Below the pieces are notes generated by a model, which saw nothing but the letters and a program-made list of their open reading frames with translations, had not been told where the DNA came from and did no database searches. A DNA stretch of 64,000 bases, taken from contig JAIOIK010000036.1 of the NCBI GenBank assembly GCA_019912545.1, positions 5,159 through 69,158 on the forward strand, given 5' to 3'. Origin of the DNA: Ignavibacteria bacterium (GTDB taxonomy: Bacteria; Bacteroidota; Ignavibacteria; Tepidaquicellales; OLB5). The position numbers were made by a program, and so were the translations under genes. Positions 1 to 64,000 of the stretch are shown here, piece after piece; the stretch's first letter is position 1, and every line of letters starts with the position of its first letter.

Positions 1-1
1 A

Positions 2-244
2 AATACGAAAAGAGTAGTGCCAAAGAATTTAAAGATACAAATTGACTGGAATTCATGGAAGCCGAACCCAATATTCGGCTTAATCCAGAAGACCGGGAAG
101 ATAAGTGATAACGAAATGTGCAAAGTGTTTAACATGGGGATCGGGCTTGTAATGATCGTCAGGAAACAGGACGCATTCGAAATTTCAGGGCAGCTTAAGA
201 AACAAAACCACAAAAACTATATTATTGGAAAGATCACAGAATAA
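2..244 (+). CDS. purM: Phosphoribosylformylglycinamidine cyclo-ligase (AIR synthetase), C-terminal fragment; 5' end outside window
   Basis: Frame is open from base 2. The tail ...KVFNMGIGLVMIV...NYIIGKI resembles the PurM C-terminal domain. The stop overlaps the asd start (TAATG). Confidence 0.8.
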   Translation, partial: NTKRVVPKNLKIQIDWNSWKPNPIFGLIQKTGKISDNEMCKVFNMGIGLVMIVRKQDAFEISGQLKKQNHKNYIIGKITE

Positions 245-1242
245 TGAGATTACACGATATTGCAGTTGTTGGAGCAAGCGGACTTGTTGGCCGTAAGATC
301 CTTGAAGTCATCCAGGAAAGAAAGTTTGAAACAGGAAAAGTTGTTGCAATCGCCTCAGATGGTTCAGCAGGCAAAGAGCTGAATGTTAAGGGCAAGACTT
401 TCAAGCTGCACAAGCTTGAGCCGCATATCTTCAAGAACCTTGAGTTTGCATTCTTCAGTGCAGGCGGCTCGGTTTCGCGTGAATGGGCTCCCAAAGCCGC
501 AGAAGACGGATGCATTGTGATCGATAACAGCAGTTCGTTCAGGATGCAGGATGATGTCCCGCTTGTTGTTCCCGAGGTTAACCGCCAGGATATGTTTAAG
601 AACAAAGGCATCATTTCCAACCCAAACTGCTCAACTATCCAGCTCGTAACAGCTTTAAAGCCGCTTGATAACGCTTTTAAAATAAAGCGGGTAGTGGTTT
701 CCACTTACCAAAGTGTCTCGGGGGCAGGCAATAAAGGAGTAACCGCGCTTGAAAGTGAACTTAGAGGAATTCAATCCGCCTCAGCAAGTCCGTTTGCCCA
801 CAAAATAGCTTACAATGCAATACCTCATATTGATGTGTTCTTTGATGATAGTTACACACGCGAAGAGCTTAAGATGATGAACGAAACACGTAAGATTATG
901 AACAGAAAAGACCTGCAGATAACTGCAACTTGTGTAAGGATTCCAACACTATACGGGCATGGTGAATCAGTGAATATTGAATTTGATAAGAAGGTAAATG
1001 CAGATGAAGTAAGAGAAGCATTGATACAGGCAAAAGGTATTAAGGTTGTGGATAATCCTCAAACGAACCATTATCCCATGCCTATAGATGCTGCGGATAA
1101 AGATGATGTATTTGTTGGCAGAATAAGGGTCGATAGCTCCGTTAAGCATGGCATAAACCTGTGGATCGTTTCGGATAATGTGCGCAAAGGAGCAGCAACA
1201 AATGCAGTACAGATAGCCGAAGAATATATTAAAGGAAAATAA
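244..1242 (+). CDS. asd: Aspartate-semialdehyde dehydrogenase
   Basis: 332 aa with an N-terminal GASGLVG Rossmann motif, the active-site NPNCSTIQ motif and a C-terminal SDNVRKGAATNAVQIAE. Confidence 0.93.
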   Translation: MRLHDIAVVGASGLVGRKILEVIQERKFETGKVVAIASDGSAGKELNVKGKTFKLHKLEPHIFKNLEFAFFSAGGSVSREWAPKAAEDGCIVIDNSSSFRMQDDVPLVVPEVNRQDMFKNKGIISNPNCSTIQLVTALKPLDNAFKIKRVVVSTYQSVSGAGNKGVTALESELRGIQSASASPFAHKIAYNAIPHIDVFFDDSYTREELKMMNETRKIMNRKDLQITATCVRIPTLYGHGESVNIEFDKKVNADEVREALIQAKGIKVVDNPQTNHYPMPIDAADKDDVFVGRIRVDSSVKHGINLWIVSDNVRKGAATNAVQIAEEYIKGK

Positions 1243-1382
1243 CTATCCTGAACCCGTGCTTTTGCAGGGTGAAGGATCCGGACAATAAGTATCAGAACTA
1301 TAATCTGAGATTTACACAATAAAATAAACTCCTCAGCTTTTTCAGAGTGCAGGAGTTTGCAAACGAAGGGAGTCAAAAGAAG

Positions 1383-2747
1383 ATGGATAACGTATTAACA
1401 AAAACAATTATGACCCAGAAAGTAATGTCGCAGAACGAGATCAAACCCGACGCTGTTTTAAGTACCCTCAGAAATTACATTAACGTTGACGGACTCGATG
1501 TTGTTATGGACCTCGATAAGTCCCAGGGAGTATATATATATGAAGCGAGAAATAATAAGCCTTACCTTGACCTTTTTTCATTTGTAGCCTCTAATCCCAT
1601 AGGCATGAATCACCCAAAAATGAATAATCCCGAGTTCATAAATTATATCGGCAAGATCGCTTTGAACAAGCCTTCCAACAGCGATATATACTATAAAGAA
1701 TTTGCTGATTTCGTGAAAACATTCTTCGATATAGCAGTCCCCTCTTACTTTAAGTATGCCTTCTTCATCGAAGGCGGTTCGATGGCAGTTGAAAACGCGC
1801 TTAAGACGGCTTTTGACTGGAAGGTCCGCAAGAACTTTAAGAAGGGCTATAAAGAAGAAAAAGGACACCAGGTAATTCACTTTAAGGAATCTTTCCACGG
1901 CAGAAGCGGCTACACAATGTCGCTTACAAACACAGATCCGGTAAAGACCGATCTTTATCCAAAATTCAAATGGCCGCGCATAACCAATCCAAAAGTGAAA
2001 TTCCCTTTGAATGAAAACAATCTTGACGATGTAATTAATCTTGAGCATCAGGCAATCGAAGAAATATACAAAGCAATTGCAGATAACAAAGATGATATTG
2101 CATGCATCATAATAGAGCCAATACAGGGCGAGGGCGGCGATAATCAGTTCCGCAAGGAATTCTTCGAAGAGCTGAGAAGGATTTGCGATGAAAACGAAAT
2201 GCTTTTGATTTTTGATGAAGTGCAGACAGGCGTTGGCATGACCGGCAAATGGTGGGCACATGAGCATTATGTAAAGCCTGATATAATAGCATTCGGCAAA
2301 AAAGCACAGGTTTGCGGAATTCTTGTTACCGATAGAGTCGATGAAATTCCCGAAAACGTTTTCCATACCTCGAGCAGGATAAACTCCACATGGGGCGGCA
2401 ACATTGTTGATATGATACGCTTCAAGAAATACCTTGAGATAATCCGCGATGAGAATCTTGTTGAAAATGCAGCAACAGTTGGCGCATATTTGCTTGACAG
2501 GCTTCAGGAGCTTCAGATAAAATATCCTGCAATCTTAAGCAATGCAAGAGGCAAAGGCCTGTATTGCGCAATTGATCTGCCAAGTACTGAACTTCGCAAT
2601 AAAGCTATTGCAAAAATTTTTGAGAAAAACGTTATCATGCTTGGAAGCGGCAGAAACAGTATTCGCTTCCGCCCTGCAATGATAATCAAAAAAGACCAGA
2701 TCGACGATGCAATGGCTGTGATCGAATCAGTTGTAAAAGAATTGTAG
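1383..2747 (+). CDS. lat: Class III PLP aminotransferase, L-lysine 6-transaminase (LAT) family
   Basis: DLDKSQGVYIYE..YLDLFSFVASNPIGMNHP, SFHGRSGYTMSLT, EPIQGEGG and FDEVQTGVG are aminotransferase-III/LAT-like motifs. ATG at 1383 is preferred over GTG 1347 because of the AAGGGAG RBS upstream. Confidence 0.75.
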   Translation: MDNVLTKTIMTQKVMSQNEIKPDAVLSTLRNYINVDGLDVVMDLDKSQGVYIYEARNNKPYLDLFSFVASNPIGMNHPKMNNPEFINYIGKIALNKPSNSDIYYKEFADFVKTFFDIAVPSYFKYAFFIEGGSMAVENALKTAFDWKVRKNFKKGYKEEKGHQVIHFKESFHGRSGYTMSLTNTDPVKTDLYPKFKWPRITNPKVKFPLNENNLDDVINLEHQAIEEIYKAIADNKDDIACIIIEPIQGEGGDNQFRKEFFEELRRICDENEMLLIFDEVQTGVGMTGKWWAHEHYVKPDIIAFGKKAQVCGILVTDRVDEIPENVFHTSSRINSTWGGNIVDMIRFKKYLEIIRDENLVENAATVGAYLLDRLQELQIKYPAILSNARGKGLYCAIDLPSTELRNKAIAKIFEKNVIMLGSGRNSIRFRPAMIIKKDQIDDAMAVIESVVKEL

Positions 2748-2774
2748 TAGGTTTTGTCATTGTAAGAATATCAA

Positions 2775-2801
2775 GGGCGGCCAATTAGCTGCCCTTTTTT
2801 T
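2775..2801 (+). terminator. Rho-independent terminator after the lat-like gene
   Basis: GGGCGGC-caatta-GCTGCCC followed by a T7 run. Confidence 0.8.
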
Positions 2802-2831
2802 ATGCTTCTTTTTACGCTTCTTTTTCGGAGT

Positions 2832-2872
2832 GCACCGACTGTGCCCTGTCCGCCTACTGGCGTGATCGGTGC
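2832..2872. repeat. Nested GC-rich hairpin element (outer stem GCACCGA/TCGGTGC, inner core TGTCCGCCTACTGGCG)
   Basis: Read directly from the sequence. The related copy at 4462-4503 has the same orientation. Confidence 0.7.
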
Positions 2873-3184
2873 TGATTAAGAATAACCTGGGGATACTTAA
2901 TCAAGAAACCTTTAAAACGGTTTTTCAATAACGCCATTCAACCAACCCACGACTAAAGTCGTGGGCTATTAGCAAAACTAATCTTGCTCAATTCAAATTT
3001 TCTTCCTGAAACTTGCAGCCTCTAACCTGAATCATGAAACCTGTAACCTGCCTCCTCTCCCCTGTTACATATTTTTACAAACATTTACTGCAAACTCTGA
3101 GATATTGTATTATTTTTATAATGGTTTTTGGGGAAAAACTTTAGCAACCAAATTAACCTAATCATAATATTGAGGAGACTAGAC

Positions 3185-4450
3185 ATGATTACATATTCAA
3201 AACAAATAAAAATTGGGATTATTTTGATCGCGGCACTGGTGTTTACTGCCGCATCAAACCTGTCCGATTCTTCACCACAGCTTATGGCTGATTCTTCCCC
3301 ATTTGTGCAGGCCGAATCACCTGCAATGTTCTCGCCTAACTCCACAGCCGATTCAGTGGTCTTTCAGAATGACAGCACATTTACAATTGAAGGTGTTCAG
3401 GATGAACTCTCTAAAGACGGCGAGTGGATAAAAGTCACTGAAGCTGAGATTGACCCCAACGGAGTTACCGAAAGCGAAGGATTTGACGACGAAATTAACA
3501 GGGAATGGGTTTGGCGGCCGAACAATATGGAGCCGGATTGGAATCCCTACACATACGGCTATTGGGAATACACCAATTGCGGATGGATGTGGGTTTCTTA
3601 CTACTCATGGGGATGGCGAACAAGCCATTACGGCCGATGGTGGTGGAGCGAGTATTACGGCTGGGTATGGTCGCCCGGTTATGTTTGGGCCCCCGCCTGG
3701 GTTGTGTGGATGTATAACGACGGCTATTGCGGCTGGTATCCGATATCACCAAGAATAAGATACCACCGACACTACGGTTACAGATGTCACAAAATGCGTT
3801 ATCACACAAGGAAGTGGCGGTTCTGCCGTAAGAAAGATTTCGCCGATCCATTGCATCCGCCGGTATTGGTTATAGATCCGGGACAGAATCCGGTAATTAT
3901 AACAACTTCCACGTATGACGGAAACCTGAAAGTATCCAGAGCGGGCATAAAGAACCACGGCCCGAACATTAAGGATATTGAAAACGCAACAGGAAAGAAA
4001 TTCGAGCCTGTAAACGTAACCAAGTATAACAACATAAAGATCATTGAGGATAAACGTGATCCGAATATTAAGATAAAAAAGACCGATGATAACAGCTCGA
4101 TAAAGAACGATAAGCGGGATGATAATAACAGCAATAAAAGGTATGATCCGCCTCCAACTGATAATAATGATAAGCGGAGCGACGATAAGAGCAATGAAAA
4201 GAAGTATGAACAGCCTGATAAGAAAAAGGAAACATACACTCCGCCGACAAAGAAGAATGACGATAACCGCAAATATGATAAGCCAAAGGATACCTACACT
4301 CCGCCGCCTAATAATGGGAATGATAACAATGATAACAACCCCGGCAGGAAAGACAATCAGCCTCCACCTCCCCCGCCGCCTAAAAACGACGACGGCAATA
4401 AGCGCGATGACGGGAATAAACAGGATGATGGAAATAAAAAGGGCAGATAG
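3185..4450 (+). CDS. Secreted W/Y/G-rich (YXWGXW-type repeat) protein with a long K/D/N/P low-complexity tail
   Basis: GAGGAG RBS before ATG 3185. Signal-like N-terminus MITYSKQIKIGIILIAALVFTAAS. Dense WxWxxxYGW repeats (WGWRTSHYGRWWWSEYYGWVWSPGYVWAPAWVVW). The tail is rich in KRDD/NND/PPP. Confidence 0.75.
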   Translation: MITYSKQIKIGIILIAALVFTAASNLSDSSPQLMADSSPFVQAESPAMFSPNSTADSVVFQNDSTFTIEGVQDELSKDGEWIKVTEAEIDPNGVTESEGFDDEINREWVWRPNNMEPDWNPYTYGYWEYTNCGWMWVSYYSWGWRTSHYGRWWWSEYYGWVWSPGYVWAPAWVVWMYNDGYCGWYPISPRIRYHRHYGYRCHKMRYHTRKWRFCRKKDFADPLHPPVLVIDPGQNPVIITTSTYDGNLKVSRAGIKNHGPNIKDIENATGKKFEPVNVTKYNNIKIIEDKRDPNIKIKKTDDNSSIKNDKRDDNNSNKRYDPPPTDNNDKRSDDKSNEKKYEQPDKKKETYTPPTKKNDDNRKYDKPKDTYTPPPNNGNDNNDNNPGRKDNQPPPPPPPKNDDGNKRDDGNKQDDGNKKGR

Positions 4451-4461
4451 TTGAATGCGTG

Positions 4462-4503
4462 GTGTCAGGTAGCTTGTCCGCCCACTGGCGGATAACCTAA
4501 CAC
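4462..4503. repeat. Nested GC-rich hairpin element (outer GTGTcAGGT/ACCTaACAC, inner TGTCCGCCCACTGGCGGA)
   Basis: Read directly from the sequence. It shares its core with the 2832-2872 element. Confidence 0.7.
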
Positions 4504-4522
4504 TTTAATGATTAACTCAAAA

Positions 4523-4548
4523 GGGTCGCAATTGCGACCCCTTTTTTT
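4523..4548 (+). terminator. Rho-independent terminator
   Basis: Palindrome GGGTCGCAATTGCGACCC followed by C and a T7 run. Confidence 0.85.
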
Positions 4549-4614
4549 ACACAATTTTTCGCTTAAATTTAAATCAAAATTTACTATCTTAGTACCAATC
4601 TAATTTTTTGTTTT

Positions 4615-4640
4615 GTCATTCCTGCGAAGGCAGGTATTGA
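4615..4640. repeat. Short GC hairpin repeat GTCATT-CCTGC-gaag-GCAGG-TATTGA
   Basis: Member of the CCTGC..GCAGG hairpin family seen at 8176, 59671, 60861 and 62323. Confidence 0.6.
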
Positions 4641-4746
4641 TTTTTAAATGAAATGTGCACGAACTTGTTGCCTAAATATTTATGTTTATATTGTACTGAT
4701 TTAAATTTATATTTAAATATTACTCTATCTACTTAAATATTTTAAC

Positions 4747-4941
4747 ATGAATAAGAAAGAAGAAAGAACACAGATTTTTTCAATAACTTTAGCTGATTTA
4801 CAAAGAGAATCTTCACAAAGGTTAGGGAGAAGATTAAATAATGTGGAAATTGAAATTGCAAAGAAGGGTATTGAAAACGGATTGCAGTTTGATATAGACA
4901 CCATTTATAATACTATATTTTATGAAATGTTAGAAAACTAA
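4747..4941 (+). CDS. Hypothetical small protein (64 aa), first gene of the AT-rich island
   Basis: ORF only, with no motif I recognise. Its stop lies 6 nt before the next gene's start. Confidence 0.45.
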   Translation: MNKKEERTQIFSITLADLQRESSQRLGRRLNNVEIEIAKKGIENGLQFDIDTIYNTIFYEMLEN

Positions 4942-4947
4942 AAGTAT

Positions 4948-5874
4948 TTGAAAAAATTGTCAAATACGGAACAATTAGCTTTGCAGTTCCTTGAAAAAGC
5001 GAAAGCGTTTCAAGCTGACGTTGAATTATTAAAAGTACTTAAATCCCGAACATATCGCATTGGAAAAGCAAATGTGTTGGTAAGAGCAGCATCAGAGGGG
5101 AACCGGAGATATTTTTTTGGAATTAATTATTTAACAGTTGAAGAAATTGCTAATTTAGAAAACCCGTTTGTTGCTTTTATTTGTGGATCAATTGATAAAG
5201 TTTTAATTATACCCGCAAAACTTCTTTTTAACAATTTACCTAAAATTAGCCATGATAGAAATGGCGAATATAAAATCAATATTGACCAGGAATTGAATAT
5301 CGTACTCTTAGGTAGAAACAATCGTTTACCTTGCAATAATTTTATGAATAATTGGGAATTACTCATTACAGATAAGTTACAACAAGAGGAAGTTAAAAAC
5401 TCAGTTGAGGAAAGTTTACATTCAGTATTACAGGGTAGATTAATTGAAATAGGCAACATTCGTGGTTATCATACATATTGTCCAGATAAATCGAAGATGT
5501 TTAATGATAAAAAACTTGATGAAATAACCCTTTTGAAAACTTGTCCTAAATTAGAATTTTCTGATCATAACCTTTTGAGACAAATTGATGTGATCTGGTT
5601 TCGAAATAGAGGAAATAATTTTATTCCAGAATTTGCTTTTGAAGTTGAATTATCAACAGGAGTTTGGAGTGGTGTGGGAAGATTATCAACGTTGATTGAC
5701 TATTCAAATACAGCATTATATGTTATTGCAAATGATGGCAAGAAGTTTAAACAAGTAATTTCTACGTTTTCTGAACATAAAGAAAGATATAAGTTTGTTA
5801 CGAGTGAATCGATTGGTGAATTGTATTCTGCCGAAAGAAACGTAAAAAAACTACAAATAGACATTGGTCTATGA
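4948..5874 (+). CDS. Hypothetical two-domain protein; the C-terminal half resembles a PD-(D/E)xK restriction-endonuclease-like fold
   Basis: 308 aa with a TTG start. C-terminal pattern HSVLQGRLIEIGNIRGY ... IDVIWF (D214) ... FAFEVELST (E232-x-E234) ... GRLSTL. The coding DNA is visibly AT-rich compared with its neighbours. Confidence 0.6.
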   Translation: MKKLSNTEQLALQFLEKAKAFQADVELLKVLKSRTYRIGKANVLVRAASEGNRRYFFGINYLTVEEIANLENPFVAFICGSIDKVLIIPAKLLFNNLPKISHDRNGEYKINIDQELNIVLLGRNNRLPCNNFMNNWELLITDKLQQEEVKNSVEESLHSVLQGRLIEIGNIRGYHTYCPDKSKMFNDKKLDEITLLKTCPKLEFSDHNLLRQIDVIWFRNRGNNFIPEFAFEVELSTGVWSGVGRLSTLIDYSNTALYVIANDGKKFKQVISTFSEHKERYKFVTSESIGELYSAERNVKKLQIDIGL

Positions 5875-5891
5875 GAAAAAAGTAAATATGA

Positions 5892-6083
5892 TTTTGTAAT
5901 CTCAAAAAAAATTTGTCATTGAGAGGAATGCTTGATCTGGATAATGAGTTAATGGTAGGAAAAGAATTTTGGGACTTTGTAGGGGGAAAAGGTGCATATG
6001 AGGAATTGCTGGGATGTTTTGAGAGAGTTGGTATTGAGCTTAGACCTGAAATCGATGCATATTTTAAAAAATTCATAAAATAA
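5892..6083 (+). pseudogene. Possible C-terminal remnant of a type II restriction endonuclease-like gene
   Basis: The short open frame encodes ...GKEFWDFVGGKGAYEELLGCFERVGIELRPEIDAYFKKFIK*. I recall this as resembling C-termini of TdeIII-like restriction enzymes. No matching N-terminal body lies upstream (in-frame stop at 5889). Confidence 0.35.
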
Positions 6084-6777
6084 CTCTTACATTTTCTTTC
6101 ATCTTTCCCCCTTGCATATGCAATTCACATATGTTATATTCTCCATGTATGCATAGGGCATTTTGTCCTTCTTAATTCATTTAACAGTCCGGTATATGAG
6201 AGCACATTTCACTTTGCGTAAAACATTTTGTTTAGAAAGGAGCGATTTTCGGCAACAATTTTTCTTCAAAATTGCAGCTTTTGTGATTGAACGCAGTTCA
6301 ATCATATAGGGTTTGGCTGTTTGAGCGGGACTTTCCGCAATTAAATCCCAAAATCAACAAAAGTGCAGTTGAGCTTCCTGAAAAAAGCGCCTATTCTGCC
6401 GGATTGTCCAGCAGTTCGCGTGTTTTTTAGGAGTGTTAAGCTGCTGTAAATTCATGTTTCTTTAAAATAGTTTTTGGCGGCAATATCACCAAAACCGGGT
6501 CTTTGCGCTAAACTCAACTTTGATCTTGACTACACTAATATAAGTTAGTGAAAATTCGTGTGCATTAGTGGCTAAGGCTTTTTCTTTTATCTTCACAGCC
6601 TTTAGAATCGCCTTAGATCGGCAGGTTATATGTAAAACCTTGATTACTATCAAAAAATTCGTTATTTTTACAGGTTAATTTCGTTTAATATTGTCTTTAA
6701 TATATTTAAGCAGGGACTATATTCCCTTAAAGCATTATTTTATTTGATAATCATTACATTCGCCGAGGGCGATATCA

Positions 6778-8133
6778 ATGTTCGAGGATCTAAGCAGTAA
6801 GTTCGATAAAGTATTTAAGTTCATTAAAGGTAAGGGCAAGGTCTCCGAGGCTACTGTTGATGAATTCCTCCGCGAAGTGCGCAAGATACTGCTTGATGCT
6901 GACGTAAATTACAAGGTTGTTAAGCAGTTTGTTGAAGATGTAAAGCAAAAAGCATTAGAAAGAAACGTAGTAAAAAGCATTAATCCGGGCAAAATTGTAA
7001 TTGATACAATTACAAGCGAGCTTGTCCGCTTAATGGGTGAAAAGAAAACTGATATTAAGTTTTCAAACTCCGTTCCTTCTGTAATAATGGTAGTTGGCTT
7101 GCAGGGTTCCGGTAAAACAACATTTTCCGGGAAGCTTGCGAAGTACTTAAAGTCCAAAGGCCGCTCCCCTGCTCTTGCTGCATGCGACGTTTACCGTCCG
7201 GCAGCTATTGACCAGCTGAAAATGCTGGGCGAGCAAATTGATGTTACGGTTTATTCCGATGATTCAAAAGACCCGGTAAAGATCGCGCTTGCGGCAGTTG
7301 ATTTCTGCAAGAAGAATTTTAAGGATACGCTGATTGTTGATACAGCCGGCCGCTTGGCAATTGATGAAGAGATGATGCGCGAGGTTGAGCAATTAAAGAG
7401 CAAGTTAGAGCCTGCCGAGATACTCTTTGTTGTTGATGCAATGACGGGGCAGGACGCTGTTAACACGGCAAAAGAATTCCATAACCGCCTGGATTATGAC
7501 GGTGTTGTTCTCACAAAATTAGATGGTGATTCCCGCGGCGGCGCAGCGCTATCTATCAGGGCAGTTGTTGATAAGCCCGTTAAGTTTGTTGGTATCGGCG
7601 AAAAGCTTGAAGCTATCGAGCCGTTCTATCCCGATAGAATGGCATCAAGGATACGCGGCAAAGGTGATAGACAGTCACTTGTTGAAAAAGCCACAACCAT
7701 GCTCCCCGATGAACTTGATGAGAAGAAGATAGCTAAGCTTGAAGAAAAGCTAAAAGGCAATAAGTTTGATTTCGCAGACTTCTTAGAGCAGCTTCAGCAG
7801 ATAAAAAAAATGGGACCGCTCTCACAGCTTATGGGTATGATCCCCGGCGCAGATAGAATGATGAAGGGCAAAGAAATTGATGACAAGCCGCTCAAACAGG
7901 TTGAGGCTGTAATTAATTCAATGACTTTCCGTGAGCGTGAAAATCCGGACCTGCTCAACGGCTCCAGAAGAAAACGCATCGCAGGCGGAAGCGGCACAAC
8001 AATACAGGATGTGAACCGTGTCATAAAGCAGTTCTATGACATGCAGAAGATGATTAAGCAGTTCAAAAAAGGAAGAGGCATGTCAAACATGCTTCGCAAC
8101 ATGGGGCTTCCTGCAAACTTCAGCATGAAGTAA
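6778..8133 (+). CDS. ffh: Signal recognition particle protein Ffh
   Basis: 451 aa with GLQGSGKTT, DTAGR and TKLDGD GTPase motifs and a Met-rich M domain. Confidence 0.95.
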   Translation: MFEDLSSKFDKVFKFIKGKGKVSEATVDEFLREVRKILLDADVNYKVVKQFVEDVKQKALERNVVKSINPGKIVIDTITSELVRLMGEKKTDIKFSNSVPSVIMVVGLQGSGKTTFSGKLAKYLKSKGRSPALAACDVYRPAAIDQLKMLGEQIDVTVYSDDSKDPVKIALAAVDFCKKNFKDTLIVDTAGRLAIDEEMMREVEQLKSKLEPAEILFVVDAMTGQDAVNTAKEFHNRLDYDGVVLTKLDGDSRGGAALSIRAVVDKPVKFVGIGEKLEAIEPFYPDRMASRIRGKGDRQSLVEKATTMLPDELDEKKIAKLEEKLKGNKFDFADFLEQLQQIKKMGPLSQLMGMIPGADRMMKGKEIDDKPLKQVEAVINSMTFRERENPDLLNGSRRKRIAGGSGTTIQDVNRVIKQFYDMQKMIKQFKKGRGMSNMLRNMGLPANFSMK

Positions 8134-8161
8134 GCACAACCCGGGCAGCAGATGAAAAATT

Positions 8162-8239
8162 CCCCTCTTGAGGGGCCTGCCTGCTGCAGGCAGGGGTGGC
8201 TTCGCCGAAGGTGAAGACGGTCCGAAGGACTCCTTCGGA
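8162..8239. repeat. Cluster of four tandem GC-rich hairpins in the ffh-rpsP spacer
   Basis: CCCCTC-tt-GAGGGG; CCTGCC-tgctgca-GGCAGG; CTTC..GAAG; TCCGAAGG-act-CCTTCGGA. CCGAAGG occurs twice (8205, 8222) against one CCTTCGG (8232). Confidence 0.7.
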
Positions 8240-8354
8240 GGGTGTGTGGAATAGAATAACAACGAATTTAATAAACATAAAAAATAAATAGCTCACAGCT
8301 GTATTGAAGAATTAAGTTTAAACTCTTCACTTCGCTCAGAGTGGAAAACAAAAA

Positions 8355-8807
8355 ATGGTAAAACTCAGACTCAGAAGAATGGGAAGAAAAAAAGCTCCCA
8401 TTTACAAAATTGTAGCATCAGATTCCCGTGCAAGAAGAGACGGAAGATTTATAGAATCTATTGGTCAATATGACCCCAATTTAAATCCCGCAAAAGTAGA
8501 AATACTTGAAGACAGGGCTTTGTACTGGCTTTCTACCGGCGCACAGCCGACAGTTACAGTCAGGAACCTGCTTTCTAACAAAGGTTTGATGCTTAAGCAT
8601 CATTTAGGTAAAAAAGGCGCAGATGAAACAAAGATAACTGCAGAGCACTCCAAATGGGAATCATTGCAGGAATCGAAGTTACAGCGGATACACGATAAAA
8701 AGCTGAAAAGAAAAGAGAAGAAGCGTAAAGCGGCAGAAAAACCGGTTGAAGCAGCACCATCAGCACCGGTTACAGAAACACCGGCGGCAGAGCAGCCCGC
8801 AGCATAA
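8355..8807 (+). CDS. rpsP: 30S ribosomal protein S16 with an A/P/E/K-rich C-terminal extension
   Basis: [34 protein letters not shown] is the canonical S16 N-terminus. Confidence 0.95.
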
Positions 8808-8927
8808 GTTACAAACTCTGTATGAGCAAGGCCCAAAGCAGATGGGTCTACCGGTCCCCGCTAACTTGATAGAATAGATTTATTCATCCAAAATAATATT
8901 CTAATAAATAAAATCAAGGGGATGCTT

Positions 8928-9164
8928 ATGAAAGAATTTATCGAATACATTGCCAGGAGTTTAGTTGATGAGCCTGAAAAAGTGAGCGTTGAAGAATTGG
9001 TTGAGGAACACAGGATCACATTAAAGCTTCAAGTAACTAAAGATGATCTGGGTAAGGTCATAGGTAAACAAGGAAAGACTGCCAAATCCATGCGTTGGCT
9101 TTTTACTGCGTTTGCGGCAAAACATAACAAGAGCGGGCACCTTGAAATTGAAGAAGCAAAATGA
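8928..9164 (+). CDS. KH-domain RNA-binding protein (YlqC/UPF0109 family)
   Basis: Contains the GKVIGKQGKTAKS KH motif and sits in the conserved position after rpsP. ATG 8928 is preferred by spacing to the AAGGGG RBS; ATG 8922 is also possible. Confidence 0.85.
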   Translation: MKEFIEYIARSLVDEPEKVSVEELVEEHRITLKLQVTKDDLGKVIGKQGKTAKSMRWLFTAFAAKHNKSGHLEIEEAK

Positions 9165-9218
9165 TCGCTCATTCCCTTCTGAGAGTTTCACTTATCATGC
9201 GAGAATCTGTTATGAGCA

Positions 9219-9902
9219 ATGAGAATTGATGTGTTAAGTGCAGTTCCCGCACTTCTGGACTCCACCATAAACGAAAGCATTATTAAGAGGGCAAGATCCA
9301 GAAATCTGGCAGAGATCAACGTGCATAACCTAAGGGATTATGCAGATGGTAAATACCGGCAGGTTGATGACTCACCTTTTGGCGGCGGAGCAGGAATGGT
9401 TCTTAAACCCGAACCGATATTCAGATGCATGCAAAAGCTTTTGGGCGAAAGAGAATATGACGAGGTCATATACTTAACACCACAGGGAGTTAAGCTGAAC
9501 CAGAAAAAAGCAAATGTTCTTTCACTAAAAAGCAGCCTGATAATAATTTGCGGCCACTATAAAGGTATTGACCAGCGTGTTATAGAGAAGTTTGTTACAG
9601 AGGAAATATCAATTGGTGATTATGTATTAACAGGCGGCGAAACAGCAGCTGCAGTTCTGATAGATGCAGTTGTAAGATTGATACCGGGTGTTTTAAATGA
9701 CAGTGAATCGGCATTAACAGATTCATTCCAGACGGAATCAGGATTCGACTCCCCTGTTTACACGCGTCCTGCCGAATATGAAGGCATGAAAGTACCGGAA
9801 GTTTTGTTAAACGGAAACCACAAAGATATTGCCAGGTGGCGCGGCCAGGAAGGCTTAAAGAAGTACAATAAAGTAAAAAAGAAAAAATCAAATAACAAGT
9901 AA
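9219..9902 (+). CDS. trmD: tRNA (guanine37-N1)-methyltransferase
   Basis: 227 aa with DDSPFGGGAGMVLKPEP, CGHYKGIDQRV and GDYVLTGGE motifs. Confidence 0.95.
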   Translation: MRIDVLSAVPALLDSTINESIIKRARSRNLAEINVHNLRDYADGKYRQVDDSPFGGGAGMVLKPEPIFRCMQKLLGEREYDEVIYLTPQGVKLNQKKANVLSLKSSLIIICGHYKGIDQRVIEKFVTEEISIGDYVLTGGETAAAVLIDAVVRLIPGVLNDSESALTDSFQTESGFDSPVYTRPAEYEGMKVPEVLLNGNHKDIARWRGQEGLKKYNKVKKKKSNNK

Positions 9903-9920
9903 TATTCATAAGGAAATAAA

Positions 9921-10331
9921 ATGAACAAGATAAATTTAGTTACCGCAGCCCAGATGAGAACCGACCTGCCCCAGTTCCAGTCAGGTGATACTGTTAACGT
10001 GCATGTAAAGGTTATCGAAGGCGATAAAGAAAGAATTCAGCAGTACCAGGGTATCGTAATGGGTATCAAAGGTTCAGGTATCGGGAGAACTTTCAGGGTC
10101 AGAAAGATCTCTAACGGAGTTGGAGTTGAAAGGATATTCCCTATCCACTCACCTATTATCTCTAAAATTGAAAAGCTTAAAGAAGGAAAAGTAAGGCGCG
10201 CTAAGCTGTTTTACCTAAGGAGCCTCAAAGGTAAATCAGCTACTAAGATCAAAGAAAGGATCTCCCCTGAAATAGTTGCTCCTTCAAAAAAATCAGAGCC
10301 CGCAGTTGATAGCGCTCCCGCAGCAGATTAA
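9921..10331 (+). CDS. rplS: 50S ribosomal protein L19
   Basis: Shows [29 protein letters not shown] and [21 protein letters not shown]. Confidence 0.95.
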
Positions 10332-10391
10332 GGATTAAACCACATTCGATAAATAATTGTGTAAACGCATTAATTAAAATGACACTCGTTA

Positions 10392-10424
10392 AACCGTTAA
10401 ACTTCATAGATTAACGGTTTTTCT
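10392..10424 (+). terminator. Rho-independent terminator after rplS
   Basis: AACCGTTAA-acttcataga-TTAACGGTT followed by TTTTC. Confidence 0.75.
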
Positions 10425-10437
10425 TGTAGAAATTGCT

Positions 10438-11061
10438 ATGAAGAAAGACAAGAAGTATTTTATATCGGTAGCGGGCAATATCGGCTCTGGGAAATCATCC
10501 CTTACCCGAATGATCGCAAAAGAATTCAAGTGGAATCCGTATTTTGAATCCGTCCAGAATAATCCATACTTATCGGATTTTTACAGTGATATGAAAAGAT
10601 GGAGCTTTCAATTGCAGGTCTTCTTTCTTTCACACAGGTTTAACGCGCATAAAAGAATAATCAATTCAAAGAAGTCTGTGATACAGGATAGGTCAATTTA
10701 TGAGGATGTAGAGATATTCGCACGGAATCTCTACCTAATGGGAAGAATGGAAAAGCGTGATTACAATAACTACCGCGCTTTGTTTTACGAGATGGTATCA
10801 TATCTCAAAGCCCCTGATCTTGTTGTGTATCTTAAGGCTGACCTGAAAACGCTTGTTAACCATATAAAGCTAAGAGGCAGGGAGTTTGAAAAGAGCATTG
10901 AGCGCTCTTACCTTGAGCGCCTTAACAGAAGCTATACTTCATGGATCAGGAATTATAACCAGGGCAAATTGCTTATAATAGAATCCGATGAGCTTGATTT
11001 CGTTAACAACCCCGATCATTTTAACATGATTATCAACAGTATTAAGAAGGAACTGAATTAA
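10438..11061 (+). CDS. Deoxynucleoside kinase (dAK/dGK/dCK family)
   Basis: P-loop GNIGSGKSS, DRSIYED and a LID-like KLRGREFE motif. Confidence 0.85.
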   Translation: MKKDKKYFISVAGNIGSGKSSLTRMIAKEFKWNPYFESVQNNPYLSDFYSDMKRWSFQLQVFFLSHRFNAHKRIINSKKSVIQDRSIYEDVEIFARNLYLMGRMEKRDYNNYRALFYEMVSYLKAPDLVVYLKADLKTLVNHIKLRGREFEKSIERSYLERLNRSYTSWIRNYNQGKLLIIESDELDFVNNPDHFNMIINSIKKELN

Positions 11062-11459
11062 TGAATGCTGTAATACTGGTTTCAATAGGCGAGCTTGTGG
11101 ATAAGATAACAATACTTGAGATCAAAAAGGAACGGATAAAAGATACAACAAAACTGCGTTATATTAACAAAGAAATGAAGCTGCTCAAATCATCACTATC
11201 AATAGCTTTGAAAGAAAACAAGCCTATCCAAAGAGATTTACTGAAGCTCAAACAAGATCTTTTTGCTATAAATTTACAGCTTTGGAATATCGAAAACATT
11301 ATCCGTAAACTTGAAGCGGATAAAGACTTTGGCAAAAAGTTCATCGCTAACGCAAGAAAAGTGTACCTTACAAATGATAAACGGTCTGCTTTAAAAAATG
11401 AGATCAACGGACTGTTTGGTTCATCGCTTAATGAAGTAAAGCAATACACGAAATATTAA
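11061..11459 (+). CDS. Conserved-looking helical hypothetical protein (132 aa)
   Basis: ORF with TAATG overlaps at both ends. The SIGELVDKITILEIK N-terminus looks helical/coiled. Confidence 0.6.
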   Translation: MNAVILVSIGELVDKITILEIKKERIKDTTKLRYINKEMKLLKSSLSIALKENKPIQRDLLKLKQDLFAINLQLWNIENIIRKLEADKDFGKKFIANARKVYLTNDKRSALKNEINGLFGSSLNEVKQYTKY

Positions 11460-12046
11460 TGAAGTATATATCTTACTTAATATTTGTTATATTTATCGCA
11501 GTATTGCTCTATTTTCTCAATAACGCTCTTGAACCCAAGTCCGAAGTTCTTCATATAACGGGTTCTGCAAAATGCGGCGAGTGCCACCAGTTGAAAAATA
11601 TCGGCGACCAGCAAAGTCTCTGGAAGAGCTCAAAACACTCGGAAGCATACCAAACACTACTATCAACCGAGGCAACAAACTTTGCAAAAAGCAATAATAT
11701 AGAAGAACCTGTTAAGAACAGACTTTGTTTAAAATGTCATACAACAGAGTTTCATTTTGAAGGTACACCGAAAACAAGTGGTTATGATATAAATGAAGGC
11801 GTTGGCTGCGAATCATGCCACGGCGCGGGCTCAAAGTACTCACCTGCATGGATAATGAAAGATGAAAATCTTTTCAAAAGTAGTGGAGGAATCAAAGGAG
11901 ACGAAAGTTCATGCAAGCCCTGCCACTCGTTAAAAGGAAATAAGGAAAAGAAGATATCAGAAAATATATGCCCGTTCCAAACCGAAGATTTTGATTACAG
12001 AACTGAATTTCAAAAGATCATACATCCTTTAAATAAAGATAAGTAA
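11459..12046 (+). CDS. Membrane-anchored tetraheme c-type cytochrome
   Basis: N-terminal TM helix and four CxxCH motifs (CGECH, CLKCH, CESCH, CKPCH). Confidence 0.85.
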   Translation: MKYISYLIFVIFIAVLLYFLNNALEPKSEVLHITGSAKCGECHQLKNIGDQQSLWKSSKHSEAYQTLLSTEATNFAKSNNIEEPVKNRLCLKCHTTEFHFEGTPKTSGYDINEGVGCESCHGAGSKYSPAWIMKDENLFKSSGGIKGDESSCKPCHSLKGNKEKKISENICPFQTEDFDYRTEFQKIIHPLNKDK

Positions 12047-12062
12047 TTCAACAATATTTTAA

Positions 12063-12893
12063 ATGACTAAATTGCCGCAAAAATATGATGAAGCATCCCG
12101 CCCGATAGGTGTATTTGATTCCGGTGTTGGCGGCCTTACGGTTGTGAAAGAACTCAATAAGCTTCTGCCGAATGAAAAAATAGTTTACTTTGGTGATACT
12201 GGCAGAGTGCCTTATGGCAATAAATCACGCGAGACGATAATACATTATTCGCTCCAGGTAGCTTATTTTTTGATGAAGAAGAAAATAAAGATGTTGGTAG
12301 TAGCCTGCAATACAGCCTCATCAGTTTCACTCCCAACTTTAAAAAGGCATTTTCACATTCCGATAATAGGTGTAATTGAGCCAGGAGCTAAAACAGCAAT
12401 CGAAACTACTAAAACCGGAAAAATAGGTGTAATAGGCACACTCGGAACAGTTAGAAGTAATTCATATAAAAAAGCATTAAAGAAAATTAAGAAGAATGTG
12501 AATGTTTTACAGGATCCATGCCCGCTGTTTGTTCATTTGGCTGAGGACGGCTGGAATAAGAATAAGATAGCTCAAATGGTGTCAGATGAGTATCTGAAAA
12601 TATTTGAAGGAAAAGGAATTGATACTCTTATTCTTGGATGTACTCACTATCCCCTCCTTAAAGATGTTATTCAAAGATCAGTTGGCAAGAAAGTTCAGTT
12701 AATAGATTCCGGTAAAGAAACTGCAAAGGAAGTTGAACAGATACTCAGTAAAAAGAGTTTATTGAATCCATACAAGATGACCGAGAAGAACCACTCTGTC
12801 TTTTATGTGTCAGATTTCCCTCACAAATTCAAAGAAGTCAGCCAGCGATTTCTTTCAAAAGAATTAAAACATGTACACAAGGTCATATTATAA
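12063..12893 (+). CDS. murI: Glutamate racemase
   Basis: GVFDSGVGGLTV, the VVACNTAS cysteine motif and LGCTHYPLL. Confidence 0.93.
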   Translation: MTKLPQKYDEASRPIGVFDSGVGGLTVVKELNKLLPNEKIVYFGDTGRVPYGNKSRETIIHYSLQVAYFLMKKKIKMLVVACNTASSVSLPTLKRHFHIPIIGVIEPGAKTAIETTKTGKIGVIGTLGTVRSNSYKKALKKIKKNVNVLQDPCPLFVHLAEDGWNKNKIAQMVSDEYLKIFEGKGIDTLILGCTHYPLLKDVIQRSVGKKVQLIDSGKETAKEVEQILSKKSLLNPYKMTEKNHSVFYVSDFPHKFKEVSQRFLSKELKHVHKVIL

Positions 12894-12910
12894 ATTAAAT
12901 AATAATTGAT

Positions 12911-13495
12911 TTGAACGACAAAGATATTAAACAAATATTCAAAGATTCGAACGCATTTCTGGAAGGACATTTTGTACTGACTTCCGGAATGCACAGCCCG
13001 CATTACATAGAAAAGTTCAGAGTGCTTGAGCGTCCTGAATACACCGAAATATTATGTAAAGAGCTTGCTGATAAGTTCAGGAAGGAAGGCATTACTATTG
13101 TTGTTGGACCCATGACCGGAGGCATAATCCTTGCGCATGAGGTCGGTAAGAACCTGGAAACAATTGCAATTTTCACCGAGCGTGTTGAGGGGAAAATGAA
13201 ATTCCGCAGAGGGTTTCACATAGACGAGCATGACAAAGTGCTGATTGTTGAAGATATTATTACAACAGGCGGAAGCGTGCATGAAGTTATGGAAGCAATT
13301 TACGAATTGAGAGGAAAAGATTTTGAAGGAATTGCAGGAGTTGGCGCGCTTATAGATAGATCAAACGGAATAGCAGATTTCGGAGTACCATTCAAACCGC
13401 TATTGGTGATGGATGTCGTTTCATATAAAGCAGAAGACTGCCCTTTATGCAAGAAGAAAATACCGATCACTAAACCCGGAAGCTCAGGAAAATAA
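12911..13495 (+). CDS. pyrE: Orotate phosphoribosyltransferase
   Basis: TTG start. PRPP-binding motif VLIVEDIITTGGS and the GHFVLTSGMHS N-terminus. Confidence 0.9.
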   Translation: MNDKDIKQIFKDSNAFLEGHFVLTSGMHSPHYIEKFRVLERPEYTEILCKELADKFRKEGITIVVGPMTGGIILAHEVGKNLETIAIFTERVEGKMKFRRGFHIDEHDKVLIVEDIITTGGSVHEVMEAIYELRGKDFEGIAGVGALIDRSNGIADFGVPFKPLLVMDVVSYKAEDCPLCKKKIPITKPGSSGK

Positions 13496-13506
13496 TTTAA
13501 GGAATC

Positions 13507-13908
13507 TTAGAACTCTTTTTCAAATACTTTTACAGGTTTATCCGTTGTATCAACCTGCAGCCACTTCAGTGCATTTGTTTCATCATAAAAGAAAAGCATC
13601 TTGAATCCCCTGTTGAATGAAGCATTTTCGAAAAAGTCATTGTTATCTTTATTTTTTCCCACATCAAGGATTGCGAACTGAATATATTTCCTGTTTGGAT
13701 CAAAACTCTCTATTCGTTTTAGCCCGTTAAAAACACCGAATCTTTGTTTGAACTTTCGCATATCAAATAAAACTCTATCAATTCCGTTTGCATCTATTAC
13801 ACTATCCATATCATTTGATATTTCAGAGAATTGCTCTAATGGCAACTCTCCGGACAGTTCAACCCTAAGGAAACTGCCACTCAATTCATATTTAATTTTA
13901 TATTTCAT
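13507..13908 (-). CDS. Hypothetical protein (133 aa), possibly STAS/SpoIIAA-like
   Basis: ORF only. The fold guess rests on the alternating beta/alpha-looking pattern and is weak. Confidence 0.5.
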   Translation of the reverse strand: MKYKIKYELSGSFLRVELSGELPLEQFSEISNDMDSVIDANGIDRVLFDMRKFKQRFGVFNGLKRIESFDPNRKYIQFAILDVGKNKDNNDFFENASFNRGFKMLFFYDETNALKWLQVDTTDKPVKVFEKEF

Positions 13909-14075
13909 TTGAAGTATTGATATTTTAATGAAATAACTATGAGTTGTTACTCAAAATTAGTCAATAATTAAGCAGTTTTCAAGTGGTATTTGTTAATGAA
14001 AAGCATTAGCGGGCAAATCAAATAATTAATGAATATGTTAATTTAACAGCTTAATTATATCTAACTTGGATCAAA

Positions 14076-15536
14076 CTATTGATTTATTTCACTTATCTTA
14101 AGGGCAAGCCAGTCTTTTTCAAGAATGCTCGTTTTGTCATAAAAGTCCTTCGTTATCCTTCCGGAATTTTCCGGGTTCTTACTCAGTTTCAGGTCCAGAA
14201 GCCGTTTCAATATATCAAGAAATGCGCCCGCCCTTTCTCTGTATCTAAGCGATATAAATTTATTGGACGAAATGAAATGTTTATATGTATCTATAAGCGA
14301 ATAGGCCTCATCAAAACAATTTAAAGCGTAATAAATTTTAAGATGCAGTGTTTTAATGTCAATCTTAAAATGAAATAATTCATAATCAATCTTAACGAGC
14401 TTCTCAAGAGATCTCTCGAATTCCCCTTTCTCAAACAACAGCAATGCATTGGCAAGATTGCCCATACTCTTACGTGAATCGGGAGGTAACTCCTGCATGT
14501 ATCTTTCCAGAAATCCTTCAAGCCATGAATACTCTTTTAAAGCAATTCCTGTGTGAACAATATTTCTGAATATCCTTAGAATAAACTGTCCACCCGGATA
14601 GTATGAATACAGTTTCTTTTCAAGCATTTCTTTGTATACATCAAATAATTCCTTAGAAAATTCCTGTCTGCCGGATTCTATCTTTAAGGTACAAATAGCC
14701 TCGAACATTGAGTAATAATTCACCTGCTCTACAAATGAAAACTTATGAGTTTCATTTTTCAGCAAAGTTCTGAATTCAGTAAAGTACATATCATTTTCGG
14801 GATGCAGGAATGCCATCGATTCATAATAGTTGATCGCAATAACAGGATAATTTCCATTATTGGAAGTTTTCAAATGCTGAATAAATGTTTCGAGATCTAT
14901 ATTTAGAATAAGTCGATTAAAGTCGCTTTTTGAATAGTCAACATTGAAATTTTTTTCATAAAGTTTCAGATCCATCATCCCTTTTGAAAGCAAGATTGTC
15001 ATGTGATATGAAATATTATCCGTCCTTTTTAGAATAGTCTCAGATGCAAGGTGATCCTGATGCGTGTAACTGTATGCAGCACTTTTGTGTCTTTCGATCA
15101 GAAATTTTTTCCAGAAAAAAAATTCTGAATCACCGTTAAAAAGTTTAAATTTTTCTTCGATTAACTGCAATTTCTTAGCTGCTAAACCGTGAAGCCCTCT
15201 ATCTGATAAGCTTATTATGAGTGACATCTCCGGGTAAAAATCATCTCTTCTTAATCCGACATATGCAATATAGTCTTCAGCCAGTTTCGTTAAGAAAGAT
15301 GCAAGCTTTCTAATTGCTGAATCATCATATTCTTTCGAAGGATAAAGTTTCCTGAATAACTCATACTTACTGAATTTATTTGAATCAAAACCGGGGTAGA
15401 ATAACTTGATAATCTCAAAAAACTTTATTACTTCTTTCCTTCCGTTATGGAACGGTGATGCAACAAACTTCCCGAATTCTCGAAATTCTAACGGCTCAAA
15501 GGTTTTTAGTAGTATAATCAAAGAAGATTTATGCAT
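14076..15536 (-). CDS. Hypothetical helical-repeat (TPR-like) protein, about 487 aa
   Basis: Long ORF. I prefer ATG 15536 (MHKSSLIILLKTFEPLEFREF...) over the upstream ATG at 15713, whose extra residues look non-coding. Confidence 0.6.
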   Translation of the reverse strand: MHKSSLIILLKTFEPLEFREFGKFVASPFHNGRKEVIKFFEIIKLFYPGFDSNKFSKYELFRKLYPSKEYDDSAIRKLASFLTKLAEDYIAYVGLRRDDFYPEMSLIISLSDRGLHGLAAKKLQLIEEKFKLFNGDSEFFFWKKFLIERHKSAAYSYTHQDHLASETILKRTDNISYHMTILLSKGMMDLKLYEKNFNVDYSKSDFNRLILNIDLETFIQHLKTSNNGNYPVIAINYYESMAFLHPENDMYFTEFRTLLKNETHKFSFVEQVNYYSMFEAICTLKIESGRQEFSKELFDVYKEMLEKKLYSYYPGGQFILRIFRNIVHTGIALKEYSWLEGFLERYMQELPPDSRKSMGNLANALLLFEKGEFERSLEKLVKIDYELFHFKIDIKTLHLKIYYALNCFDEAYSLIDTYKHFISSNKFISLRYRERAGAFLDILKRLLDLKLSKNPENSGRITKDFYDKTSILEKDWLALKISEINQ

Positions 15537-15868
15537 TTTTTTGTGACAATTGATTGAATGAATTAGCCTAAAATATGTTTTTTTTCTATGAAATGCTATA
15601 ATTTTCGATATAAGAAATGCGACATTATAGAAATAAATTCTTTGCAGAGTCAGGTTTGGATTGCTTAAATTTGCAGCAACAAAATAAGGCAGGGCAGAAC
15701 ACATTGATCTCAATCAAATCGTATAACACGTTTCATTATTATATGCCGTTCTTATCAGAGCAGGTGGAATATGTTCATCCATTCACAGAGATAGACTGCC
15801 CTGTCTTTTCTCTGCCTGCCTGTAAGGCGGCTTTTTAAATAGATCATTAAATATAGAGGAGACTAATT

Positions 15869-17503
15869 TTGAAAACAATTCTGAAAGCAGCATCAGTTTT
15901 TTTGTTAGCAGTTTCTGTTCTATTTCCCATGAATTTCAGCTTTAGCAAAACTGCTCTCATAGAATTCGAAAAAAGAACAACACACACAGTTGATCTTTTT
16001 GAGCAGGCTGAAGACTATTTTGATACCGGATTAAGCAAAGCAGTCGATCAATATCAGATACTGCGAATAGATGCAAATGAACTAAATGATATTAATAAAT
16101 CAAAACCGGCTAATATCACATTTCTTATTCCGGTTTCTAAAAACAAAAAGTTAGAATGTGTTTTGTCAATTTCGGAGTTACTCTCTGATGATTTCAAAAC
16201 AGGGACTAATTCACGGTCGGGAACATATTATTTTGATTATAAGAAAGGTTTATATTACAGCGGAGTAATTAAGGATGTTCAAGGGTCAATAGTTAATATC
16301 AATATTTTTGATTCTCACATTATCGGAATCATTTCTGATGGTACAGGTAATTATAATTTAACTCCGCTGAATTCCGGAAAAAACAATGAGTACATTTATT
16401 TTAACGACAGGAATTTAAAAGAAAACAGTGATTTCTCATGCGGAGTAGATGACAATAACGGTATGTTTAACCGGAACGCTACAAAGCGAAATAATCTTCA
16501 TGGTAATTTAGTTAGAGAGTTCCGTGGAGGAAATGCAAGGATATATTTTGAGTGCGATTACAAAATGTATCTGGATTTTGGAAGCAGTGTTGATAGTGTT
16601 TTGAATTATGTTACTGCATTCTTTAATTCAGTCAAGACACTGTATCAAAATGAAAACATCCCTGTTGTGATTTCTGAGGTTAATATATGGACAACTCAGG
16701 ATCCATACCTTGCATATCCGAATACTCTAAGTATTCTGAAAAGATTCAGCCATGAAAAACAGAACAACTTTAACGGAGATCTGGCTCATTTAATCTCAAC
16801 CAGATTACCTAATATCGGAGGTATTGCCTGGCTGAATGTTCTGTGTTATCCTTATCTTGCATCAGATTCTGCGGGCCCTGCGGGATTCAGTTCAATTTTT
16901 ACGACATTTGAACCTTTTCCGGTGTTCTCTTATACAGTACAGGTTGTAACCCATGAATTAGGTCACAATTTTGGATCACGACATACACACGCTTGTGTTT
17001 GGCCACTACCACAAGGAGGATTCGGAGCATTGGACAGTTGTTATACAGTTGAAGGTAATTGTTATGCAGGTCCTGTTATTGGAAGAGCAGGAACAATAAT
17101 GAGTTATTGTTTATTTGCGCAGGGAGGTAGTATTGATTTCACTCTAGGTTTTGGACCGAGACCGGGAGATACGATCCGTGCAGGTTATAGCCTGGCACCT
17201 TGTATTATTGGGATACAAAGTATCTCAGATGAGATCCCTGAACAGTTTGAGCTTTTGCAGAATTATCCTAACCCCTTCAATCCAACAACAACTATAAGTT
17301 TCAATCTTCCTGAATCTGGGATTGTAAAACTGGAAGTTTATGATATTAACGGTAAATTATCAGAAATGCTCTTTGAAGGAGAGCTTCATGCAGGAAAGTA
17401 TGAAACAAGCTGGAATGCTGAATTATTTGCCAGCGGCATCTACTTTTACAGAATAACAACAAAGGAATTTAGTTTGACTAAGAAAATGGTTCTAATAAAA
17501 TAA
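15869..17503 (+). CDS. Secreted zinc metalloprotease (reprolysin/M12B-like HExxHxxGxxH) with a T9SS C-terminal sorting domain
   Basis: TTG start after an AGGAG RBS, then a signal peptide. Contains HELGHNFGSRHTH. C-terminus is NYPNPFNPTTTISF...GIYFYRI...KKMVLIK. Confidence 0.85.
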   Translation: MKTILKAASVFLLAVSVLFPMNFSFSKTALIEFEKRTTHTVDLFEQAEDYFDTGLSKAVDQYQILRIDANELNDINKSKPANITFLIPVSKNKKLECVLSISELLSDDFKTGTNSRSGTYYFDYKKGLYYSGVIKDVQGSIVNINIFDSHIIGIISDGTGNYNLTPLNSGKNNEYIYFNDRNLKENSDFSCGVDDNNGMFNRNATKRNNLHGNLVREFRGGNARIYFECDYKMYLDFGSSVDSVLNYVTAFFNSVKTLYQNENIPVVISEVNIWTTQDPYLAYPNTLSILKRFSHEKQNNFNGDLAHLISTRLPNIGGIAWLNVLCYPYLASDSAGPAGFSSIFTTFEPFPVFSYTVQVVTHELGHNFGSRHTHACVWPLPQGGFGALDSCYTVEGNCYAGPVIGRAGTIMSYCLFAQGGSIDFTLGFGPRPGDTIRAGYSLAPCIIGIQSISDEIPEQFELLQNYPNPFNPTTTISFNLPESGIVKLEVYDINGKLSEMLFEGELHAGKYETSWNAELFASGIYFYRITTKEFSLTKKMVLIK

Positions 17504-17517
17504 CACAAAAATAAATT

Positions 17518-18729
17518 ATGAAAATATTTAGATTTCCAGCACTTTTGATATTCTTGTCCGGAACATTATTTACTCAAGGCTGGTTTGCTCAAAACAGCGG
17601 GACCCCAAATAATTTAAGCGCTGTTTACTTTGTAAATGATAACACCGGGTGGGCTGTTGGTGATGTTGGAACTATCAGAAAAACAACGAATGGAGGAACT
17701 AACTGGGTAGCGCAAACAGGCACCAGCGCTATGAGTTCAGTATATTTTCTTGATGCATTGACAGGCTGGGCATGCGGACCGGGCGGGTTGATAATTACTA
17801 CTTCAAACGGAGGAACCAATTGGTTCACTCAAACCAGTGGAACTTCAGTACATTTACGCGCAATTTACTTTATCAATTCGATCAAAGGCTGGGTGGCCGG
17901 TGATCTCGGCGTGATCAGGGCAACAACTAACGGCGGTGCAAACTGGAACGCACAAACCAGCGGCGTTGGTGATGGATTGTTCAGCATTTGCATAATGAGT
18001 GAAACTACCGGGTTTATCTCCGGTTCAAGCGGTATCATTCTTAAGACGGTAAACGGCGGCACAAACTGGATACTTCAAAACAGTACAACAACAAATCCTT
18101 TGTATTCAATCAATTTTATAAATCTTTTCACAGGATGGGCTGTTGGCTACCAGGGGACAATCCGTAAATCAACTGATGGTGGAATGAACTGGTCATCACA
18201 AACAAGTCCCTCAAGCAGCTGGCTATATGGTGTTCAGTTTGTTAATGACCAGACCGGTTGGGCAATCGGTACAGCCGGTGCTGTTCTAAAAACTCAAAAC
18301 TCAGGCACAAACTGGCTCATACAAACAAGCGGTGTAGGAGACAACCTTTATGGACTTCGTTTTTCAAGTTCAACAACAGGCTATTCCGTTGGAACAACGG
18401 GCAGGATAATCAAAACCACAAATGGAGGAGTCACATTCATAAAAACAGTTAGTTCTGAGATTCCTGTAAAGTATTTATTGATGCAGAATTATCCCAACCC
18501 TTTTAATCCATCAACTACTATAAACTTTAATATTCCTGAATCTGGAATTGTAAAACTTGAAGTTTACGATATTAACGGTAAATTATCAGAGATGCTTTTT
18601 GATGGAGAGCTTCAGGCCGGAAAGTATGAAACAAGCTGGAATGCTGAATTATTTGCCAGCGGTATCTACTTTTACAGAATTACAACAGAGGAATTTAGTT
18701 TGACCAAAAAAATGGTTCTGGTAAAATAA
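17518..18729 (+). CDS. BNR/Ycf48-like beta-propeller repeat protein with a T9SS C-terminal sorting domain
   Basis: Signal peptide, about 8 repeats of 'T(T/S)NGGTNW...Q', and C-terminal NYPNPFNPSTTINF...KKMVLVK. Confidence 0.85.
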   Translation: MKIFRFPALLIFLSGTLFTQGWFAQNSGTPNNLSAVYFVNDNTGWAVGDVGTIRKTTNGGTNWVAQTGTSAMSSVYFLDALTGWACGPGGLIITTSNGGTNWFTQTSGTSVHLRAIYFINSIKGWVAGDLGVIRATTNGGANWNAQTSGVGDGLFSICIMSETTGFISGSSGIILKTVNGGTNWILQNSTTTNPLYSINFINLFTGWAVGYQGTIRKSTDGGMNWSSQTSPSSSWLYGVQFVNDQTGWAIGTAGAVLKTQNSGTNWLIQTSGVGDNLYGLRFSSSTTGYSVGTTGRIIKTTNGGVTFIKTVSSEIPVKYLLMQNYPNPFNPSTTINFNIPESGIVKLEVYDINGKLSEMLFDGELQAGKYETSWNAELFASGIYFYRITTEEFSLTKKMVLVK

Positions 18730-18741
18730 ACAAAAATCAAA

Positions 18742-20079
18742 ATGAAAAATTCAGGATTATTCGTTTTATTTGCTTTTGCCTTAATATCACAAATTTATTC
18801 TCAAAACAAAGTTGAGTGGTTCGCAAACTTCAGTTCTGCGGGCAGCATCAGTATTGATAAAGCTCAGTTTATACTAAATGATATAGAAGGAAATGTGATT
18901 GTAAGCGGAGTTACAAATGGAAGCGGGATAAATGACGATATAACCACTATCAAGTATGATAAAGACGGTAAGCAATTGTGGGTTGCTGTCTTTAATGGCC
19001 TGGGAGATTACCATGACCGACCAAATGGAATGGCAATAGATCAATCTGGCAATATATACATAACCGGGAGCAGTTCAGGAGATAATGGTACTGCTACTAA
19101 CTTTATCACGATCAAGTATAACCCGTCAGGAATTAAAGAATGGGAGTCAATTCACGCAAGCAAGGGCGGCTTGCATGACGAATCCAAGTCTATTGCAATA
19201 GATAATGCCGGAAATGTTTATGTTACAGGTTTTGGAGCACATTTTGTTACTGACAATTCAGGACAGGATTGGATCACTATCAAATTTAACTCAAAAGGAG
19301 AGCAATTGTGGATAGCAGCCTATGATGATGGAATTACTGATGACAGGGCAACTGTATTAACAGTAGATGGAAACGGGAATGTTTATGTAACAGGGCAGTG
19401 TAACAGTCCGGCATATCACATCAAAACAATAAAATACAGTTCCACCGGAGAAAGACTATGGATCGCAAAGTATGACGGAGCAGGTATATCCAGTGACGAA
19501 CCGGCAGATATCAAAGTTGATCCCGAAGGCAACGTTTATATTACCGGTCATAGCTACGAAGCAAATAAAGATTTTCTCACCATAAAATATGATAAGAATG
19601 GCAGCGAATTATGGAAAAAAAGCTTTAACGGTATCGGAAACATCTCTGATGAAGCTTTAAAATTACAAATTGATAACACCGGAAATGTTTATGTTCTCGG
19701 GTTATCTGCTCATAAGAAAAACAAGAAAAACAGGTGCCTGATAAAATATGATAATTCCGGTAATGAGTTATGGAAAGTGATATCGGAAGAGCCAGTTTCA
19801 ACAAATATTGAGCATCTTACTATGGAATTAGACGCAAATGATAATATTCTGGTAACAGGCTCAGGAAAGATCATTAATAATAAAACAGTTACTTATATGA
19901 TGATCGATTGTTATGATAAGGATGGTACATTACTGTGGCAAACAAATTATAATCGTGAAAATACAATCCCGGTAATAAGCGCAATTTCCAAAGATAATTA
20001 TGGAGGTATATATGCAGCGGGATATATTATTGGTACAAATGGATTTTATGATTATTGCATTGTGAAATTTTCCAAATAG
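18742..20079 (+). CDS. SBBP-type beta-propeller repeat protein (secreted)
   Basis: Signal peptide and repeated 'D..GN(V/I)YVTG....D(F/W)(I/L)TIKY...G..LW' units. Confidence 0.75.
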   Translation: MKNSGLFVLFAFALISQIYSQNKVEWFANFSSAGSISIDKAQFILNDIEGNVIVSGVTNGSGINDDITTIKYDKDGKQLWVAVFNGLGDYHDRPNGMAIDQSGNIYITGSSSGDNGTATNFITIKYNPSGIKEWESIHASKGGLHDESKSIAIDNAGNVYVTGFGAHFVTDNSGQDWITIKFNSKGEQLWIAAYDDGITDDRATVLTVDGNGNVYVTGQCNSPAYHIKTIKYSSTGERLWIAKYDGAGISSDEPADIKVDPEGNVYITGHSYEANKDFLTIKYDKNGSELWKKSFNGIGNISDEALKLQIDNTGNVYVLGLSAHKKNKKNRCLIKYDNSGNELWKVISEEPVSTNIEHLTMELDANDNILVTGSGKIINNKTVTYMMIDCYDKDGTLLWQTNYNRENTIPVISAISKDNYGGIYAAGYIIGTNGFYDYCIVKFSK

Positions 20080-20131
20080 AAATTCTAATTTTATCTTAAT
20101 AATAATTCGGGAAAACAAAATAAATTGAAGA

Positions 20132-21118
20132 ATGAGAAAAATATTTTTTATTATAATGCTGTTCATAAGCTTTGGTGTTAGCTCACAGGAAAAAGACAAT
20201 AAAAAATGGGTAAAGTATGATTTTGCCCCCGGTGAAAATATAATTTTCATTGACGACCTCTCAGGTGAAACACCAAACGAGTTTCCATCAAGGTGGAACC
20301 TGTTGAGCGGTTCAGGTGAAATCGGTGTTTTTGAAGGGATAAATGTTATCAGCTTTGCTAAGAAGTTTACAACAATTGAACCGCGTATGAACAGCAAATC
20401 ATATTTACCTGTTTCATTTACGCTGGAAATGGACCTGTACTTCTATAAGAAAGGGAATGAAGCATTTACAATTGATTTCGGGAAAGCGGGCGAACTTGTC
20501 GTTCGTTTAGAGAAACTTTCATTTGGCACATTTACCGGGGAGATTGAAGGAAATTCATCTATTGCAGGCTGGCATAAACTTGCGATTGCTTATAATGAAG
20601 GAGCGATGAAAATATACTTTGATGAAAACAGGATAATTAATATCCCGCAAGTGAATATTGCTCCCGAGGGTTTCACTATAGAATCATTGAGCCATGGTTC
20701 ATCTAAAGGAGAACCTAATTTCATCAAAAACATCAGGCTTGCTGAGGGTTCATTCGATCTGTATAAAAGAATTTCTACTGATGGTAAATTTACTGCCAGA
20801 GGTATATTGTTTGATGCTGGAAGCTCAGATCTAAAACCTGAATCGATGGGTGAAATCAGCAGGATATATGAGCTCATGAATTCAAACCCGGAGTTGAAAT
20901 TTATGGTTGAAGGGCATACTGATAGTGATGGGAATGAAGAGTCCAATATGAAACTATCCCAAAGCAGGGCTAAGACAGTTATGGAAATGCTTGTTAAATT
21001 GGGTGTTGATAAAAACAGGCTAAGTGCTGCAGGTAAGGGTGAAACAGAACCCGCAGATACAAACGAAACATCCGAAGGCAAAGCAAATAACCGGAGAGTT
21101 GTCTTTATCAAAATGTAA
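20132..21118 (+). CDS. OmpA-family protein (C-terminal peptidoglycan-binding OmpA domain; N-terminal domain unassigned)
   Basis: C-terminal VEGHTDSDGNEESNMKLSQSRAKTVMEMLVKLGVDKNRLSAAGKGETEP...NRRVVF. Confidence 0.85.
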   Translation: MRKIFFIIMLFISFGVSSQEKDNKKWVKYDFAPGENIIFIDDLSGETPNEFPSRWNLLSGSGEIGVFEGINVISFAKKFTTIEPRMNSKSYLPVSFTLEMDLYFYKKGNEAFTIDFGKAGELVVRLEKLSFGTFTGEIEGNSSIAGWHKLAIAYNEGAMKIYFDENRIINIPQVNIAPEGFTIESLSHGSSKGEPNFIKNIRLAEGSFDLYKRISTDGKFTARGILFDAGSSDLKPESMGEISRIYELMNSNPELKFMVEGHTDSDGNEESNMKLSQSRAKTVMEMLVKLGVDKNRLSAAGKGETEPADTNETSEGKANNRRVVFIKM

Positions 21119-21227
21119 AAGAGCATCTCAAATAATTATTTAATTAGTTCGTAATGTTATTACAACAAAAGCGGTATATTTTTGCAGTACATACTTAGCA
21201 GATAAATCTCAAACGGAGGATATTAAT

Positions 21228-21425
21228 GTGCTCGCAGCAATATATCAAAATGAAGTTAATAACTGGAATCAAATGATCACATTTCAGACTATGGAAAGTG
21301 ATGTTGAATTTGAAGAAGATGAAACTACCAGTGCCCAAGATGATAAATCAAGAATAACCCCTGTTCTTGAAGATGATATTTTCAGGATTCAAAAAAATGC
21401 TGAAGACCTGAGGGAATTTTTTTGA
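21228..21425 (+). CDS. Hypothetical acidic small protein (65 aa, GTG start)
   Basis: ORF only, preceded by ACGGAGGA. It may not be expressed. Confidence 0.3.
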   Translation: MLAAIYQNEVNNWNQMITFQTMESDVEFEEDETTSAQDDKSRITPVLEDDIFRIQKNAEDLREFF

Positions 21426-21640
21426 ATTAACATAAATATGATTTTCTGATATAACACAAAAACAATTATTTAGTCCCAATACCTGCCTTTACATCAATTA
21501 ATCATAAATTTTTAATGGTATTTACATTACATTGATTATTCTTAATACTCGAGGTATATTTGTGCTTGTTTTTTGAAGAATTTCACAAAGAAAACACGCT
21601 AGAGCATAAATTCAGCGCTAAAAGAGAGGTTTAATAACAT

Positions 21641-23752
21641 ATGGGTTTAATGAATAAGCTGCGCGATAAAACGCACATTATTCTTATAATATTGATCTTG
21701 GCTTTTCTTGCCACCATTATATTTGAATGGGGTATGGATTATCTTGGGGTTAGAGACGGACAGGTTACAGAGCTTGGATCAGTCAACGGACAGGAGATCA
21801 AATACACAGATTTTGAAAGCCAGGTCAATTTTGCGATCGAACAACAGAGACAGCAAACCGGAGAAGACCCGGATGAGAATGTATTAAATATGATAAGAGA
21901 CCAGGTTTGGGATCAGCTTGTGACCCAGATACTGGCCGAACAGGAAATCAAAAGATTGGGCATTACTGTTACAAACCAGGAAATACTAAACTGGGTTTAT
22001 AACTCCCCTCAGACTTTGCCCGATCCTATCAAGAGAAATTTTATCGATTCTACCGGACAGTTCAATATGTCGGTTTACCAGCAGGCGCTTGCTACTAAAA
22101 CTCCTGAAATTCAAAAATTTTGGGCACAAGTTGAAGAATATTTGAAGCAAACACTCCTTTCACAAAAACTGCAAAGCGTAATTACAGGTACTGTCCGTGT
22201 AACTGAATACGAAGTATTGCAGAAGTTCAAAGATGAGAATATTAAAGCAAGTTTTGATTATGTGTTCATGGATATGAATTCCATACAGGATAACCAGGTT
22301 AGCATAACAGATAGCGACCTCAAAGCTTATTATGATGCTCATAAGGACCAGTTTAAGCGTGACGAAGCTGCGAAAATTAAATATATTGTCTTTTCTGATG
22401 CAGCGACTATGGACGACACCATATCAACTGAAAAGCAGATAAAGGCACTTATTAAGGATTTCAGGAAGTTCAATGCTTCGGATACCACCACTTGGGCAGT
22501 TGTAAACGATAACTCAACAGCAAAATTTGTTGATAAATTTTCAAAACCAAATGAAATACCTGCCGAAGTAATATCCTTCTTATATAGTGCACCAAAAGAC
22601 AGCATATCAGATATTATCAAAGCTGCCGATGGTATACACATGGTGAAACTGCTTGATACAAAAGAAGGCACAGAAACATTTACAAATGCATCTCACATTC
22701 TGGTGAACTTCGGAACAGATACAAATGCCGCAAAACTGAAAGCTGAACAGTTGATGCAGAGGATCAAAAGCGGTGAAGACTTTGCAAAGATAGCAGCTGA
22801 AAACTCAGATGACCCTTCAAATAAATTTAAGGGAGGCGATCTTGGCTGGTTTGGCAAAGGAGCTATGGTTAAGGAATTTGATGATGCTGTAAACAGCGCA
22901 GCTGTAGGTAATCTGTTGGGCCCGATAAAGACTTCTTACGGCTTCCATATCATAAAAGTAAATGCGAGACAAAGCAAAGAATTTAAGTACGCAGATATTA
23001 AGAAAAGCATTAAATCCTCAACGAAAACAAAAGACATTGCAAGAAAAAAGGCTGAAGATTTTGCTTTCATTGCTAAAGATGGTAATTTTGATGAAGAAGC
23101 TAAAAAGTTGGGAATCCCCGTTGTTGATGTACCAAATTTTATTACAAAAGGCGCATTTATTCCCGGTGCCGGACAGAATCAGACTATTTCGAAATTTGCG
23201 ATGAACGAAAAGAAGGGTTCAATGAGTGACCCTATAAAAACACAAACCGGTTACGCTATTTATGTTATTACAGATAAATCTCCGGAAGGTTACATGAGCT
23301 TTGATGAAGTAAAGGCAACAACTCTGCTTCAGTTTGTAAAGCAGGAAAAGAAGCTTGATCTTTTGAAACAACAGGCAGCTGAGATAAAGAGCAAGGTCTC
23401 CGGTGATCTTAACTCTTTGAAGAACTTTAATCCGGGATTATCCGTTCAATCTGCTGATACAGTTTCAATTGCGGCACCAAGCCCGTTAATCGGAAACGAT
23501 TTCGATTTCAATAATGCTGCATTTAAGCTTCAAAATGGTCAGATTTCAGACCCAATACGCACAGCCAAAGGATATTATATTGTTCACATGAAAAATATTT
23601 CTTCATATGACCAGGCAAAATTCCAACAGGATTATGAAAATATCAAAACAGGTTTAATAACTCAAAAGAAACAGACTATTACTCAGGATTGGCTTGCAGA
23701 ATTAAAGGATAAAGCCGTTATTGTGGATAACAGAGATAAATTTTATCGTTAG
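21641..23752 (+). CDS. Periplasmic chaperone / peptidyl-prolyl isomerase, PpiD/SurA-like
   Basis: 703 aa with an N-terminal TM helix and a parvulin domain (ASHILV...GGDLGWFGKGAMVKEFDDAV...GFHIIKV). Confidence 0.85.
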   Translation: MGLMNKLRDKTHIILIILILAFLATIIFEWGMDYLGVRDGQVTELGSVNGQEIKYTDFESQVNFAIEQQRQQTGEDPDENVLNMIRDQVWDQLVTQILAEQEIKRLGITVTNQEILNWVYNSPQTLPDPIKRNFIDSTGQFNMSVYQQALATKTPEIQKFWAQVEEYLKQTLLSQKLQSVITGTVRVTEYEVLQKFKDENIKASFDYVFMDMNSIQDNQVSITDSDLKAYYDAHKDQFKRDEAAKIKYIVFSDAATMDDTISTEKQIKALIKDFRKFNASDTTTWAVVNDNSTAKFVDKFSKPNEIPAEVISFLYSAPKDSISDIIKAADGIHMVKLLDTKEGTETFTNASHILVNFGTDTNAAKLKAEQLMQRIKSGEDFAKIAAENSDDPSNKFKGGDLGWFGKGAMVKEFDDAVNSAAVGNLLGPIKTSYGFHIIKVNARQSKEFKYADIKKSIKSSTKTKDIARKKAEDFAFIAKDGNFDEEAKKLGIPVVDVPNFITKGAFIPGAGQNQTISKFAMNEKKGSMSDPIKTQTGYAIYVITDKSPEGYMSFDEVKATTLLQFVKQEKKLDLLKQQAAEIKSKVSGDLNSLKNFNPGLSVQSADTVSIAAPSPLIGNDFDFNNAAFKLQNGQISDPIRTAKGYYIVHMKNISSYDQAKFQQDYENIKTGLITQKKQTITQDWLAELKDKAVIVDNRDKFYR

Positions 23753-23775
23753 TTTTAACTAACTAATACTTAAGT

Positions 23776-24540
23776 TTGAAATTAAGAAAATTAACATTTC
23801 TGATTCTATTGGGTTCAATATTAATATTGAACCCATATTTTTTATACTCTCAAAGTAAATTCGAAGAGATAAATTATAACAGCGGTTCAGGCAATTTTGC
23901 AGTGTATGCATACGGAATGTATATTTCATCAGCTGAATTGCAGGATAATATAAAATCAAATATTCCCTTTTTAAGAGATGCATCAATTGAATTAAATGGC
24001 GGTTTTGGATATGGTGGAGAATTTACTTTTAATCCAAGGATCAGGGATCTTGATATTGTATTCTTTATTTCAGCAGAATATTTGAAAGCCAAAGATGATC
24101 AGCTTGCCCTGTTTTTCCAGCAGGATACCAATTCCGCAAATGTCAGGTTCAGAGAAGAGTATCAGCTTTTCCCTATAGAAGCAGGTTTAAAATGGAATCT
24201 ACCGGTAGGTACTGAAAAATTTAAGATATATATAGGCGGCGGAGCGGGTCTGTATTTCGGCAGCCGGACAAGGACACTTGGAAATCTCAAGAGTTTTGAG
24301 TCTTCAGTTACTCCGGGCTTTAGTATGAATGTACTCGCCGGAACAGAATACTTTGTAGCAAGGAACTTATCACTTGATTTTGAGTTTAAATTCAGAGAGG
24401 CATCTTTTGATTCTGAAAGTAGATTCAGCACTGAATGTATTACAGTTAATGGAATTAATTTCGTATTGGATAATCCATTCTATTCCAGGATCATTGTTGA
24501 CGGCCCGAGGCTATCACTAGGCTTTAGGTATCACTTTTAA
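23776..24540 (+). CDS. Outer-membrane beta-barrel protein (hypothetical)
   Basis: Signal peptide, alternating amphipathic strands and a terminal ...LGFRYHF aromatic residue. Confidence 0.65.
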   Translation: MKLRKLTFLILLGSILILNPYFLYSQSKFEEINYNSGSGNFAVYAYGMYISSAELQDNIKSNIPFLRDASIELNGGFGYGGEFTFNPRIRDLDIVFFISAEYLKAKDDQLALFFQQDTNSANVRFREEYQLFPIEAGLKWNLPVGTEKFKIYIGGGAGLYFGSRTRTLGNLKSFESSVTPGFSMNVLAGTEYFVARNLSLDFEFKFREASFDSESRFSTECITVNGINFVLDNPFYSRIIVDGPRLSLGFRYHF

Positions 24541-24550
24541 AATATAAATT

Positions 24551-26173
24551 ATGAAAAAAATACTTTTTGCGTTTTTTACAATATTGGTTGTATTATCAAT
24601 TTCATCTGATAAGGGAAAAACCGAGAGCATTTCTCACACCTCAAAGTATTCAAAGGATCATTTTATAATAAAGCTTAAAAAAGCTGAAAGTATTCTTGCA
24701 GCATCACTCCCCTTTTCTTCAGTATATGAATCCCGAATAAACGAAGTTTGTGCATCTTTGAACTTAACTCAAAAGAAAATAAAACAGCTTTTCCCTCCGG
24801 ATAAAAAAAATAACTCTTCATTATACAATAGTTATGAGCTTGAAACATACTATATAGTATATTTAACAGAAGATAACAATATTCCCGAACTTTGTGATGA
24901 AGTAACAAAAAACAGTTTGGTTGATTTTTCAGAGCCAGATTTTATCGGTGAGGCAGCTGGAGTAAAAGGTTCTTCATTCTTGCCAAACGATCAGTATTTT
25001 TCAAAACAATGGGGCTTATACAATGACGGTTCCGAACGAACTACCGGCGGCAAATTTGGCAAAAAGGGCGCTGACATGAATGTTCTAAAAGCTTGGGAAA
25101 TTGGAACAGGCAGCAGTGAGATCGTTGTAGGAATTCTTGACTCAGGTGCCAAGACCGATCATCCGGATCTGACTGAGAGAATCTGGATAAATAAAGATGA
25201 AGTTAAAAACGGAAGAGACGACGACGGGAATGGTTTTGTTGATGATATTAACGGTTATAATTTTGCCTATGACAATTCAAGCGTTAGGGATGATGGAGGA
25301 CATGGAACAAATATTTCCGGAACAGTAGGAGCAACTACAAACAACTCTTTAGGGTATGCCGGAATTGATCAGAATTGCCGTTTGATGATCTGTAAGAACC
25401 TTGATGACGATAACCTAGGTGAGTATTCATGGTGGGCAGCTTCTCTATATTATGCATCCAATAACGGTGCAAAGGTAATAAACATGAGTGAAGGCGGGGC
25501 TGATTATTCCAAAACGCTTGAAAATGCAATTAACTACGCATACGAAACCGGCAGCCTGATTGTTGCAAGCATGATGAATAAAAACAACGGAGATTCATAT
25601 TATCCCGCCAGTTTTAAGAATGTAATGGCAATCGGAGCAACTGATACTGATGACAGCAGATGCAGAGAATTTACATGGGGTGGAGGAAGTAACTGGGGTA
25701 AACATATTTCTGTTGTTGCACCCGGAAACAAAATTTATGGTTTAGATTATAAAGATAATTTCAATTATGATGTGTACTGGAGCGGTACTTCGCAGGCCAC
25801 GGCGTACGTTACGGGAATTGCATCTGTTTTGCTGGGTCAAGATCCATCAAGAACAAATAGTGATCTTCGCGAAATCATAACAACGACATCAATTGACCTC
25901 GTTGGAGATTCAAGAGAAGACAGGTCAGGGTGGGATCAGTATTACGGATTTGGCAGAGTAGATCTGTTTGAAGCGCTGAATTATGGGAAGTATTCAAGCG
26001 GGAAAAAGGAGACTAAAGAAATTAATAAAGAAGATGAAACTCCCGTTAATAATGATAGTGAAAGCAATAGTACCCGAGCGAAAGCAAATGACCCCGGTTA
26101 TGACAAGAAAAAAGATAGAGATGATGATTATAATGACAAAAAAGCAAGGAAACCTAAAGCAGATGATAGGTAG
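24551..26173 (+). CDS. Subtilisin-family (S8) serine protease with a K/D/E-rich tail
   Basis: Catalytic triad context GILDSG (Asp), GHGTNISG (His) and SGTSQATAYVTG (Ser). Confidence 0.9.
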   Translation: MKKILFAFFTILVVLSISSDKGKTESISHTSKYSKDHFIIKLKKAESILAASLPFSSVYESRINEVCASLNLTQKKIKQLFPPDKKNNSSLYNSYELETYYIVYLTEDNNIPELCDEVTKNSLVDFSEPDFIGEAAGVKGSSFLPNDQYFSKQWGLYNDGSERTTGGKFGKKGADMNVLKAWEIGTGSSEIVVGILDSGAKTDHPDLTERIWINKDEVKNGRDDDGNGFVDDINGYNFAYDNSSVRDDGGHGTNISGTVGATTNNSLGYAGIDQNCRLMICKNLDDDNLGEYSWWAASLYYASNNGAKVINMSEGGADYSKTLENAINYAYETGSLIVASMMNKNNGDSYYPASFKNVMAIGATDTDDSRCREFTWGGGSNWGKHISVVAPGNKIYGLDYKDNFNYDVYWSGTSQATAYVTGIASVLLGQDPSRTNSDLREIITTTSIDLVGDSREDRSGWDQYYGFGRVDLFEALNYGKYSSGKKETKEINKEDETPVNNDSESNSTRAKANDPGYDKKKDRDDDYNDKKARKPKADDR

Positions 26174-26204
26174 TTAATTCATTTGATTATTCAATCCCCT
26201 TTTC

Positions 26205-27014
26205 ATGCACGAAGAAATATACAATGATATGTTTGATATAGAATTATTCAGAAGAAAGATAAAAGATATTGGTTTATTTGAAGAAATCTTTTTTTTTGAT
26301 GAAACTATTTCCACAAATATTGCTGCAAATGAAATTTCCAATAGCGGTAATGCAATTGTAATAAGTGATTATCAAAGCAGCGGGAAAGGGAGATTTGATA
26401 GAAAGTGGGAATCTGAAAAGGGAGAAAACCTTACATTCACATTGAAACTTAAGATTGATATTCCAAAAGAAAGAAAGTCAACTGTAAATTTCTTTTTTTC
26501 TTATTGTATTTTCTCAGGCATAATTAATTTTATAAAGAAATACTATTGGGATATAGATACATCTCCTCTAAATATCAAATGGCCTAATGATATTTTATGG
26601 CTGGATAAAAAGATTTGCGGTTTATTAATTGAAACCAAAAGTGTTAGTAATGAATTTATAATTGGTGTTGGGATAAATGTCAATCAGATTGAATTTGACC
26701 CTGCATTTAATGCTACCTCATTAACATGCATGTTGAAAGATAATTTAAGCAGGGAAATTTTGCTGCATTCGGTAATTGAACAGATTGAAGCACATTTTAG
26801 CCTGCTTGATATCAAGAATTACAATGGAATATTCAGACTTTGGAGAAATTCTACAAAAATGATCGGTAATTCATGTTTATACTCAATTGATGGCAACACA
26901 GCTAATACTTGTAAAATCATTGATTTAAATGATGATGGCAGTATTGAGTTAATGATTAATAATGCTCAAGCGAGGTACTATAGCGGTGATATTAAGTTAT
27001 TCGTAAAGCAATGA
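26205..27014 (+). CDS. birA: Biotin--[acetyl-CoA-carboxylase] ligase (no N-terminal HTH)
   Basis: GKGRFDRKWES biotin-binding loop and KWPNDILWLDKKICGLLIE. Confidence 0.85.
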   Translation: MHEEIYNDMFDIELFRRKIKDIGLFEEIFFFDETISTNIAANEISNSGNAIVISDYQSSGKGRFDRKWESEKGENLTFTLKLKIDIPKERKSTVNFFFSYCIFSGIINFIKKYYWDIDTSPLNIKWPNDILWLDKKICGLLIETKSVSNEFIIGVGINVNQIEFDPAFNATSLTCMLKDNLSREILLHSVIEQIEAHFSLLDIKNYNGIFRLWRNSTKMIGNSCLYSIDGNTANTCKIIDLNDDGSIELMINNAQARYYSGDIKLFVKQ

Positions 27015-27090
27015 GCCAAAGCCTTGAATCAACCCTAAAATCGCTTGATTTTAGTTTATTTTTTGACTATTTTTGAAGTTTGAAATAAAA

Positions 27091-27173
27091 GGGTAGGTAG
27101 CGAAGTGGTTAAACGCATCAGACTGTAAATCTGACGGCTTATGCCTTCGGAGGTTCGAATCCTTCCCTACCCA
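27091..27173 (+). tRNA. tRNA-Tyr (GTA), long variable arm
   Basis: Cloverleaf folded by hand: acceptor GGGTAGG/CCTACCC, anticodon loop CTGTAAA, T-loop TTCGAAT. Confidence 0.9.
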
Positions 27174-27319
27174 CGCAGTACTTTTTTCTTAAGAATAAAA
27201 TCAATTTCCGAAATATATCTTTCAGGTTACAGGAAGTAAGAGTTTTTAGATTTATTCAGCAAAAGAAAATTCAATTTTCTTCATGCTGTTTCTTTGTTCT
27301 TTAGGAAAATTATTTTAAT

Positions 27320-27392
<73 letters not shown>

Positions 27393-27417
27393 CTGGCGAG
27401 CTTCATTAAAATTACAA

Positions 27418-27468
27418 GCGGGAGTAACTCAGTTGGTAGAGTCATCCCGCAAGGCGGGATTGGTCGCC
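27418..27468 (+). pseudogene. Truncated tRNA-Gly-like fragment (5' two-thirds; anticodon arm replaced by a GC hairpin, no T arm)
   Basis: The first 27 nt (GCGGGAGTAACTCAGTTGGTAGAGTCA) are identical to the intact tRNA-Gly at 27497. They are followed by ATCCCGC-aag-GCGGGAT, then TTGGTCGC, after which similarity is lost. Confidence 0.65.
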
Positions 27469-27496
27469 TGTTCTTTTGGAGATTAGAGTTTGATTA

Positions 27497-27569
27497 GCGG
27501 GAGTAACTCAGTTGGTAGAGTCACAGCCTTCCAAGCTGTTGGTCGCGAGTTCGAGTCTCGTCTCCCGCT
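27497..27569 (+). tRNA. tRNA-Gly (TCC)
   Basis: Acceptor GCGGGAG/CTCCCGC, anticodon arm ACAGC-CTTCCAA-GCTGT, T arm GCGAG-TTCGAGT-CTCGT. Confidence 0.9.
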
Positions 27570-27573
27570 CAGT

Positions 27574-27811
27574 ATGTTTTATGTTTATGTATTGAAAAGT
27601 TTGGTTTGCGAAAAAACATTACATTGGACAAACCAAAGACCCGGAAAAACGATTAGCAATTCATAACAGTAATAAAGCCGGGTGGACGAAAAGACATCAA
27701 CCTTGGGTTTTAGTTCATAAAGAAGAATTTATGACCCGCTCAGAAGCATTGATAAGGGAAAAAGAAATTAAAGTCTTGAAAGACATTAAAAAGTTTCTAA
27801 CTTCCATTTAA
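27574..27811 (+). pseudogene. GIY-YIG (URI/YhbQ-like) nuclease gene, frameshifted at an A6 run
   Basis: Frame 1 gives MFYVYVLKSLVCEK..., which stops at 27664. The +1 frame from 27611 gives KKHYIGQTKDPEKRLAIHNSNKAGWTKRHQPWVLVHKEEFMTRSEALIREKEIKVLK...*. Together these make a complete GIY..YIG..R..H..E domain. Confidence 0.75.
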
Positions 27812-27846
27812 GATTCACAAAAAGAAAAATTTAATTTTACATACTA

Positions 27847-28008
27847 ATGGCAAAAGACGGCAGACTAATTTTAACTCTTGAATGTACTAACTGCAAAAAC
27901 AGGAATTACAGTACAACAAAGAACAAGACAAAGCACTCAGGCAGAATAGAACATAAGAAATTCTGCAGGTTCTGTAATAAACGTACTTTACATAAAGAAA
28001 CCAAGTAA
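27847..28008 (+). CDS. rpmG: 50S ribosomal protein L33
   Basis: 53-aa ORF below the track cutoff: [53 protein letters not shown], with two CxxC pairs. Confidence 0.9.
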
Positions 28009-28009
28009 T

Positions 28010-28082
28010 ACGTCAGTGGCTCAATTGGTAGAGCAGCGGTCTCCAAAACCGCAGGTTGGGGGTTCGAGTCCCTCCTGACGTG
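28010..28082 (+). tRNA. tRNA-Trp (CCA)
   Basis: Acceptor ACGTCAG/CTGACGT, anticodon arm GCGGT-CTCCAAA-ACCGC, T-loop TTCGAGT. Confidence 0.9.
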
Positions 28083-28124
28083 CAACACTATCGTGCAAAA
28101 AGATCGTAAACCGGAGATTTTATA

Positions 28125-28307
28125 TTGAAAAACAAAATAATTGGCTTCTTCACTGATATTATTAAAGAGATGAAGAAGGTTACATGGCCAAAAAGAGAAG
28201 AGCTTAAAGAATCAACAATGGTTGTTATTGTCACTTCACTCATTTTTGCAATTTTTGTATATATTGTTGATAAGATAATTAATGAAGGATTGAAAGTAAT
28301 ATTTTAA
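28125..28307 (+). CDS. secE: Preprotein translocase subunit SecE
   Basis: 60 aa with a TTG start, the EMKKVTWPKREEL motif and a single TM helix. It sits before nusG. Confidence 0.9.
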   Translation: MKNKIIGFFTDIIKEMKKVTWPKREELKESTMVVIVTSLIFAIFVYIVDKIINEGLKVIF

Positions 28308-28963
28308 TGAATATGCCAGAAGAAAAGACTGAAGAAAAGATCGAAGAAAAGCAAGCTGATACTTCACCAGTTCCAGCTGATAAAGAAGAATTAGCAGCTG
28401 AACAAAAGGTACTGCTCCCCTCCAACAATCCCGATATGAAATGGTATGCCGTAAGGACAATTACCGGGCATGAGAAAAGAGTCAAGAATTATGTTGATGG
28501 CGAGATCCTCGAACTGGGACTTGAGAACAAGATAGCCCAGATCTTGATCCCCGAAGAAAAAGTTTTCGAAGTTAAGGGCGGGAAAAAGAAGATCAAGTAC
28601 AAGAATTTTTTCCCGGGTTATGTATTGGTACATGCAATTTTAGATAAAGAGATCATCAATTTTCTTTCCCATGCCCCTTCTGTACTTAAGATGGTTGGAG
28701 ATAAGAATGATGCAATTGCATTGAGAGATGATGAGGTCAAGAGAATTATCGGCAGGATTAACGATTCAGACGAAAAAGAAAAGATTGATATGCAGTTTGA
28801 AAAAGGCGACCTGATCAAGGTTGTTAGCGGACCGTTTGTCAGCTTTAACGGAACCATAAACGAGATAAATCTCGAAAGAATGAAAGTTAAAGTAATGGTC
28901 AGCATTTTCGGCAGAAAAACCCCTATCGAGCTTGATTTTGCACAGATAGAAAAAGAAAAATAA
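28307..28963 (+). CDS. nusG: Transcription termination/antitermination factor NusG (acidic N-terminal extension)
   Basis: KWYAVRTITGHEKRV NGN domain and a C-terminal KOW domain (GDLIKVVSGPFVSFNGTI). Confidence 0.93.
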   Translation: MNMPEEKTEEKIEEKQADTSPVPADKEELAAEQKVLLPSNNPDMKWYAVRTITGHEKRVKNYVDGEILELGLENKIAQILIPEEKVFEVKGGKKKIKYKNFFPGYVLVHAILDKEIINFLSHAPSVLKMVGDKNDAIALRDDEVKRIIGRINDSDEKEKIDMQFEKGDLIKVVSGPFVSFNGTINEINLERMKVKVMVSIFGRKTPIELDFAQIEKEK

Positions 28964-29046
28964 TTCCGTTTTCATAAACAGGAATATTATAACATAAAAT
29001 TATTACGCACTCGCAACATTTAAAAAACACGTTCAAAAATTAAAAC

Positions 29047-29472
29047 ATGGCTAAAAAAGTAGTTGGATTTGTAAAGCTTCAGATTCCTGCCGGTCAGGCA
29101 ACTATGGCTCCGCCAGTTGGCCCTGCTCTAGGTCAGCGTGGTGTTAACGGTATGGAATTCTGCAAGCAGTTTAATGCAAGAACTTCAAAAGATCAGGGAT
29201 TAATAATTCCTGTAGTTATAACCGTGTATTCGGATAAATCATTCACATTCATTACAAAAACCCCTCCTGCTGCAGTTCTGCTTCTTAAGGCTGCAAAGCT
29301 TGAAAAAGGCAGTCCGCAATCTAACAGAAACAAAGTTGGAAAAGTTAACAGCAAACAGGTAGAGGAAATTGCAGCACTGAAAATGAAAGATCTGAATGCA
29401 AGAACTATTGAATCTGCAGTTAAGGTCATTGCTGGAACTGCCAGAAGCATGGGAATAACGGTAGAAGGATAA
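29047..29472 (+). CDS. rplK: 50S ribosomal protein L11
   Basis: [25 protein letters not shown]. Confidence 0.96.
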
Positions 29473-29476
29473 AAAA

Positions 29477-30172
29477 ATGAAAGTAACCAAAAGAAGAAAA
29501 GAGATAAACAGCAAAGTTGACCTAAAGAAGGAATACTCAATTGCTGAGGCTGTTACCAAATTAAAGGAAACTTCAAAAACAAAATTCAATGAATCTATTG
29601 ATATTGCAATGAAGTTAGGCGTTGACCCAAGGCAGGCAGACCAGCTTGTAAGGGGTACTGTCGCATTGCCGCACGGAACAGGTAAAACTGTAAGAGTGCT
29701 GGTTATTGCAAAACCTGAAAAGCAGGAGGAAGCAAGGAATGCAGGAGCAGACCATGTTGGTTTCGAGGACTACCTGGCTAAGATAAAAGAAGGATGGGCG
29801 GATGTTGATGTAATTATTGCAGCGCCTGATACTATGAGCGAACTTGGCAGACTTGGTAAAGTACTCGGTCCAAAAGGACTCATGCCTAATCCAAAAAGCG
29901 GTACGGTAACAAATGAACTTGCAAAAGCAGTAGCTGAAGTAAAGGCCGGAAGGATCGAATTCAGAGTCGAAAAAGCCGGAATTGTTCATGCTGCAGTAGG
30001 CAAAGTATCTTTTGAACCTCAACAGCTTGAAGACAATATTCACACATTCATAAACCAGGTATTAAAGATGAAGCCGGCAACTGCCAAAGGTGTTTATGTA
30101 AGGAGCGTTACTATTTCCAGCACTATGGGCCCCGGACTACCGATCAGCAAAAGTGAATTAGCACATCATTAA
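29477..30172 (+). CDS. rplA: 50S ribosomal protein L1
   Basis: FNESIDIAMKLGVDPRQADQLVRGTVALPHGTGK. Confidence 0.96.
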   Translation: MKVTKRRKEINSKVDLKKEYSIAEAVTKLKETSKTKFNESIDIAMKLGVDPRQADQLVRGTVALPHGTGKTVRVLVIAKPEKQEEARNAGADHVGFEDYLAKIKEGWADVDVIIAAPDTMSELGRLGKVLGPKGLMPNPKSGTVTNELAKAVAEVKAGRIEFRVEKAGIVHAAVGKVSFEPQQLEDNIHTFINQVLKMKPATAKGVYVRSVTISSTMGPGLPISKSELAHH

Positions 30173-30193
30173 TACTAAAAATTTAAAGAGTAA

Positions 30194-30733
30194 ATGAATA
30201 AGCAGGATAAAGAACAGGCGGTTCTAGAAATAAAAGAAAAACTTGATAATGCAGCCGGAATATATTTGACCGATTTCAGCGGCTTAACAGTTGCCCAGAC
30301 TAATGAACTAAGAGATGAACTCTTTAATGCAAAGGTTGAATACAAAGTATTGAAGAACACTCTTGTTAAAAAAGCTTTGGAACAGTGTAATAATCGTTTC
30401 AGTGCTCAGAACGAAAAAATCAGTGAATTCTTGAAAGGACCAACTGGAATAATATTTGCATCAGATGCAGATCCGGTGACTCCTGCCAAGATCATTAAGA
30501 AGTTCTTTGATAAGGGCGAAAAACCAAAATTAAAATTAGCACTGGTAGAAGATGTCGCTTATGAAAGCAAACAGCTGAATCAGCTGGCATCCCTGCCGAC
30601 CAAGCTCGAGATCATATCTTCAATAGTCGGCAGTTTACACGCGCCGATATCGGGAATTGTTGGCTCGATAAACGCATTGATGAGAGACCTGGCTTCTGTT
30701 GTTGAAGAAGTAGCTAAGAAAAAAGCAAGTTAA
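30194..30733 (+). CDS. rplJ: 50S ribosomal protein L10
   Basis: Position and sequence (GLTVAQTNELRDEL...KVLKNTL). Confidence 0.93.
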   Translation: MNKQDKEQAVLEIKEKLDNAAGIYLTDFSGLTVAQTNELRDELFNAKVEYKVLKNTLVKKALEQCNNRFSAQNEKISEFLKGPTGIIFASDADPVTPAKIIKKFFDKGEKPKLKLALVEDVAYESKQLNQLASLPTKLEIISSIVGSLHAPISGIVGSINALMRDLASVVEEVAKKKAS

Positions 30734-30768
30734 TAAAAAAAATTCAATAAATAAGGAGATACATTAAA

Positions 30769-31146
30769 ATGTCAGTAGTAGAAGAATTAGTAGAAAAAAT
30801 CGGAAATTTAACACTTACCGATGCTGCCGAACTGAAAAAAGCTTTAGAAGACAAATTCGGTGTAAGCGCTGCCGCTCCAATGGTTATGGCCGGCGCAACA
30901 GGCGGAGCTGCTCCAACAGCTGCAGCTGAAGAAAAAACTGAGTTCTCAGTTATTCTGACCGAAGTAGGAGCTTCAAAGATCAATGTGATCAAAGCAGTTA
31001 AAAATGCTACCGGACTTGGCTTAACTGAAGCTAAAGCCTTGGTTGAGAGCGCTCCGAAACCTGTAAAAGAAGGAATTCCTAAAGCAGATGCTGAAAAACT
31101 GAAAGCTGATCTTGAAGCTGCAGGTGCTAAAGTAGAATTAAAGTAA
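30769..31146 (+). CDS. rplL: 50S ribosomal protein L7/L12
   Basis: Ala-rich hinge followed by [24 protein letters not shown]...AGAKVELK. Confidence 0.96.
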
Positions 31147-31234
31147 TTAAACTTAATCTAAAGAATTCTATTCTAATCATAGGTTCTAACTGAAGCCTAT
31201 AAAATCTAAAAATACTTAATTCATAATTATTTTA

Positions 31235-31260
31235 GGCAAGTCGTGTCCTAGCGGCTTGTC
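31235..31260 (+). promoter_or_regulatory. Stem-loop in the rplL-rpoB spacer (candidate attenuator)
   Basis: GGCAAGTCG-tgtcctag-CGGCTTGTC (9 bp including 2 G.U pairs) followed by U/A-rich sequence. An rplL-rpoB attenuator is established in E. coli. Confidence 0.4.
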
Positions 31261-31301
31261 TATTACCTATTTATATTACCCCCGTCGGGAGGTCGAAAAA
31301 A

Positions 31302-34300
31302 ATGCCAATAGACATATCTAAATTCAATTTCAACACTGGACGCATTTATCTTTCAAAATCAGGAAAGCATCTTGATGCGCCGGATCTGCTTAACGTGCAG
31401 TTAATGGCCTTCAAAGAATTTTTGCAGGAAGATGTTGCTCCAAATGAACGTAAAGAGACAGGAATACAGGCTGTATTCAAAAGAAATTTCCCTATTACGG
31501 ATTCAAGGGAAACTGCTCTTCTTGAATTTCTTGAATACTACCTTGAAAAACCACAATACTCAATTCGCGAATGCCAGGAACAGGGTTTAACCTATGCGGT
31601 ATCTCTAAAAGTCAAGCTTAGGCTTTCAACTAAGCCTAACAAAGAAGCAAAAGAATATTCCAATGCTGTTGAGCAGGATGTTTATATGGGTAATATTCCT
31701 TATATGTCTCCATACGGAAGTTTTGTTATCAACGGAGCAGAAAGAGTTATAGTATCACAGCTTCACAGGGCGCCGGGCGTAGTATTCAGCGAATCCGTTC
31801 ATCAAAACGGAACGAAGCTTTATTCAGCCAGGATAATCCCGATGAAAGGCTCATGGGTTGAATTTACGACTGATATCAATAACTGCTTATTCGCATATAT
31901 CGATAGAAGAAAGAAATTCCCTGTTACCACAATACTCAGAGCGCTTGGATATTCTACAAATGAAGAGATACTTGAGCTCTTTGGTTTACTTGAAGTTGTT
32001 GACAGGAAAGACTTAAAGAATTTCATGGGTAAACAGCTTAGTGATGATCTGATAGATAAAGAAACCGGAGAATTAGTTGCTGAAAAAGCTGCTGAAGTTG
32101 ACGAAGAACTTATTGAGAAGATCAATAAATCAACAATCACTAAAGTTAAGCTATTTAAATCAGATAGGCCATATGAAGAATCATTAATAGCCAATACCCT
32201 TAATAAAGATGCAGCACAATCTGAAATAGATGCTTTAGAACAGATCTCCGAGCAGTTAAGGCCTGACCAGGATGATGAATCTGCAAAGAACCTTGTAGAT
32301 AAACTTTTCTTCAATGAAAAGAAATATGATCTTGGTGAAGTAGGCAGGTATAAGTTAAATTACAAGCTTCATCTTGATATTGCGCCGGATAAAACTGTAC
32401 TCACTAAGGAAGATATAATTTCAATTATAAATTACCTTGTTGAGCTTGAAGCTGGCAAAAAAGAGATAGATGATATCGATCATCTTGGCAATAGGCGAGT
32501 TCGCTCGATTGGCGAGCAGCTTGCTGCGCAGTTCAACGTAGGACTTGCAAGAATGTCAAGAACTATCAGAGAGAGAATGAGTATTCATGATGAAGAAAAT
32601 ATCACTCCGGGTAACCTTGTAAGTGCAAGAACAATTACAACAGCGCTTGTTTCGTTTTTTGGTACAAGTCAGCTTTCACAGTATATGGATCAAACTAATC
32701 CACTCAGCGAGATGACACATAAACGCAGAGTGAGCGCGCTTGGACCGGGCGGTTTAACTCGTGAAAGAGCAGGATTTGAAGTAAGAGACGTACATTATAC
32801 TCATTACGGCCGACTCTGCCCTATTGAGACTCCTGAAGGTCCGAACATCGGACTTATCTCATCTCTTTGCACACATGCAAGAATAAGCGACTTTGGGTTT
32901 ATTGAAACTCCATACCGTAAAGTTAAGAATGGGAAAGTCCTTAGTGAAATTGATTATCTTTCTGCTGAAAAAGAGGATGATTTTATTATCGCCCAGGCTA
33001 ACGTTGATATGGATGGAAACAAGATAACTGAAAATAAGATCAAGGCAAGATATAAAGGTGACTTCCCTATTGTTAATCCGGAAGAAGTACATTATATGGA
33101 TATTGCTCCAAACCAGATCGTAAGCGCGGCTGCTGCTTTGATCCCCTTCTTAGAGCATGATGATGCTAACCGTGCGCTGATGGGATCCAATATGCAGCGT
33201 CAAGCAGTTCCTCTCTTAAGGCCTGAAGCTCCGCTTGTTGGAACAGGATTTGAAAAGAAAGTTGCAAATGACTCAAGGACTTTGATACTTGCAGAAGCAG
33301 ACGGCGTTGTTGAACATGTTTCCGCAGATAGAATAGTAGTAAAATACGATATAGACAAAAACTCCGACGAGGCTTTACTAAGTTTTGATGACGGAGAGAT
33401 CAAAGAATACAACCTGATAAAGTTCTTAAGAACTAACCAGGATACATCAATAAATCAGAAGCCTATTGTAGCAGTTGGCCAGCGTGTTAAAAAAGGCCAG
33501 TGCCTTGCTGACGGCGCGGCTACTGACAAGGGTGAGTTAGCCCTGGGAAGAAGTGTTCTTGTTGCATTTATGCCATGGCGCGGCTACAACTTTGAAGATG
33601 CTATTGTAATCAGCGAAAGAATCGTAGCTGAAGATGTTTATACCTCACTGCATATTGAAGAATATAACCTTCAGGTAAGAGACACAAAGCGCGGTGAAGA
33701 AGAACTCACCCGTGATATACCAAATGTAAGTGAAGAAGCTACTAAAGATCTTGACGAAGATGGAATCATTCGAATTGGTGCAGAAGTAAAAGAAAACGAT
33801 ATCCTTATTGGCAAGGTAACACCAAAGGGTGAAACCGAACCAACTCCCGAAGAAAAGCTTTTAAGAGCGATATTCGGAGATAAAGCCGGAGATGTGAAAG
33901 ATGCTTCACTGAAAGCGCCTCCCGGAATGAAAGGTATTGTTATAAGTAAAAAACTATTCACAAGGAAACAAAGAGATACCGAAACCAAGAAAGAAGAGAA
34001 GAAAAAACTTGAAAAGCTTGAACAGGATAGGTACGATAGTATAAATGAGCTCAACAGGAAACTAGCTGATAAACTTGGACATATTTTTGACGGTAAAGAC
34101 TCTCTAGGCATTAGGGATATTGACGGTTCTATTGTAATAAGAGGCGGCACAACGATCAAGAAAGATACATTCCAGAAACATCTGGAAAATCCGAATTTCA
34201 GGATCGATAATCTTGACGTAACAAATGATTGGACAAATTCTAAAAAAGGGCAGACGCTTCTTCAGGCTTTGTATAGAAATTTTAAGACAAGGCTGAGTGA

Positions 34301-35090
34301 TATAGAAGAAAAGACTAAACGCAGCAGAAATAAGATAGTGCTTGGCGATGAATTGCCAACAGGTGTTGTTAAAATGGCTAAGGTTTACATTGCAAAGAAG
34401 AAAAAACTTTCAGTTGGTGATAAAATGGCAGGCCGTCATGGTAACAAAGGTGTTGTAGCTAAAATTGTTCCCAGGCAGGATATGCCTTTCTTACCGGATG
34501 GTACGCCGGTTGATATTGTACTCAATCCGCTTGGAGTACCTTCACGTATGAATCTTGGACAGCTTTACGAAACGGCATTGGGCTGGGCAGCGAAGCTTCT
34601 AGGATGTACGTTTGCAACACCGGTGTTTGACGGCGCTTCATTCGAGGATATTACTGACATTCTCGTTCAAACAGGCTTGCCAAGCAATTCACGAAGTATT
34701 TTACATGACGGACAGTCGGGAGACAGGTTCGACCAGATGGTAACTGTTGGCTACATTTACATGATGAAGCTATCGCATCTATCGGACGACAAGATCCACG
34801 CAAGGTCAATAGGACCATACTCACTTATCACACAGCAGCCACTTGGCGGTAAAGCTCAGTTCGGCGGCCAGAGATTCGGAGAGATGGAAGTTTGGGCGCT
34901 TGAGGGATACGGCGCAGCATATACTTTGCAGGAAATACTTACTGTTAAGAGTGATGATGTTGCAGGCCGTTCCAAGACATACGAAACATTGATTAAGGGC
35001 GAAAACACACCTGAACCACAGGTGCCTGAATCATTTAACGTACTTGTAAAAGAACTCCAGGGCCTATGCCTTGATATTTCATTAGACTAA
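31302..35090 (+). CDS. rpoB: DNA-directed RNA polymerase subunit beta
   Basis: 1262 aa with multiple invariant blocks ([45 protein letters not shown]). Confidence 0.98.
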
Positions 35091-35107
35091 TTAAAATCTA
35101 AAATCAT

Positions 35108-38100
35108 ATGTTTTTTAAAAGAGATCAGAAAAAAGTAAAAAAGGTCTTCACAAAGATCGGGATAAATCTTGCATCAACGGATTCCATCATTAGGAATTCA
35201 CACGGCGAGGTACTTAAACCTGAAACTATCAACTACAGAACATTTAAGCCCGATAAAGACGGCTTGTTCTGCGAGAAGATATTCGGGCCGGTTAAGGATT
35301 GGGAATGCCATTGCGGTAAATACAAAGGCATAAGATATCATGGAATAGTATGCGATAGATGCGGTGTAGAAGTAAATCTTAAGAGCTTGAGGCGCGAAAG
35401 AATGGGACATATTTCATTAAGTGTTCCGGTTGTACATATATGGTATTTCCGTTCAACTCCAAGTAAGATCAGTTACCTGCTTGGATTGACGAATAAAGAG
35501 CTTGAAAGGATCATATATTACGAAAATTATGTAATAGTAAATCCGGGCCCAACAGAGTATTCAAAAAATGATCTGTTGACTGAAGATGAGTACCTCAATG
35601 CGCTTAACAATCTGCCGGAAGAACAGGAAGAGCTTGATGATTTTGATCCGAATAAATTTGTTTGCAAAAATGGCGCAGAAGCAGTTAAGGAACTGCTGAG
35701 GAGAGTTGATGTTGACGGAGAAGTTACAAGACTCAGAATACTTCTTTACGAAGAAACTTCGATACAGAAGAAACAGGACCTGATAAAAAGATTAAGGGTA
35801 TTAAAATCCTTCCAGAAAAAAGAAGGAAGGAGACAGAATAAACCTGAGTGGATGATACTGGATGTTGTTCCGGTTATTCCGCCTGAACTCAGGCCTTTGG
35901 TTCCACTTGAAGGAGGAAGATTTGCAACTAGTGATCTTAATGATCTCTATAGAAGGGTTATCATTAGAAATAACCGCTTAAAGAGATTGATTGATATTAA
36001 GGCTCCAGAAGTAATATTGCGTAACGAAAAACGCATGCTTCAGGAAGCTGTTGATGCTCTACTTGATAACTCAAGGCGTGCAACTGCGGTTAAATCAGAA
36101 AACAGACCGCTTAAGTCGCTTTCAGATATACTTAAAGGTAAACAGGGTCGTTTCAGACAGAACCTGCTAGGAAAACGTGTTGATTACTCAGGCCGTGCTG
36201 TTATTGTTGTTGGACCTGAATTGAAATTACATGAGTGCGGTTTACCAAAAGATATGGCCTTAGAGTTGTTTAAGCCTTTTGTAATTAGAAGGCTTATTGA
36301 TAGAGACCTTGTAAAAACAGTAAAGAGTGCAAAGAAGCTGATTGAAAGAAGAACACCTGAAGTTTGGGAAGTACTTGAAAATGTAATAGACGGGCATCCG
36401 ATCATGCTTAACCGTGCCCCCACCCTTCACAGACTTAGCATTCAGGCTTTCCAGCCTATTATTGTTGAAGGTAAAGCTATCCGCCTGCACCCGCTTGTTT
36501 GCCAGGCATTCAATGCGGATTTTGATGGTGATCAGATGGCAGTTCATGTGCCGCTCTCACCGGAAGCACAGCTTGAAGTAAGGGTACTAATGCTATCAAG
36601 CCACAACCTTATGTCACCCCAAAATGGTGAGCCAATTACTGTACCTAATCAGGAAATCGTATTAGGCTGCTATTATTTGACCAAATTTAAAAAAGGTGAT
36701 TTGGGCGAAGATAAGTTGTTTTCAAGTCCTGAAGAAGTTGTAGTTGCGCATAACAACGGCAAAGTTGGCTTGCATGCAAAGATAAAGGTCAGGATCAAAG
36801 GACAAATGATCGAGACAACTGTTGGAAGAGTTCTGTTTAATAATATCGTTCCAGAAGGAGCGGCATTTATTAACGAGCTTCTTACCAAAAAAGGAATTAT
36901 CAAAAATATTGCCAAGGTATTTAAGAGCGTTGGAAACAAAAAGACGGTTGAATTCCTGGATGCATTAAAAGAAACCGGGTTCCGTTTTGCTATGAAAGGC
37001 GGACTCTCTGTAAATCTTGATGATATTGTTATTCCTGAAAGTAAAGACAGGATAATTGAGGCAGCTCAGAAGAAAGTTGATGCTATTGAAAGATCAAGAA
37101 TGAGAGGCTTGATTACTGAAGGCGAAAGATATAATAAAGTTATTGATATATGGACGCATGCTACTAATGATGTGAAAAGCGATCTGATGAGTACACTAAG
37201 GACCTCAAGAGAAGGATTTAACTCACTGCATATGATGATAGACTCAGGTGCAAGAGGTTCCCAGGACCAGGTAAGCCAGCTTGCCGGTATGAGAGGACTT
37301 ATGGCTAAACCCCAGAAAAGTATGACAGGACAGGCTGGAGAAATTATAGAGAACCCGATCATTGCAAACTTCAAAGAAGGTCTTTCAATCCTTGAGTACT
37401 TTATATCTACTCATGGTGCGAGAAAGGGTCTTGCAGATACAGCTTTAAAAACTGCTGATGCCGGTTACCTGACAAGAAAGCTTGTAGATGTATCTCAGGA
37501 TGTAATAATTTCAGAGAATGATTGCGGTACAATCCGCGGACTTACCGTTGAGGCGTTGAAAGATGGCGAGGATATTAAGGAACCGCTGGCAGAGAGGATA
37601 CTTGGACGTGCAGCACTTTCAAACATAGTTGATCCGCTCACAAGAAAAACACTTGTCAAAGCAGGGGAAATCATTGACGAAGATCTTGCTCAGGCAGTTT
37701 CCGAAACTTCGATTCAGTCCGTTGAGATACGCTCGGTTTTAATGTGCGAATCCAGAAAGGGTATTTGCGCAAAATGTTACGGCAGAAACCTGACTACAGG
37801 CAAGCTTGTTGATGTTGGCGAAGCAGTTGGTGTTGTTGCAGCGCAATCAATTGGCGAACCGGGAACACAGCTTACTCTGCGTACTTTCCATATTGGCGGT
37901 ACAGCAAGCAGGATTGTGACTCAATCAAGGATACCAACTAAATTTGCAGGTAAGGTTAAATTCGATAGCATTAAAGCAATAAAATATACCAATCCCGCAT
38001 CGACCGAAGGTGAATTCCACGTTACACATAGCCGTAATGGTATATTACAGATCCTTGATGAAAATAACCGCCTTGTATCAAAATATGACGTTCCTTACGG

Positions 38101-39385
38101 AGCACATTTAATGGTAAATGATGGTCAAATGGTTGATAAGAACCATGTACTATATGAATGGGATCCATACAACTCAGTGATTGTTGCTGAACATACAGGA
38201 ACTATAAGATACCTTGACCTTAAAGAGAATGTAAGTTATGCTGAAGCTCCCGATGAAACAACAGGACATATACAGAAGGTTGTTACAGAATCTAAAGATA
38301 AGACACTCTCCCCTACTATTCAAATTGTTGATTCAAAGGGCGACCTAATGAGTCAGTATATCATCCCGGCACACGCACATTTGCTTGTAAATGATGGTGA
38401 GCCTACATTTGCCGGACAGATACTTGTTAAGATCCCCAGAGATACCGGTAAAACCAGGGATATAACAGGCGGTCTGCCAAGGGTAACAGAGCTCTTCGAA
38501 GCAAGAAGCCCCAACTCTCCATCAGTTGTAACTGAAATTGACGGTATAGTTGAGATTGGTTCGCTTAAGAGAGGTTCACGTGAGGTTAAAGTTAAGACAA
38601 CTGATCTTTCGATCGAGAAAAAATATATGATTCCGGTTGGCAAGCATATACTTGTAAGAGACGGTGATTATGTTAAAGCAGGCGAAGCGCTCTCAAGCGG
38701 CTCGGTTGACCCGCATGATATTCTCAGAATTAAAGGCGTTGCAGATGTACAGGCATACCTTGTTAATGAGATACAGGAAGTTTACAGAATGCAGGGTGTG
38801 AAGATCAACGATAAGCATATTGAAGTTATAGTAAGACAGATGCTTCAGAAGGCAAGAGTAATCGATTCAGGTGATACCATGTTCCTTGAAGGAGATGTTG
38901 TCCACAGATTTAAATTCCTTGTGGAAAACGAAACATTAAGGAACAAGATCATGGTAATGGATAAGGGCGATTCCAATAAAGTGAAGATGTATGATATGCT
39001 GGATAAGAAGAAAGTTAAGGAGCTTAATGCTGAATTAAAGAAAAAAGGCAAAGCACTGATCGAATTCAGAGATGCTAATCCGGCTATTGCAAATCCGGTG
39101 TTGCTGGGTATTACTCAGACTTCATTAACAACAGACAGCTTTATTTCTGCCGCATCATTCCAGGAAACTACGAAGGTGCTAACTGATGCAGCTATTGAAG
39201 GCAAGGTTGATACACTCCAGGGACTGAAAGAAAATGTTATAGTTGGACAGCTTATCCCCGCCGGTACAGGCCTGAAGGCTTACAAGAATCTTATTGTTGT
39301 AAGGAAAGATGAAGCAGTACCAGAAGAAAAACCAAAGAAAGCAAAGAAAAAGAAAAAAGTAAAAGAAACTGCTGATGCCGAGTAA
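35108..39385 (+). CDS. rpoC: DNA-directed RNA polymerase subunit beta'
   Basis: 1425 aa with the Zn-binding [14 protein letters not shown] and catalytic [12 protein letters not shown] motifs. Confidence 0.98.
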
Positions 39386-39420
39386 TTAGCATTCGGGTTT
39401 TATTTTTTTAATTATATTAA

Positions 39421-39449
39421 CCCCGGCATTAATTGGCCGGGGTTTTTTT
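39421..39449 (+). terminator. Rho-independent terminator after rpoC, abutting the folC ATG
   Basis: CCCCGGC-attaattg-GCCGGGG followed by T7. Confidence 0.85.
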
Positions 39450-40742
39450 ATGAAAAACATAAAAGAATATTTCGATTATCTCTACTCCCTTGAGCGGAGC
39501 GGTATGAAATATGACCTGACCAATATCAGAACTATTCTGAAGCATATTGGTAATCCGCACTTGAAGTTCAGATCAATTCACATTGCCGGCACCAACGGTA
39601 AGGGTGCCACTGCATCATTGATTGCGTCAATCCTAATGGAAACTGGGCTCAAAACCGGGCTCTTCACCTCTCCACACATTTTACAGTTTAATGAAAGGAT
39701 AAGGGTTAATTCAAAGAAGATAAGTGATAAGTATATTAAAGAATTTATAATTGATAACATACGCTTAATAAATAAGATAAAACCCTCATTTTTTGAAGTG
39801 AACACTGCAATTGCATTTAAATATTTTGCTGATAAAAAAGTTGATGCAGCGGTTATTGAGTGCGGCCTTGGCGGAAGACTTGATTCCACAAATATTCTAA
39901 AGCCTGATGTTTCTGTGATTACTCAAATTGGAATGGATCACATGAAATATTTAGGAAATTCGTTAAAGCAAATTGCTTATGAGAAACTTGGGATTGTAAA
40001 ACCGAAAACTCCAGTGATAGTGAGCGATAGTAACCTATCTCTTAAGGCAGCATTTAAGAAGACTATTAGTAAGGATCTCTTATACTATTTGGACGACATT
40101 GTGTCTTACTCAAATACAAGCATCGGGCAATTAAGTGAGCAAATAAAACTACAATTTAAGAATGGTCTTAAGATCGCCTCTAAATCTCCTCTTTCAGGAC
40201 ATTTTCAAGCCAGGAATATAGCTGCATCTATTATTGCTGCAAAGACATTTTGCGAAATGAATAAATTACGATTAACAAAACGCTTCATTCTTTCCGGGAT
40301 AAAGAATGTAAAGAGAAATTCAGGCTATATGGCCAGACTTGAGGTAATAAAGCATTCCGGAAGAAACTATATTTTTGATATTTCTCACAATCCGGACGGC
40401 ATTAAAACTTCGATAAATTCAATTGGTAAGACAATTGATGTAATTGTTTTTGGTATGATGTCCGATAAGGATTACGGGAAAAGTGTGAATGAAGTTTTAA
40501 AACACTCAAAACAAATCATTTTTACAAAGCCAGCATATGCCAGAGCACTTGAGCCGGAAGAATTGTACAGATCAGGTATTAAATCTGGTTTTAAAGGTCA
40601 AATGTTGGTAACTCATAGCGTAAAAGAAGCGGTGAAATTGGAAGAACACATGAAGCCGCATTCGGTTCTCTTTATCGGTTCTTTTTTTCTTGTCTCAGAC
40701 GCAATAAAGGCTCTTAAATTTCAGAATTATTTCAAACATTAG
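39450..40742 (+). CDS. folC: Bifunctional folylpolyglutamate synthase/dihydrofolate synthase
   Basis: HIAGTNGKGAT P-loop and ECGLGGRLDSTN (Mur ligase family, FolC type). Confidence 0.9.
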   Translation: MKNIKEYFDYLYSLERSGMKYDLTNIRTILKHIGNPHLKFRSIHIAGTNGKGATASLIASILMETGLKTGLFTSPHILQFNERIRVNSKKISDKYIKEFIIDNIRLINKIKPSFFEVNTAIAFKYFADKKVDAAVIECGLGGRLDSTNILKPDVSVITQIGMDHMKYLGNSLKQIAYEKLGIVKPKTPVIVSDSNLSLKAAFKKTISKDLLYYLDDIVSYSNTSIGQLSEQIKLQFKNGLKIASKSPLSGHFQARNIAASIIAAKTFCEMNKLRLTKRFILSGIKNVKRNSGYMARLEVIKHSGRNYIFDISHNPDGIKTSINSIGKTIDVIVFGMMSDKDYGKSVNEVLKHSKQIIFTKPAYARALEPEELYRSGIKSGFKGQMLVTHSVKEAVKLEEHMKPHSVLFIGSFFLVSDAIKALKFQNYFKH

Positions 40743-41215
40743 TCCTTAAACGGCTGTTCCTTTTTATTATCTTTCTGATATTGTTTCAGCAATTTCTTTA
40801 TCTCATTATTAAACTTCCTCTCAAACACAATCATTTTGGCAATTTGCTTCGCACTTAGAATTGACTTCATATCCACAACAAATTCTTCCCTTTTCGAGTT
40901 GATCTGTTCTTCAAGTTCAAGAAGCTGGTTCACAAGCGTATCCAAACCGTTTCCGCTTTCGATATTCTCAGTCATCAGCTTATAAGTTTTTGCTCGCCTT
41001 TGGTTGAGTTGACGCATTGATTTGCTGAATGATTTGTACTTTTCGATGAATCCGGTTTTAGTGGATTCGTCAAGATCCAGTTTTTTGGTAAGTTTTTCCA
41101 GTTTAATATCTTCGATCTTTTCCCTGAAATCATCCTGGGCAAAAATTCTATTACCCGATATACATACAAATAGTACAAATGCAGTAATCAGGATTATCTT
41201 GTATTTATTACTCAT
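40739..41215 (-). CDS. Secreted coiled-coil protein, last gene of the ECF sigma operon
   Basis: Signal peptide MSNKYKIILITAFVLFVCISG and K/E-rich helices. Confidence 0.6.
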   Translation of the reverse strand: MSNKYKIILITAFVLFVCISGNRIFAQDDFREKIEDIKLEKLTKKLDLDESTKTGFIEKYKSFSKSMRQLNQRRAKTYKLMTENIESGNGLDTLVNQLLELEEQINSKREEFVVDMKSILSAKQIAKMIVFERKFNNEIKKLLKQYQKDNKKEQPFKD

Positions 41216-41238
41216 ATAAATAGTCAGTAAATGTTTTA

Positions 41239-42015
41239 CTATAAATTACTGTTAATAAGTTCTTCAATCAAATTATCCTTTTCATTATCACTCAGTCTCT
41301 TAAGCTCGTTCTCGGTATCTTCATCAAGCCCGGCGCCTTCTCCTGTTGCAAAGATCGAGATATCATCTATATCTATCGCCGCAAGCTTCTCTGATTTCTG
41401 ATCATTAGCGTTGTTACCATCCTTCTTGATCTCATTATCCTCTTTAACTACATCTTCAGGAACATCATCTAATGGTGAGAGCTTTTTTTTATCTTTTTGT
41501 ATTATCTTTGGCATAGTTCTATCTTCATTACCTGTAACATTATTCTTTTCCTCTAATGCGGGAGTTTCATTATCCTTCTTCAATTCCTGTTTATTGCTAT
41601 CCTTACCAGATGAATCCTTCTGGATATTCTCTTTTTTCTGCTCATCCTTTGTAATTTCATGACCGGGTTGTTTGAAAGCAAAATAAAATACAGCTATTAA
41701 CAATATTGCAGCAACCGGAACAATTATTTTCCAATACGATAGTATCTTATCCCATGAAAATCCTTTAGACTCATTTTCTTCAATTCTCTGGTGTATCCTC
41801 GGTAAAAGAGAATTCCAGTAAACAGGTGATGGCTCATCCGGCTTCACATTATCAACAAATTCCAGTGTACTCTTTATCTCATCATGGAATTCCCTGAGCT
41901 CGGTTGAGGAAATCAAAGCATTTTCAAGCAGCTTTATGTTCTCATTGCTGATATCCCCTGTGATAAAATCAGGGATAAGCTCTTTGAGTTCCTGGATATT
42001 TAATTTATTATTCAT
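41239..42015 (-). CDS. Putative anti-sigma factor (single-pass membrane protein)
   Basis: Lies immediately downstream of the ECF sigma gene. It has a cytoplasmic N-domain, one TM helix (IIVPVAAILLIAVFYFAF) and a K/E/D-rich exterior. Confidence 0.6.
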   Translation of the reverse strand: MNNKLNIQELKELIPDFITGDISNENIKLLENALISSTELREFHDEIKSTLEFVDNVKPDEPSPVYWNSLLPRIHQRIEENESKGFSWDKILSYWKIIVPVAAILLIAVFYFAFKQPGHEITKDEQKKENIQKDSSGKDSNKQELKKDNETPALEEKNNVTGNEDRTMPKIIQKDKKKLSPLDDVPEDVVKEDNEIKKDGNNANDQKSEKLAAIDIDDISIFATGEGAGLDEDTENELKRLSDNEKDNLIEELINSNL

Positions 42016-42025
42016 GATACCTGAT

Positions 42026-42595
42026 CTATAACTCTATTTTTCCTTTTACGTATGTCCCGATCTTCTTAACTGCGTGGAAGTAATTCGCTTTAATGCCGCC
42101 TGTCGATTTATCCAGTATCTTTGCGATCTCATCATATGGCAGCCTGTCATAATACCTCATATTAAATACTGCCCTTTGCTGCGGAGGCAGTGTTTCAATT
42201 GCTTCTTCAAGTACCCTTCGCTTTGTTTGGTCATCAATAACTTCATCCGATCTTTTATCCCCTGATTCAATTGGCTCAAGAATAGTTTCTACGCTTACTG
42301 TGTTTCTAACTTTTACTTTCTTTATGTGATTTAATGAAAAATTTGTTGCAATCCTGTACAGCCATGTAAACAAATTTGATTCTTCCCTGAAATCCATTAG
42401 TGCGCCGTGCACCTTGATAAATACTTCTTGTGTTATATCATCGGCCTCATCGTGGTCAAGAACCATCTTCCTTATAACCCAATAAACCTGCTTTTGGTAT
42501 TTCCTGACAATTTCATTGAAGCCTTTTATGTCTCCGCCTTTGAATTGCCTGATTAATTCGGAATCGTTATTTGTACTTGCAATGTTCCCCGTCAT
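42026..42595 (-). CDS. ECF-type RNA polymerase sigma factor (sigma-70 family, group 4)
   Basis: Region 2 (DDITQEVFIKV..., WLYRIATN) and region 4 (LPPQQRAVFNMRYYDRLPYDEIAKIL). Confidence 0.9.
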   Translation of the reverse strand: MTGNIASTNNDSELIRQFKGGDIKGFNEIVRKYQKQVYWVIRKMVLDHDEADDITQEVFIKVHGALMDFREESNLFTWLYRIATNFSLNHIKKVKVRNTVSVETILEPIESGDKRSDEVIDDQTKRRVLEEAIETLPPQQRAVFNMRYYDRLPYDEIAKILDKSTGGIKANYFHAVKKIGTYVKGKIEL

Positions 42596-42855
42596 TTAGC
42601 GAGCAGTAAATTAACTGAACTTCTCTCTATTGTGTAAATACATGATTAATTGATATTTCCAATGCGATCAGCCCGCTAAAGTCTCATTAGTTTCCCTGCT
42701 TTTCCAACAATTGGACAAGATTCTATAAAAAAAGTTTAATTGATAATGCAGATAAAATCTTCTAAAATTAAATAAATAATAGCATTTCATAAACTATAAA
42801 AAAATACTAAAATTGAAACTATTGTGACTATATTTCTATTAAAAATTGTGAGAAA

Positions 42856-43851
42856 GTGAACCTAAAGTCCTTAAAAATAGAGAATTTGCTGAAAATCCCT
42901 ACAATACTGATTGCAGTTATGATAGTAATTGTCATAGTTACGCTTATTACTAAGTTTTCCGATATAGGTACGGGCACAGTTGAGCCGAAATCTCCAAATC
43001 CTGAATCGGTAATACCGCCGGTAGAGACAAATCCAAAAAAGCAGCAGGATGATTACCTGAGAAACGTAAGTTATAACAACGCAATTTATTTTGAAGATGC
43101 ATTTTACAACTGGCAGAACTTGTTCGATATATTTGCGTACAATTCAAATGACAGCGCTTTTAGTATTAATGATTCAATTGCAAGATACCAGAACCTTGTT
43201 AAGATCATCAAAAACCCGAACAGGGAATTCAATAAGGCCGGCTCGGATAAAATACTGCAGGAATACGGAGATATTATACTTGAGGAAAGCGCATATTACA
43301 AACTTGACTGGCGGCTGATACTTGCCATGATCAAACAGGAATCTGCATTTACTCCGGACGCAGTATCTCATGCCGGAGCGTATGGTTTCATGCAGATTAT
43401 GCCACGAACGGGCTCAATGCTTGAGCAGACATTGAACCTGGAAGATCACCGCTCTCCTGTCAATAATCTGAAAGCTGGGATATATTATTACGCAATGCTT
43501 GTAGGCAGGTTCGATGGAGCTGGAGATACAAATAAATACAAATTTGCGCTGGCTTCATACAATGCAGGCTCCGGCCACACAGAAGACGCAATGAGTATGG
43601 CATACTACTTTAACGAAAATTACCTCGATTGGGATGTAGTTAAGGAGTATATGAAGCTTCTTGCTCCAGGAAATGATTCGCTCCACCAGCTGGTTTGGGG
43701 TGCAAGGCCGCCAAACGGTGTTTTTGCAAACTGGAAAGAACCTTATAATTATGTGGATAATATAATCTGGTTCTGGCAGCAGTATAAAAAGAACTATCCC
43801 CTGCCTGAGGATAATCCGAAATCGAATATTAAGAAGAAAAAGAAAAAATGA
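42856..43851 (+). CDS. Lytic transglycosylase (SLT domain)
   Basis: KQESAFTPDAVSHAGAYGFMQIMP catalytic Glu motif, ASYNAGSGH, and an N-terminal TM anchor. Confidence 0.85.
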   Translation: MNLKSLKIENLLKIPTILIAVMIVIVIVTLITKFSDIGTGTVEPKSPNPESVIPPVETNPKKQQDDYLRNVSYNNAIYFEDAFYNWQNLFDIFAYNSNDSAFSINDSIARYQNLVKIIKNPNREFNKAGSDKILQEYGDIILEESAYYKLDWRLILAMIKQESAFTPDAVSHAGAYGFMQIMPRTGSMLEQTLNLEDHRSPVNNLKAGIYYYAMLVGRFDGAGDTNKYKFALASYNAGSGHTEDAMSMAYYFNENYLDWDVVKEYMKLLAPGNDSLHQLVWGARPPNGVFANWKEPYNYVDNIIWFWQQYKKNYPLPEDNPKSNIKKKKKK

Positions 43852-43888
43852 TCGACTCAACAATTTTCATACAGAAGGATGTTATCTA

Positions 43889-44761
43889 ATGAAAAGGATC
43901 TCTTTTTGCTTTCTTCTAATTATGTCACTTTCAGCATCCTCCCTCTCTCAGGATACAATTAATTTCAAACTTTTTGATTCTCTCAAAACAAAAACTGAGG
44001 ATGAGCATAAATCTGTAATTGTCGATATCAAAGATCCGGACAACTCTGATGTTAAGCTTTTTCGTATTATTAATAATTCCCGAAGCAATTTTAAAAACGA
44101 TTTTTTTAATGTATTTGACCGTTCGATGCTTCCTGTAACTTTATTAATGCCTGCCTCAATCTTCATTTATGGCAGATCAACCGGCAAAACATACGATGAA
44201 AACTCTGCTTATTTGCTTTCCGGGGCAATTGTAACAGATGCCGTTCTGACTTTAGGAGTAAAGTTTATCAGTAAAAGGCCGAGGCCAAAGGATAGGCTGT
44301 ATAACATCTATACCCGGGAAGAGCTGGCAGATAGATACTCATTCCCTTCTGGCCATACGGGGCTCAGCTTTGCCTCCGCAACTATGTTTGCGCTTAGGTA
44401 CCCTAAATATCCGCAGGTTTATGCACCAATATATGCATGGGCACTTCTCATAGCTTACGGCAGGCCTTATTTTGGCATGCACTATCCCACTGATCTGCTT
44501 GCAGGAGCCGTAATCGGTACAGGTTCGTCGGTGCTTATCTATTCACTACGTAAGGAGCTTTTTAGATTGAAGAATAATGTATTTGGTGAAAATAAAATTG
44601 ATGAGGGTTCACTTAATGGAGGCACAGTATCATTCTTTCTTGGTTCATTTGCTGTTAGCGCATTAGTCAATGCTTTTATCATTAGGAATGATAATAAGAT
44701 CAAACTTTATACTGTACCGGGAAGCGGCGGCTTCAATGTGAATTTGAATTATATGTTTTAG
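43889..44761 (+). CDS. PAP2-family phosphatase (membrane)
   Basis: KxxxxxxRP (KFISKRPRP), PSGH and HYPTDLLAG motifs. Confidence 0.85.
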   Translation: MKRISFCFLLIMSLSASSLSQDTINFKLFDSLKTKTEDEHKSVIVDIKDPDNSDVKLFRIINNSRSNFKNDFFNVFDRSMLPVTLLMPASIFIYGRSTGKTYDENSAYLLSGAIVTDAVLTLGVKFISKRPRPKDRLYNIYTREELADRYSFPSGHTGLSFASATMFALRYPKYPQVYAPIYAWALLIAYGRPYFGMHYPTDLLAGAVIGTGSSVLIYSLRKELFRLKNNVFGENKIDEGSLNGGTVSFFLGSFAVSALVNAFIIRNDNKIKLYTVPGSGGFNVNLNYMF

Positions 44762-44773
44762 AAGTGAACATAA

Positions 44774-44801
44774 AATTGCCGGCTTGATACAGCCGGCAAT
44801 T
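44774..44801. terminator. Bidirectional hairpin terminator between convergent genes
   Basis: AATTGCCGGCT-tgatac-AGCCGGCAATT. Confidence 0.7.
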
Positions 44802-44826
44802 AGTGTTTTGGTCTTCAGTGCATAAA

Positions 44827-45534
44827 TTACTTCACTTCTACGATGGGTTTTTTCAGCAGTTTCTTATCGAATTTAGTATTAAACTCAATCTCTGTTGTGG
44901 TAACATCGCTTAAAGCTGTAATCAATTTGTGTGCCATATATACACCGCTTGACCCTACTTTTCTGAAATCCGAATATTCGGTTGTTGTGCCGTCTTTCAT
45001 CTCCTTTAGCTTGTTGAAATTCTTTGTATTAAAGTAGCTTGTTGTGATAGTGTTCCCGTCTTTTTTGATATCAACTACGTAAACTTCTATATCGTTGTAG
45101 TTCTCGTTCTGCAGAAGTTCATAAGTTATCCCCTTTTTCCCTGCATCCAGAAAGTTACCCCACATAGAGCTTTCTGACCTTTCGAGGTTCTTTACAATTT
45201 CTTCTTCCTTCATATCAGTAACTTTATCGCCCAGTTTTACCCACCCTTTTTTACTTTTAAAATCTAATGCCTGTTTAAGCTGAAATTGCGGAGTCACAAC
45301 ATCCATAAATAAATAGAGTTTGCTCAAATAGACCTCTATAGTTCCGTCTCCCTGAGGGCTCTCAATTGTTCCCTTCATAAATACGGATTCAACATTTCTT
45401 ATTGCACTTTCGCCCCCAATAGAGAGCATGTAATTATCTACAACATCCTGGGCTGTCTTTACTTCCTTAAATTCCTGCCCCAAGACTGAACAAACCATAA
45501 CAATTAGAGCTGCAAATATTGATCTAATCCTCAT
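44827..45534 (-). CDS. Secreted hypothetical protein (possibly LolA-like fold)
   Basis: Signal peptide. Overlaps the upstream GT9 gene by 11 nt, suggesting co-transcription. Confidence 0.55.
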   Translation of the reverse strand: MRIRSIFAALIVMVCSVLGQEFKEVKTAQDVVDNYMLSIGGESAIRNVESVFMKGTIESPQGDGTIEVYLSKLYLFMDVVTPQFQLKQALDFKSKKGWVKLGDKVTDMKEEEIVKNLERSESSMWGNFLDAGKKGITYELLQNENYNDIEVYVVDIKKDGNTITTSYFNTKNFNKLKEMKDGTTTEYSDFRKVGSSGVYMAHKLITALSDVTTTEIEFNTKFDKKLLKKPIVEVK

Positions 45535-46492
45535 TTTTCTTTCTGTTAGTTATTAAATACTCCTTTACAAACTCAAATACTTCCGTGGATTTGATATCAT
45601 CCATGACGTTCCGGGTATTATCATCAATTTGCGGAACGAATATTTTCTTCTTCCCGGTAACAGGACCCCACCTTACAGGACTTTCAACTCTGGCAGGTGA
45701 ATACAATCCAACAACAAAGGCACCAACAGCCGCCGCAATATGTATCGGGCCTGTGGAATTACCGATGAAAAGAACAGATCTTTGAAGAAGTGCTGCAAGT
45801 CCTTTCATCTTAAGATCAAGCATCACAAAAACCCTGCTTTTATCACTTATGTTGTTTTGTATAAACCTGACATGGAATTCTTCATCTTTAGTACCTGTAA
45901 GAACTATATTGCAGCGTAGCTTTTCCTCTTTCAAAATGAGGTTTATCAACTCAATGAAATTCTGATCGCTCCAAACTTTAGCTGAGCCAAGTGAGGGCAC
46001 ATGGATTACAATATACTCCACATCAGGGTCTATATTCTGGACGAGGAGCTTACTCAGGAGGTTTCGTTTATCTTCAATTGCTACATCAAGTTTCGGGGTT
46101 ATCCCATTATTTATATGACAGTTAATTTCTTTTAATAAATCCAAATTATACTCCATCTCATGCTTCAGGGCTTCTTTGCGGTGTTGATAATGCTTTAGGT
46201 TTAACAAAAAGGAATACCATCTGTAACCGGTTCCAAGTCTGTACTTAACCCCGCCAAGATACAATCCAAGTGCGATCTTAAATCTGGGGAAGACTGCAAT
46301 AGCGAGCTCATAATTACCTGCTTTGCAAACGGATTTTACCCCCCTCACAGTTACCTTTTCTATGGAGTGAACTTTATTTATATTTGGATAGTCCAAGACA
46401 AGTTCATAAACGCGCTTATTTACAAGAAAATCAATAGTTGCCCCGGGAAAGGACTGTTTAAGGGCATCAATAACTGGCAAAGTAAGTATCAC
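45524..46492 (-). CDS. Glycosyltransferase family 9 (heptosyltransferase-like); true start probably upstream of the GTG at 46492
   Basis: C-terminal GNSTGPIHIAAAVG motif. The frame stays open to 46546 and encodes ..KLIPKRVLVVRTDRIGDVILTLP, the usual GT9 N-terminus. Confidence 0.85.
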   Translation of the reverse strand: MILTLPVIDALKQSFPGATIDFLVNKRVYELVLDYPNINKVHSIEKVTVRGVKSVCKAGNYELAIAVFPRFKIALGLYLGGVKYRLGTGYRWYSFLLNLKHYQHRKEALKHEMEYNLDLLKEINCHINNGITPKLDVAIEDKRNLLSKLLVQNIDPDVEYIVIHVPSLGSAKVWSDQNFIELINLILKEEKLRCNIVLTGTKDEEFHVRFIQNNISDKSRVFVMLDLKMKGLAALLQRSVLFIGNSTGPIHIAAAVGAFVVGLYSPARVESPVRWGPVTGKKKIFVPQIDDNTRNVMDDIKSTEVFEFVKEYLITNRKKNED

Positions 46493-46626
46493 ATCGCCAA
46501 TCCTGTCTGTTCTTACTACCAGTACTCGTTTTGGAATCAGTTTAATATTGTCCGGTTACAAATTATTGATTTTTTGCAGAATTTAACAATAAATATATTA
46601 CTTTTTTCCATTTAATTAAAGTGTAA

Positions 46627-47934
46627 ATGAAACAGTTGATCTTCTCTTTGCTGGCGCTGTTGGTATTTCAAAACTTCGCATGCTTCACTCCTGAACCACC
46701 CAGGAAAGACATTTCAGCCGGAAACAGTAACGACACTCCCCGCAAAAAAGTGGATTCTGTAACTTCAATTGAAAACAATAATAAGAAAATGGATTCAACA
46801 AATAAATTTACAGACCTGAACAAAGATGCTTTCAGGCTGCACTATGACGCGATTGTGATAGATACTCATAATGATATACTTATGCCGGTTTTCCTGCAAG
46901 GAGCTGATCTAAACAAAAATAATCCGGGCACGCAATCTGATATTGTTAAATGGAGACGCGGCGGGCTTGATGTACAAATGTTTTCCATTTATGTGCCCGA
47001 GAGGTATAAGTCAAATCACTTTTCATATGTAATGAAGCTGATTGAAAAGCTTGAAGAGAACCAGGCAGAAAATCCCGAAACATTTGTATTATGTACAAAT
47101 TACGATCAATTGATTTCGGGAATAAACTCAGGGAAATTCTGCGGACTCATGGGCGCAGAAGGCGGCAACATGATAGAAGGCTCCATGGAGAATCTAGAAA
47201 CTCTATATTCCCGTGGTGTAAGATATTTAGGTCTAACATGGAATACAAGCAATGCTATCGGAACATCTGCAAGGGATGAGACCGAGCGCGGAAAAAGAGG
47301 CGGGCTAACTGAGTTCGGCAAACAGGTTGTTGCCAGAATGAATGAGCTTGGCATGCTGATAGATGTTTCTCATTTAGGTGAGACTGCCTTTTGGGAAGCG
47401 GCTGAACTAAGCAACTCCCCTATCATCGCTTCGCACTCTAATGTTTACAATTTAGCGCCGCACTACCGCAATTTAAGTGATGAACAGATCAAAGCAATAG
47501 CTAAATCAGGCGGGTACATTGGCATTAACTTTTTTTACAAGTTCCTTGATCCATCAGGTAATTCACCGGCAATTAAGAACATTCAAAACAGCTATAAGAG
47601 CGGTATAAGAAAATTTGAAGGTGATTATATTGATGACCCGGTTGGATTCAATGAGAAACGGTATGAATATTTGACAGAAAATAAAATTGAGGGCGGCACT
47701 CCAATTGATATATTAATTGACCATATTGATTATATTGTTAAGCTTGTTGGCGCTGATTATGTTGGTTTGGGTTCCGATTTTGACGGAAGCATTGTAACAG
47801 CAAATGAACTGTATGATGCAACATGTTACCCCATCATAACCAAAAAGCTTGTTGAGCGTGGTTATACTGAACAGGATATAAGAAAGATATTAGGCGGAAA
47901 CTTTTTAAGAGTGTTTAAGCAGGTTTGTAAATGA
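46627..47934 (+). CDS. Membrane dipeptidase (peptidase M19)
   Basis: VIDTHNDIL, LTWN and GADYVGLGSDFDG motifs, with a lipoprotein-like N-terminus. Confidence 0.88.
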   Translation: MKQLIFSLLALLVFQNFACFTPEPPRKDISAGNSNDTPRKKVDSVTSIENNNKKMDSTNKFTDLNKDAFRLHYDAIVIDTHNDILMPVFLQGADLNKNNPGTQSDIVKWRRGGLDVQMFSIYVPERYKSNHFSYVMKLIEKLEENQAENPETFVLCTNYDQLISGINSGKFCGLMGAEGGNMIEGSMENLETLYSRGVRYLGLTWNTSNAIGTSARDETERGKRGGLTEFGKQVVARMNELGMLIDVSHLGETAFWEAAELSNSPIIASHSNVYNLAPHYRNLSDEQIKAIAKSGGYIGINFFYKFLDPSGNSPAIKNIQNSYKSGIRKFEGDYIDDPVGFNEKRYEYLTENKIEGGTPIDILIDHIDYIVKLVGADYVGLGSDFDGSIVTANELYDATCYPIITKKLVERGYTEQDIRKILGGNFLRVFKQVCK

Positions 47935-47998
47935 ATGTATTTTCCTTTGCAAGGGGTTACAACCCCTTGTTCGTCAGCGTCACCATTTTTTTCTACCA

Positions 47999-49825
47999 AT
48001 GAAAATCCCGCAGAATAAAATATATGAAATTTCGTCATCAATTGATATTGTTGAAGTAATTTCCGCAGTAACACCGCTTCGCAAAGCGGGGCGCAGTTTT
48101 GTGGGCAGATGTCCATTCCATGAAGAAAAGACCCCTTCATTCAGCGTATCTCAGGAAAAGGGCGTTTACCATTGCTTTGGATGCGGCAAGAGCGGGAATG
48201 TGTTCACATTCATTATGGAAACCGAGAATGTTACATTTTTTGATTCGGTAAAAATACTAGCTGAAAAGGCGAACATTCAGCTTGAATTTGAAAATGACCC
48301 TTACGATTCTGACAGAAACAAAATTGATGCTATTTACGAAATAAATAACCAGGCAGCAAGATATTTTCACAATAATCTTACCGGCAGAGACGGCGCATAC
48401 GCGATGGAGTACTTAACTCAGCGCGGACTTGATGAGCAGACCATCAGGCAGTTTGGACTTGGCTATTCATTAAGAGATAAAGATTCGCTTTACAGGCAAT
48501 TTGTAAATGAATTCAGCAAGGAAGATCTTATCGATTCAGGCTTAGTGCTTAATATCGGCGCAGATGACTTTAGAGACCGCTTCAGAGGCAGGCTGATGTT
48601 CCCTATCTTTAATGAAGCAGGCAAAGTAATTGCCTTTGGCGGAAGAAGGATGTATGATGAGACTAAAGATGAAGCAAAGTACATTAACTCGCCCGAAACC
48701 AAGATATACAACAAAAGCCGAACGCTGTACGGACTTAATTTCGCAAAGCAGAAAATTAAAGAAACCGGCTATGTAATACTTGTTGAGGGTTATATGGATC
48801 TTATTTCACTATTCCGGTATGGAGTGGAAAATGTGGTTGCTTCAAGCGGAACATCGCTTACAAACCAGCATGTGAAGATACTTTCACGCTACACAAAAGA
48901 AGCCGTTGTTGTGTTCGATTCCGACTTAGCCGGGCAAAATGCCTCCAGGCGGGCAATTGAGCTGATAATAGAAAATGACTTAAGCGTAAGCATCATTCCT
49001 TTGCCGCAGGGAGATGACCCTGATACATTTATCAAAAAGCACGGACTTGACGGATTCAAAAACCTGTTGAATAAACGCCAGTCAATTATTGAATACATAG
49101 GCAACGGGTACAGAGATAAAGGAATGCTTGATTCACCCGAAAGAAAAACAGATTTTGTCCGCGAAATTATTGGCTTGATCGCCAAAATGCGGGATGAGAT
49201 AAAGCGTGATTTTTACATTAAGGATATTGCTGAGAAGTTTGCAATTTATGAGAGCATTATACGAAAAGAACTTGAAAAGAACTCAAGGCTAAGAAGCAAA
49301 GGATTGACGCGTGAGTTAACACCAAGCGGAAGTGAACTGCAGTTAAGGATAAGATCTTCTGTAAAGCTCTCTATTGTGGAGTTAATGCTGATTCGCTTAC
49401 TGATAGATTCAGATGCAAAGACAAAGAACTTCCTGATGGATAGTCTCGAGATCAATCTGATTACCGATGCCAGCGCTGCAAAGATAGTGAATTATATTAT
49501 GATGAATATTGATGACCCTGAAAAGACTTCTCATGTTCATTTATTTAATGAATTCCAGGATGACCGATCTAAGGAAATTATTGGAAAAGCATTGCTTGAT
49601 GAAAACTATGTAATTGCAGGAAGCAAGGATAAGAATCACCTGAACGAAGCGAAACAGGTATTGAATCAGCTAAAACTCATGAACATCCGCAGCAAAATAA
49701 GCGATATTGATTCCAAAATTAAATCCGCAAACGAATACACTCCCGAAACCCTTGAGTTGCTAAACCTACAGCAGAATCTTAAGAAAGAACAGGTTGAGCT
49801 TGAAAAAGGGATGAAGTCTATTTAA
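47999..49825 (+). CDS. dnaG: DNA primase
   Basis: Zinc ribbon CPFHEEKTPSFSV..YHCFGCGKSGN and a Toprim domain (LVEGYMD...VVFDSDLAG). Confidence 0.95.
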   Translation: MKIPQNKIYEISSSIDIVEVISAVTPLRKAGRSFVGRCPFHEEKTPSFSVSQEKGVYHCFGCGKSGNVFTFIMETENVTFFDSVKILAEKANIQLEFENDPYDSDRNKIDAIYEINNQAARYFHNNLTGRDGAYAMEYLTQRGLDEQTIRQFGLGYSLRDKDSLYRQFVNEFSKEDLIDSGLVLNIGADDFRDRFRGRLMFPIFNEAGKVIAFGGRRMYDETKDEAKYINSPETKIYNKSRTLYGLNFAKQKIKETGYVILVEGYMDLISLFRYGVENVVASSGTSLTNQHVKILSRYTKEAVVVFDSDLAGQNASRRAIELIIENDLSVSIIPLPQGDDPDTFIKKHGLDGFKNLLNKRQSIIEYIGNGYRDKGMLDSPERKTDFVREIIGLIAKMRDEIKRDFYIKDIAEKFAIYESIIRKELEKNSRLRSKGLTRELTPSGSELQLRIRSSVKLSIVELMLIRLLIDSDAKTKNFLMDSLEINLITDASAAKIVNYIMMNIDDPEKTSHVHLFNEFQDDRSKEIIGKALLDENYVIAGSKDKNHLNEAKQVLNQLKLMNIRSKISDIDSKIKSANEYTPETLELLNLQQNLKKEQVELEKGMKSI

Positions 49826-49827
49826 AC

Positions 49828-49850
49828 AAAAGGGGCGTTAGCCCCTTTTG
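49828..49850. terminator. Hairpin terminator between convergent dnaG and the T9SS gene
   Basis: AAAGGGGC-gtta-GCCCCTTT flanked by A- and T-runs. Confidence 0.8.
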
Positions 49851-49891
49851 AATTTTTATCTTTTATTTTTTGCCTTTCTATTTTTCCTTTT

Positions 49892-52330
49892 TTACTTAAT
49901 TAACACCATCTTCTTACTCTGGACGAATTCGCCCGCTTCTATTCTATAAAAGTATACGCCTGATGCATAATTTGAGCCATCGAACTTCGCATCATAATAC
50001 CCTGCTTTTTGGAAATCATTCACAAGCGTTTTGACTTCCCTGCCAAGAATATCATAAATCTTCACAATTACTTTTACATCGTTTGGCAATGCATATTTAA
50101 TTGTGATTACGGGGTTAAACGGATTGGGATAATTTTGCGATAAGCTGAAAACATCCGGCACATTATTCAAAATATTCTTGCTGCGTTCTGAATTTTTGCC
50201 AAATACTTTCTTTATATCACTATTAACAATCCCAATATGTTCAAGCAGGTTATGAGGAGTTTGATTCACTACAACTTCCCTTAGTGTTCTTTTTTGTTCA
50301 AGGATCAACTTAGAGATTTCATTGCCATTATTTGCATCATCAATTAATTTACTGATGTTTTTTTCTTGCTTTGTTCTTTCATTTTCAAAGTTATTTTTGA
50401 TAACCTGCTTTACAGTTTCTTTTTGCTCTTTCGTCAATTTAGAATTCCTATCGCCGCCATCTCCCATTTCACTACCACCGGAAAGGCTATCAAGCAAATA
50501 CACTGCCATATAATCCCAATGAGCTACTAAAGCCTCGTATGAATACGGGTTCTCGTTTATGATCTGCTGAAACCCGGTCAAAGCAGAAGCATACTGCCGG
50601 AGGTTTACCTTACATTTCTGAACATGATAGTTGCAGCTTCTAACAAGCGCCGGATTATTTGAATTATTAATAATAACATATAATAGATAGTCTTTTAACG
50701 CAAGGATTCCTGCTTCCGTAGTATCCGTGCTTATTGTTGCCGTATAAAGTTTTGAAACTGCATCAATTATCTGTAAAGAATCAGGCGGATTATCCAAAAT
50801 CCTAATACACATGTTTATTACGTTCGGATAATTTCTTTTCCTCATTTCCATTCCTAACGAATCATATACATTGAGCGGATTACCATTTTTTATCGCAATA
50901 GAGTCTATAATACCATCACCAAAATTTGCCGATGCAAAGCCATCTTCATACTGATTATTGGTACAACTGTACGGAACAAAATTGAATTCCACTTCTTCTC
51001 CCCCGTACCAGTACACAGATTTGACAGGGTCAACGGGATTTTGATTTACTTTAAAACAATTGAGTTTATTATCCAAATCGATGTTTATTTCATTTTGAGG
51101 AAATATCCCGGATAAATGGCTGCTTCCTGAATTGCCGGAAATATTAAGTATGTTATAGCCTGAGTTCATGAAAAAATATGAATTATCAACATATACATTA
51201 CATGAGCCACTACCGGAATTATTTAAACTATTTAAACCAAGAAGATAATCACCCTGGTAACTCATATCAATTACAGTTCCGCTTCCTTCGTTGATACCGT
51301 AAGTATAATCACCAGTGGAAAAAATAACATTATTATATAAACCGATATTGCACGCAAGGGCATTAACGCCATAGTGAAAACCGTTTATGGTATTATTTTG
51401 AATAACACCGCCTGAAACATTCACTATATTTATAGCAGTAGATGAATTTGTATTGGTAGATGTAAATGTATTGCCAGTACAAATAAGCGGAATCTGGACA
51501 CCGCCTGAAGCAATTATGCTGATAGCCGGAAGCTGTGTAGAGCCCAAATTAAAATGATTATTGTTTGAAATATTCAGATTAAAATCACGGGGCAGCCTGC
51601 CAAATGCAGCAAAATAACCAATTCCTCCGCCGTTTTCAGGCGGCGTTACTGAGGAATTCCTGATATCGGTTAAGGTACAGTTAGCTATACTGAGCAAGTA
51701 TGATGTATTATAGTAACCGCCAATATCAGTATTATAAATTTTCACCTGTGCACAATTCTCAAAGGATATTGTCGGTGCATTAAGGCCTTCCATGTATAAA
51801 TTTACCCTGCTTTGATCGCCAGTCAGTTCACCGGACTGGAATGATCCTCCGTTCATGATAATTCTGCCTACATGCGTAAAAGTTATATTGTTCGAAGGGT
51901 ACAGGCTAATATTCTTACCTCCGTTATAAACCGTGTTATAACATTCATAAGCAGGCGTCATGTTAAGATTTTCGTCATAGGCAAGCGTACCTCCATCAAC
52001 CATTACAGGTGCAAGTTTATATAACTTACCTTCACCGGGCAAATACCAACCCAGATCGATCCATGGAGATGCACTTTTATCGAATGTTGTAACAACAGTA
52101 TTATTTTCAAGTTCTACAATTTTCCAATTTGTGAAATATTGTAGATCTGACTGCTTGAAGCTTACTTTAATGTTACGCCTGCCGCCGTTTTCATTAATGT
52201 CAGGGCGGAATGGTGAGCATCTCCTGTTAACTAGCATAAAATAATTTGAATACGGCTCTTCAAATTTTTTGAATACCGCAGCCTGTAAATACCTGCTGGC
52301 GACAGGTTCCTCGATATCGGAAGGCTGCAT
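49892..52330 (-). CDS. Parallel beta-helix repeat protein with a T9SS C-terminal sorting domain; likely the C-terminal part of a larger frame interrupted by TAG at 52409-52411
   Basis: No signal peptide and no RBS at ATG 52330. Contains N/G/I-rich beta-helix-like repeats. C-terminus is NYPNPFNPVITIKY...GVYFYRI...KKMVLIK. Confidence 0.7.
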   Translation of the reverse strand: MQPSDIEEPVASRYLQAAVFKKFEEPYSNYFMLVNRRCSPFRPDINENGGRRNIKVSFKQSDLQYFTNWKIVELENNTVVTTFDKSASPWIDLGWYLPGEGKLYKLAPVMVDGGTLAYDENLNMTPAYECYNTVYNGGKNISLYPSNNITFTHVGRIIMNGGSFQSGELTGDQSRVNLYMEGLNAPTISFENCAQVKIYNTDIGGYYNTSYLLSIANCTLTDIRNSSVTPPENGGGIGYFAAFGRLPRDFNLNISNNNHFNLGSTQLPAISIIASGGVQIPLICTGNTFTSTNTNSSTAINIVNVSGGVIQNNTINGFHYGVNALACNIGLYNNVIFSTGDYTYGINEGSGTVIDMSYQGDYLLGLNSLNNSGSGSCNVYVDNSYFFMNSGYNILNISGNSGSSHLSGIFPQNEINIDLDNKLNCFKVNQNPVDPVKSVYWYGGEEVEFNFVPYSCTNNQYEDGFASANFGDGIIDSIAIKNGNPLNVYDSLGMEMRKRNYPNVINMCIRILDNPPDSLQIIDAVSKLYTATISTDTTEAGILALKDYLLYVIINNSNNPALVRSCNYHVQKCKVNLRQYASALTGFQQIINENPYSYEALVAHWDYMAVYLLDSLSGGSEMGDGGDRNSKLTKEQKETVKQVIKNNFENERTKQEKNISKLIDDANNGNEISKLILEQKRTLREVVVNQTPHNLLEHIGIVNSDIKKVFGKNSERSKNILNNVPDVFSLSQNYPNPFNPVITIKYALPNDVKVIVKIYDILGREVKTLVNDFQKAGYYDAKFDGSNYASGVYFYRIEAGEFVQSKKMVLIK

Positions 52331-52408
52331 TAAATCTTCAATTTCAGGTGCATAGGTTTTTATATCCGTAAAATATGTTTGGGTTAGAAGATCATTCCGC
52401 TCAAGCCG

Positions 52409-54523
52409 CTAAATGTATGAATGCCGGTTGGCATTATCAAAACTCATTAATGTAGGTCCCCATGCAGTAAGTTTTTGATTGATGCTTTTTATCTTATCCC
52501 ATTTTTGCTGGCCATAAGCATTAGTTAAGCGGGGATTTAATGTTAACGGCTGTGGTGTCTGCTGTCCGGAAAAAGGATTTGAAGTACTACATGGAACCGG
52601 ATTCACCAGGCCCCTTGCATAATTACCGGATCCTAAGCAGCCAAATCCACCGTACCAAAAATACAATGTCCCTTTTGCTCCATAGGTCACAGGTAATAAT
52701 GTTGTCATTTCCATCTCTTCATTAGTTGGCTCTCTTAATGCCTCCTCTCCGGTTGTGTACCATAAATGTGTTTGAGGCATATTAATATAGCTGATATTGT
52801 TCATTTTAGATAACGTATCCATCGTTTTTACATACCATGTAAATTGCCCTTTTTTAGTGTGAATATTAGTGCCTGCCGCATCAAGATGTTCCTGCAGCCA
52901 GCTTTCATAAACCGCAGGCGAAAACGGTTCTCCCAGCCTTCCTTCTGATGTATTATAATTGCTTAATGGCAGCGTATTAGGTACTCTTGAATCATTGTAA
53001 TTTGTGCCAGCTATTACACCTGTAAGCGCATATGGCTCTGAAAGAACCTGGGATTCGCCAACTCTGTTTATAAGATATTCAGTAACGTGCCGGGCGCTTA
53101 CTTTATTGTTGCCTACATACTCATATGGCAGATGCAGCAGATACTGCTGTAAATTAACCATTGTCATTAAAGAAAGATTCGGATTGCCGGAATACAGTTT
53201 CAATTTCTGGCTTACATATGCCATGCACGGTATATGGTTAAACTCAAATTCTTCTATGTAAAACTTTAAAGGCGAATTGTTAGTATTTCCAAGTGATGCC
53301 TCCCATTGGAGCCAGTTATCATATTGTACCCAGTTTTGATTAAGCGGGTTATTACTCAAAAGATCATTAGCCACATCATTGTCAACTCTTACATAATCTA
53401 TCCACATATTGCATGTTCCGTACCAGTAAACCTTTATATCCATTTTGTTATCGCCATCAGTTGGGTAGTTTCCGCGTGAATTAAATGCCCAGCCGCCATC
53501 ATTTGGGTTAAATGCATTTGTTGTGTATGGATATACTTTATCAATTATTAATTCGTTATCTAAACCCCAAAAATTAAATTCTTCTTTGTAATTTCCATCA
53601 TAGTTTCCAGTCGTATTTTTAAAATGTTTTGCTCTTAATATTACGCTTTTAATTGTATTCCCGTTATAGTTTATTACATCAATACGGCAAATAGGCTCTT
53701 CGTAATTTACCGGATTATCAATAAAAATTTTATCTGCCCTAATGCTGGGTTTAATATACCAGTCATATACATTATCACCCGGCGCCTGTCCAATAGGGCT
53801 TCGTGTATTGCACTGTTCACTGTTTGTCATTAGCCTTCTTACCACAAAACCCTGCCCGTTTGGCGCATTAAACGGGTCAACCAGGCATCGCCTTACCCAC
53901 TGGTTATTGCCGTATTGAGAATTATCCGGCCAATCTCCGCCGCTTTGTCCGGTTACATCATGGTTATTAAAAGCGTAAAACCAAAGGTCAGGGTTTAAGT
54001 TTGTTGCTTCACACTGGTAATCGCTCCGCTGCCCGAATGCAAGCTGATCTATCTTAGGCCGCTGCATTAAAGTCCGCATATTATTCTGCAGATTAATACC
54101 CAGCCTGCCCGTAACAACACCGGAGTATGTATTATATGTGTTGTATAGGTTATCAACAGGGTTTTGGGCATACCAATCCCACCCTGAAGAGTTAGCATCG
54201 TTATACCTGTCAACTCCCGCATATTTATGCCAGACATTTAATCCAAGATCCGAAAGGTTGTTATAAGTTAAATCATGTGCACAATCCATTGCCCCTAGAA
54301 GATATTCATTGCTGATATTTCCTTCAGGAGGCGGAAACATCCGTATAGAATTTTGTGAGCTAAAGCCTGATGCGGTGATATTTTGTTGGGTTGATGGGGT
54401 ATAATTACGGAATGCGAATGCAATCGTCATTATCCCCAGAATTACCGAAATTGTCAGTCTTAGCCTGATCTTTTCGATAAGTTCTGTTTTTCTGCCCGTG
54501 GCAGATTTCATTTCTTTCAACAT
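52409..54523 (-). CDS. Signal-anchored secreted protein (possibly glycoside-hydrolase-like); likely the N-terminal part of the same frame
   Basis: N-terminal TM/signal anchor LTISVILGIMTIAFAF. The protein has no T9SS tail. It ends at a TAG that is in frame with the downstream ORF. Confidence 0.7.
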   Translation of the reverse strand: MLKEMKSATGRKTELIEKIRLRLTISVILGIMTIAFAFRNYTPSTQQNITASGFSSQNSIRMFPPPEGNISNEYLLGAMDCAHDLTYNNLSDLGLNVWHKYAGVDRYNDANSSGWDWYAQNPVDNLYNTYNTYSGVVTGRLGINLQNNMRTLMQRPKIDQLAFGQRSDYQCEATNLNPDLWFYAFNNHDVTGQSGGDWPDNSQYGNNQWVRRCLVDPFNAPNGQGFVVRRLMTNSEQCNTRSPIGQAPGDNVYDWYIKPSIRADKIFIDNPVNYEEPICRIDVINYNGNTIKSVILRAKHFKNTTGNYDGNYKEEFNFWGLDNELIIDKVYPYTTNAFNPNDGGWAFNSRGNYPTDGDNKMDIKVYWYGTCNMWIDYVRVDNDVANDLLSNNPLNQNWVQYDNWLQWEASLGNTNNSPLKFYIEEFEFNHIPCMAYVSQKLKLYSGNPNLSLMTMVNLQQYLLHLPYEYVGNNKVSARHVTEYLINRVGESQVLSEPYALTGVIAGTNYNDSRVPNTLPLSNYNTSEGRLGEPFSPAVYESWLQEHLDAAGTNIHTKKGQFTWYVKTMDTLSKMNNISYINMPQTHLWYTTGEEALREPTNEEMEMTTLLPVTYGAKGTLYFWYGGFGCLGSGNYARGLVNPVPCSTSNPFSGQQTPQPLTLNPRLTNAYGQQKWDKIKSINQKLTAWGPTLMSFDNANRHSYI

Positions 54524-54714
54524 GGGTGTAAATAGGTTAATTTATTAAAAGTGAAACTAATATGTGAGACACAACATTTTTTTACTTGATAAGAAGCCTC
54601 AAAACAGAATAAGCATTCAATAGCTCGGATATCTAAAGTAATCTCGCTACTTAAGCAGTATCCCCGATGAATCGGGATTTCTGATAAATCGGGACTACCA
54701 TTAAGTAATTATCA

Positions 54715-56166
54715 TTACTTAACTAGCAGCATCTTTTTTGTGCTTAAAATTTTTCCATCAATATATAATGAGTAGAAATATACTCCTGAAGAATAATTAC
54801 TGCCATTAAAATTAACTTCATAAGTTCCTGCATTCTGTTTTTGATTTACAAGTTCTGATATTTGTCTGCCCTGAATGTCATATACAACTATCTTTAAATC
54901 TGATAATCTGTTAATCTGAAATCTGATAATCGTAGCTGGATTAAATGGATTCGGGTAATTTTGCTCAAGCTTAAACTCTTTTGGGATTTCTGAGCTTATT
55001 TGATTAACCGGGAAAAAAACGGTTGTATCACCTCCAGTTGTTGTATGAATACCCGAGTTTACAGCATATGCCCACCCATTTAATTTGTTTACAAATTTGC
55101 TATGATAATAATTAAAAATATGAATACTAGTATCAGGTAGCTGAAAACCCCAATTTATTCCGCCATTTGTTGTCTTGTATATTATTCCCTTAATACCAGC
55201 GTAATTAATTTGACCACCTACACCCCAGATTGTATCCCTGTTGACATTAGAGAATTTACCCATAAGACTGTTAACCAGGTTACCACCTGAAGGCAGTGTT
55301 TGGGCAACCCAGTTTAACCCGCCATCGGTTGTTTTTTTCATTGTTCCATATGATTTCCATCCGGTTAAACTATCTGAAAAATACATATCTGTAAAACCTG
55401 TATCATTCAGGCTGAACCAGTTCATTCCGCTATTGGTAGTTTTAAATAAACGACCAGGTGCAGATGAAAATTGCCCGGCAAAACCTATTCTTGAATTAAA
55501 CATATATATATGGTCGGGGTTTAATCCTGGAAGTGTTACCTGCCGTACCCAGTTCAACCCGCCATTTGATGTGAAAAATACACCGCCGGAAGATGGGCTG
55601 CTCATTGCAAACCAAATTGTATCTTCATTCAATACATGAATGTCATCCTGGTATGTATCAAAAGGAGTATTAACGTTATTCCAATTTACTCCCCCGTTCG
55701 TAGTTTTAAGGATTGAAAAATTAAAATTATCTTCGATATATCCTCCTACGTAACCAGTATTCTGATTCAGGAAAAATAAACATGTAAAAAGACTGGTATC
55801 AGTATTATTATAAATAATGTTCCAGTTATTTCCGCTGTTTGTTGTTTTAAGAATTTTAGGGTAATCGTTTACTGAAAGTCTTGATGTTATTGCATAACCT
55901 GTTAAACTGTCTGTGAATGTCATATCAACTATTGTTCTTCCTCCCAGATCAGGCAAAAACTGCTGCTGCCAGTTGCCTATCATAACATCACTAAAGTTAA
56001 AACCGATTATAAAAAATAATATGGAAAGATAGAAGATAAATGAAGAGACCCATTCGTTTCGCTCAGGGCAGATTTTATCAGGTTTAAAAAGTTTGTAAAG
56101 TTTACTATGTTTTGAGTGAGTTGAGTGACTTGTATCAGCAGAATATTTTGGTTTTTCCGGGTGCAT
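54715..56166 (-). CDS. BNR/Ycf48-like propeller protein with an N-terminal signal anchor and a T9SS C-terminal domain (paralog A)
   Basis: N-terminus MHPEKPKYSADTSHSTHS... followed by TM helix FIFYLSILFFIIGF, then T(T/S)N(G/S)G(x)NW repeats. C-terminus is NYPNPFNPATIIRF...GVYFYSL...KKMLLVK. Confidence 0.85.
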   Translation of the reverse strand: MHPEKPKYSADTSHSTHSKHSKLYKLFKPDKICPERNEWVSSFIFYLSILFFIIGFNFSDVMIGNWQQQFLPDLGGRTIVDMTFTDSLTGYAITSRLSVNDYPKILKTTNSGNNWNIIYNNTDTSLFTCLFFLNQNTGYVGGYIEDNFNFSILKTTNGGVNWNNVNTPFDTYQDDIHVLNEDTIWFAMSSPSSGGVFFTSNGGLNWVRQVTLPGLNPDHIYMFNSRIGFAGQFSSAPGRLFKTTNSGMNWFSLNDTGFTDMYFSDSLTGWKSYGTMKKTTDGGLNWVAQTLPSGGNLVNSLMGKFSNVNRDTIWGVGGQINYAGIKGIIYKTTNGGINWGFQLPDTSIHIFNYYHSKFVNKLNGWAYAVNSGIHTTTGGDTTVFFPVNQISSEIPKEFKLEQNYPNPFNPATIIRFQINRLSDLKIVVYDIQGRQISELVNQKQNAGTYEVNFNGSNYSSGVYFYSLYIDGKILSTKKMLLVK

Positions 56167-56287
56167 AACGTATGTGTATTTTATACAAATATAAGCATTA
56201 ATATAAAATTATTACAGAGAATTTATCTATTATGTTTCGTTTCAGATTCTTATTGTTCATTATTCATTGAAAACTGCTCATTGCCAA

Positions 56288-57715
56288 TTATTTCAATAAT
56301 ATCATCTTCTTTGTTTCTGCGTATAATTGGTTTGTTTTATCATCTGTTACTTCCATTCTGTAAAAATAAATTCCCGAAGCGTAATCACTTCCAGAAAAAT
56401 CAACATCATAAGTTCCTGCATTTTGTTCTTGATCGATCAAATCAATAATGTGTTTCCCTGTAACATCAAAAACCGATAATCTTATTTTTGTTCTGTTATT
56501 TCTTATTTGATATTTGATATTTGTGTTTGGGTTGAATGGATTAGGATAATTTTGGAATAACTTAAACTCATTCGGTATTTCTGTGCTTAAAGGAACAACG
56601 GGTGTAAAAAACGTATCATTGCCGCCTGTTGTTGTATGAATACCAGAACTATAATTATCATAAGCCCAGCCATTGCGTTTATTAACAAAATCAACCAAAT
56701 AATACTCGCCAATATGGATCGATGTATCAGGTAACTGGAATAACCAGTTATTACCTCCATTGCTTGTATATAATAATATTCCTCTGAATTGTAAGTTTAG
56801 TAACAATGCTCCTCCAACACCCCAGATTGTGTCCTTGTTTATATTATCAAAAGCTCTAATGCCGCTTGTTATAATATTGCCGCCAAATGGTAGTGTTTGT
56901 CTGGTCCAGTTCATACCTCCATTGGTCGTTTTTTTCATCCAACCCATTGACATCCAGCCTGTTAAGCTATCTGTAAAATACATATCGGTAAAACCTGTAT
57001 CATTCAGACTGAACCAGTTCATACCGCTGTTTGTAGTTTTATATAAGCGTGGTGCTCCCGAAAACTGACCTGCAAAGCCTATTCTGGTGTTATACATATA
57101 AATGTGGTCAGGATTTGCGGGTCCAAGACTTGCCTGCCGTACCCAGTTCAACCCGCCGTTTGATGTGAAAAATACACCGCCGGAAGAGGGGCTGCTGACT
57201 GCTAAATATATCGTATCTTCGCTTATAATCTGCATATCATCAATTTCAAAAAAGGGATCAGGAGTATTTAAAGAGAACCAATTAATTCCGCTATTTGTTG
57301 TTTTAACTAATTGAGTACTTCCATTGTATAAATAAGCTCCGCAGCAATATCCCGTGTTCGTATTAATAAATTTAATTTTATTCATTCCCGGAAACTGCGC
57401 AGTCCCGCTAAACTGTACAGACCAATCATCTCCTCTGTTCGTCGTTCTAATAATAAATACAGTATCATTTTGTGTTGTATAGGGCGTCACAGCCCAACCG
57501 TTTAAACTATCAATAAAACATATATCTGATATTGACCTTCCATTCAGATTGGGCAAAAACTGCTGTTGCCAGTTGCCAACCATAACATCTGAAAAGTTGA
57601 AGCCGATTATGAAAAGTAATATGGAGAGGTAGAAGATGAAGGAAGAAAGTGTATTGAGTGCGGAGTGAGTTGAGTCTGATGAGTCGGGGCTGTATTTTGG
57701 GTTTTCGGGGTGCAT
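56288..57715 (-). CDS. BNR/Ycf48-like propeller protein with an N-terminal signal anchor and a T9SS C-terminal domain (paralog B)
   Basis: N-terminus MHPENPKYSPDSSDSTHS... followed by TM helix FIFYLSILLFIIGF. Same architecture as paralog A. Confidence 0.85.
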   Translation of the reverse strand: MHPENPKYSPDSSDSTHSALNTLSSFIFYLSILLFIIGFNFSDVMVGNWQQQFLPNLNGRSISDICFIDSLNGWAVTPYTTQNDTVFIIRTTNRGDDWSVQFSGTAQFPGMNKIKFINTNTGYCCGAYLYNGSTQLVKTTNSGINWFSLNTPDPFFEIDDMQIISEDTIYLAVSSPSSGGVFFTSNGGLNWVRQASLGPANPDHIYMYNTRIGFAGQFSGAPRLYKTTNSGMNWFSLNDTGFTDMYFTDSLTGWMSMGWMKKTTNGGMNWTRQTLPFGGNIITSGIRAFDNINKDTIWGVGGALLLNLQFRGILLYTSNGGNNWLFQLPDTSIHIGEYYLVDFVNKRNGWAYDNYSSGIHTTTGGNDTFFTPVVPLSTEIPNEFKLFQNYPNPFNPNTNIKYQIRNNRTKIRLSVFDVTGKHIIDLIDQEQNAGTYDVDFSGSDYASGIYFYRMEVTDDKTNQLYAETKKMILLK

Positions 57716-57831
57716 AACTACTTGTTTAGTTATGATAAATTAGCAATTATTCAAATATAACACATTCCAAAATAAAAATCCTATGATATTGGCCATACTT
57801 TGAAATATTTAATTAAATTGATTTATATCAA

Positions 57832-57857
57832 CAAAAAAGACGCTTTTGCAAGCGCCT
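57832..57857 (-). terminator. Rho-independent terminator after the kamA-like gene
   Basis: On the minus strand, GGCGCTT-gcaa-AAGCGTC followed by T6. Confidence 0.8.
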
Positions 57858-57886
57858 TTTAAGTTTTTCTCCTCTTTTAAAACGAT

Positions 57887-59017
57887 TTACTGCAATACCG
57901 CTACCGGTATCTTCTTCCTTGATTTCTTTTTTGGCAGCTTGTCTATATTCCTGCCGCGCTTGAGCACAATATGCTCTTCCTGCACATCGGGATATTCGAA
58001 TACTTCGTTCTTGTAATTGCGGAGTATTATTTTCTCCTTATCGCGTGCTAAAACATAATCCGGCAGTAACGGAATTTTCCCGCCGCCGCCCGGCGCATCA
58101 ATTACAAATTGCGGTACTGCAAGTCCGCTGATATGCCCGCGTAGGTTATCCATTATTTCCAAGCCTACATCAATTGGTGTGCGGAAATGATTTGCCCCCT
58201 TGGTCAGGTCTGCCTGGTATATGTAATACGGCCTTACTCTTATTGCAAGCAGCTTTTTCATAAGCTCCTTCATTACCTCAGGGTCGTCATTAACTCCCTT
58301 CAGCAGTACTGTCTGGCATCCTACAGGCACTCCGGCATTAACAAGCATTTCGCATGCCTTAGTACTCTCCGGTGTTATCTCCCATGGATGGTTAAAATGC
58401 GTGTTTACGTAAATCGGGTGATATTTCTTTATCATTTCGCAAAGCTGCGGCGTAATTCTTTGCGGCAGAACGCACGGCATCTTAGTTCCAAGTCTAATGA
58501 TCTGTATATGCGGTATCTGGCGAAGCCTCGCAAGCACTTTTTCAAGCATTGCATCGGTCAGCATAAGCGGGTCACCACCGGAAAGTATCACATCGTTGAT
58601 CTCCGTATGAGTCTCGAGGTAATTAAATGCAGCCTCAAGCTCGCGCATATTGATCTTGCTGGAATCCCCCACTTTTCTTTTTCTCGTACAAAAGCGGCAA
58701 TAAAGCCCGCACTGGCTGGTAGTTAAAAACAGTGCACGGTCAGGGTAACGGTGAGTAATATTGGGAACAGGGCTCATTTCCTCCTCGTTTAACGGGTCTT
58801 CTGCTGCATCGATATCATAGAGCTCTACCTCTTCGGGCACTGCCTGAAGCCAGATAGGGTCTCCTGGATATCTGATCAGGCTGAGATAATAAGGATTTAT
58901 CCTTGCCTGGAAGAAATCGTCAAGCTTTTCTGCAACTTCCCTGTTGATTGAGAATTTCTCGACAAGCTGATCTACTGAGCTAATGCTTTGTTTTAGCAGC
59001 TGTTGCCAGAGTTCCAT
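57887..59017 (-). CDS. KamA-family radical SAM enzyme (lysine 2,3-aminomutase-like)
   Basis: 376 aa with the CGLYCRFCTRKR (CxxxCxxC) cluster motif, ILSGGDPL, and an LIRYPGDPIWLQAVP N-terminus typical of KamA/AblA. Confidence 0.88.
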   Translation of the reverse strand: MELWQQLLKQSISSVDQLVEKFSINREVAEKLDDFFQARINPYYLSLIRYPGDPIWLQAVPEEVELYDIDAAEDPLNEEEMSPVPNITHRYPDRALFLTTSQCGLYCRFCTRKRKVGDSSKINMRELEAAFNYLETHTEINDVILSGGDPLMLTDAMLEKVLARLRQIPHIQIIRLGTKMPCVLPQRITPQLCEMIKKYHPIYVNTHFNHPWEITPESTKACEMLVNAGVPVGCQTVLLKGVNDDPEVMKELMKKLLAIRVRPYYIYQADLTKGANHFRTPIDVGLEIMDNLRGHISGLAVPQFVIDAPGGGGKIPLLPDYVLARDKEKIILRNYKNEVFEYPDVQEEHIVLKRGRNIDKLPKKKSRKKIPVAVLQ

Positions 59018-59124
59018 AAAATATTGTCCTTGTTTAGTTTTTGGATTCCCGTCCTGCTCTTATGGCAGAGCTAAGCGGGTTTCACAGGGCACCGCGCATC
59101 ACTTTGTGAGCCGGAAGCCTTACC

Positions 59125-59613
59125 TCAGGAGGCTTTCTCCTTAAGGTATTTGCGGTAGATGTAAAGGTCATCCCCGTCTCTGTAAAAATCTTTGATGATA
59201 GTCTGCTCGTCATAGCCGTTTTTCGTGTAGAACTTCCGTTCATTTTCGTATTCGGCTTTTCCGCTCGTTTCTATCAGTATAATCTTGCCTCCGCTTTTTG
59301 TCAGATCCTCTTCCATATGTTTCACCAGTTTGCTTCCGGTTCCCTTTCCGTGAATGCGGAAATCTACGGCTATCCAGTATAAGTCATACGTGTGATCTGT
59401 CAGCGGCCTTTTTCCATAGCAAATGTAACCTATAGGCTTGCTGCTGTTTTCATCTTCGCTTACATAAATAATATAATCAGTCTGCTTTTCATCGTTTAAA
59501 TATATGTCAATGAGCTCCATTGCAACTTTGATCTCTTCTTCATTAAAGTGTCCTGTGCCTTCAAGAATATCCCTGATCTCATCTCTGTCGCTTCGTATTA
59601 ACTTCCTTATCAT
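59125..59613 (-). CDS. GNAT-family N-acetyltransferase
   Basis: 162 aa with a HGKGTGSKLVKHME acetyl-CoA-binding motif-A-like segment. Its position next to kamA parallels ablB/yodP. Confidence 0.8.
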   Translation of the reverse strand: MIRKLIRSDRDEIRDILEGTGHFNEEEIKVAMELIDIYLNDEKQTDYIIYVSEDENSSKPIGYICYGKRPLTDHTYDLYWIAVDFRIHGKGTGSKLVKHMEEDLTKSGGKIILIETSGKAEYENERKFYTKNGYDEQTIIKDFYRDGDDLYIYRKYLKEKAS

Positions 59614-59624
59614 TTCCTTTATTC

Positions 59625-59700
59625 ACAGACAGGAAGTCTGTGCTACTATTTTTCTTTCACAGCAGAAATGCCTGCCTGCTGCAGGCAGGTCTGTACTACT
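59625..59700. repeat. Two tandem hairpin units in the GNAT/ATP-grasp spacer
   Basis: CACAGAC-aggaa-GTCTGTGCTACT, then CACAGCAGAAATG-CCTGCC-tgctgca-GGCAGG-TCTGTACTACT. Both units end in GTCTGTRCTACT. Confidence 0.7.
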
Positions 59701-59736
59701 AATTAAAATCCGCAATCAACAATCCAAAATCGTAAA

Positions 59737-60804
59737 TTATTTGACTCCCCACCGCTTGAGCGAAAAACCGATAATCTGCTGGATCAGATAGCTATATTCC
59801 CAGCCATGTGCCTTTGCGCTTCGGGTAAACCCGGTATCCTCGGGTACGTCGCTTGCAATATCTGGATTCGGATTCATCTCAAGCACATACGGCACGCCGT
59901 CTTTCAATCTCATATCAACTCTTGCATAATCAGCTGCTCCAAGAAGCCTGTAAACTTTTTTGGCAGTATCCTGTATGACTTTTACCTCGGCATCACTTAA
60001 ATTCTGTGCCGGGCAAACTGCCTTTGTATTTTCAAATTCAACCGTCTTGTACATCCATTTGCTGTTATAGCTGATTATCTTGGGATAATCATCCGGCAAT
60101 CCCGTAAAATCTATTTCACTTATGGGGAAAGTGATCGGTTCTTCATTTCCCACAACCGAAACGTTTATTTCCCTGCCTTCGATGTATTCTTCAACAAGCG
60201 CAGGCTGTTTGTGCTCATCAAGCACATATTCAATTCGTTTACGAAGAGCAGCTTCGTTAGTAACTACCGATTCGTTTGTAATGCCTATGCTTGCATCTTC
60301 CCGTGATGGCTTCACTATCATGGGGAACTTATGGCCGTTAAGATGAAAGCTTGATGTACTTGTAACAAAATGTTTCGCAGTCGGTATTCCGTTTTGATTC
60401 AGAATCGATTTCACCAAAGGTTTGTTTAATGCCAGACCCAGTGTAAATGCCCGTGAGCCTGTGTATGGGATCTTAAACAACTCAAATAATCCCGCAATGT
60501 TCATTTCCTGTGTCGGATCGCCGTCAACGCTTTCGCAAAGATTAAAAATAATATCCGGTCTATTTTCGTTCAGTTCCGTGATCAGCTTATTTATATCCAG
60601 CGCAACAGGAATTATCTTTGTATTATGTTCCAGCGGAGCCAAAGCGCGTTCAACGCTTTTTACTTCATCCAGAACGCCATATTCGCTCATATCGATCGCT
60701 TCATCAAGGGAATCAATATCAACATCCGTGCCCTCATAGATCGGTCCCTGCGCATATTGCACCGGGTCATTGAATATAATCGATATGTTAAGTTTTTTAC
60801 TCAT
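59737..60804 (-). CDS. ATP-grasp ligase, D-Ala-D-Ala-ligase-like family (paralog 2)
   Basis: 355 aa with FNLCE..IAGLFELFKIPYTGS, MIVKPSREDASIG, VEEYIEGREINV and LEMNPNPD. It lacks the GEDG motif of bona fide Ddl. Confidence 0.8.
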   Translation of the reverse strand: MSKKLNISIIFNDPVQYAQGPIYEGTDVDIDSLDEAIDMSEYGVLDEVKSVERALAPLEHNTKIIPVALDINKLITELNENRPDIIFNLCESVDGDPTQEMNIAGLFELFKIPYTGSRAFTLGLALNKPLVKSILNQNGIPTAKHFVTSTSSFHLNGHKFPMIVKPSREDASIGITNESVVTNEAALRKRIEYVLDEHKQPALVEEYIEGREINVSVVGNEEPITFPISEIDFTGLPDDYPKIISYNSKWMYKTVEFENTKAVCPAQNLSDAEVKVIQDTAKKVYRLLGAADYARVDMRLKDGVPYVLEMNPNPDIASDVPEDTGFTRSAKAHGWEYSYLIQQIIGFSLKRWGVK

Positions 60805-60845
60805 TTATTATTGCCAGCGAATCTGTATCTGTGTTCCTCTTTTTG

Positions 60846-60886
60846 CGAGGAGCGAAGCGACCTGCCTCCAGCAGGCAGGCGAAGCA
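60846..60886. repeat. CCTGCC-tccagca-GGCAGG hairpin flanked by direct GCGAAGC repeats
   Basis: GCGAAGC occurs at 60852-60858 and 60879-60885, bracketing the hairpin at 60861-60879. Confidence 0.65.
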
Positions 60887-60937
60887 ATTTTATTAATTGA
60901 TCTTCTATTTATTTTTTGCTTTTTTACTTTTGCCTTT

Positions 60938-62020
60938 TTACTTACCCAAACCGTATCTTTCGATTGCCCCGTTCAAAACAGTCTGAATGAGTCCATCATA
61001 ATCAATTCCAACTTCCCTTGCCGCTTTTGGAAAACATGAATTATCATCCGGATTAGGAAGAACTCCCGGCAGCGGGTTTATTTCAATTATATGCGGATTC
61101 TCATTCCTGTCACACCTAACATCCATTCTCGCCCAGTCTTTGATACGCAATGCGTTATAAGCATTCTTACAGATCTCTTCTATTTTCAATCTCAGCTTAT
61201 CACTGATAACTGCCGGACATGTAAATATATCCAGCTTACTTTCTCTTGTATCAAAAAACCATTTGACCTCATATGAGTAAATTTTGGGAAAATCAGCAGG
61301 GAGGCATTCAAGATTTATCTCAACTATCGGTAAAACCCGCAGCTTATCACCATTTCCGATGAGTGCAACGGTAAATTCCCTTCCGTCAAGAAAATCCTCT
61401 ATTATAGAGTGCTGGCTGTAATCCTGTTTAATTCTTGTTATTTCGCGATTTAAGGATTCTTTGTCGTAAACAACGCTACTATTATATATGCCTTTTGATG
61501 AGCCTTCGTGCAAAGGCTTCACAAAAGCGGGATATTTGACCTTTGGGTATCCGTTTACAATGCTATCGGTTATGAAAAAACCCGGATTTGGCACTCCGTA
61601 GTACGAAAGGATCTCCTTACAGCGTGATTTATCATGGCAATTGCCAATTGTTATGGGATCGCTTGCAGTGTAGGGAATATTAAGCATTTCAAGCATTGCG
61701 GGAATGTGTGACTCCCTCGACGCTCCGCCAAAACCTTCGGCCATATTAAAAACTATGTCCGGCTTTTCGGTTCTCAGTCTTTCAAAAGCATTTTCATCAG
61801 CTTCTATTCTGATAACTTCGTGCCCTGCTTTCTTAATTGCGCTTTCAACTGCAGAGATGGTTTCTTCATCATCCCACTCAGCATACTCATCACTAAGACG
61901 GCTGGAATAATTGCTGACCAAATTCTCGTCAACATATTTTTCCTGCTGAACTTTTTTTTCCTGTCCTTCGGAAATCGGCTCAGCTTCTTTTTTTATATTG
62001 TAAGTAAATCCTACGCGCAA
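60938..62020 (-). CDS. ATP-grasp ligase, D-Ala-D-Ala-ligase-like family (paralog 1)
   Basis: 360 aa with FNMAEG..IPAMLEMLNIPYTAS, AFVKPLHEGSSKG, IEDFLDGREFTV and IEINPLPG. Confidence 0.8.
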   Translation of the reverse strand: MRVGFTYNIKKEAEPISEGQEKKVQQEKYVDENLVSNYSSRLSDEYAEWDDEETISAVESAIKKAGHEVIRIEADENAFERLRTEKPDIVFNMAEGFGGASRESHIPAMLEMLNIPYTASDPITIGNCHDKSRCKEILSYYGVPNPGFFITDSIVNGYPKVKYPAFVKPLHEGSSKGIYNSSVVYDKESLNREITRIKQDYSQHSIIEDFLDGREFTVALIGNGDKLRVLPIVEINLECLPADFPKIYSYEVKWFFDTRESKLDIFTCPAVISDKLRLKIEEICKNAYNALRIKDWARMDVRCDRNENPHIIEINPLPGVLPNPDDNSCFPKAAREVGIDYDGLIQTVLNGAIERYGLGK

Positions 62021-62308
62021 AAAAATATTTTGCTTATCTCCTTACTTATTTTTTTATTGAGTGTTAATGAACGTTAAAAATATTTTTAACAGTATTTTAA
62101 CAATCAAAATTCAACTGCAAATATAACATTCTATCACTCATAGTCAATAGGTAAACGCAAAAAAATGAAAAATATTTTTTTAGAAAAATTTTTTCAGGTT
62201 TCACTAAAATATTTTTAAGAAATAAAAATTTTTTTGTTAGACAATTTTATTTTTACCTGCATCCTGAACAGGATGCAATTGCCGCTTGTTCACAATATTT
62301 TTGTGTTG

Positions 62309-62347
62309 CCACGACCTTCCCGCCTGCGTCGGGCAGGTAGGTCGTGG
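62309..62347. repeat. Nested GC hairpin (outer CCACGACCT/AGGTCGTGG, inner CCTGC-gtcgg-GCAGG)
   Basis: Read directly from the sequence, within the 550-bp divergent spacer. Confidence 0.65.
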
Positions 62348-62573
62348 AGAATGAACAAAAGAAAAATGGCTTTAGCCGCAATTCTCATTTGAAACACAGC
62401 TGCAGGTAAATCGTAGCACTGCGGTTATATTGGGTAACCTTCCTGCGCCAAGGGATTACTCTCCTTTAATCACAATCTTGTATGCTATTCTCTTTACAAT
62501 GTGCATCCTCTTTTCAATTGAATCTACCCTCATTTAAAAGTATTTTTGCATCTGTTAATAATTACACTCAATA

Positions 62574-63650
62574 ATGTTCGATAAACTAAAAAAGGTTACT
62601 TCCCGGTATCACGAAATAGCAGATTTGCTTAGCAAACCCGATGCAGTTAACGATCAGAAGGAATACCGCAGGCTTTCAAAGGAATACTCTGACCTAACTG
62701 AGATTGTTAGTAAATACGATGAGTATGGCAAGACTAAGAGCCGCCTGGAAGAAAACAAAAAACTTCTGTATGAAACCAGCGACGTTGAAATGAAGGAGCT
62801 TGCCTCGGCTGAACAGGAAGAGCTCCAGCAGAAGTTTGATAAGCTTGAAGCGGAGATTAAGGAACTTCTGGTTCCCAAAGACCCAAATGATTCCAAGAAC
62901 GCCATACTTGAAATCCGCGCCGGCACAGGAGGCGATGAAGCCGCGCTATTTGCAGCAGATCTATACAGAATGTACTCCCGCTACGCAGAAAAAAAAGGCT
63001 GGAAGATGGAAACTGTTACTTACAACGAGTCATCAGGTTTGGGCGGACTCAAAGAAGTCATCATCAACGTTACCGGAAACGATATTTACGGCGCTTTAAA
63101 ATATGAAAGCGGTGTACACCGCGTGCAGCGCGTACCCGAAACCGAAACACAGGGCAGGGTCCATACATCAGCCGCCTCGGTTGCTGTTTTGCCGGAAGCA
63201 GATGAAGTTGATGTTGAAGTTAATTCCGTTGATCTTAAAATAGATGTGTTCCGCTCGGGAGGCGCAGGCGGGCAGAATGTAAACAAAGTTGAAACTGCTA
63301 TCAGGATAACACATATTCCAACCGGAGTTGTTGTTCAGTGCCAGGATGAACGCTCACAGCTTAAGAATAAGCAAAAAGCTATGAAAGTACTCCGCTCCAG
63401 ACTGCTTGAAGCAGAAATTGAAAAGCAAAATCAGCTTGTATCGCAAAAGCGCAAACTGATGGTGGGCTCAGGTGATAGAAGCGATAAGATCAGAACATAC
63501 AACTTCCCGCAGAACCGGCTGACCGATCACCGTATAGGACTCACAATGTATAACCTTTCGCTGATTATGGAAGGCGATCTTGACGAACTCTTCGAAAAAC
63601 TTAAAATAGCTGATAGAGCCGAAAAGCTTTCCGAAGAAACCCATGCTTAA
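62574..63650 (+). CDS. prfA: Peptide chain release factor 1
   Basis: 358 aa with SGGAGGQNVNKVETA (the GGQ motif) and a QRVPETETQGRVHTS (PxT-type) tripeptide region. Confidence 0.95.
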   Translation: MFDKLKKVTSRYHEIADLLSKPDAVNDQKEYRRLSKEYSDLTEIVSKYDEYGKTKSRLEENKKLLYETSDVEMKELASAEQEELQQKFDKLEAEIKELLVPKDPNDSKNAILEIRAGTGGDEAALFAADLYRMYSRYAEKKGWKMETVTYNESSGLGGLKEVIINVTGNDIYGALKYESGVHRVQRVPETETQGRVHTSAASVAVLPEADEVDVEVNSVDLKIDVFRSGGAGGQNVNKVETAIRITHIPTGVVVQCQDERSQLKNKQKAMKVLRSRLLEAEIEKQNQLVSQKRKLMVGSGDRSDKIRTYNFPQNRLTDHRIGLTMYNLSLIMEGDLDELFEKLKIADRAEKLSEETHA

Positions 63651-64000
63651 GCCCGTTGCTCAAAAATATAATAATATTGATAAAGCCATAACTCATTGGA
63701 TGTCAGAGTATGGCATCCGGATCTTACGAATCAGCCTGGGTATTGTTTTTCTGTGGTTTGGTTTCCTTAAATTTTTCCCGGGTTCAAGTCCGGCAGAGAA
63801 ACTTGCTACTAATACTATTACAATTCTGACGTTTGGATTAGTAAAACCATCTGTTTCTATTTATTTGCTTGCAACTATGGAAACTTTGATTGGGCTTGGG
63901 CTTATATTCCGCATATTTCTGCGTGCAACTTTGTTTATCTTATTTTTCCAGATGCTCGGTACAATTACTCCACTGTTCCTTTTTCCGGGCGATACCTTTA
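63643..64000 (+). CDS. Integral membrane protein, 5' fragment running off the window (DUF417/DoxX-like guess)
   Basis: The ATG overlaps the prfA stop region. The frame is open to the window end and encodes hydrophobic helices (ILRISLGIVFLWFGFLKF..., LIGLGLIF...). It is absent from the ORF track because no stop is reached. Confidence 0.55.
   Translation, partial: MLKPVAQKYNNIDKAITHWMSEYGIRILRISLGIVFLWFGFLKFFPGSSPAEKLATNTITILTFGLVKPSVSIYLLATMETLIGLGLIFRIFLRATLFILFFQMLGTITPLFLFPGDTF

Follow-up and report, generated by a model that had tools for sequence, protein, structure and literature searches.

Organisation of the region between the DUF6600 gene and ffh

In the window, the 64,000-nucleotide stretch of an Ignavibacteria bacterium contig analysed here, the DUF6600 gene (ORF end at position 4450) and ffh flank an AT-rich island at approximately 4640–6100, which contains a small ORF, the gene of a 308-aa predicted nuclease and the 3' end of a restriction enzyme gene (Table 1). 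The AT-richness, which had been judged by eye in the first-pass annotation, is clear from the base composition: the GC fraction of 300-nt windows is 0.25–0.33 between 4500 and 6150 and 0.40–0.53 in the flanks, while that of positions 4638–6100 is 0.295 versus 0.384 for the whole window. The island is smaller than the 4560–6777 proposed earlier. On the left, the edge lies near 4640 rather than at 4560, because the REP-like hairpin at 4616–4640 is also present 3' of the DUF6600 gene in the relative L060; this hairpin is probably native and hence marks the left limit. On the right, the AT-rich foreign part stops near 6100 and is followed by host-like DNA (6100–6620, GC 0.382), while both the 6634–6688 block and the hairpin at 6713–6728 are kept 5' of ffh in relatives without the island, and the ffh upstream region shares 78–80% identity with DNA located 100–190 nt 5' of ffh in L059, L060 and L061.

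Table 1. Features identified between the DUF6600 gene and ffh in the window
Feature	Position	Strand	Basis or remarks
Intrinsic terminator of the DUF6600 gene, native left flank	4523–4548	+	7-bp stem (6 GC pairs) and T-run detected in terminator scan
REP-like hairpin GTCATTCCTGCGAAGGCAGG	4616–4640	+	Single copy in window; near-identical GTCATTCCCGCGCAGGCGGGAAT 3' of the DUF6600 gene in L060
AT-rich module leader	4641–4746	+	GC ~0.25; promoter-like TTTATA-17-TATATT at 4685–4713 (promoter scan)
64-aa small partner, type A	4747–4941	+	ORF; net charge −2, pI 5.0; ends 6 nt before nuclease gene
Nuclease, N-terminal domain (residues 1–140)	4948–5367	+	Alpha/beta, predicted Hjc/RecU-like nuclease-type fold
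Nuclease, predicted C-terminal catalytic domain (residues 140–308)	5365–5874	+	NmeDI_C / PD-(D/E)xK
Putative metal-binding residues D214, E232 and E234	5587–5589; 5641–5643; 5647–5649	+	Conservation
38-nt filler from nuclease stop to remnant ORF, deletion junction	5875–5912	+	No homology to any cassette
C-terminal piece of TdeIII/HinfI-family type II restriction enzyme (residues 203–258)	5913–6083	+	Pfam, tblastn
ORF-free stretch	6084–6620		GC 0.38, host-like
Native ffh upstream region	6621–6777	+	Conserved 55-nt block 6634–6688; hairpin GGGACTATATTCCC at 6713–6728

The region between the restriction enzyme remnant and ffh (6084–6777) does lack ORFs longer than 55 aa, as had been noted, but the suggestion that it consists of decayed genes or encodes a non-coding RNA was not sustained, as most of it is host-like or belongs to the native upstream region of ffh; the 6084–6620 part is probably native to the intergenic space and could not be shown to belong to the island. 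A non-coding RNA in 6084–6777 was rejected since there was no Rfam match at the gathering threshold or at E≤1, the RNA folding z-scores were only −2.3 (plus strand) and −1.3 (minus strand), and neither repeats nor homologs were found in the fetched loci, except for contigs of the same strain. Gene remnants were likewise rejected, with the short ORFs giving no Pfam match at E≤10, and tblastx searches against the cassette loci and the cargo of relatives detected no similarity.

The DUF6600/ffh junction is a variable site, in line with the earlier proposal of turnover at this position. In three relatives it is occupied by approximately 0.5 kb of intergenic DNA, by 2.2 kb, or by 4.5 kb with an Xre/RES toxin-antitoxin pair, this pair being located in L059. 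The flanks of the window consist of housekeeping genes rather than a defence island, which counts against a role in defence.

A predicted PD-(D/E)xK nuclease from a widespread family

The two coupled ORFs described in the first-pass annotation are real, with the nuclease gene spanning 4948–5874 on the same strand and 6 nt downstream of the small ORF. The C-terminal half of the 308-aa protein had been proposed to be a nuclease domain, based on a D...ExE pattern (IDVIWF...FAFEVELST), and several lines of evidence agree with this. The pattern is present, and its residues D214, E232 and E234 do not vary among 40 close homologs, show at least 90% conservation among 99 distant relatives, and are kept as a triad in 45/46 of the loci compared. 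This acidic triad, with E replacing K, resembles the D...ExE site of BamHI. The PADLOC REase_II model (PDLC03534, 351 positions) matched residues 162–271 with an E-value of 3.6e-6, and is the only PADLOC model to recognise the protein; it is a generic model, and the absence of any other defence model counts against a defence function. The PF27126 (NmeDI_C) domain is precomputed for the identical database protein P0001 and for 120/120 of the listed homologs, while searches with NCBIfam and with a Pfam copy which did not include the PF27126 model gave no match.

The AlphaFold model of the C-terminal domain has a pLDDT of 95.3, and was obtained after distant relatives of this domain were added to the alignment; with the 40 close homologs alone the domain was unfolded (pLDDT 30–60). 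The model has the alpha-beta-beta-beta-alpha-beta core with the acidic residues placed as expected, D214 starting the strand at 215–221 and E232 and E234 ending the strand at 224–234. Foldseek searches with this domain returned BsaWI (4zsf, probability 0.93) as best structure, followed by Nt.BspD6I, BsmI, D212 and Mus81, although all these matches are weak (E≥0.02) and the match to BsaWI shows 11% identity; sequence searches of the PDB gave only noise and no relation to any solved structure. As modelled, the C-terminal domain is a predicted PD-(D/E)xK catalytic domain of the NmeDI_C family.

The N-terminal domain (residues 1–140) was modelled with block-mean pLDDT values mostly of 75–91, with three blocks dipping to 57–68. 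Structural matches to Hjc, RecU, MepB, I-Ssp6803I and PvuII (probability up to 0.99, target-normalised TM-score 0.58) were assigned to this domain by exclusion, since they were absent from the search with the C-terminal domain only. The domain contains neither a recognisable D...ExK triad nor a modified-base reader from Pfam, its structural matches being nuclease folds, and it may have a role in DNA binding, as an effector or in dimerisation.

The nuclease cannot be called an orphan, as it had been labelled, since there are more than 1046 database homologs which are 58–79% identical and carry the PF27126 tag, and the family comprises over 1000 sequence clusters from approximately 15 phyla, including bacteria of the candidate phyla radiation. 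No full-length member was found in the phage, IMG/VR and plasmid collections, which counts against a role in defence. A single IMG/VR contig did contain an orphan methylase belonging to the methylase family of the cassette described below.

The small partner gene is conserved but frequently exchanged

The 64-aa ORF had been proposed to be a coupled partner of the nuclease, and this is supported by its conservation, with homologs (36–64% identity) directly 5' of the nuclease gene in approximately 31 loci. These relatives were collected from the loci, as a database search with the 64-aa protein matched only itself. Disregarding loci cut by a contig end, a small ORF adjoins the nuclease gene in all but about two loci, mostly at a distance of −20 to +36 nt, and it is located 3' of the nuclease gene in a few. 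The small ORFs represent at least four unrelated families, which are mostly acidic and scattered across the nuclease tree. None of the four types belongs to a family in Pfam, NCBIfam, PHROGs, PADLOC or PDB, and the lack of a match to a known antitoxin or inhibitor family counts against a function as inhibitor. Unrelated partners are found even with nucleases that are 85% identical, which would be unexpected for a partner in tight complex with the nuclease. Translation of the small ORF is preserved in L018 by an in-frame fusion of methylase residues 1–15 to it, and in L003 by a stop/start overlap.

This arrangement could reflect an addiction (toxin-antitoxin-like) or selfish module which has no role in defence and hitch-hikes with restriction-modification (R-M) cassettes, and which would persist amid erosion because cells deleting it die. 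The tightly coupled order of a small gene followed by a larger nuclease gene, the exchange of unrelated partner families as seen with antitoxins, the dozens of loci in which deletions on either side end within 0–60 nt of the pair, and the Xre/RES pair at the same junction in L059 are all consistent with this, but we consider it quite unlikely. There was no match to toxin or antitoxin families, the apparently active nuclease of L043 has kept its catalytic residues where no small ORF was detected, and the correlation between nuclease and methylase-fragment identity (Spearman 0.65) gives no sign of independent mobility; furthermore, addiction alone leaves unexplained why distal gene pieces are retained over proximal ones.

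The restriction enzyme remnant belongs to the cassette of the nuclease

The similarity of the downstream frame to TdeIII-type restriction enzymes, which had been suggested earlier, was confirmed by a match to PF09520 (E 2.6e-14; 53.9 bits versus a gathering cut-off of 27.2) which covers only profile positions 205–242 of 242, and by 70% tblastn identity to residues 203–255 of a 258-aa relative. The remnant ORF comprises 56 aa when starting from the TTG at 5913, or 51 aa from the ATG at 5928–5930, which is preceded by AGAGGA. It had been taken as a sign that the locus hosted R-M genes at an earlier stage, whereas it belongs to the nuclease's own cassette: in about 20 unrelated genomes the same nuclease is directly adjoined by the same TdeIII remnant. 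We attribute it to this cassette because the TdeIII-family gene follows the nuclease gene in intact relatives, whereas other members of the methylase family have AIPR, GmrSD-HNH or nothing between the methylase (M) and restriction enzyme (R) genes. The equivalent deletion junction in other loci is located 0–60 nt past the nuclease stop codon. In 21/21 loci where the remnant was located its 50 codons are in frame up to the native stop codon, and in six loci the ORFs converge on 49–56 aa. Non-synonymous divergence is well below synonymous divergence, both for the remnant fragments (pN 0.19 vs pS 0.89) and for a pair with a common junction (pN 0.11 vs pS 0.93), and the remnant, instead of being dead DNA, may be a mini-gene which has been retained. 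An apparent fusion of nuclease and restriction enzyme in L033 was dismissed, as the tblastn alignment read through a stop codon, and an apparent difference in remnant length between contigs encoding protein P0002 was only a difference in gene calling.

Reduction of a widespread restriction-modification cassette

Judging from these comparisons, the island is the reduced form of an R-M cassette which is widely distributed through horizontal spread. The intact cassette, found in L001, L026 and L032, is an operon of overlapping or near-abutting genes encoding an HTH controller, an N6/N4 methylase, the small protein, the nuclease of ~310 aa and a TdeIII/HinfI-family restriction enzyme; the methylase is present in the intact relatives L001, L024, L026 and L032. 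In the window the controller, the methylase and residues 1–202 of the restriction enzyme have been lost, while the reading frames of the 64-aa protein, the 308-aa protein and the 51–56-residue tail are open. The first-pass annotation was right in stating that the island lacks a methyltransferase, as there is no methylase ORF or fragment at 4450–6777, and a tblastn search of the window with the 517-aa methylase found nothing. With no adjacent methylase and an incomplete restriction enzyme, the island is not a classical type II R-M system. Homology at the DNA level to 50 cassette loci is confined to 4774–6084.

The nuclease pair, possibly with the restriction enzyme tail, survives likewise in dozens of unrelated bacteria. 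A full-length nuclease is encoded by 46 non-redundant loci, the window among them, of which only four have an intact methylase. The deleted parts always adjoin the core, with deletions on either side halting 0–60 nt away from the pair in dozens of loci. In 38/38 loci the nuclease gene exceeds its flanks in AT content, and it has dN/dS values of 0.02–0.17, including 0.12 for L003 and L011, which have one methylase-truncation junction in common. These sequence data support the module being independent of its cognate methylase. Nuclease identity tracks that of the methylase fragment, which makes independent mobility of the core unlikely; synonymous divergence is mosaic along the cassette, and thus indicates recombination, and no conserved sequences were found at the borders of the module.

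Two further explanations can be weighed against this pattern. The nuclease could be a second or alternative restriction endonuclease, or a subunit thereof, for the site of the methylase, its gene not yet having decayed in a dying cassette. It shares one operon with M and R, its C-terminal domain is of the family of the type II enzyme R.NmeDI (PMC2095814) and resembles BsaWI, and one homolog is labelled 'restriction endonuclease' in UniRef. Such an enzyme would be lethal without its methylase, yet about 40 loci without methylase, versus four with it, have an intact nuclease gene with its catalytic residues, purifying selection continues after truncation of the methylase, and the decay of M and R around the nuclease is highly non-random, which together make this explanation very improbable. 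The other is a homing-type mobile nuclease which targets the M-R junction and itself causes the flanking deletions. The resemblance of the N-terminal domain to Hjc and the homing endonuclease I-Ssp6803I, the single site always between the same two gene families, the erosion anchored at the module borders and the mosaic synonymous divergence would fit with this; however, unrelated AIPR and GmrSD-HNH genes occupy the same slot, the borders lack conserved sequences, the divergences of nuclease and methylase fragment correlate, and homing copies donor junctions without making new ones, so that we regard it as hardly probable at all.

Alternative genes in the slot between methylase and restriction enzyme

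The position taken by the nuclease pair is occupied by other genes in related cassettes. L082 and L001 differ only in the middle gene, which is GmrSD_N+HNH in the former and the small protein plus nuclease in the latter, with the flanking M and R genes 92.8% and 93% identical at the DNA level. Differing middle genes are also flanked by methylases which are 90–95% identical at the protein level; AIPR genes fill the slot in L078 and L084–86, and the slot is empty in L074–77.

The main rival explanation, a type IV restriction enzyme, draws on this exchange. Here the N-terminal domain would read a modified base or site, the C-terminal domain would cut, and the small protein would be an accessory subunit, complementing the R-M system against phages which escape by DNA modification; such an enzyme would survive without methylase because it is harmless to unmodified hosts. 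In favour are the approximately 40 loci with an intact nuclease and a truncated or absent methylase, the presence of GmrSD_N+HNH, a type IV family, in this slot with near-identical M and R genes on either side, and the distant relatives of the C-terminal domain, which are either fused to HARE-HTH and EVE domains or found alone on plasmids without a nearby methylase. Conversely, the N-terminal domain resembles Hjc, RecU and PvuII and not SRA, EVE, YTH or winged-helix readers, the apparently active N6/N4 methylase of intact cassettes means that its mark cannot be the target, and known type IV enzymes have no counterpart of the near-universal and often-swapped small partner. On balance we consider a type IV enzyme unlikely.

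A possible second-line defence module

We tentatively favour the explanation that the nuclease is a methylase-independent second-line defence nuclease, which is kept in check by the small partner protein. With regard to defence function, inhibition by the partner, trigger and substrate, we infer that the pair would be a self-contained second-line effector carried in the M-R slot, which spares unmethylated host DNA; we propose that the nuclease outlives the loss of the methylase because unmethylated host DNA is not attacked. The N-terminal nuclease-like fold without an obvious active site would probably serve in DNA binding or assembly, while the C-terminal PD-(D/E)xK domain would supply a BamHI-like D214...E232-x-E234 metal site. 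The usually acidic partner, which is translated just ahead of the nuclease, would most likely inactivate or tune it, and infection would lift this control, allowing the nuclease to cut DNA. The finding that an active-looking methylase and the nuclease occur together in intact cassettes counts against this explanation. The first-pass reading of the pair, as a two-gene module for defence or toxicity which is type IV-like or otherwise new, is still a live one.

It is also possible, albeit doubtful, that the reduced cassette is a recurrently evolved unit of three or four parts, in which selection keeps pieces of the R-M genes to regulate a stand-alone nuclease for defence or addiction, or to serve as its subunits. 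Such a unit would jointly consist of the nuclease, the exchangeable acidic partner and the domesticated restriction enzyme tail of ~50–56 aa, with the HTH-bearing first 140–160 residues of the methylase as fourth part in many genomes, the window not being among them. If so, the M-R slot of this type II family would be a general exchange site for second-line defence genes, and the apparent selection on leftover pieces of methylase and restriction enzyme genes would be an unusual reuse of R-M fragments.

If the nuclease is indeed an autonomous effector, it adds an uncharacterised but very widespread two-gene system, one that current defence catalogues recognise only through the generic REase_II model. 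The near-identical M and R genes surrounding either the module, AIPR or GmrSD-HNH form a natural experiment on the coupling of immunity and suicide, with dozens of lineages having shed the R-M shell while the module stays. It can therefore be tested whether embedded nucleases are controlled by R-M proteins or by their own partner, and what selects for their retention.

Comparison with known systems

The module resembles type II toxin-antitoxin systems in having a small 5' gene coupled to a larger gene for a toxic-type enzyme and in the exchange of partners, but differs from these in that it has no toxin or antitoxin homology, is embedded in R-M cassettes, and has a partner which is sometimes 3' or absent. 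With regard to its catalytic domain, a close known enzyme is R.NmeDI of Neisseria meningitidis, which recognises RCCGGY, cuts on both sides of its site and has a homologous C-terminal catalytic domain. R.NmeDI (351 aa) acts as the orthodox partner of a C5 methylase (PMC2095814), whereas the 308-aa protein has another N-terminal domain, is associated with an N6/N4 methylase family, and survives without methylase. BsaWI, a PD-(D/E)xK enzyme of the CCGG family, is the best structural match of the C-terminal domain, albeit a weak one (E 0.02, 11% identity).

Latent toxin nucleases located in R-M operons and repeatedly displaced have precedents (PMC3506569, PMC2292703). Type IV enzymes of the GmrSD/BrxU type, which are paired with other defence systems and complement these against modified phage DNA, are represented by the GmrSD_N+HNH protein that replaces the module between M and R genes with 93% DNA identity, although this protein has DUF262/ParB-like and HNH folds and no small partner. 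AIPR/AbiU1, common in R-M operons (PMC2292703), takes the identical slot next to the same methylase family and TdeIII-family enzyme, but is unrelated to the module, consisting of a single 573-aa protein whose N-terminus is of the HEPN type, and again has no small partner. The order of methylase, small ORF, nuclease and restriction enzyme in L001, L026 and L032 corresponds to the PrrC/AIPR-type arrangement, and the module is similar to PrrC in the EcoprrI type Ic operon, and to the logic of RloC, in being a latent second-line nuclease inside an R-M operon, an association which for PrrC is conserved across bacteria (PMC3506569). PrrC combines an RNase (HEPN) with an ABC ATPase domain and is silenced by the R-M proteins, whereas the module described here is of a predicted PD-(D/E)xK DNA-nuclease type, forms part of a type II operon together with a small partner gene of its own, and outlasts the R-M genes.

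Limits and content of the island

GC content is 0.25-0.33 across about 4500-6150 and 0.40-0.53 in the flanks, and averages 0.295 over 4638-6100 vs 0.384 for the whole window. The first-pass annotation had proposed an AT-rich island at 4560-6777; the low GC content is real, but the foreign segment is shorter. Its left limit was moved inwards because the REP-like hairpin has a counterpart 3' of the DUF6600 gene in relative L060, which lacks the island, and its right limit because 6100-6620 has a host-like GC content (0.382) and the block and short hairpin that precede ffh are conserved in relatives. These two elements, which matched no Rfam family, may represent an ffh promoter or leader element. 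The ORF scan reproduced the layout described earlier, i.e. the 64-aa ORF, the 308-aa ORF and the 5892-6083 frame, as well as the absence of a methyltransferase from the island and the ORF-free stretch at 6084-6777, where no ORF exceeds 55 aa. No homolog of the long hairpin within this stretch was found anywhere else.

Coordinates of features in the window and in the comparison loci
Feature	Location	Remarks
DUF6600 protein	window 3128-4450	W/Y/G-rich core, Pfam E 5.6e-23
REP-like hairpin	window 4616-4640	GTCATTCCTGCGAAGGCAGG; one copy in window; close variant 3' of DUF6600 gene in L060
64-aa ORF (type A small partner)	window 4747-4941	precedes nuclease ORF by 6 nt
Nuclease ORF, 308 aa	window 4948-5874	
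Restriction-enzyme remnant, open frame	window 5892-6083	
Restriction-enzyme remnant, 56-aa ORF	window 5913-6083	Pfam PF09520, E 2.6e-14
Long imperfect hairpin	window 6365-6445	in ORF-free stretch; overlaps terminator-like site 6400-6418
55-nt block 5' of ffh	window 6634-6688	with short hairpin, 78-80% conserved in three relatives
Short hairpin 5' of ffh	window 6713-6728	
Four clustered tRNA genes	window 27091-28083 (+)	Tyr-GTA, Thr-GGT, Gly-TCC, Trp-CCA
Xre/MbcA/ParS antitoxin and RES toxin	L059:9206-10183	Pfam E 3.6e-13 and 1.9e-18
In-frame join	L018:2188-2418	methylase residues 1-15 + type A small protein
In-frame join	L044:5208-5585	methylase residues 131-183 + type B small protein
Viral same-family methylase	L067:5004-6578	IMGVR_UViG_3300003890_000025; full length, 61% identical
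Plasmid-borne distant C-domain relatives	L087:3296-4579, L088:3359-4609	416-427 aa

The DUF6600-ffh junction was compared with that of three relatives with 86-89% identical Ffh, where the gap consists of about 0.5 kb of intergenic DNA (L061), 2.2 kb containing ORFs of no assigned function (L060), or 4.5 kb encoding a secreted BNR-repeat protein with a Por-secretion-tail, a toxin-antitoxin pair and a YCII protein (L059). The island is accessory, as had been suspected, at a junction that serves as a cargo site. The long, low-complexity tail of the DUF6600 protein, rich in K, D, N and P, also differs strongly in repeat pattern among these relatives.

Origin in a restriction-modification cassette

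The remnant downstream of the nuclease had been likened to the C-terminus of TdeIII-type enzymes, and the 56-aa ORF does match PF09520 (RE_TdeIII, now named HinfI), covering only the last 38 of the 242 profile positions. An intact cassette in Emticicia oligotrophica (L001) encodes, in this order, a 100-aa HTH regulator, a 517-aa N6_N4 methylase, a 64-aa ORF, a 310-aa nuclease and, last, a TdeIII/HinfI-family enzyme of 258 aa; the reading frames touch or overlap. The nuclease homolog in E. oligotrophica DSM 17448, where the cassette is complete, is Emtol_1122. The window is homologous to such cassettes over 4774-6084 only, and its 56-aa ORF aligns with the 258-aa enzyme at residues 203-255. This makes the remnant the end of the cassette which carried the nuclease in, rather than the sign of an earlier restriction-modification tenant that it was first taken for. 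Same-strain contigs have an identical island. The nearest other nuclease (79% identical) is found in another genomic setting, where the junctions are its own (methylase residues 3-44, restriction-enzyme residues 183-241).

Distribution and fold of the nuclease

The nuclease is not the orphan it was initially called: a database search with the 308-aa protein gave 1046 matches, the best 120 of which are full length, 69-100% identical and all carry the precomputed PF27126 (NmeDI_C) tag. A sample of one genome per species comprised 51 loci with 58-77% nuclease identity, from Bacteroidota, Ignavibacteria, Planctomycetota, Chloroflexi, Saccharibacteria/Patescibacteria, Acidobacteria, Desulfobacterota, Thermodesulfovibrionia, Leptospiraceae, Clostridia, Fidelibacterota and others. 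The family is large, tight and promiscuously transferred, its full-length members fall into a few clusters at 50% clustering, and the nuclease gene is AT-richer than the flanks in 38/38 loci (mean GC 0.33 vs 0.44). The full-length family was not found in phage, IMG/VR or plasmid collections. On plasmids, only distant, solitary relatives of the C-domain occurred, located alone among metal-resistance genes in Enterococcus and Mucilaginibacter (L087, L088), with no methylase nearby and one annotated as 'type II restriction endonuclease'. Several hundred proteins that differ in their N-termini have a C-terminal domain corresponding to residues 150-300, and some of these distant relatives are fusions with HARE-HTH and EVE domains.

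An AlphaFold model based on 40 close homologs was reasonable for residues 1-140 (block-mean pLDDT mostly 75-91) and poor for the C-terminal half; Foldseek searches with it returned Hjc, RecU, MepB, I-Ssp6803I and PvuII (probability up to 0.99, target-normalised TM-score 0.58). When distant C-domain relatives were included (99 sequences), residues 140-308 were modelled at pLDDT 95.3, and among solved structures this domain best matched the restriction enzyme BsaWI (probability 0.93, query-normalised TM-score 0.48), followed by Nt.BspD6I, BsmI, D212 and Mus81, with E-values that were all weak (≥0.02). Weak Foldseek E-values are common among restriction enzymes. Since Hjc and RecU were absent from the C-domain-only search, they were assigned to the N-domain by exclusion, and the protein as modelled has two nuclease-type folds, in line with the nuclease originally proposed. 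In the C-domain model D214 starts one strand and E232-x-E234 lies on the next; all three residues are strictly or almost strictly conserved at each evolutionary depth examined, and the PADLOC REase_II model matches residues 162-271 (E 3.6e-6). In the N-domain no D...ExK triad was seen. We consider it possible but doubtful that the protein is a modification-dependent enzyme, with the N-domain reading the target.

Persistence of the nuclease and erosion of its neighbours

Of the non-redundant loci, 46 including the window encode a full-length nuclease, 45 of them with the catalytic triad kept, and the methylase is intact in four. Nuclease dN/dS is 0.02-0.17, and 0.12 (27 synonymous, 14 non-synonymous differences) for L003 and L011, two loci with a common methylase-truncation junction (...DPF|EKNVITNN*). 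The nuclease is thus independent of the methylase and under purifying selection. That the protein is an ordinary second restriction enzyme yet to decay is very unlikely, since no classical restriction enzyme could survive in this way without its methylase.

Restriction-enzyme remnants start 0-60 nt downstream of the nuclease stop codon and extend to the native stop, with first residues 3, 13-22, 26, 31, 43, 48, 55, 111, 142, 184, 187, 196, 203 (window), 215 and 233. Those of the methylase begin within residues 1-5 and extend to residues 15-183, with a stop codon adjoining or overlapping the small ORF; in two deletion-made fusions (L018 and L044) the small protein is still translated from the methylase start. 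Partial methylase genes comprise the distal N-terminal piece in 18 loci, the C-terminal piece in none and an internal piece alone in 3, and partial restriction-enzyme genes the distal C-terminal piece in 19 loci and the N-terminal piece alone in 4. Neutral decay beside a selected gene is expected to spare proximal pieces. The pattern is the opposite, which selection on the distal pieces may partly account for. Methylase codons 5-85 of L003 and L011 show 16.5 synonymous vs 4.5 non-synonymous differences (omega 0.05), and the last 50 restriction-enzyme codons are in frame in 21/21 loci where they were located. Restriction-enzyme tails have pN 0.19 and pS 0.89 at fragment-only loci, pN 0.13 and pS 0.78 in long copies, and pN 0.11 vs pS 0.93 in the sister loci L015 and L034, which apparently have one common junction. 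This is suggestive of selection on the leftover pieces, with few common-junction cases and most divergence possibly older than the deletions. Read from the first start codon, tail ORFs converge on 49-56 aa in six loci, one of them the window, where the natural R-G-M-L codons also give AGAGGA followed by an ATG at 5928-5930 and a 51-aa ORF.

Synonymous divergence is mosaic along the cassettes of L003, L011 and L012: the L003 methylase piece is nearest to L012 (pS 0.26) and its nuclease to L011 (pS 0.15, vs 0.68 for L012), which indicates recombination between cassettes.

Exchange of small partners and of slot occupants

A small ORF adjoins the nuclease at nearly every locus uncut by a contig end, usually 2-30 nt upstream. 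They make up four or more unrelated families: type A, to which the window's ORF belongs (about 31 loci), type B (11 loci upstream, 2 downstream), type C (3 loci) and type D (1 locus). Partner types are dispersed over the nuclease tree and are exchanged, with nucleases 85% identical sometimes differing in type. The partners are mostly acidic (pI 4.2-5.0), match no known family, and were not found elsewhere in the fetched DNA. That such a pair is an addiction or selfish module is conceivable but unlikely; L043, where no partner was detected, retains the catalytic residues.

The methylase belongs to a very large family, with at least 8000 homologs, the best 120 of which are full length and 80-96% identical. 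In the contexts sampled, its members are directly followed by a 351-aa TdeIII-family enzyme in L074-77, by the abortive-infection protein AIPR (573 aa) and the 351-aa enzyme in L078 and L084-86, and by GmrSD_N+HNH (514 aa), a type IV family member, and a 260-aa enzyme in L082-83. L082 and L001 share 92.8% DNA identity over regulator and methylase and 93% over the restriction gene (98.8% for the protein), the middle gene being the sole difference. The small ORF and nuclease are thus one of several alternative cargoes of a common slot, in keeping with the published concept of immunity-suicide coupling, with toxins displaced repeatedly, in restriction-modification operons (PMC3506569, PMC2292703). 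One methylase family (80-96% identical in L074-L086 and L001) is found with two TdeIII-family enzymes, of 351 aa and 258-260 aa, which are only 25% identical to each other. The L001 restriction gene lacks an ATG (ATG GCA CTA ACA in L082 is TGG GCT ATA ACT in L001), and among the sampled module-bearing loci only L041 has a complete restriction-enzyme N-terminus with start codon. The methylase on a viral contig (L067) has no adjoining restriction enzyme or nuclease, and is probably a phage orphan methylase guarding against this restriction-modification family.

Proposed function and comparison with known systems

We tentatively favour a second-line defence nuclease, which the small acidic partner would hold in check or tune and which infection would release. 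This is not mutually exclusive with modification dependence. That the module is a homing-type element seems scarcely credible. Among known arrangements, PrrC in EcoprrI and AIPR in restriction-modification operons come closest, while the closest known protein relative is R.NmeDI, of the C-domain family, and the closest by fold BsaWI. The module differs from all four in its dedicated, exchangeable small partner, in the second, apparently inactive nuclease-type domain of its nuclease, in its setting within a type II operon, and in repeatedly surviving the shedding of restriction-modification genes as a reduced unit, possibly with pieces of these genes kept.

Follow-up and report, generated by a model that had tools for sequence, protein, structure and literature searches.

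A single in-frame TAG interrupts a type A T9SS cargo gene with a glycoside hydrolase-like module in an Ignavibacteria metagenome-assembled genome

Layout of the interrupted gene and its full-length homologs

On the minus strand of the window (the whole 64-kb stretch of DNA analyzed, whose position numbers are used throughout), two ORFs, 52409-54523 and 49892-52330, lie in one frame and are parted only by the TAG at 52411-52409, as described in the initial annotation. From the ATG at 54523, 704 sense codons lead to this TAG. It is followed, in the same frame, by 26 sense codons (RLERNDLLTQTYFTDIKTYAPEIEDL), the ATG at 52330, 812 codons, and a TAA at 49894-49892. The encoded order is signal peptide, glycoside hydrolase (GH)-like barrel, beta-sandwich, beta-helix, helical region, and type A C-terminal sorting domain (CTD):

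49892-54523, minus strand: complete span of the interrupted gene: 1,543 codons, the TAG among them, and the final TAA
54413-54523, minus strand: putative Sec-type signal peptide, residues 1-37, start at M1 or M5 (read from the sequence)
52412-54340, minus strand: predicted GH-like beta/alpha barrel module, about residues 62-704 (AlphaFold model of homolog P0059)
52409-52411, minus strand: in-frame TAG, codon 705, replacing a conserved Tyr codon (context ATT TAG CGG)
52007-52408, minus strand: predicted beta-sandwich domain, residues 706-839, completing the minimal family module (predicted structure and homolog lengths)
50891-51991, minus strand: predicted right-handed beta-helix region, residues about 845-1211 (model m1a1da1c53717, pLDDT 84)
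50201-50869, minus strand: predicted alpha-helical repeats, then long helices, residues about 1219-1441 (secondary structure of the model)
49904-50131, minus strand: type A T9SS CTD, residues 1465-1540 (PF18962, TIGR04183, and fold matches)
49827-49850, no strand assigned: GC-rich hairpin, likely a terminator shared by the convergent dnaG (end at 49825) and cargo gene (end at 49892)

A scan of all six frames of the window for neighboring stretches of 120 or more codons, each free of stops and parted from the other by a single stop, gave only two pairs. The other pair, 17518-18729 and 18742-20079, was rejected as a split gene; since its first member ends with a complete sorting domain, these are two real genes. 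The cargo gene is the sole split gene among the 49 long ORFs of the window, and the pairing of its two ORFs is no chance juxtaposition. The lack of a ribosome binding site at the 812-aa ORF had also been cited as a sign of a missing gene start. The argument is weak and not diagnostic: a Shine-Dalgarno-like motif was present at just 13 of the 49 long ORFs, and the true start at 54523 also has none.

At least 30 homologs of 1,500 to 1,630 aa span 95 to 99% of the fused sequence as one polypeptide. The closest relative, P0001 (1,529 aa; 71% identity), aligns in a single segment to fused residues 19-1543. Alignment of the homologs, which had been suggested as a check, revealed a sense codon at the TAG column in 56/56 sequences, with Tyr in 44 of them. 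The codon is TAC in L001, L002, and L003; in the nearest relative, which has TAC at the TAG site, the position of the window's downstream ATG is occupied by Asn. None of the homologs is split at the site, let alone consistently encoded as two genes. Since more than 30 homologs are full length and the site is occupied by Tyr or TAC, the two ORFs are, on this comparative evidence, one gene that acquired its stop by a one-base change from TAY to TAG. The central proposal of the initial annotation, one gene with a nonsense codon, is thereby strongly supported. By the same comparison, the interrupted gene is an ortholog of the single T9SS cargo proteins of 1,500 to 1,630 aa in Ignavibacteria.

It is hardly conceivable that the locus holds two truly separate genes or that TAG has been reassigned genome-wide, for instance to pyrrolysine. 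Nothing but the ORF layout itself speaks for two genes, while the downstream start is not conserved and the break falls on the border of a domain essential to the minimal family unit. Two ATP-grasp genes and one radical SAM gene of the KamA type lie nearby and superficially resemble pylB and pylC, but NCBIfam places them in KamA/AblA-like and D-Ala-D-Ala-ligase families rather than with PylB/PylC. Furthermore, no suppressor tRNA or pyl gene was found within the 64-kb window, and TAG ends 11 other long ORFs there, two of them profile-checked. Homologs, domain boundary, and TAG terminators effectively refute both versions.

Domain architecture of the encoded cargo

The N-terminal ORF has a signal-like start, much as had been noted, in which a basic n-region is followed by the h-region LTISVILGIMTIAFAF and by an A-F-A motif; its homologs open with equivalent hydrophobic N termini. 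The C-terminal ORF begins with MQPSDIEEPVASRY and lacks a hydrophobic signal. It does bear the type A T9SS sorting domain ascribed to it, at its residues 734-809 (PF18962, 4e-11; TIGR04183, 5e-12), and the fold of this domain matched the CTD of RemA in the T9SS translocon, that of mirolase, and PorZ with a probability of 1.0. Like other type A CTD cargo (TIGR04183/PF18962; RemA, mirolase), the gene combines a putative N-terminal signal peptide with a CTD of about 80 residues. Unlike in such cargo, the passenger comes from an unannotated family with a GH-like barrel, a beta-sandwich, and a beta-helix, and the TAG, as the sequence stands, uncouples signal peptide and CTD, which intact orthologs have on one polypeptide.

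Profile and sequence searches found no Pfam, NCBIfam, or PDB sequence match for the passenger. In the AlphaFold model of P0059 (pLDDT 86; pTM 0.88), the barrel gave Foldseek PDB matches to GH27 (E value, 5e-6), GH140, GH35/42, GH13, GH30, and GH44, all with low TM-scores. The two-domain layout of the predicted N-terminal module is that of GHs with a (beta/alpha)8 barrel and a C-terminal beta-sandwich (GH27 Abp 4nx0, GH13 amylases, and GH35/42), but the likeness is at the fold level only (TM, 0.2 to 0.35; 8 to 12% identity; no sequence-family match). The passenger could not be placed in a described CAZy-type GH family, the fold likeness being distant and a sequence family match lacking. The gene would encode a secreted, carbohydrate-enzyme-like protein.

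The TAG sits at the boundary between barrel and beta-sandwich; on P0059, it maps to residue 707 and the ATG at 52330 to about residue 738. The 26 codons between them (52331-52408) had been regarded as a linker. Instead, they are a conserved coding segment with the consensus SYIYRLxxERxxLxxxTYFxxIxTY, which in the predicted structure forms the first helix and strand of the beta-sandwich. This domain also holds the nonconserved ATG. Because the ATG corresponds to Asn in the relative and lies inside a folded beta-sandwich, the "812-aa protein" is an annotation artifact, and the 812-codon ORF is not a gene.

For the beta-helix, fold matches were weak (E values, 2e-3 to 1e-1) and comprised PL6 alginate lyase, GH28, phage tailspikes, and a depolymerase. 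Downstream of it lies the helical region; JGI lists one homolog under the name "TPR repeat protein."

Short and long family members and their partner genes

The passenger family is matched by 521 clusters at 50% identity (E value up to 1e-3). It is an unannotated family in Ignavibacteria and relatives, built on the GH-like barrel plus beta-sandwich module. Most members are natural short forms of about 760 to 920 aa without a CTD. Most short forms run 130 to 160 aa past the TAG point, and nearly all retain the beta-sandwich of about 135 residues that the TAG removes. The claim that neither half could be secreted and sorted on its own therefore overstated the need for a CTD, since CTD-less short forms are common. 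It still holds that the 704-aa product is abnormal: as nearly all short forms keep the beta-sandwich, this product is an abnormal truncation.

Two partner genes lie upstream:

54715-56166, minus strand: upstream partner, a 483-aa BNR/Ycf48-like propeller with a T9SS CTD (profile matches)
56288-57715, minus strand: second paralog of the partner, 475 aa, likewise with a T9SS CTD (77% identity to the L001 partner)

Homologs of the propeller partner were found directly upstream of the family member at every inspected locus.

Origin and consequences of the TAG

The 838 codons after the TAG contain no further stop or frameshift, although 4.6% of the possible single substitutions in them would create a stop. 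Compared with L001, dN was 0.181 downstream and 0.185 upstream of the TAG, and deviations at highly conserved columns were as frequent as in the intact P0001 (9/131 versus 8/131). The undamaged downstream codons imply that the TAG change is either very young or not real. Changes specific to the window's gene numbered 51 to 55 versus 31 to 39 downstream and 36 to 45 versus 40 to 43 upstream, a weak signal (chi-square, 2.7 to 5.5) in a relative-rate test that is noisy because the family evolves as a mosaic. This mild, downstream-only excess fits a short period of relaxed constraint.

On balance, we favor a real TAG: a null allele of a dispensable accessory gene that is very young and either fixed or still polymorphic in the population that was sampled. 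It would have arisen by a single third-position transversion in the conserved Tyr705 codon (TAY to TAG), and ribosomes would stop after residue 704. With its signal peptide intact, the product would be delivered to the periplasm via Sec, but it would be devoid of the beta-sandwich, the beta-helix, and the CTD on which export by the T9SS depends. Given the loss of these domains, it is most likely unstable or mislocalized. Reinitiation at the ATG at 52330 would yield a cytoplasmic fragment starting inside a domain, and read-through would be at most adventitious and low level, as may occur at any premature stop. We infer both this fate of the product and the reality of the base, as opposed to an error in the consensus. 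Lesions do occur in the family, since the member at L090 is disrupted by an IS21 insertion, which counts in favor of real disruption. In-frame stops in bacteria mostly last only on the time scale of population polymorphism (PMC7918605). As in the cases of Belinky et al. 2021 (PMC7918605), a single in-frame stop one step from a sense codon interrupts an otherwise intact, conserved gene that displays no decay; their stops, however, were shared by at least two genomes, whereas ours is found in one metagenome-assembled genome (MAG).

A less probable explanation, though one to be taken seriously, is an assembly or consensus artifact: in the organism, the codon would be TAY (Tyr) and the 1,543-aa gene intact, and the G at 52409 (minus-strand reading) would be miscalled or a minor strain variant. 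The window indeed stems from a MAG (the C-terminal half is MBZ0201974.1, "MAG: Ignavibacteria bacterium"), and a fully undamaged downstream half is just what an artifact predicts. Many internal-stop pseudogenes have been attributed to assembly, with only about 70% shared between assemblers and MEGAHIT yielding the most (PMC11017572). In other assemblies, two relatives in the family have frameshift splits, one on a contig with 4x coverage, and these may be assembly errors. The locus resembles the spurious pseudogenes of Cooley & Wright 2024 (PMC11017572) in having an isolated internal stop in an otherwise perfect coding sequence from a draft or metagenomic assembly. It differs in that no other gene is broken among the 49 long ORFs, so that the assembly is not generally error-ridden here. 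Also against an artifact, the TAG site has no homopolymer or repeat, consensus substitution errors are rarer than indel errors, and the small downstream-only excess of lineage-specific changes would be unexpected. The exact proteins are on record in no other assembly, and a metagenome pattern scan gave distant orthologs only.

Functional read-through by a near-cognate tRNA, or by a suppressor tRNA-Tyr(CUA) encoded elsewhere in the genome, giving a short CTD-less product and a little full-length cargo in a tuned ratio, appears very unlikely. Base +4 is C, in contrast to T (7) or A (4) at the window's 11 natural TAG terminators, and proteomics of Salmonella detected read-through of premature UAG codons at an average of about 10% of intact homologs, with +4 C enriched (PMC9122581). 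The downstream ORF is intact, and the family exists naturally in both CTD-less and CTD-bearing forms. However, the +4 C is merely the first base of a conserved Arg codon, and base -1 is T, which accounted for 0% of the read-through cases in the Salmonella study (PMC9122581). No homolog, the nearest included, has a stop at the site (0/56), and natural short forms run about 135 residues past the truncation point. TAG does serve as a terminator here, as the profiles of lysine 6-transaminase and FolC stop at the TAGs of these genes, and the window encodes tRNAs for Tyr (GTA), Thr, Gly, and Trp, none with a CUA anticodon. RNA folding of 52290-52420 revealed no stable structure after the TAG (z score, -0.73; 48/200 shuffles folded equally well). 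Thus, neither signal of programmed read-through, a conserved stop among the 56 homologs or a downstream RNA structure in 52290-52420, was present.

The "pseudo-pseudogenes" of Salmonella Typhi and Paratyphi A (Feng et al. 2022, PMC9122581) share with our gene a premature UAG followed by C, the class most often read through at a low level. Unlike there, -1 is U, which was disfavored, the phylum is another, and our case is known from sequence alone. Moreover, their stops arose mostly by C>T and G>A transitions, whereas ours is a transversion in a Tyr codon. We give little credence to a real leaky stop with mostly CTD-less product and a trickle of full-length protein. If it were true, a transition between the long T9SS-sorted and the short CTD-less architecture would have been caught, and short CTD-less forms might hitchhike out on the CTD-bearing propeller partner. 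Of the three causes first considered, recent pseudogenization and sequencing or assembly error stay in play, and programmed read-through is unsupported.

For annotation, the 704-aa ORF at 52409-54523 and the 812-aa MBZ0201974.1 should be merged as one interrupted gene. The case also recalls that a lone internal stop in a MAG needs reads for its interpretation. The TAG itself is ordinary and of little weight; the family context is worth more. The pairing of the family gene with a propeller gene makes the export route of the CTD-less members, and their substrate, testable.

The interrupted reading frame

On the minus strand, the upstream ORF comprises 704 codons (54523-52412), starts with a signal-peptide-like segment and terminates at a TAG (52411-52409). 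After this TAG, a single frame continues through 26 sense codons, an ATG at 52330 and 812 more codons to a TAA (49894-49892), and the end of the downstream ORF encodes a type A T9SS C-terminal sorting domain (CTD) (PF18962, 4e-11; TIGR04183, 5e-12). Frame, stop positions and sorting domain were all re-derived, showing that the initial annotation described the two ORFs accurately.

The homolog search was performed with the fused sequence, in which an X was placed at the stop. More than 30 proteins of 1,500 to 1,630 aa from Ignavibacteria and Bacteroidota-like MAGs and metagenomes aligned with it end to end (95 to 99% coverage). The top match, P0001 (71% identity), is encoded by L001, the locus of the nearest relative. 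The homolog consensus around the TAG column is HSYI-Y-RL. A Tyr occupies this column in 26 of 32 long homologs (44 of 56 with short forms added); L, H, F, C, V or, once, a gap accounts for the remainder, and none of the homologs has a stop. In the codon alignment with L001, TAC faces the TAG, and the downstream ATG faces an Asn codon. Searching metagenome contigs with a degenerate junction pattern revealed just two distant orthologs, both with TAC. The 26 codons, previously viewed as intervening linker, form a conserved coding segment. Together, the full-length homologs, the Tyr or TAC at the TAG column and the conserved 26 codons show that, as initially proposed, the two ORFs are one gene carrying a nonsense codon, in which one transversion has altered the third position of a Tyr codon. 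NCBI MBZ0201974.1, the supposed 812-aa protein, is an annotation artefact.

Between the two halves, only weak consensus matches to an internal promoter or terminator were detected, fewer than in shuffled sequences. The absence of an RBS is uninformative in the Ignavibacteria genome studied, because a Shine-Dalgarno-like motif precedes only 13 of the 49 long ORFs in the window. A six-frame scan of the window revealed just one further long stop-free pair split by a single stop (18727-18729), which represents two real genes, since a complete sorting domain ends the first.

The encoded protein, its family and its neighborhood

Outside the sorting domain, the passenger had no match in Pfam, NCBIfam or PDB sequences. 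Two AlphaFold models were analyzed, one of the natural short homolog P0059 and one of the post-stop segment. The P0059 model (852 aa; pLDDT 86, pTM 0.88) combines a large beta/alpha core with a C-terminal all-beta domain (703-851). Foldseek retrieved GH27 as the best match (E 5e-6), then GH140, GH35/42, GH13, GH30 and GH44, at TM-scores of only 0.2-0.35, suggesting a distant fold relation to glycoside hydrolases (GH) with a TIM barrel and a C-terminal beta-sandwich. P0059 residue 707, which corresponds to the TAG, lies precisely where the barrel and the beta-sandwich meet. The model of the post-stop segment (838 aa, pLDDT 84) has five parts in order:

Predicted parts of the post-stop segment (post-stop residues, AlphaFold model)
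1-134, beta-sandwich as in P0059
140-506, beta-helix, with weak fold matches to PL6 lyase, GH28 and phage tailspikes
514-642, helical repeats
660-736, long helices
755-836, sorting domain, matching solved T9SS CTDs (probability 1.0)

The family comprises 521 clusters (50% identity) at E-values up to 1e-3 and 192 at up to 1e-30. The majority of its members, including P0059, a second database protein, P0054, and most matches, are short (approximately 760-920 aa) and have a signal peptide and no CTD; the long CTD-bearing forms (approximately 1,550 aa) are a subset. Two short forms checked in their genomic context (L084, 6001-8559; L085, 6001-8760) are complete, with unrelated genes downstream, and thus the CTD is not obligatory in the family. 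This weakens the earlier premise that neither half could be secreted and sorted on its own, although the 704-aa product still falls short of the minimal unit. One possibility is that CTD-less members are exported by hitch-hiking on a CTD-bearing neighbor. As read from alignment end points, short forms typically run 130-160 residues past the TAG position, and in the first search none of the 64 family matches ended before fused residue 837. A few family entries end earlier, e.g., P0079 (688 aa), and may be contig-truncated. By this comparison, the 704-aa product would lack a domain of the minimal family unit and resemble a natural form only partly. Such a product is probably unstable or inactive.

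At every locus inspected, a BNR/Ycf48-like propeller gene (approximately 450-485 aa) with a T9SS CTD is located directly upstream of the GH-like member:

Propeller partners in the window and at loci of relatives
54715-56166, minus strand, window
56288-57715, minus strand, window
6559-7923, L001
2918-4300 and 4326-5708, L002
4476-5885, L084

At two further loci (L085 and L086, each over the whole locus), the partner/family pair is tandemly repeated at least three times. The two genes form a conserved cassette.

Several other regions of the window were annotated:

Other genes in the window
15869-20079, plus strand, secreted run: reprolysin-like M12 metallopeptidase with CTD, Ycf48/BNR propeller with CTD, and SBBP-repeat propeller; the two propellers are separate genes in the same frame with a single TAA between them
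27091-28083, plus strand, tRNA cluster: Tyr(GTA), Thr(GGT), Gly(TCC) and Trp(CCA)
31302-39385, downstream of the tRNA cluster, ORFs of 1,262 and 1,425 codons, guessed from size and order only to be rpoB and rpoC
57887-62020, minus strand, KamA-family aminomutase, small GNAT acetyltransferase and two tandem D-Ala-D-Ala-ligase-like ATP-grasp genes

The aminomutase did not reach the equivalog cut-offs for AblA or for glutamate and arginine 2,3-aminomutases, nor did the ATP-grasp genes reach those for Ddl. The cluster may encode a beta-amino-acid peptide or solute pathway.

Read-through and recoding

For programmed read-through of the TAG, which the initial annotation had offered as an option, nothing was found in favor, and we consider functional read-through improbable. 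The stop is not conserved among the homologs, and the surrounding and following 130 nt of RNA folded no better than shuffles (z -0.73). Moreover, TAG is a genuine terminator in the window (38% GC): the 49 long ORFs end with TAA in 32 cases, TAG in 12 and TGA in 5, and TAG terminates 11 other long ORFs. For two of these, encoding lysine 6-transaminase and FolC, this was verified on full-length profiles, which reach within a few residues of their TAG. This also led us to reject genome-wide TAG recoding or pyrrolysine. The tRNAs found in the window are Tyr-GTA, Thr, Gly and Trp, and neither pyl genes nor tRNA(CUA) were detected in the 64 kb. The radical SAM and ATP-grasp genes close by (57887-62020) were assigned to the KamA and Ddl families, which led to their rejection as PylB/PylC and to that of the cluster as a pyl cluster.

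The +4 base after the TAG is C, because it is the first base of a conserved Arg codon; the natural TAG terminators of the window are followed by T (seven times) or A (four times). In Salmonella, premature UAG codons show low-level adventitious read-through, on average approximately 10% of intact homologs, and C is enriched at +4 in such cases (PMC9122581). In contrast, the U at -1 of the TAG studied here is absent from those cases. By analogy, a trickle of full-length protein might arise by adventitious low-level read-through.

Age and reality of the stop codon

The 838 codons after the TAG contain no further stop or frameshift. In these codons, 4.6% of all possible single substitutions would create a stop, and under neutrality the chance of an open frame falls to approximately 5% after approximately 64 substitutions, i.e., 2.5% divergence. 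Only dN was compared with L001, the sole DNA relative available (71% amino-acid identity), since post-stop synonymous sites were saturated (pS 0.78); it was 0.181 after and 0.185 before the stop. Of the columns conserved across 85% or more of the other family members, 94 are located upstream and 131 downstream; the window deviated at none of the former and 9 of the latter, and the intact P0001 at none and 8, respectively. Since the post-TAG half is intact, dN is equal and conserved columns are kept, we conclude that the TAG change is very recent or not real.

In a relative-rate count, window-specific replacements amounted to 51-55 versus 31-39 downstream and 36-45 versus 40-43 upstream (chi-square 2.7-5.5), a mild excess downstream of the TAG only. 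It hints at a brief relaxation, a weak signal confounded by the mosaic evolution of the family. The N-terminal part had a lower pS (0.59) against L001 (8001-12590) than the post-TAG part (0.78), and another homolog, P0002, shares 74.5% identity with the N part and only 42.8% with the C part of the window protein. These differences suggest that recombination or domain shuffling gave the modules separate histories.

The window derives from a MAG, and an assembly or sequencing artefact is conceivable, if on balance doubtful: assembly error is a known source of internal-stop pseudogenes (PMC11017572). Furthermore, frameshift splits were found in low-coverage contigs of relatives (L088, 7435-7483; L089, 8383-8392), one of them just before the CTD in a 4x-coverage contig. 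A third family member in public assemblies is truly disrupted by an IS21 element consisting of IstB and a transposase (L090, 7940-10282). This insertion favors a real allele, as does the observation that the gene is the sole broken one among the 49 long ORFs and that the TAG does not lie in repetitive sequence. Large accessory secreted genes are typical targets of pseudogenisation, again in favor of a real allele. Finally, in-frame stops are common in bacteria as short-lived polymorphisms (PMC7918605), which points in the same direction. On this evidence, the TAG is somewhat more probably than otherwise a real, young null allele; the probability of anything besides null allele, artefact and functional read-through is negligible.

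Protein and metagenome junction-pattern searches revealed no second assembly of the source species, and a scan of genome contigs was swamped by the generic CTD motif QNYPNPFN, so that its 80 loci were unrelated T9SS cargo genes and included no orthologs. The exact sequence of the 704-aa half was absent from the protein collection searched, and the sole entry for the C-half was the NCBI MAG protein MBZ0201974.1, with no contig on record. Its 90%-identity cluster is represented by a 37-aa ENA peptide (P0077), rejected as unrelated to the gene; the window's own C-half was therefore missing from the protein-search returns, which looks like a database clustering oddity.

In summary, the interruption adds an ordinary case to a familiar class, in which one nonsense codon breaks a conserved gene. 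What is new is the family context only, which falls outside the finding as originally posed: a GH-like family that is unannotated, associated with T9SS and accompanied by a conserved propeller-CTD partner gene.

Follow-up and report, generated by a model that had tools for sequence, protein, structure and literature searches.

A conserved four-gene cassette of Ignavibacteria whose parts most likely build a small beta-lysine-containing molecule

The window, by which we mean the whole stretch of 64,000 nucleotides analysed here, carries four consecutive open reading frames on its minus strand. In transcription order they encode two Ddl-like ATP-grasp amide ligases, AG1 (60938-62020; 360 aa, TTG start) and AG2 (59737-60804; 355 aa), a small GNAT acetyltransferase (59125-59613; 162 aa) and a KamA-family radical SAM/PLP aminomutase containing the motif CGLYCRFC (57887-59017; 376 aa). 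This cassette had been proposed in a sequence-only reading of the same DNA, and the list of open reading frames together with Pfam and NCBIfam models bears out all four genes and their families. The terminator said to close the set 3' of the KamA gene is real as well, with its coordinates shifted slightly to 57835-57860 (minus strand; 11-bp stem, 4-nt loop and T-run; z = -2.5). At the other end, a predicted sigma-70-type promoter on the minus strand (62120-62147; TTGACT, a 16-nt spacer and a TG-extended TATATT) lies about 95 nt upstream of the AG1 start. It is the second-best match in the promoter scan and sits in the sole strongly conserved block of the aligned prfA-AG1 intergenic region. In 47 related loci, some of them distant and flanked by other genes, this 37-nt block recurs immediately 5' of AG1 with no more than eight substitutions.

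How firmly do the four genes belong together? Their order is kept in every one of the 70 related Ignavibacteria loci with a long enough contig, the remaining loci being broken by contig ends, so that the co-conservation implied by the earlier proposal holds across the survey. Flanking genes vary between lineages while the four-gene order holds. The strict order and the single conserved promoter upstream of AG1 argue that the genes are one functional unit, a predicted operon tightly conserved in Ignavibacteria. Strong purifying selection acts on the cassette across the 70 complete loci, and KamA is more conserved than RF1 in the same 19 loci (90.5% against 84.1%). The cassette is present in at least 126 species-level genomes of this single class, whose isolate names point to sludge, groundwater, peat and many further non-saline habitats. 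A search for an exporter, a precursor-peptide open reading frame or a defence-system signature found none of them.

Long, structured gaps had been taken for a peculiarity of this operon. That view does not stand, as the median gaps across the 70 loci are 13.5, 42.5 and 81 nt; neighbouring genes touch or overlap in many lineages, and long gaps are typical only for close relatives of the window. The CCTGCC..GGCAGG hairpins noted in two of the gaps do exist, as the GC-rich palindromes CCTGCCTCCAGCAGGCAGG between AG1 and AG2 (60861-60879) and CCTGCCTGCTGCAGGCAGG between AG2 and the GNAT gene (59671-59689), but the repeat search shows them to be copies of a dispersed, REP-like element that is unconserved even in close relatives, where the AG1-AG2 gap holds other palindromes or none. 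The 19-nt palindrome recurs at 8176-8194 of the window, identical to the 59671-59689 copy and with 0 occurrences expected by chance; further copies lie at other positions in related genomes, such as downstream of kamA in loci L023 and L024. This distribution identifies a dispersed repeat instead of a cassette feature, and on this comparison the gap hairpins are REP-like palindromes or insertions and not operon signals. The AG2-GNAT gap holds a second small hairpin (59624-59642), and upstream of the promoter a long GC-rich hairpin (62309-62347) consists of an inverted repeat with a variant of the palindrome at 62319-62337; no conservation of the latter hairpin was found in relatives.

The gap between GNAT and KamA (59018-59124), which had been credited with merely a weaker structure, is in fact the sole cassette gap with conserved sequence and structure. 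The alignment of relatives delineates a kamA leader on the minus strand with its core at 59037-59087, in the order hairpin P1, CUGUGAAAC, hairpin P2, GGAAUCC-AAAAACUAAAC-AAGGAG and AUG. P2 is variable in sequence; all 13 sequences examined fold into it despite their differing stems. The motif occurs once per locus, solely upstream of kamA, and is clade-specific, being limited to loci with a KamA at least 90% identical; it has no match in Rfam.

The aminomutase matches Radical_SAM and LAM_C in Pfam and passes the family model TIGR00238 (316 against a cut-off of 199). The best-scoring specific model is AblA, yet its cut-off is not reached (457 against 525), and the glutamate-type and EpmB models fall further short (429 against 650 and 239 against 369). 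Aligned to PDB 2A5H (E 3.9e-120), the protein retains CxxxCxxC, YQaDL (D293), iDAPGGGGK (D330, K337) and the equivalent of R134, while the cysteines of the C-terminal zinc region are absent. In the solved lysine 2,3-aminomutase two aspartates bind the amine of the lysine side chain; the protein retains both, which makes beta-lysine the likely product. In line with the assumption of the sequence-only reading, the enzyme is likely lysine 2,3-aminomutase-like, of the lysine type rather than the EpmB or glutamate type, where the substrate and the stereochemistry of the product are read from pocket residues only.

Both ligases match Dala_Dala_lig_C (PF07478; AG1 1.1e-33, AG2 1e-31) and are paralogs of one another, with 33% identity over 322 aa (E 4e-56). 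Ddl joins two small amino acids via an acyl-phosphate, and AG1 and AG2 share with Ddl and VanA full-length homology, the fold and all ATP/Mg and transition-state residues, retaining K97, K144, E180, K215, R255, D257, E270 and N272 of E. coli DdlB. The best fold matches of the predicted AG1 structure (pLDDT 88.4) are all Ddl or VanA enzymes. As noted from the sequence before, the motifs IPYTxS, GRE and ExNPxP are present while GEDG is absent. The ligases further differ from DdlB by H63->E and Y216->W, noted for AG1 with its intact ATP/Mg residues, by S150A, G276D and L282G in AG2, whose catalytic residues are intact, and by an extra N-terminal insertion, the N-terminal alignment to Ddl (E15 equivalent) being uncertain. 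On the Ddl subfamily model of NCBIfam AG1 scores 170 and AG2 135, both below the cut-off of 243, and orthologs are found in DPANN archaea and Thermoplasmatota. The scores, the changed substrate positions and the archaeal orthologs mark these as no ordinary Ddl enzymes, in line with the earlier view from motifs that they are unlikely to serve as Ddl in the cell wall. The extra acidic residue at position 63 would suit a cationic substrate.

The acetyltransferase matches Acetyltransf_1/7 only as a generic GNAT, and an assignment to AblB was rejected (16 bits against a cut-off of 205). Compared over its full length with the GNAT domain of an AG2-type::GNAT fusion it shows 42% identity; with the corresponding domain of an HDAC::GNAT protein, whose gene adjoins another cluster of this kind, the figure is 36%. 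By these similarities it is a dedicated subfamily fused to, or encoded beside, these ligases; this association, together with the single fusion to an HDAC-type deacetylase domain, points to reversible amine acetylation. Its closest solved relative, PDB 2R7H (E 5e-30, residues 3-155 aligned), bears as its only functional label the depositors' 'putative D-alanine N-acetyltransferase of GNAT family'. No paper on 2R7H was found, so that it supplies no functional information, and 'D-alanine' in its name may stem from neighbouring Ddl-like genes.

The same parts have been fused independently in other phyla and in Archaea. KamA::ligase fusions populate more than 100 protein clusters from Thermoplasmatota, Methanocellales, Woesearchaeota, Nanoarchaeota, Spirochaetales and Deltaproteobacteria; ligase::GNAT and ligase::ligase fusions occur as well, and one archaeal locus holds the whole system in two genes, KamA::AG and AG::GNAT. 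Every KamA fusion carries an AG1-like ligase domain, whereas ligase::GNAT fusions and stand-alone partner ligases are always AG2-like. The position of D293 is an aspartate in all 111 KamA fusion proteins in which the motif was found. Sister clusters pair the ligases with a peptidase of family S58 (DmpA/BapA) or S51 (cyanophycinase/PepE), the latter adjoining an AG::KamA fusion in one locus, which fits a peptide product being turned over. Certain clusters hold ligases and KamA without GNAT, suggesting that acetylation is optional, and the number of ligases per cluster ranges from one to three, so that different lineages may make different products. In Myxococcota, no KamA is encoded near the tandem-ligase relatives; the ligase family is thus not always beta-lysine-dependent.

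What could such an operon make? Our preferred reading, to which we assign a probability of roughly 55%, is a short assembly line that works without ribosomes: transcribed from a near-consensus promoter, the four genes would yield a small intracellular N-acetylated beta-lysine peptide. From the observed gene families, intact catalytic residues, lysine-type pocket, co-conservation and fusion pattern we infer the order of the steps, the partner building blocks and the site of acetylation, as well as how large the product is and what it does. KamA would turn free L-lysine into beta-lysine, which the AG1-type ligase would then join to a second building block by an ATP-dependent amide bond. The AG2-type ligase would add a further amide bond, and the small GNAT would acetylate a remaining free amine. 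The resulting N-acetylated peptide of two or three units would be kept inside the cell, most plausibly as a compatible solute or a polyamine-like, charge-balancing molecule; for an envelope role no supporting evidence was found. By chemical logic only, the scheme resembles the synthesis of NAGGN, in which the bifunctional GNAT and ATP-grasp enzyme Ngg acts with AsnO, and the mammalian synthesis of NAAG: an acetyltransferase and an ATP-grasp enzyme yield an accumulating intracellular N-acetylated di- or tripeptide, with GNAT and ligase fused in Ngg as in relatives of the cassette. However, the NAGGN and NAAG ligases are RimK-like, with neither an aminomutase nor a beta-amino acid involved, while those of the cassette are Ddl-like and accompanied by a KamA-type aminomutase.

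A different outcome of the same chemistry would be a polymer, with the ligases chaining beta-lysine units, either by themselves or together with a partner residue, into a poly-beta-lysine, cationic or in part acetylated, that would serve as a nitrogen or carbon reserve, similar to cyanophycin, or as a nucleic-acid-binding polycation. The peptidases beside the ligases in sister clusters, the variable ligase number, the acidic residue at position 63, which is compatible with a cationic chain, and the HDAC::GNAT neighbour, suggestive of charge tuning via acetylation, all speak for it, and cyanophycin synthetase and cyanophycinase likewise combine ATP-grasp peptide bond formation with a dedicated peptidase. 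We nevertheless regard a polymer as doubtful: the Ignavibacteria operon has no peptidase gene, the ligases lack a primer-binding or extra domain such as the Mur-ligase-like domain of cyanophycin synthetase, two distinct conserved ligase types are unnecessary for a homopolymer, and there is no sign of a polymer. The closest folds all belong to ligases of dipeptides or depsipeptides, and to our knowledge Ddl enzymes do not act as polymerases. Beta-lysine might instead be attached to a macromolecule, for example to a lysine or the C-terminus of a protein, which would make the ligases an ATP-grasp counterpart of EpmA/EpmB or of RimK tailing. In EF-P beta-lysylation a KamA-family enzyme is indeed coupled to an ATP-dependent ligase joining its product to an amine, the strong conservation and constitutive-looking promoter suggest housekeeping, and prfA adjoins the operon in the window and its close relatives. 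But this linkage is gone in more distant Ignavibacteria, neither a linked efp gene nor any other co-conserved target was found, the EpmB score is far under its cut-off, EpmA is a lysyl-tRNA-synthetase paralog and not an ATP-grasp enzyme, the nearest solved folds act on small substrates, and the module also occurs in Archaea, which use aIF5A instead of EF-P; we consider such a modification unlikely.

That the operon makes plain N-epsilon-acetyl-beta-lysine as an osmolyte, its ATP-grasp genes being unrelated neighbours such as spare Ddl copies, is in our judgement quite improbable. The likeness to AblA/AblB of methanogens and yodP-kamA of Bacillus subtilis, which the sequence-only reading had invoked, survives as a loose analogy: KamA and GNAT share an operon, following the principle of ablA/ablB (Pflueger et al., 2003, as cited in PMC3543383), and KamA fits AblA best, with its lysine-binding aspartates, PLP lysine and Fe-S cysteines. 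Yet KamA stays under the AblA cut-off and has no zinc region, the GNAT belongs to another, shorter subfamily than AblB, and the ligases, present in all 70 loci and fused to KamA or GNAT in many lineages, are obligatory partners, which in certain clusters accompany KamA even where GNAT is missing. We hold it very unlikely that the locus is a specialised-metabolite cluster for an exported, antibiotic-like beta-lysine peptide. While antibiotics such as streptothricin, viomycin and blasticidin S draw on beta-amino acids made by 2,3-aminomutases, and several dipeptide antibiotics are built by ATP-grasp ligases, no transporter, resistance, regulator or tailoring gene is co-conserved with the cassette, and its spread through a single class, in at least 126 species-level genomes and under purifying selection, is unlike that of an accessory cluster. 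Least credible of all are variant cell-wall ligases making an unusual peptidoglycan dipeptide: full-length homology to Ddl and the Ddl fold are offset by scores under all Ddl cut-offs, the altered substrate positions, the fusions to KamA and GNAT elsewhere and the AG1/AG2-like ligases of Thermoplasmatota and DPANN archaea, which we do not know to make peptidoglycan.

The earlier reading knew of no pathway that couples two ATP-grasp enzymes to the beta-lysine pair, and we could not find one in the literature open to search either, within which the four-gene pathway thus appears undescribed. The near-consensus promoter, the conservation of KamA above that of RF1 and the non-saline habitats fit a housekeeping role better than that of a classic salt-induced osmolyte. 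As the same parts turn up as fusions in many bacteria and archaea beyond this class, they most likely build a small beta-lysine-containing molecule.

What can be said of the four minus-strand genes at 57887-62020 as a unit? The open reading frames lie where the sequence-only reading had put them, and Pfam and NCBIfam searches confirm the families that it had proposed: two ligases with a Ddl (D-alanine--D-alanine ligase) C-terminal ATP-grasp domain, AG1 (60938-62020, 360 aa, TTG start) and AG2 (59737-60804, 355 aa), a small acetyltransferase (GNAT, 59125-59613, 162 aa) of the generic Acetyltransf_1/7 kind, and a KamA-like radical SAM protein (57887-59017, 376 aa) with Radical_SAM and LAM_C domains. 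The ligases are paralogous, as had been claimed (33% identity, E 4e-56), and the expected intrinsic terminator, an 11-bp stem followed by a T-run, closes the set at 57835-57860 on the minus strand. A sub-threshold Rfam match to the Salmonella sRNA STnc40 (57833-57901, minus strand; 33.9 bits against 45) overlaps this terminator and is almost certainly a mere hairpin-plus-T-run similarity. Further downstream, three minus-strand proteins (49892-52330, 54715-56166 and 56288-57715) carry a Por_Secre_tail, the C-terminal sorting domain of type IX secretion; two of the three (483 and 475 aa) are paralogs in tandem, and for a neighbouring protein of 704 aa (52409-54523) Pfam gives no match. Elsewhere in the window, four tRNA genes cluster at 27091-28082 on the plus strand, with rpoB (1262 aa) and rpoC (1425 aa) a few kilobases on (31302-39385, plus strand).

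A relative of AG1 is encoded in 126 genomes of a scan that covered one genome per species. Onto 80 loci, all from Ignavibacteria or from MAGs labelled Chlorobi or Bacteroidota, together with four further loci, we mapped the four window proteins. The two ATP-grasp genes, the GNAT gene and kamA are co-conserved: the order AG1-AG2-GNAT-KamA is identical in all 70 loci with sufficient contig, and every apparent absence of a gene coincides with a contig end. The flanks, in contrast, vary by lineage, with unrelated genes on both sides outside the close relatives; the divergent prfA (62574-63650) adjoins the cassette only in the latter, and a functional link to it is rejected on that ground. Mean identity to the window proteins is 67% for AG1, 75% for AG2, 62% for GNAT and 83% for KamA, and where prfA is present as well, in 19 loci, the conservation of KamA exceeds that of release factor 1 (90.5% vs 84.1%). 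Median intergenic gaps within the cassette are 13.5, 42.5 and 81 nt, the genes abutting or overlapping in several lineages. Judged by its comparative genomics, the cassette is one conserved unit.

The spacer between prfA and AG1 holds a single strongly conserved block, ACCTATTGACTATGAGTGATAGAATGTTATATTTGCA, which contains a near-consensus, extended -10 promoter at 62120-62147 on the minus strand (TTGACT and a TG-extended TATATT separated by 16 nt, written TTGACT-16-TGtTATATT). The promoter sits within about 45 nt of conserved sequence (62115-62160), and the block, allowing up to 8 substitutions, directly precedes AG1 in 47 loci, some of them distant and with different genes alongside; the TTG start of AG1 and its AAGGAG Shine-Dalgarno sequence are conserved as well. 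This single conserved promoter block makes the co-transcription of all four genes as one transcript likely. On the upstream side of the -35 element, conservation continues for about 20 nt, and this stretch, TTTTCATTTTTTTGCGTTTACC, may be a UP element or an operator.

The gaps within the cassette had been singled out for their GC-rich hairpins, an observation that stands only in part. Palindromes of the form CCTGCCTGC-N-GCAGGCAGG are present in the AG1-AG2 and AG2-GNAT gaps, but they are dispersed, and in close relatives they are absent or replaced. The 19-nt GC-rich palindrome CCTGCCTGCNGCAGGCAGG occurs in the window at 8176-8194, 59671-59689 and 60861-60879, with a variant at 62319-62337, the first copy lying 50 kb from those of the cassette, and, intergenic there too, it recurs in two related genomes on the downstream side of kamA (L023:6038; L024:12115 and 16028). 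The AG1-AG2 gap of close relatives is not conserved and either has GC-rich palindromes of another sequence (CCCCTCTCC..GGAGAGGGG) or lacks them; the palindrome family that relatives bear at these positions is a different one, CCCCTCTCCTTTGGAGAGGGG. By this distribution, the gap palindromes are REP-like dispersed insertions. A riboswitch or attenuator in these two gaps is rejected, given the dispersed palindrome, the unconserved AG1-AG2 gap and the lack of an Rfam match, Rfam 15 having returned nothing meaningful at E<=1 for the whole cassette or at E<=10 for the kamA leader alone.

The third gap, between GNAT and kamA, which had been described as only a weaker, partial structure, is a different case. 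It contains a conserved leader (59018-59124, core 59037-59087, minus strand) with the layout hairpin P1, invariant CUGUGAAAC, hairpin P2, GGAAUCC-AAAAACUAAAC-AAGGAG and AUG, which recurs in L005-L020, L001 and L023 and is common to about 19 genomes whose KamA is at least 90% identical. The stem of P2 varies in sequence between genomes and always folds, as read from per-sequence folds; RNAalifold on a MAFFT alignment of the leader found a long-range pairing that is invariant, and no covariation. Each locus has a single copy of the motif, in the GNAT-kamA position only, and lineages with a GNAT-kamA gap of 8-45 nt are without it. The leader is a candidate cis-regulatory RNA that may control the translation of kamA.

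Which reaction does KamA catalyze? It passes the cut-off of the KamA radical SAM family (TIGR00238, 316.5 bits vs 199.2) and matches the Clostridium lysine 2,3-aminomutase 2A5H with E 3.9e-120. Kept are the Fe-S motif CxxxCxxC, as CGLYCRFC, and the equivalents of the PLP lysine K337 and of D330 (both in iDAPGGGGK), of D293 (YQaDL) and of R134 (CTRkR). In 2A5H, D293 and D330 bind the epsilon-amine of lysine and R134 its carboxylate; in glutamate 2,3-aminomutase both aspartates are replaced, by basic or neutral residues. The possibility that KamA is an EpmB or a glutamate-type enzyme, raised as a test of the sequence-only reading, loses ground on the specific models as well: the ranking is AblA (457 bits), glutamate (429), arginine (355) and EpmB (239), with none above its cut-off (TIGR03820, AblA/KamA, 456.7 vs 525.4; TIGR04368, glutamate 2,3-aminomutase, 428.8 vs 650; TIGR03821, EpmB, 239.3 vs 369.3). 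Likewise, no EF-P or EpmA-type tRNA-synthetase Pfam family was found beside the cassette among the genes called in the loci examined. KamA stops some 40 residues short and lacks the C-terminal zinc-binding CxCxxC region, and the position of C268 in the clostridial enzyme is not Cys. Since it combines lysine-type residues with a best but sub-cut-off AblA score and the loss of the zinc region, we treat KamA as a distinct lysine-type subfamily with beta-lysine as its probable product.

The two ligases present a similar picture of a retained catalytic core and altered substrate positions. The Ddl C-terminal ATP-grasp domain is found in both (AG1, 1e-33; AG2, 1e-31), both align with the Ddl models over nearly their full length, and the best 25 NCBIfam matches listed for each are all Ddl or Van models, with 16-17 weaker matches per protein beyond these. 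An AlphaFold model of AG1 built from 61 diverse sequences (pLDDT 88.4) has only Ddl and VanA structures as its best PDB matches, with TM-scores of 0.70 (query) and 0.80 (target); an earlier model from a shallow 10-sequence alignment was unusable (pLDDT 52.9). Against the Ddl models NF002378 and TIGR01205, however, AG1 reaches 170.2 and 149.8 bits and AG2 135.5 and 130.1 bits, below the cut-offs of 243 and 245.65. In an alignment with E. coli DdlB, for which a sequence identical to 2DLN was used, the ATP/Mg and acyl-phosphate residues K97, K144, E180, K215, R255, D257, E270 and N272 are kept in AG1, AG2 and ten orthologs of each, so that both should be active ATP-dependent amide ligases. The D-Ala-binding positions are altered in both: Glu takes the place of H63, as it does throughout the members examined of the wider family, Trp that of Y216, and the GEDG loop is replaced; further substrate positions differ in AG2 (S150 to A, G276 to D, L282 to G) and in AG1 (L282 to C). 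Because every curated Ddl cut-off is missed and Thermoplasmatota and DPANN archaea also have both ligase types, the two are unlikely to act as ordinary cell-wall Ddl enzymes, as the sequence-only reading had surmised, citing the missing GEDG signature.

The GNAT is not AblB, the beta-lysine N-acetyltransferase, as judged by its profile score (TIGR03827, 16.1 bits vs a cut-off of 205.1) and its length (162 aa vs a criterion of about 270 aa), and its closest solved relative, 2R7H, carries only the functional label 'putative'. It is 42% identical over its full length to the GNAT domain of a ligase::GNAT fusion, and 36% identical to that of a deacetylase fusion described below. In some archaea an unrelated second GNAT type (Acetyltransf_3) occupies the same slot, and some clusters are without a GNAT; from the second type in the same slot, there seems to have been more than one recruitment of acetylation.

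Gene fusions in other organisms link these enzymes. An exhaustive search with an AG1 profile yielded 1,042 clusters at 50% identity with E<=1e-30, and among the best 150 representatives 41 are at least 560 aa long. By domain content the long proteins are of three kinds: ligase::ligase tandems, KamA::ligase and ligase::KamA fusions, and ligase::GNAT fusions. A search seeded with one KamA::ligase fusion returned mostly such fusions among the 120 matches listed, with named sources in Thermoplasmatota, Methanocellales, Woesearchaeota, Nanoarchaeota, Spirochaetales and Deltaproteobacteria. The KamA::ligase fusion stands alone in a Spirochaetales locus (L090), beside a second ligase in Woesearchaeota (L085), beside a ligase and a GNAT in Methanocellales (L086), and beside two ligases in a deltaproteobacterium (L087) and in L094. 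In L093, whose fusion protein is similar to those named Thermoplasmatota, a KamA::ligase gene is followed by a ligase::GNAT gene, the whole system being contained in two genes. Within the fusion proteins, the KamA domains share the model profile of the window KamA and score 350-456 bits on TIGR03820, likewise below cut-off, and the position of D293 is Asp in all 111 fusion proteins in which the motif was found; in one ligase::KamA protein (P0194), with Gln at this position, the glutamate model scores slightly above AblA. Another protein with this reverse domain order keeps both lysine-type aspartates (L092:2341-5196) and is followed by a gene for a Peptidase_S51, of the cyanophycinase/dipeptidase E (PepE) family.

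The fusion partners are specific at the level of sequence similarity, KamA being joined to AG1-like and GNAT to AG2-like ligases. All eight KamA fusions that were tested have a ligase domain nearer AG1 (163-281 bits) than AG2 (103-202 bits), in four of four ligase::GNAT fusions the ligase domain is nearer AG2, and the ligase gene adjoining each KamA fusion is nearer AG2, the one exception being L087, where the first of its two additional ligases scores higher with AG1. In L091, a 761-aa protein in which an HDAC-type deacetylase is fused to a GNAT (L091:10587-12872) is encoded directly after a KamA::ligase fusion and another ligase; with such a neighbour the acetyl group could be removed again, which suggests a built-in reversible acetylation.

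Two further groups of homologs lie outside this pattern. Tandem ligase::ligase proteins of about 700 aa, of the same superfamily, are widespread in Myxococcota. In the two tandem loci examined, L088 (Anaeromyxobacter dehalogenans CP000251, ~2.76 Mb) and L089 (a Bacteriovoracia MAG), they are followed by a gene for a Peptidase_S58, of the DmpA/BapA family, with no KamA nearby; the Myxococcota tandem ligases and S58 may be a sister pathway making and degrading a different peptide. A plasmid collection yielded only distant single AG1 homologs (31-35% identical), on rhizobial symbiosis plasmids, namely pNGR234a of Sinorhizobium fredii NGR234 (L095) and 12 others. Two of the regions were examined; there the homologs are surrounded by IS elements, with a CapA-family gene adjoining in NGR234 and an MFS transporter gene near in S. 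medicae, and no KamA or GNAT is annotated beside them; these homologs are not informative for the cassette.

How does the cassette compare with known systems? The pairing of KamA with a GNAT had been read as the logic of ablA/ablB, the genes for N-epsilon-acetyl-beta-lysine synthesis. This is indeed the nearest described system, but the cassette misses the AblA cut-off and its GNAT falls outside AblB, so that the analogy is a loose one. Closest in logic are the synthesis of NAGGN and NAAG, in which an acetyltransferase and an ATP-grasp ligase yield an N-acetyl peptide, and EpmB/EpmA, which combines beta-lysine with a ligase; in each case the ligase family is not that of the cassette. A full-text literature search, covering papers outside subscription-only access, found no published description of a KamA with Ddl-like ligases, in agreement with the earlier statement that no described pathway couples two ATP-grasp enzymes to the beta-lysine pair. 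Two ATP-grasp proteins with a GNAT could also recall a microviridin/graspetide RiPP cluster; this is rejected, as the ligases are Ddl-type and no conserved small precursor-peptide ORF is found upstream of or within the cassette. An anti-phage defence system is rejected too, the only PADLOC match being to viperin, through a marginal radical-SAM similarity (E 1.7e-4).

The fusion pattern suggests a pathway of two coupled stages, for which, from the ligase activity onward, we infer the following steps. KamA and AG1 would convert lysine to beta-lysine and couple it, through an amide bond, with a second building unit; since Ddl uses the same substrate twice, another beta-lysine is one candidate, with some other amino acid equally possible. 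AG2 and GNAT would then form a further amide bond and acetylate a free amine. The acidic residue at the position of H63 would suit a substrate with an additional ammonium group, and the ligase-peptidase pairings in sister clusters (S58, S51) fit a peptide that is made and then degraded. In the loci examined, the operon comes with no sign of an exporter, a precursor peptide, a resistance gene or a defence system, and a small intracellular product, an N-acetylated beta-lysine peptide, is therefore favoured. As to its role, the Woesearchaeota locus L085 adjoins MscL and Na+/H+, Na+/Ca2+ and CorA transporters, a weak hint of ion or osmotic homeostasis. Many genomes with the cassette have isolate names that suggest non-saline habitats (sludge, groundwater, peat); together with the near-consensus promoter and the strong conservation, these are weak pointers that fit a constitutive role better than a classic salt-induced osmolyte.

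To our knowledge, beta-lysine has only a few known contexts in bacteria and archaea: as the precursor of N-epsilon-acetyl-beta-lysine, which is an osmolyte, as a modifier of EF-P, as a fermentation intermediate and as a building block of antibiotics. Our analysis leaves room, with a probability that we put at roughly 40%, for a further one, in which the cassette would be the form taken in Ignavibacteria by a module widespread among bacteria and archaea, present also in small-genome DPANN archaea, Thermoplasmatota and Methanocellales, that would make an unrecognised class of beta-lysine peptides: a KamA-coupled, Ddl-like beta-lysyl amide with one or two further ligations and reversible N-acetylation, serving a constitutive polyamine-like or osmoprotective role rather than that of an accessory antibiotic. 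The module itself is widespread, cleanly delimited and backed by independent fusions. Whatever its product, the analysis corrects a likely mis-annotation of these ligases. If the proposal is true, it would establish a new family of small beta-amino-acid peptides, provide a role for the large 'Ddl-like' family whose 1,042 clusters are now annotated as D-Ala-D-Ala ligases, and give a function to the KamA homologs of anaerobic bacteria and of archaea with very small genomes.
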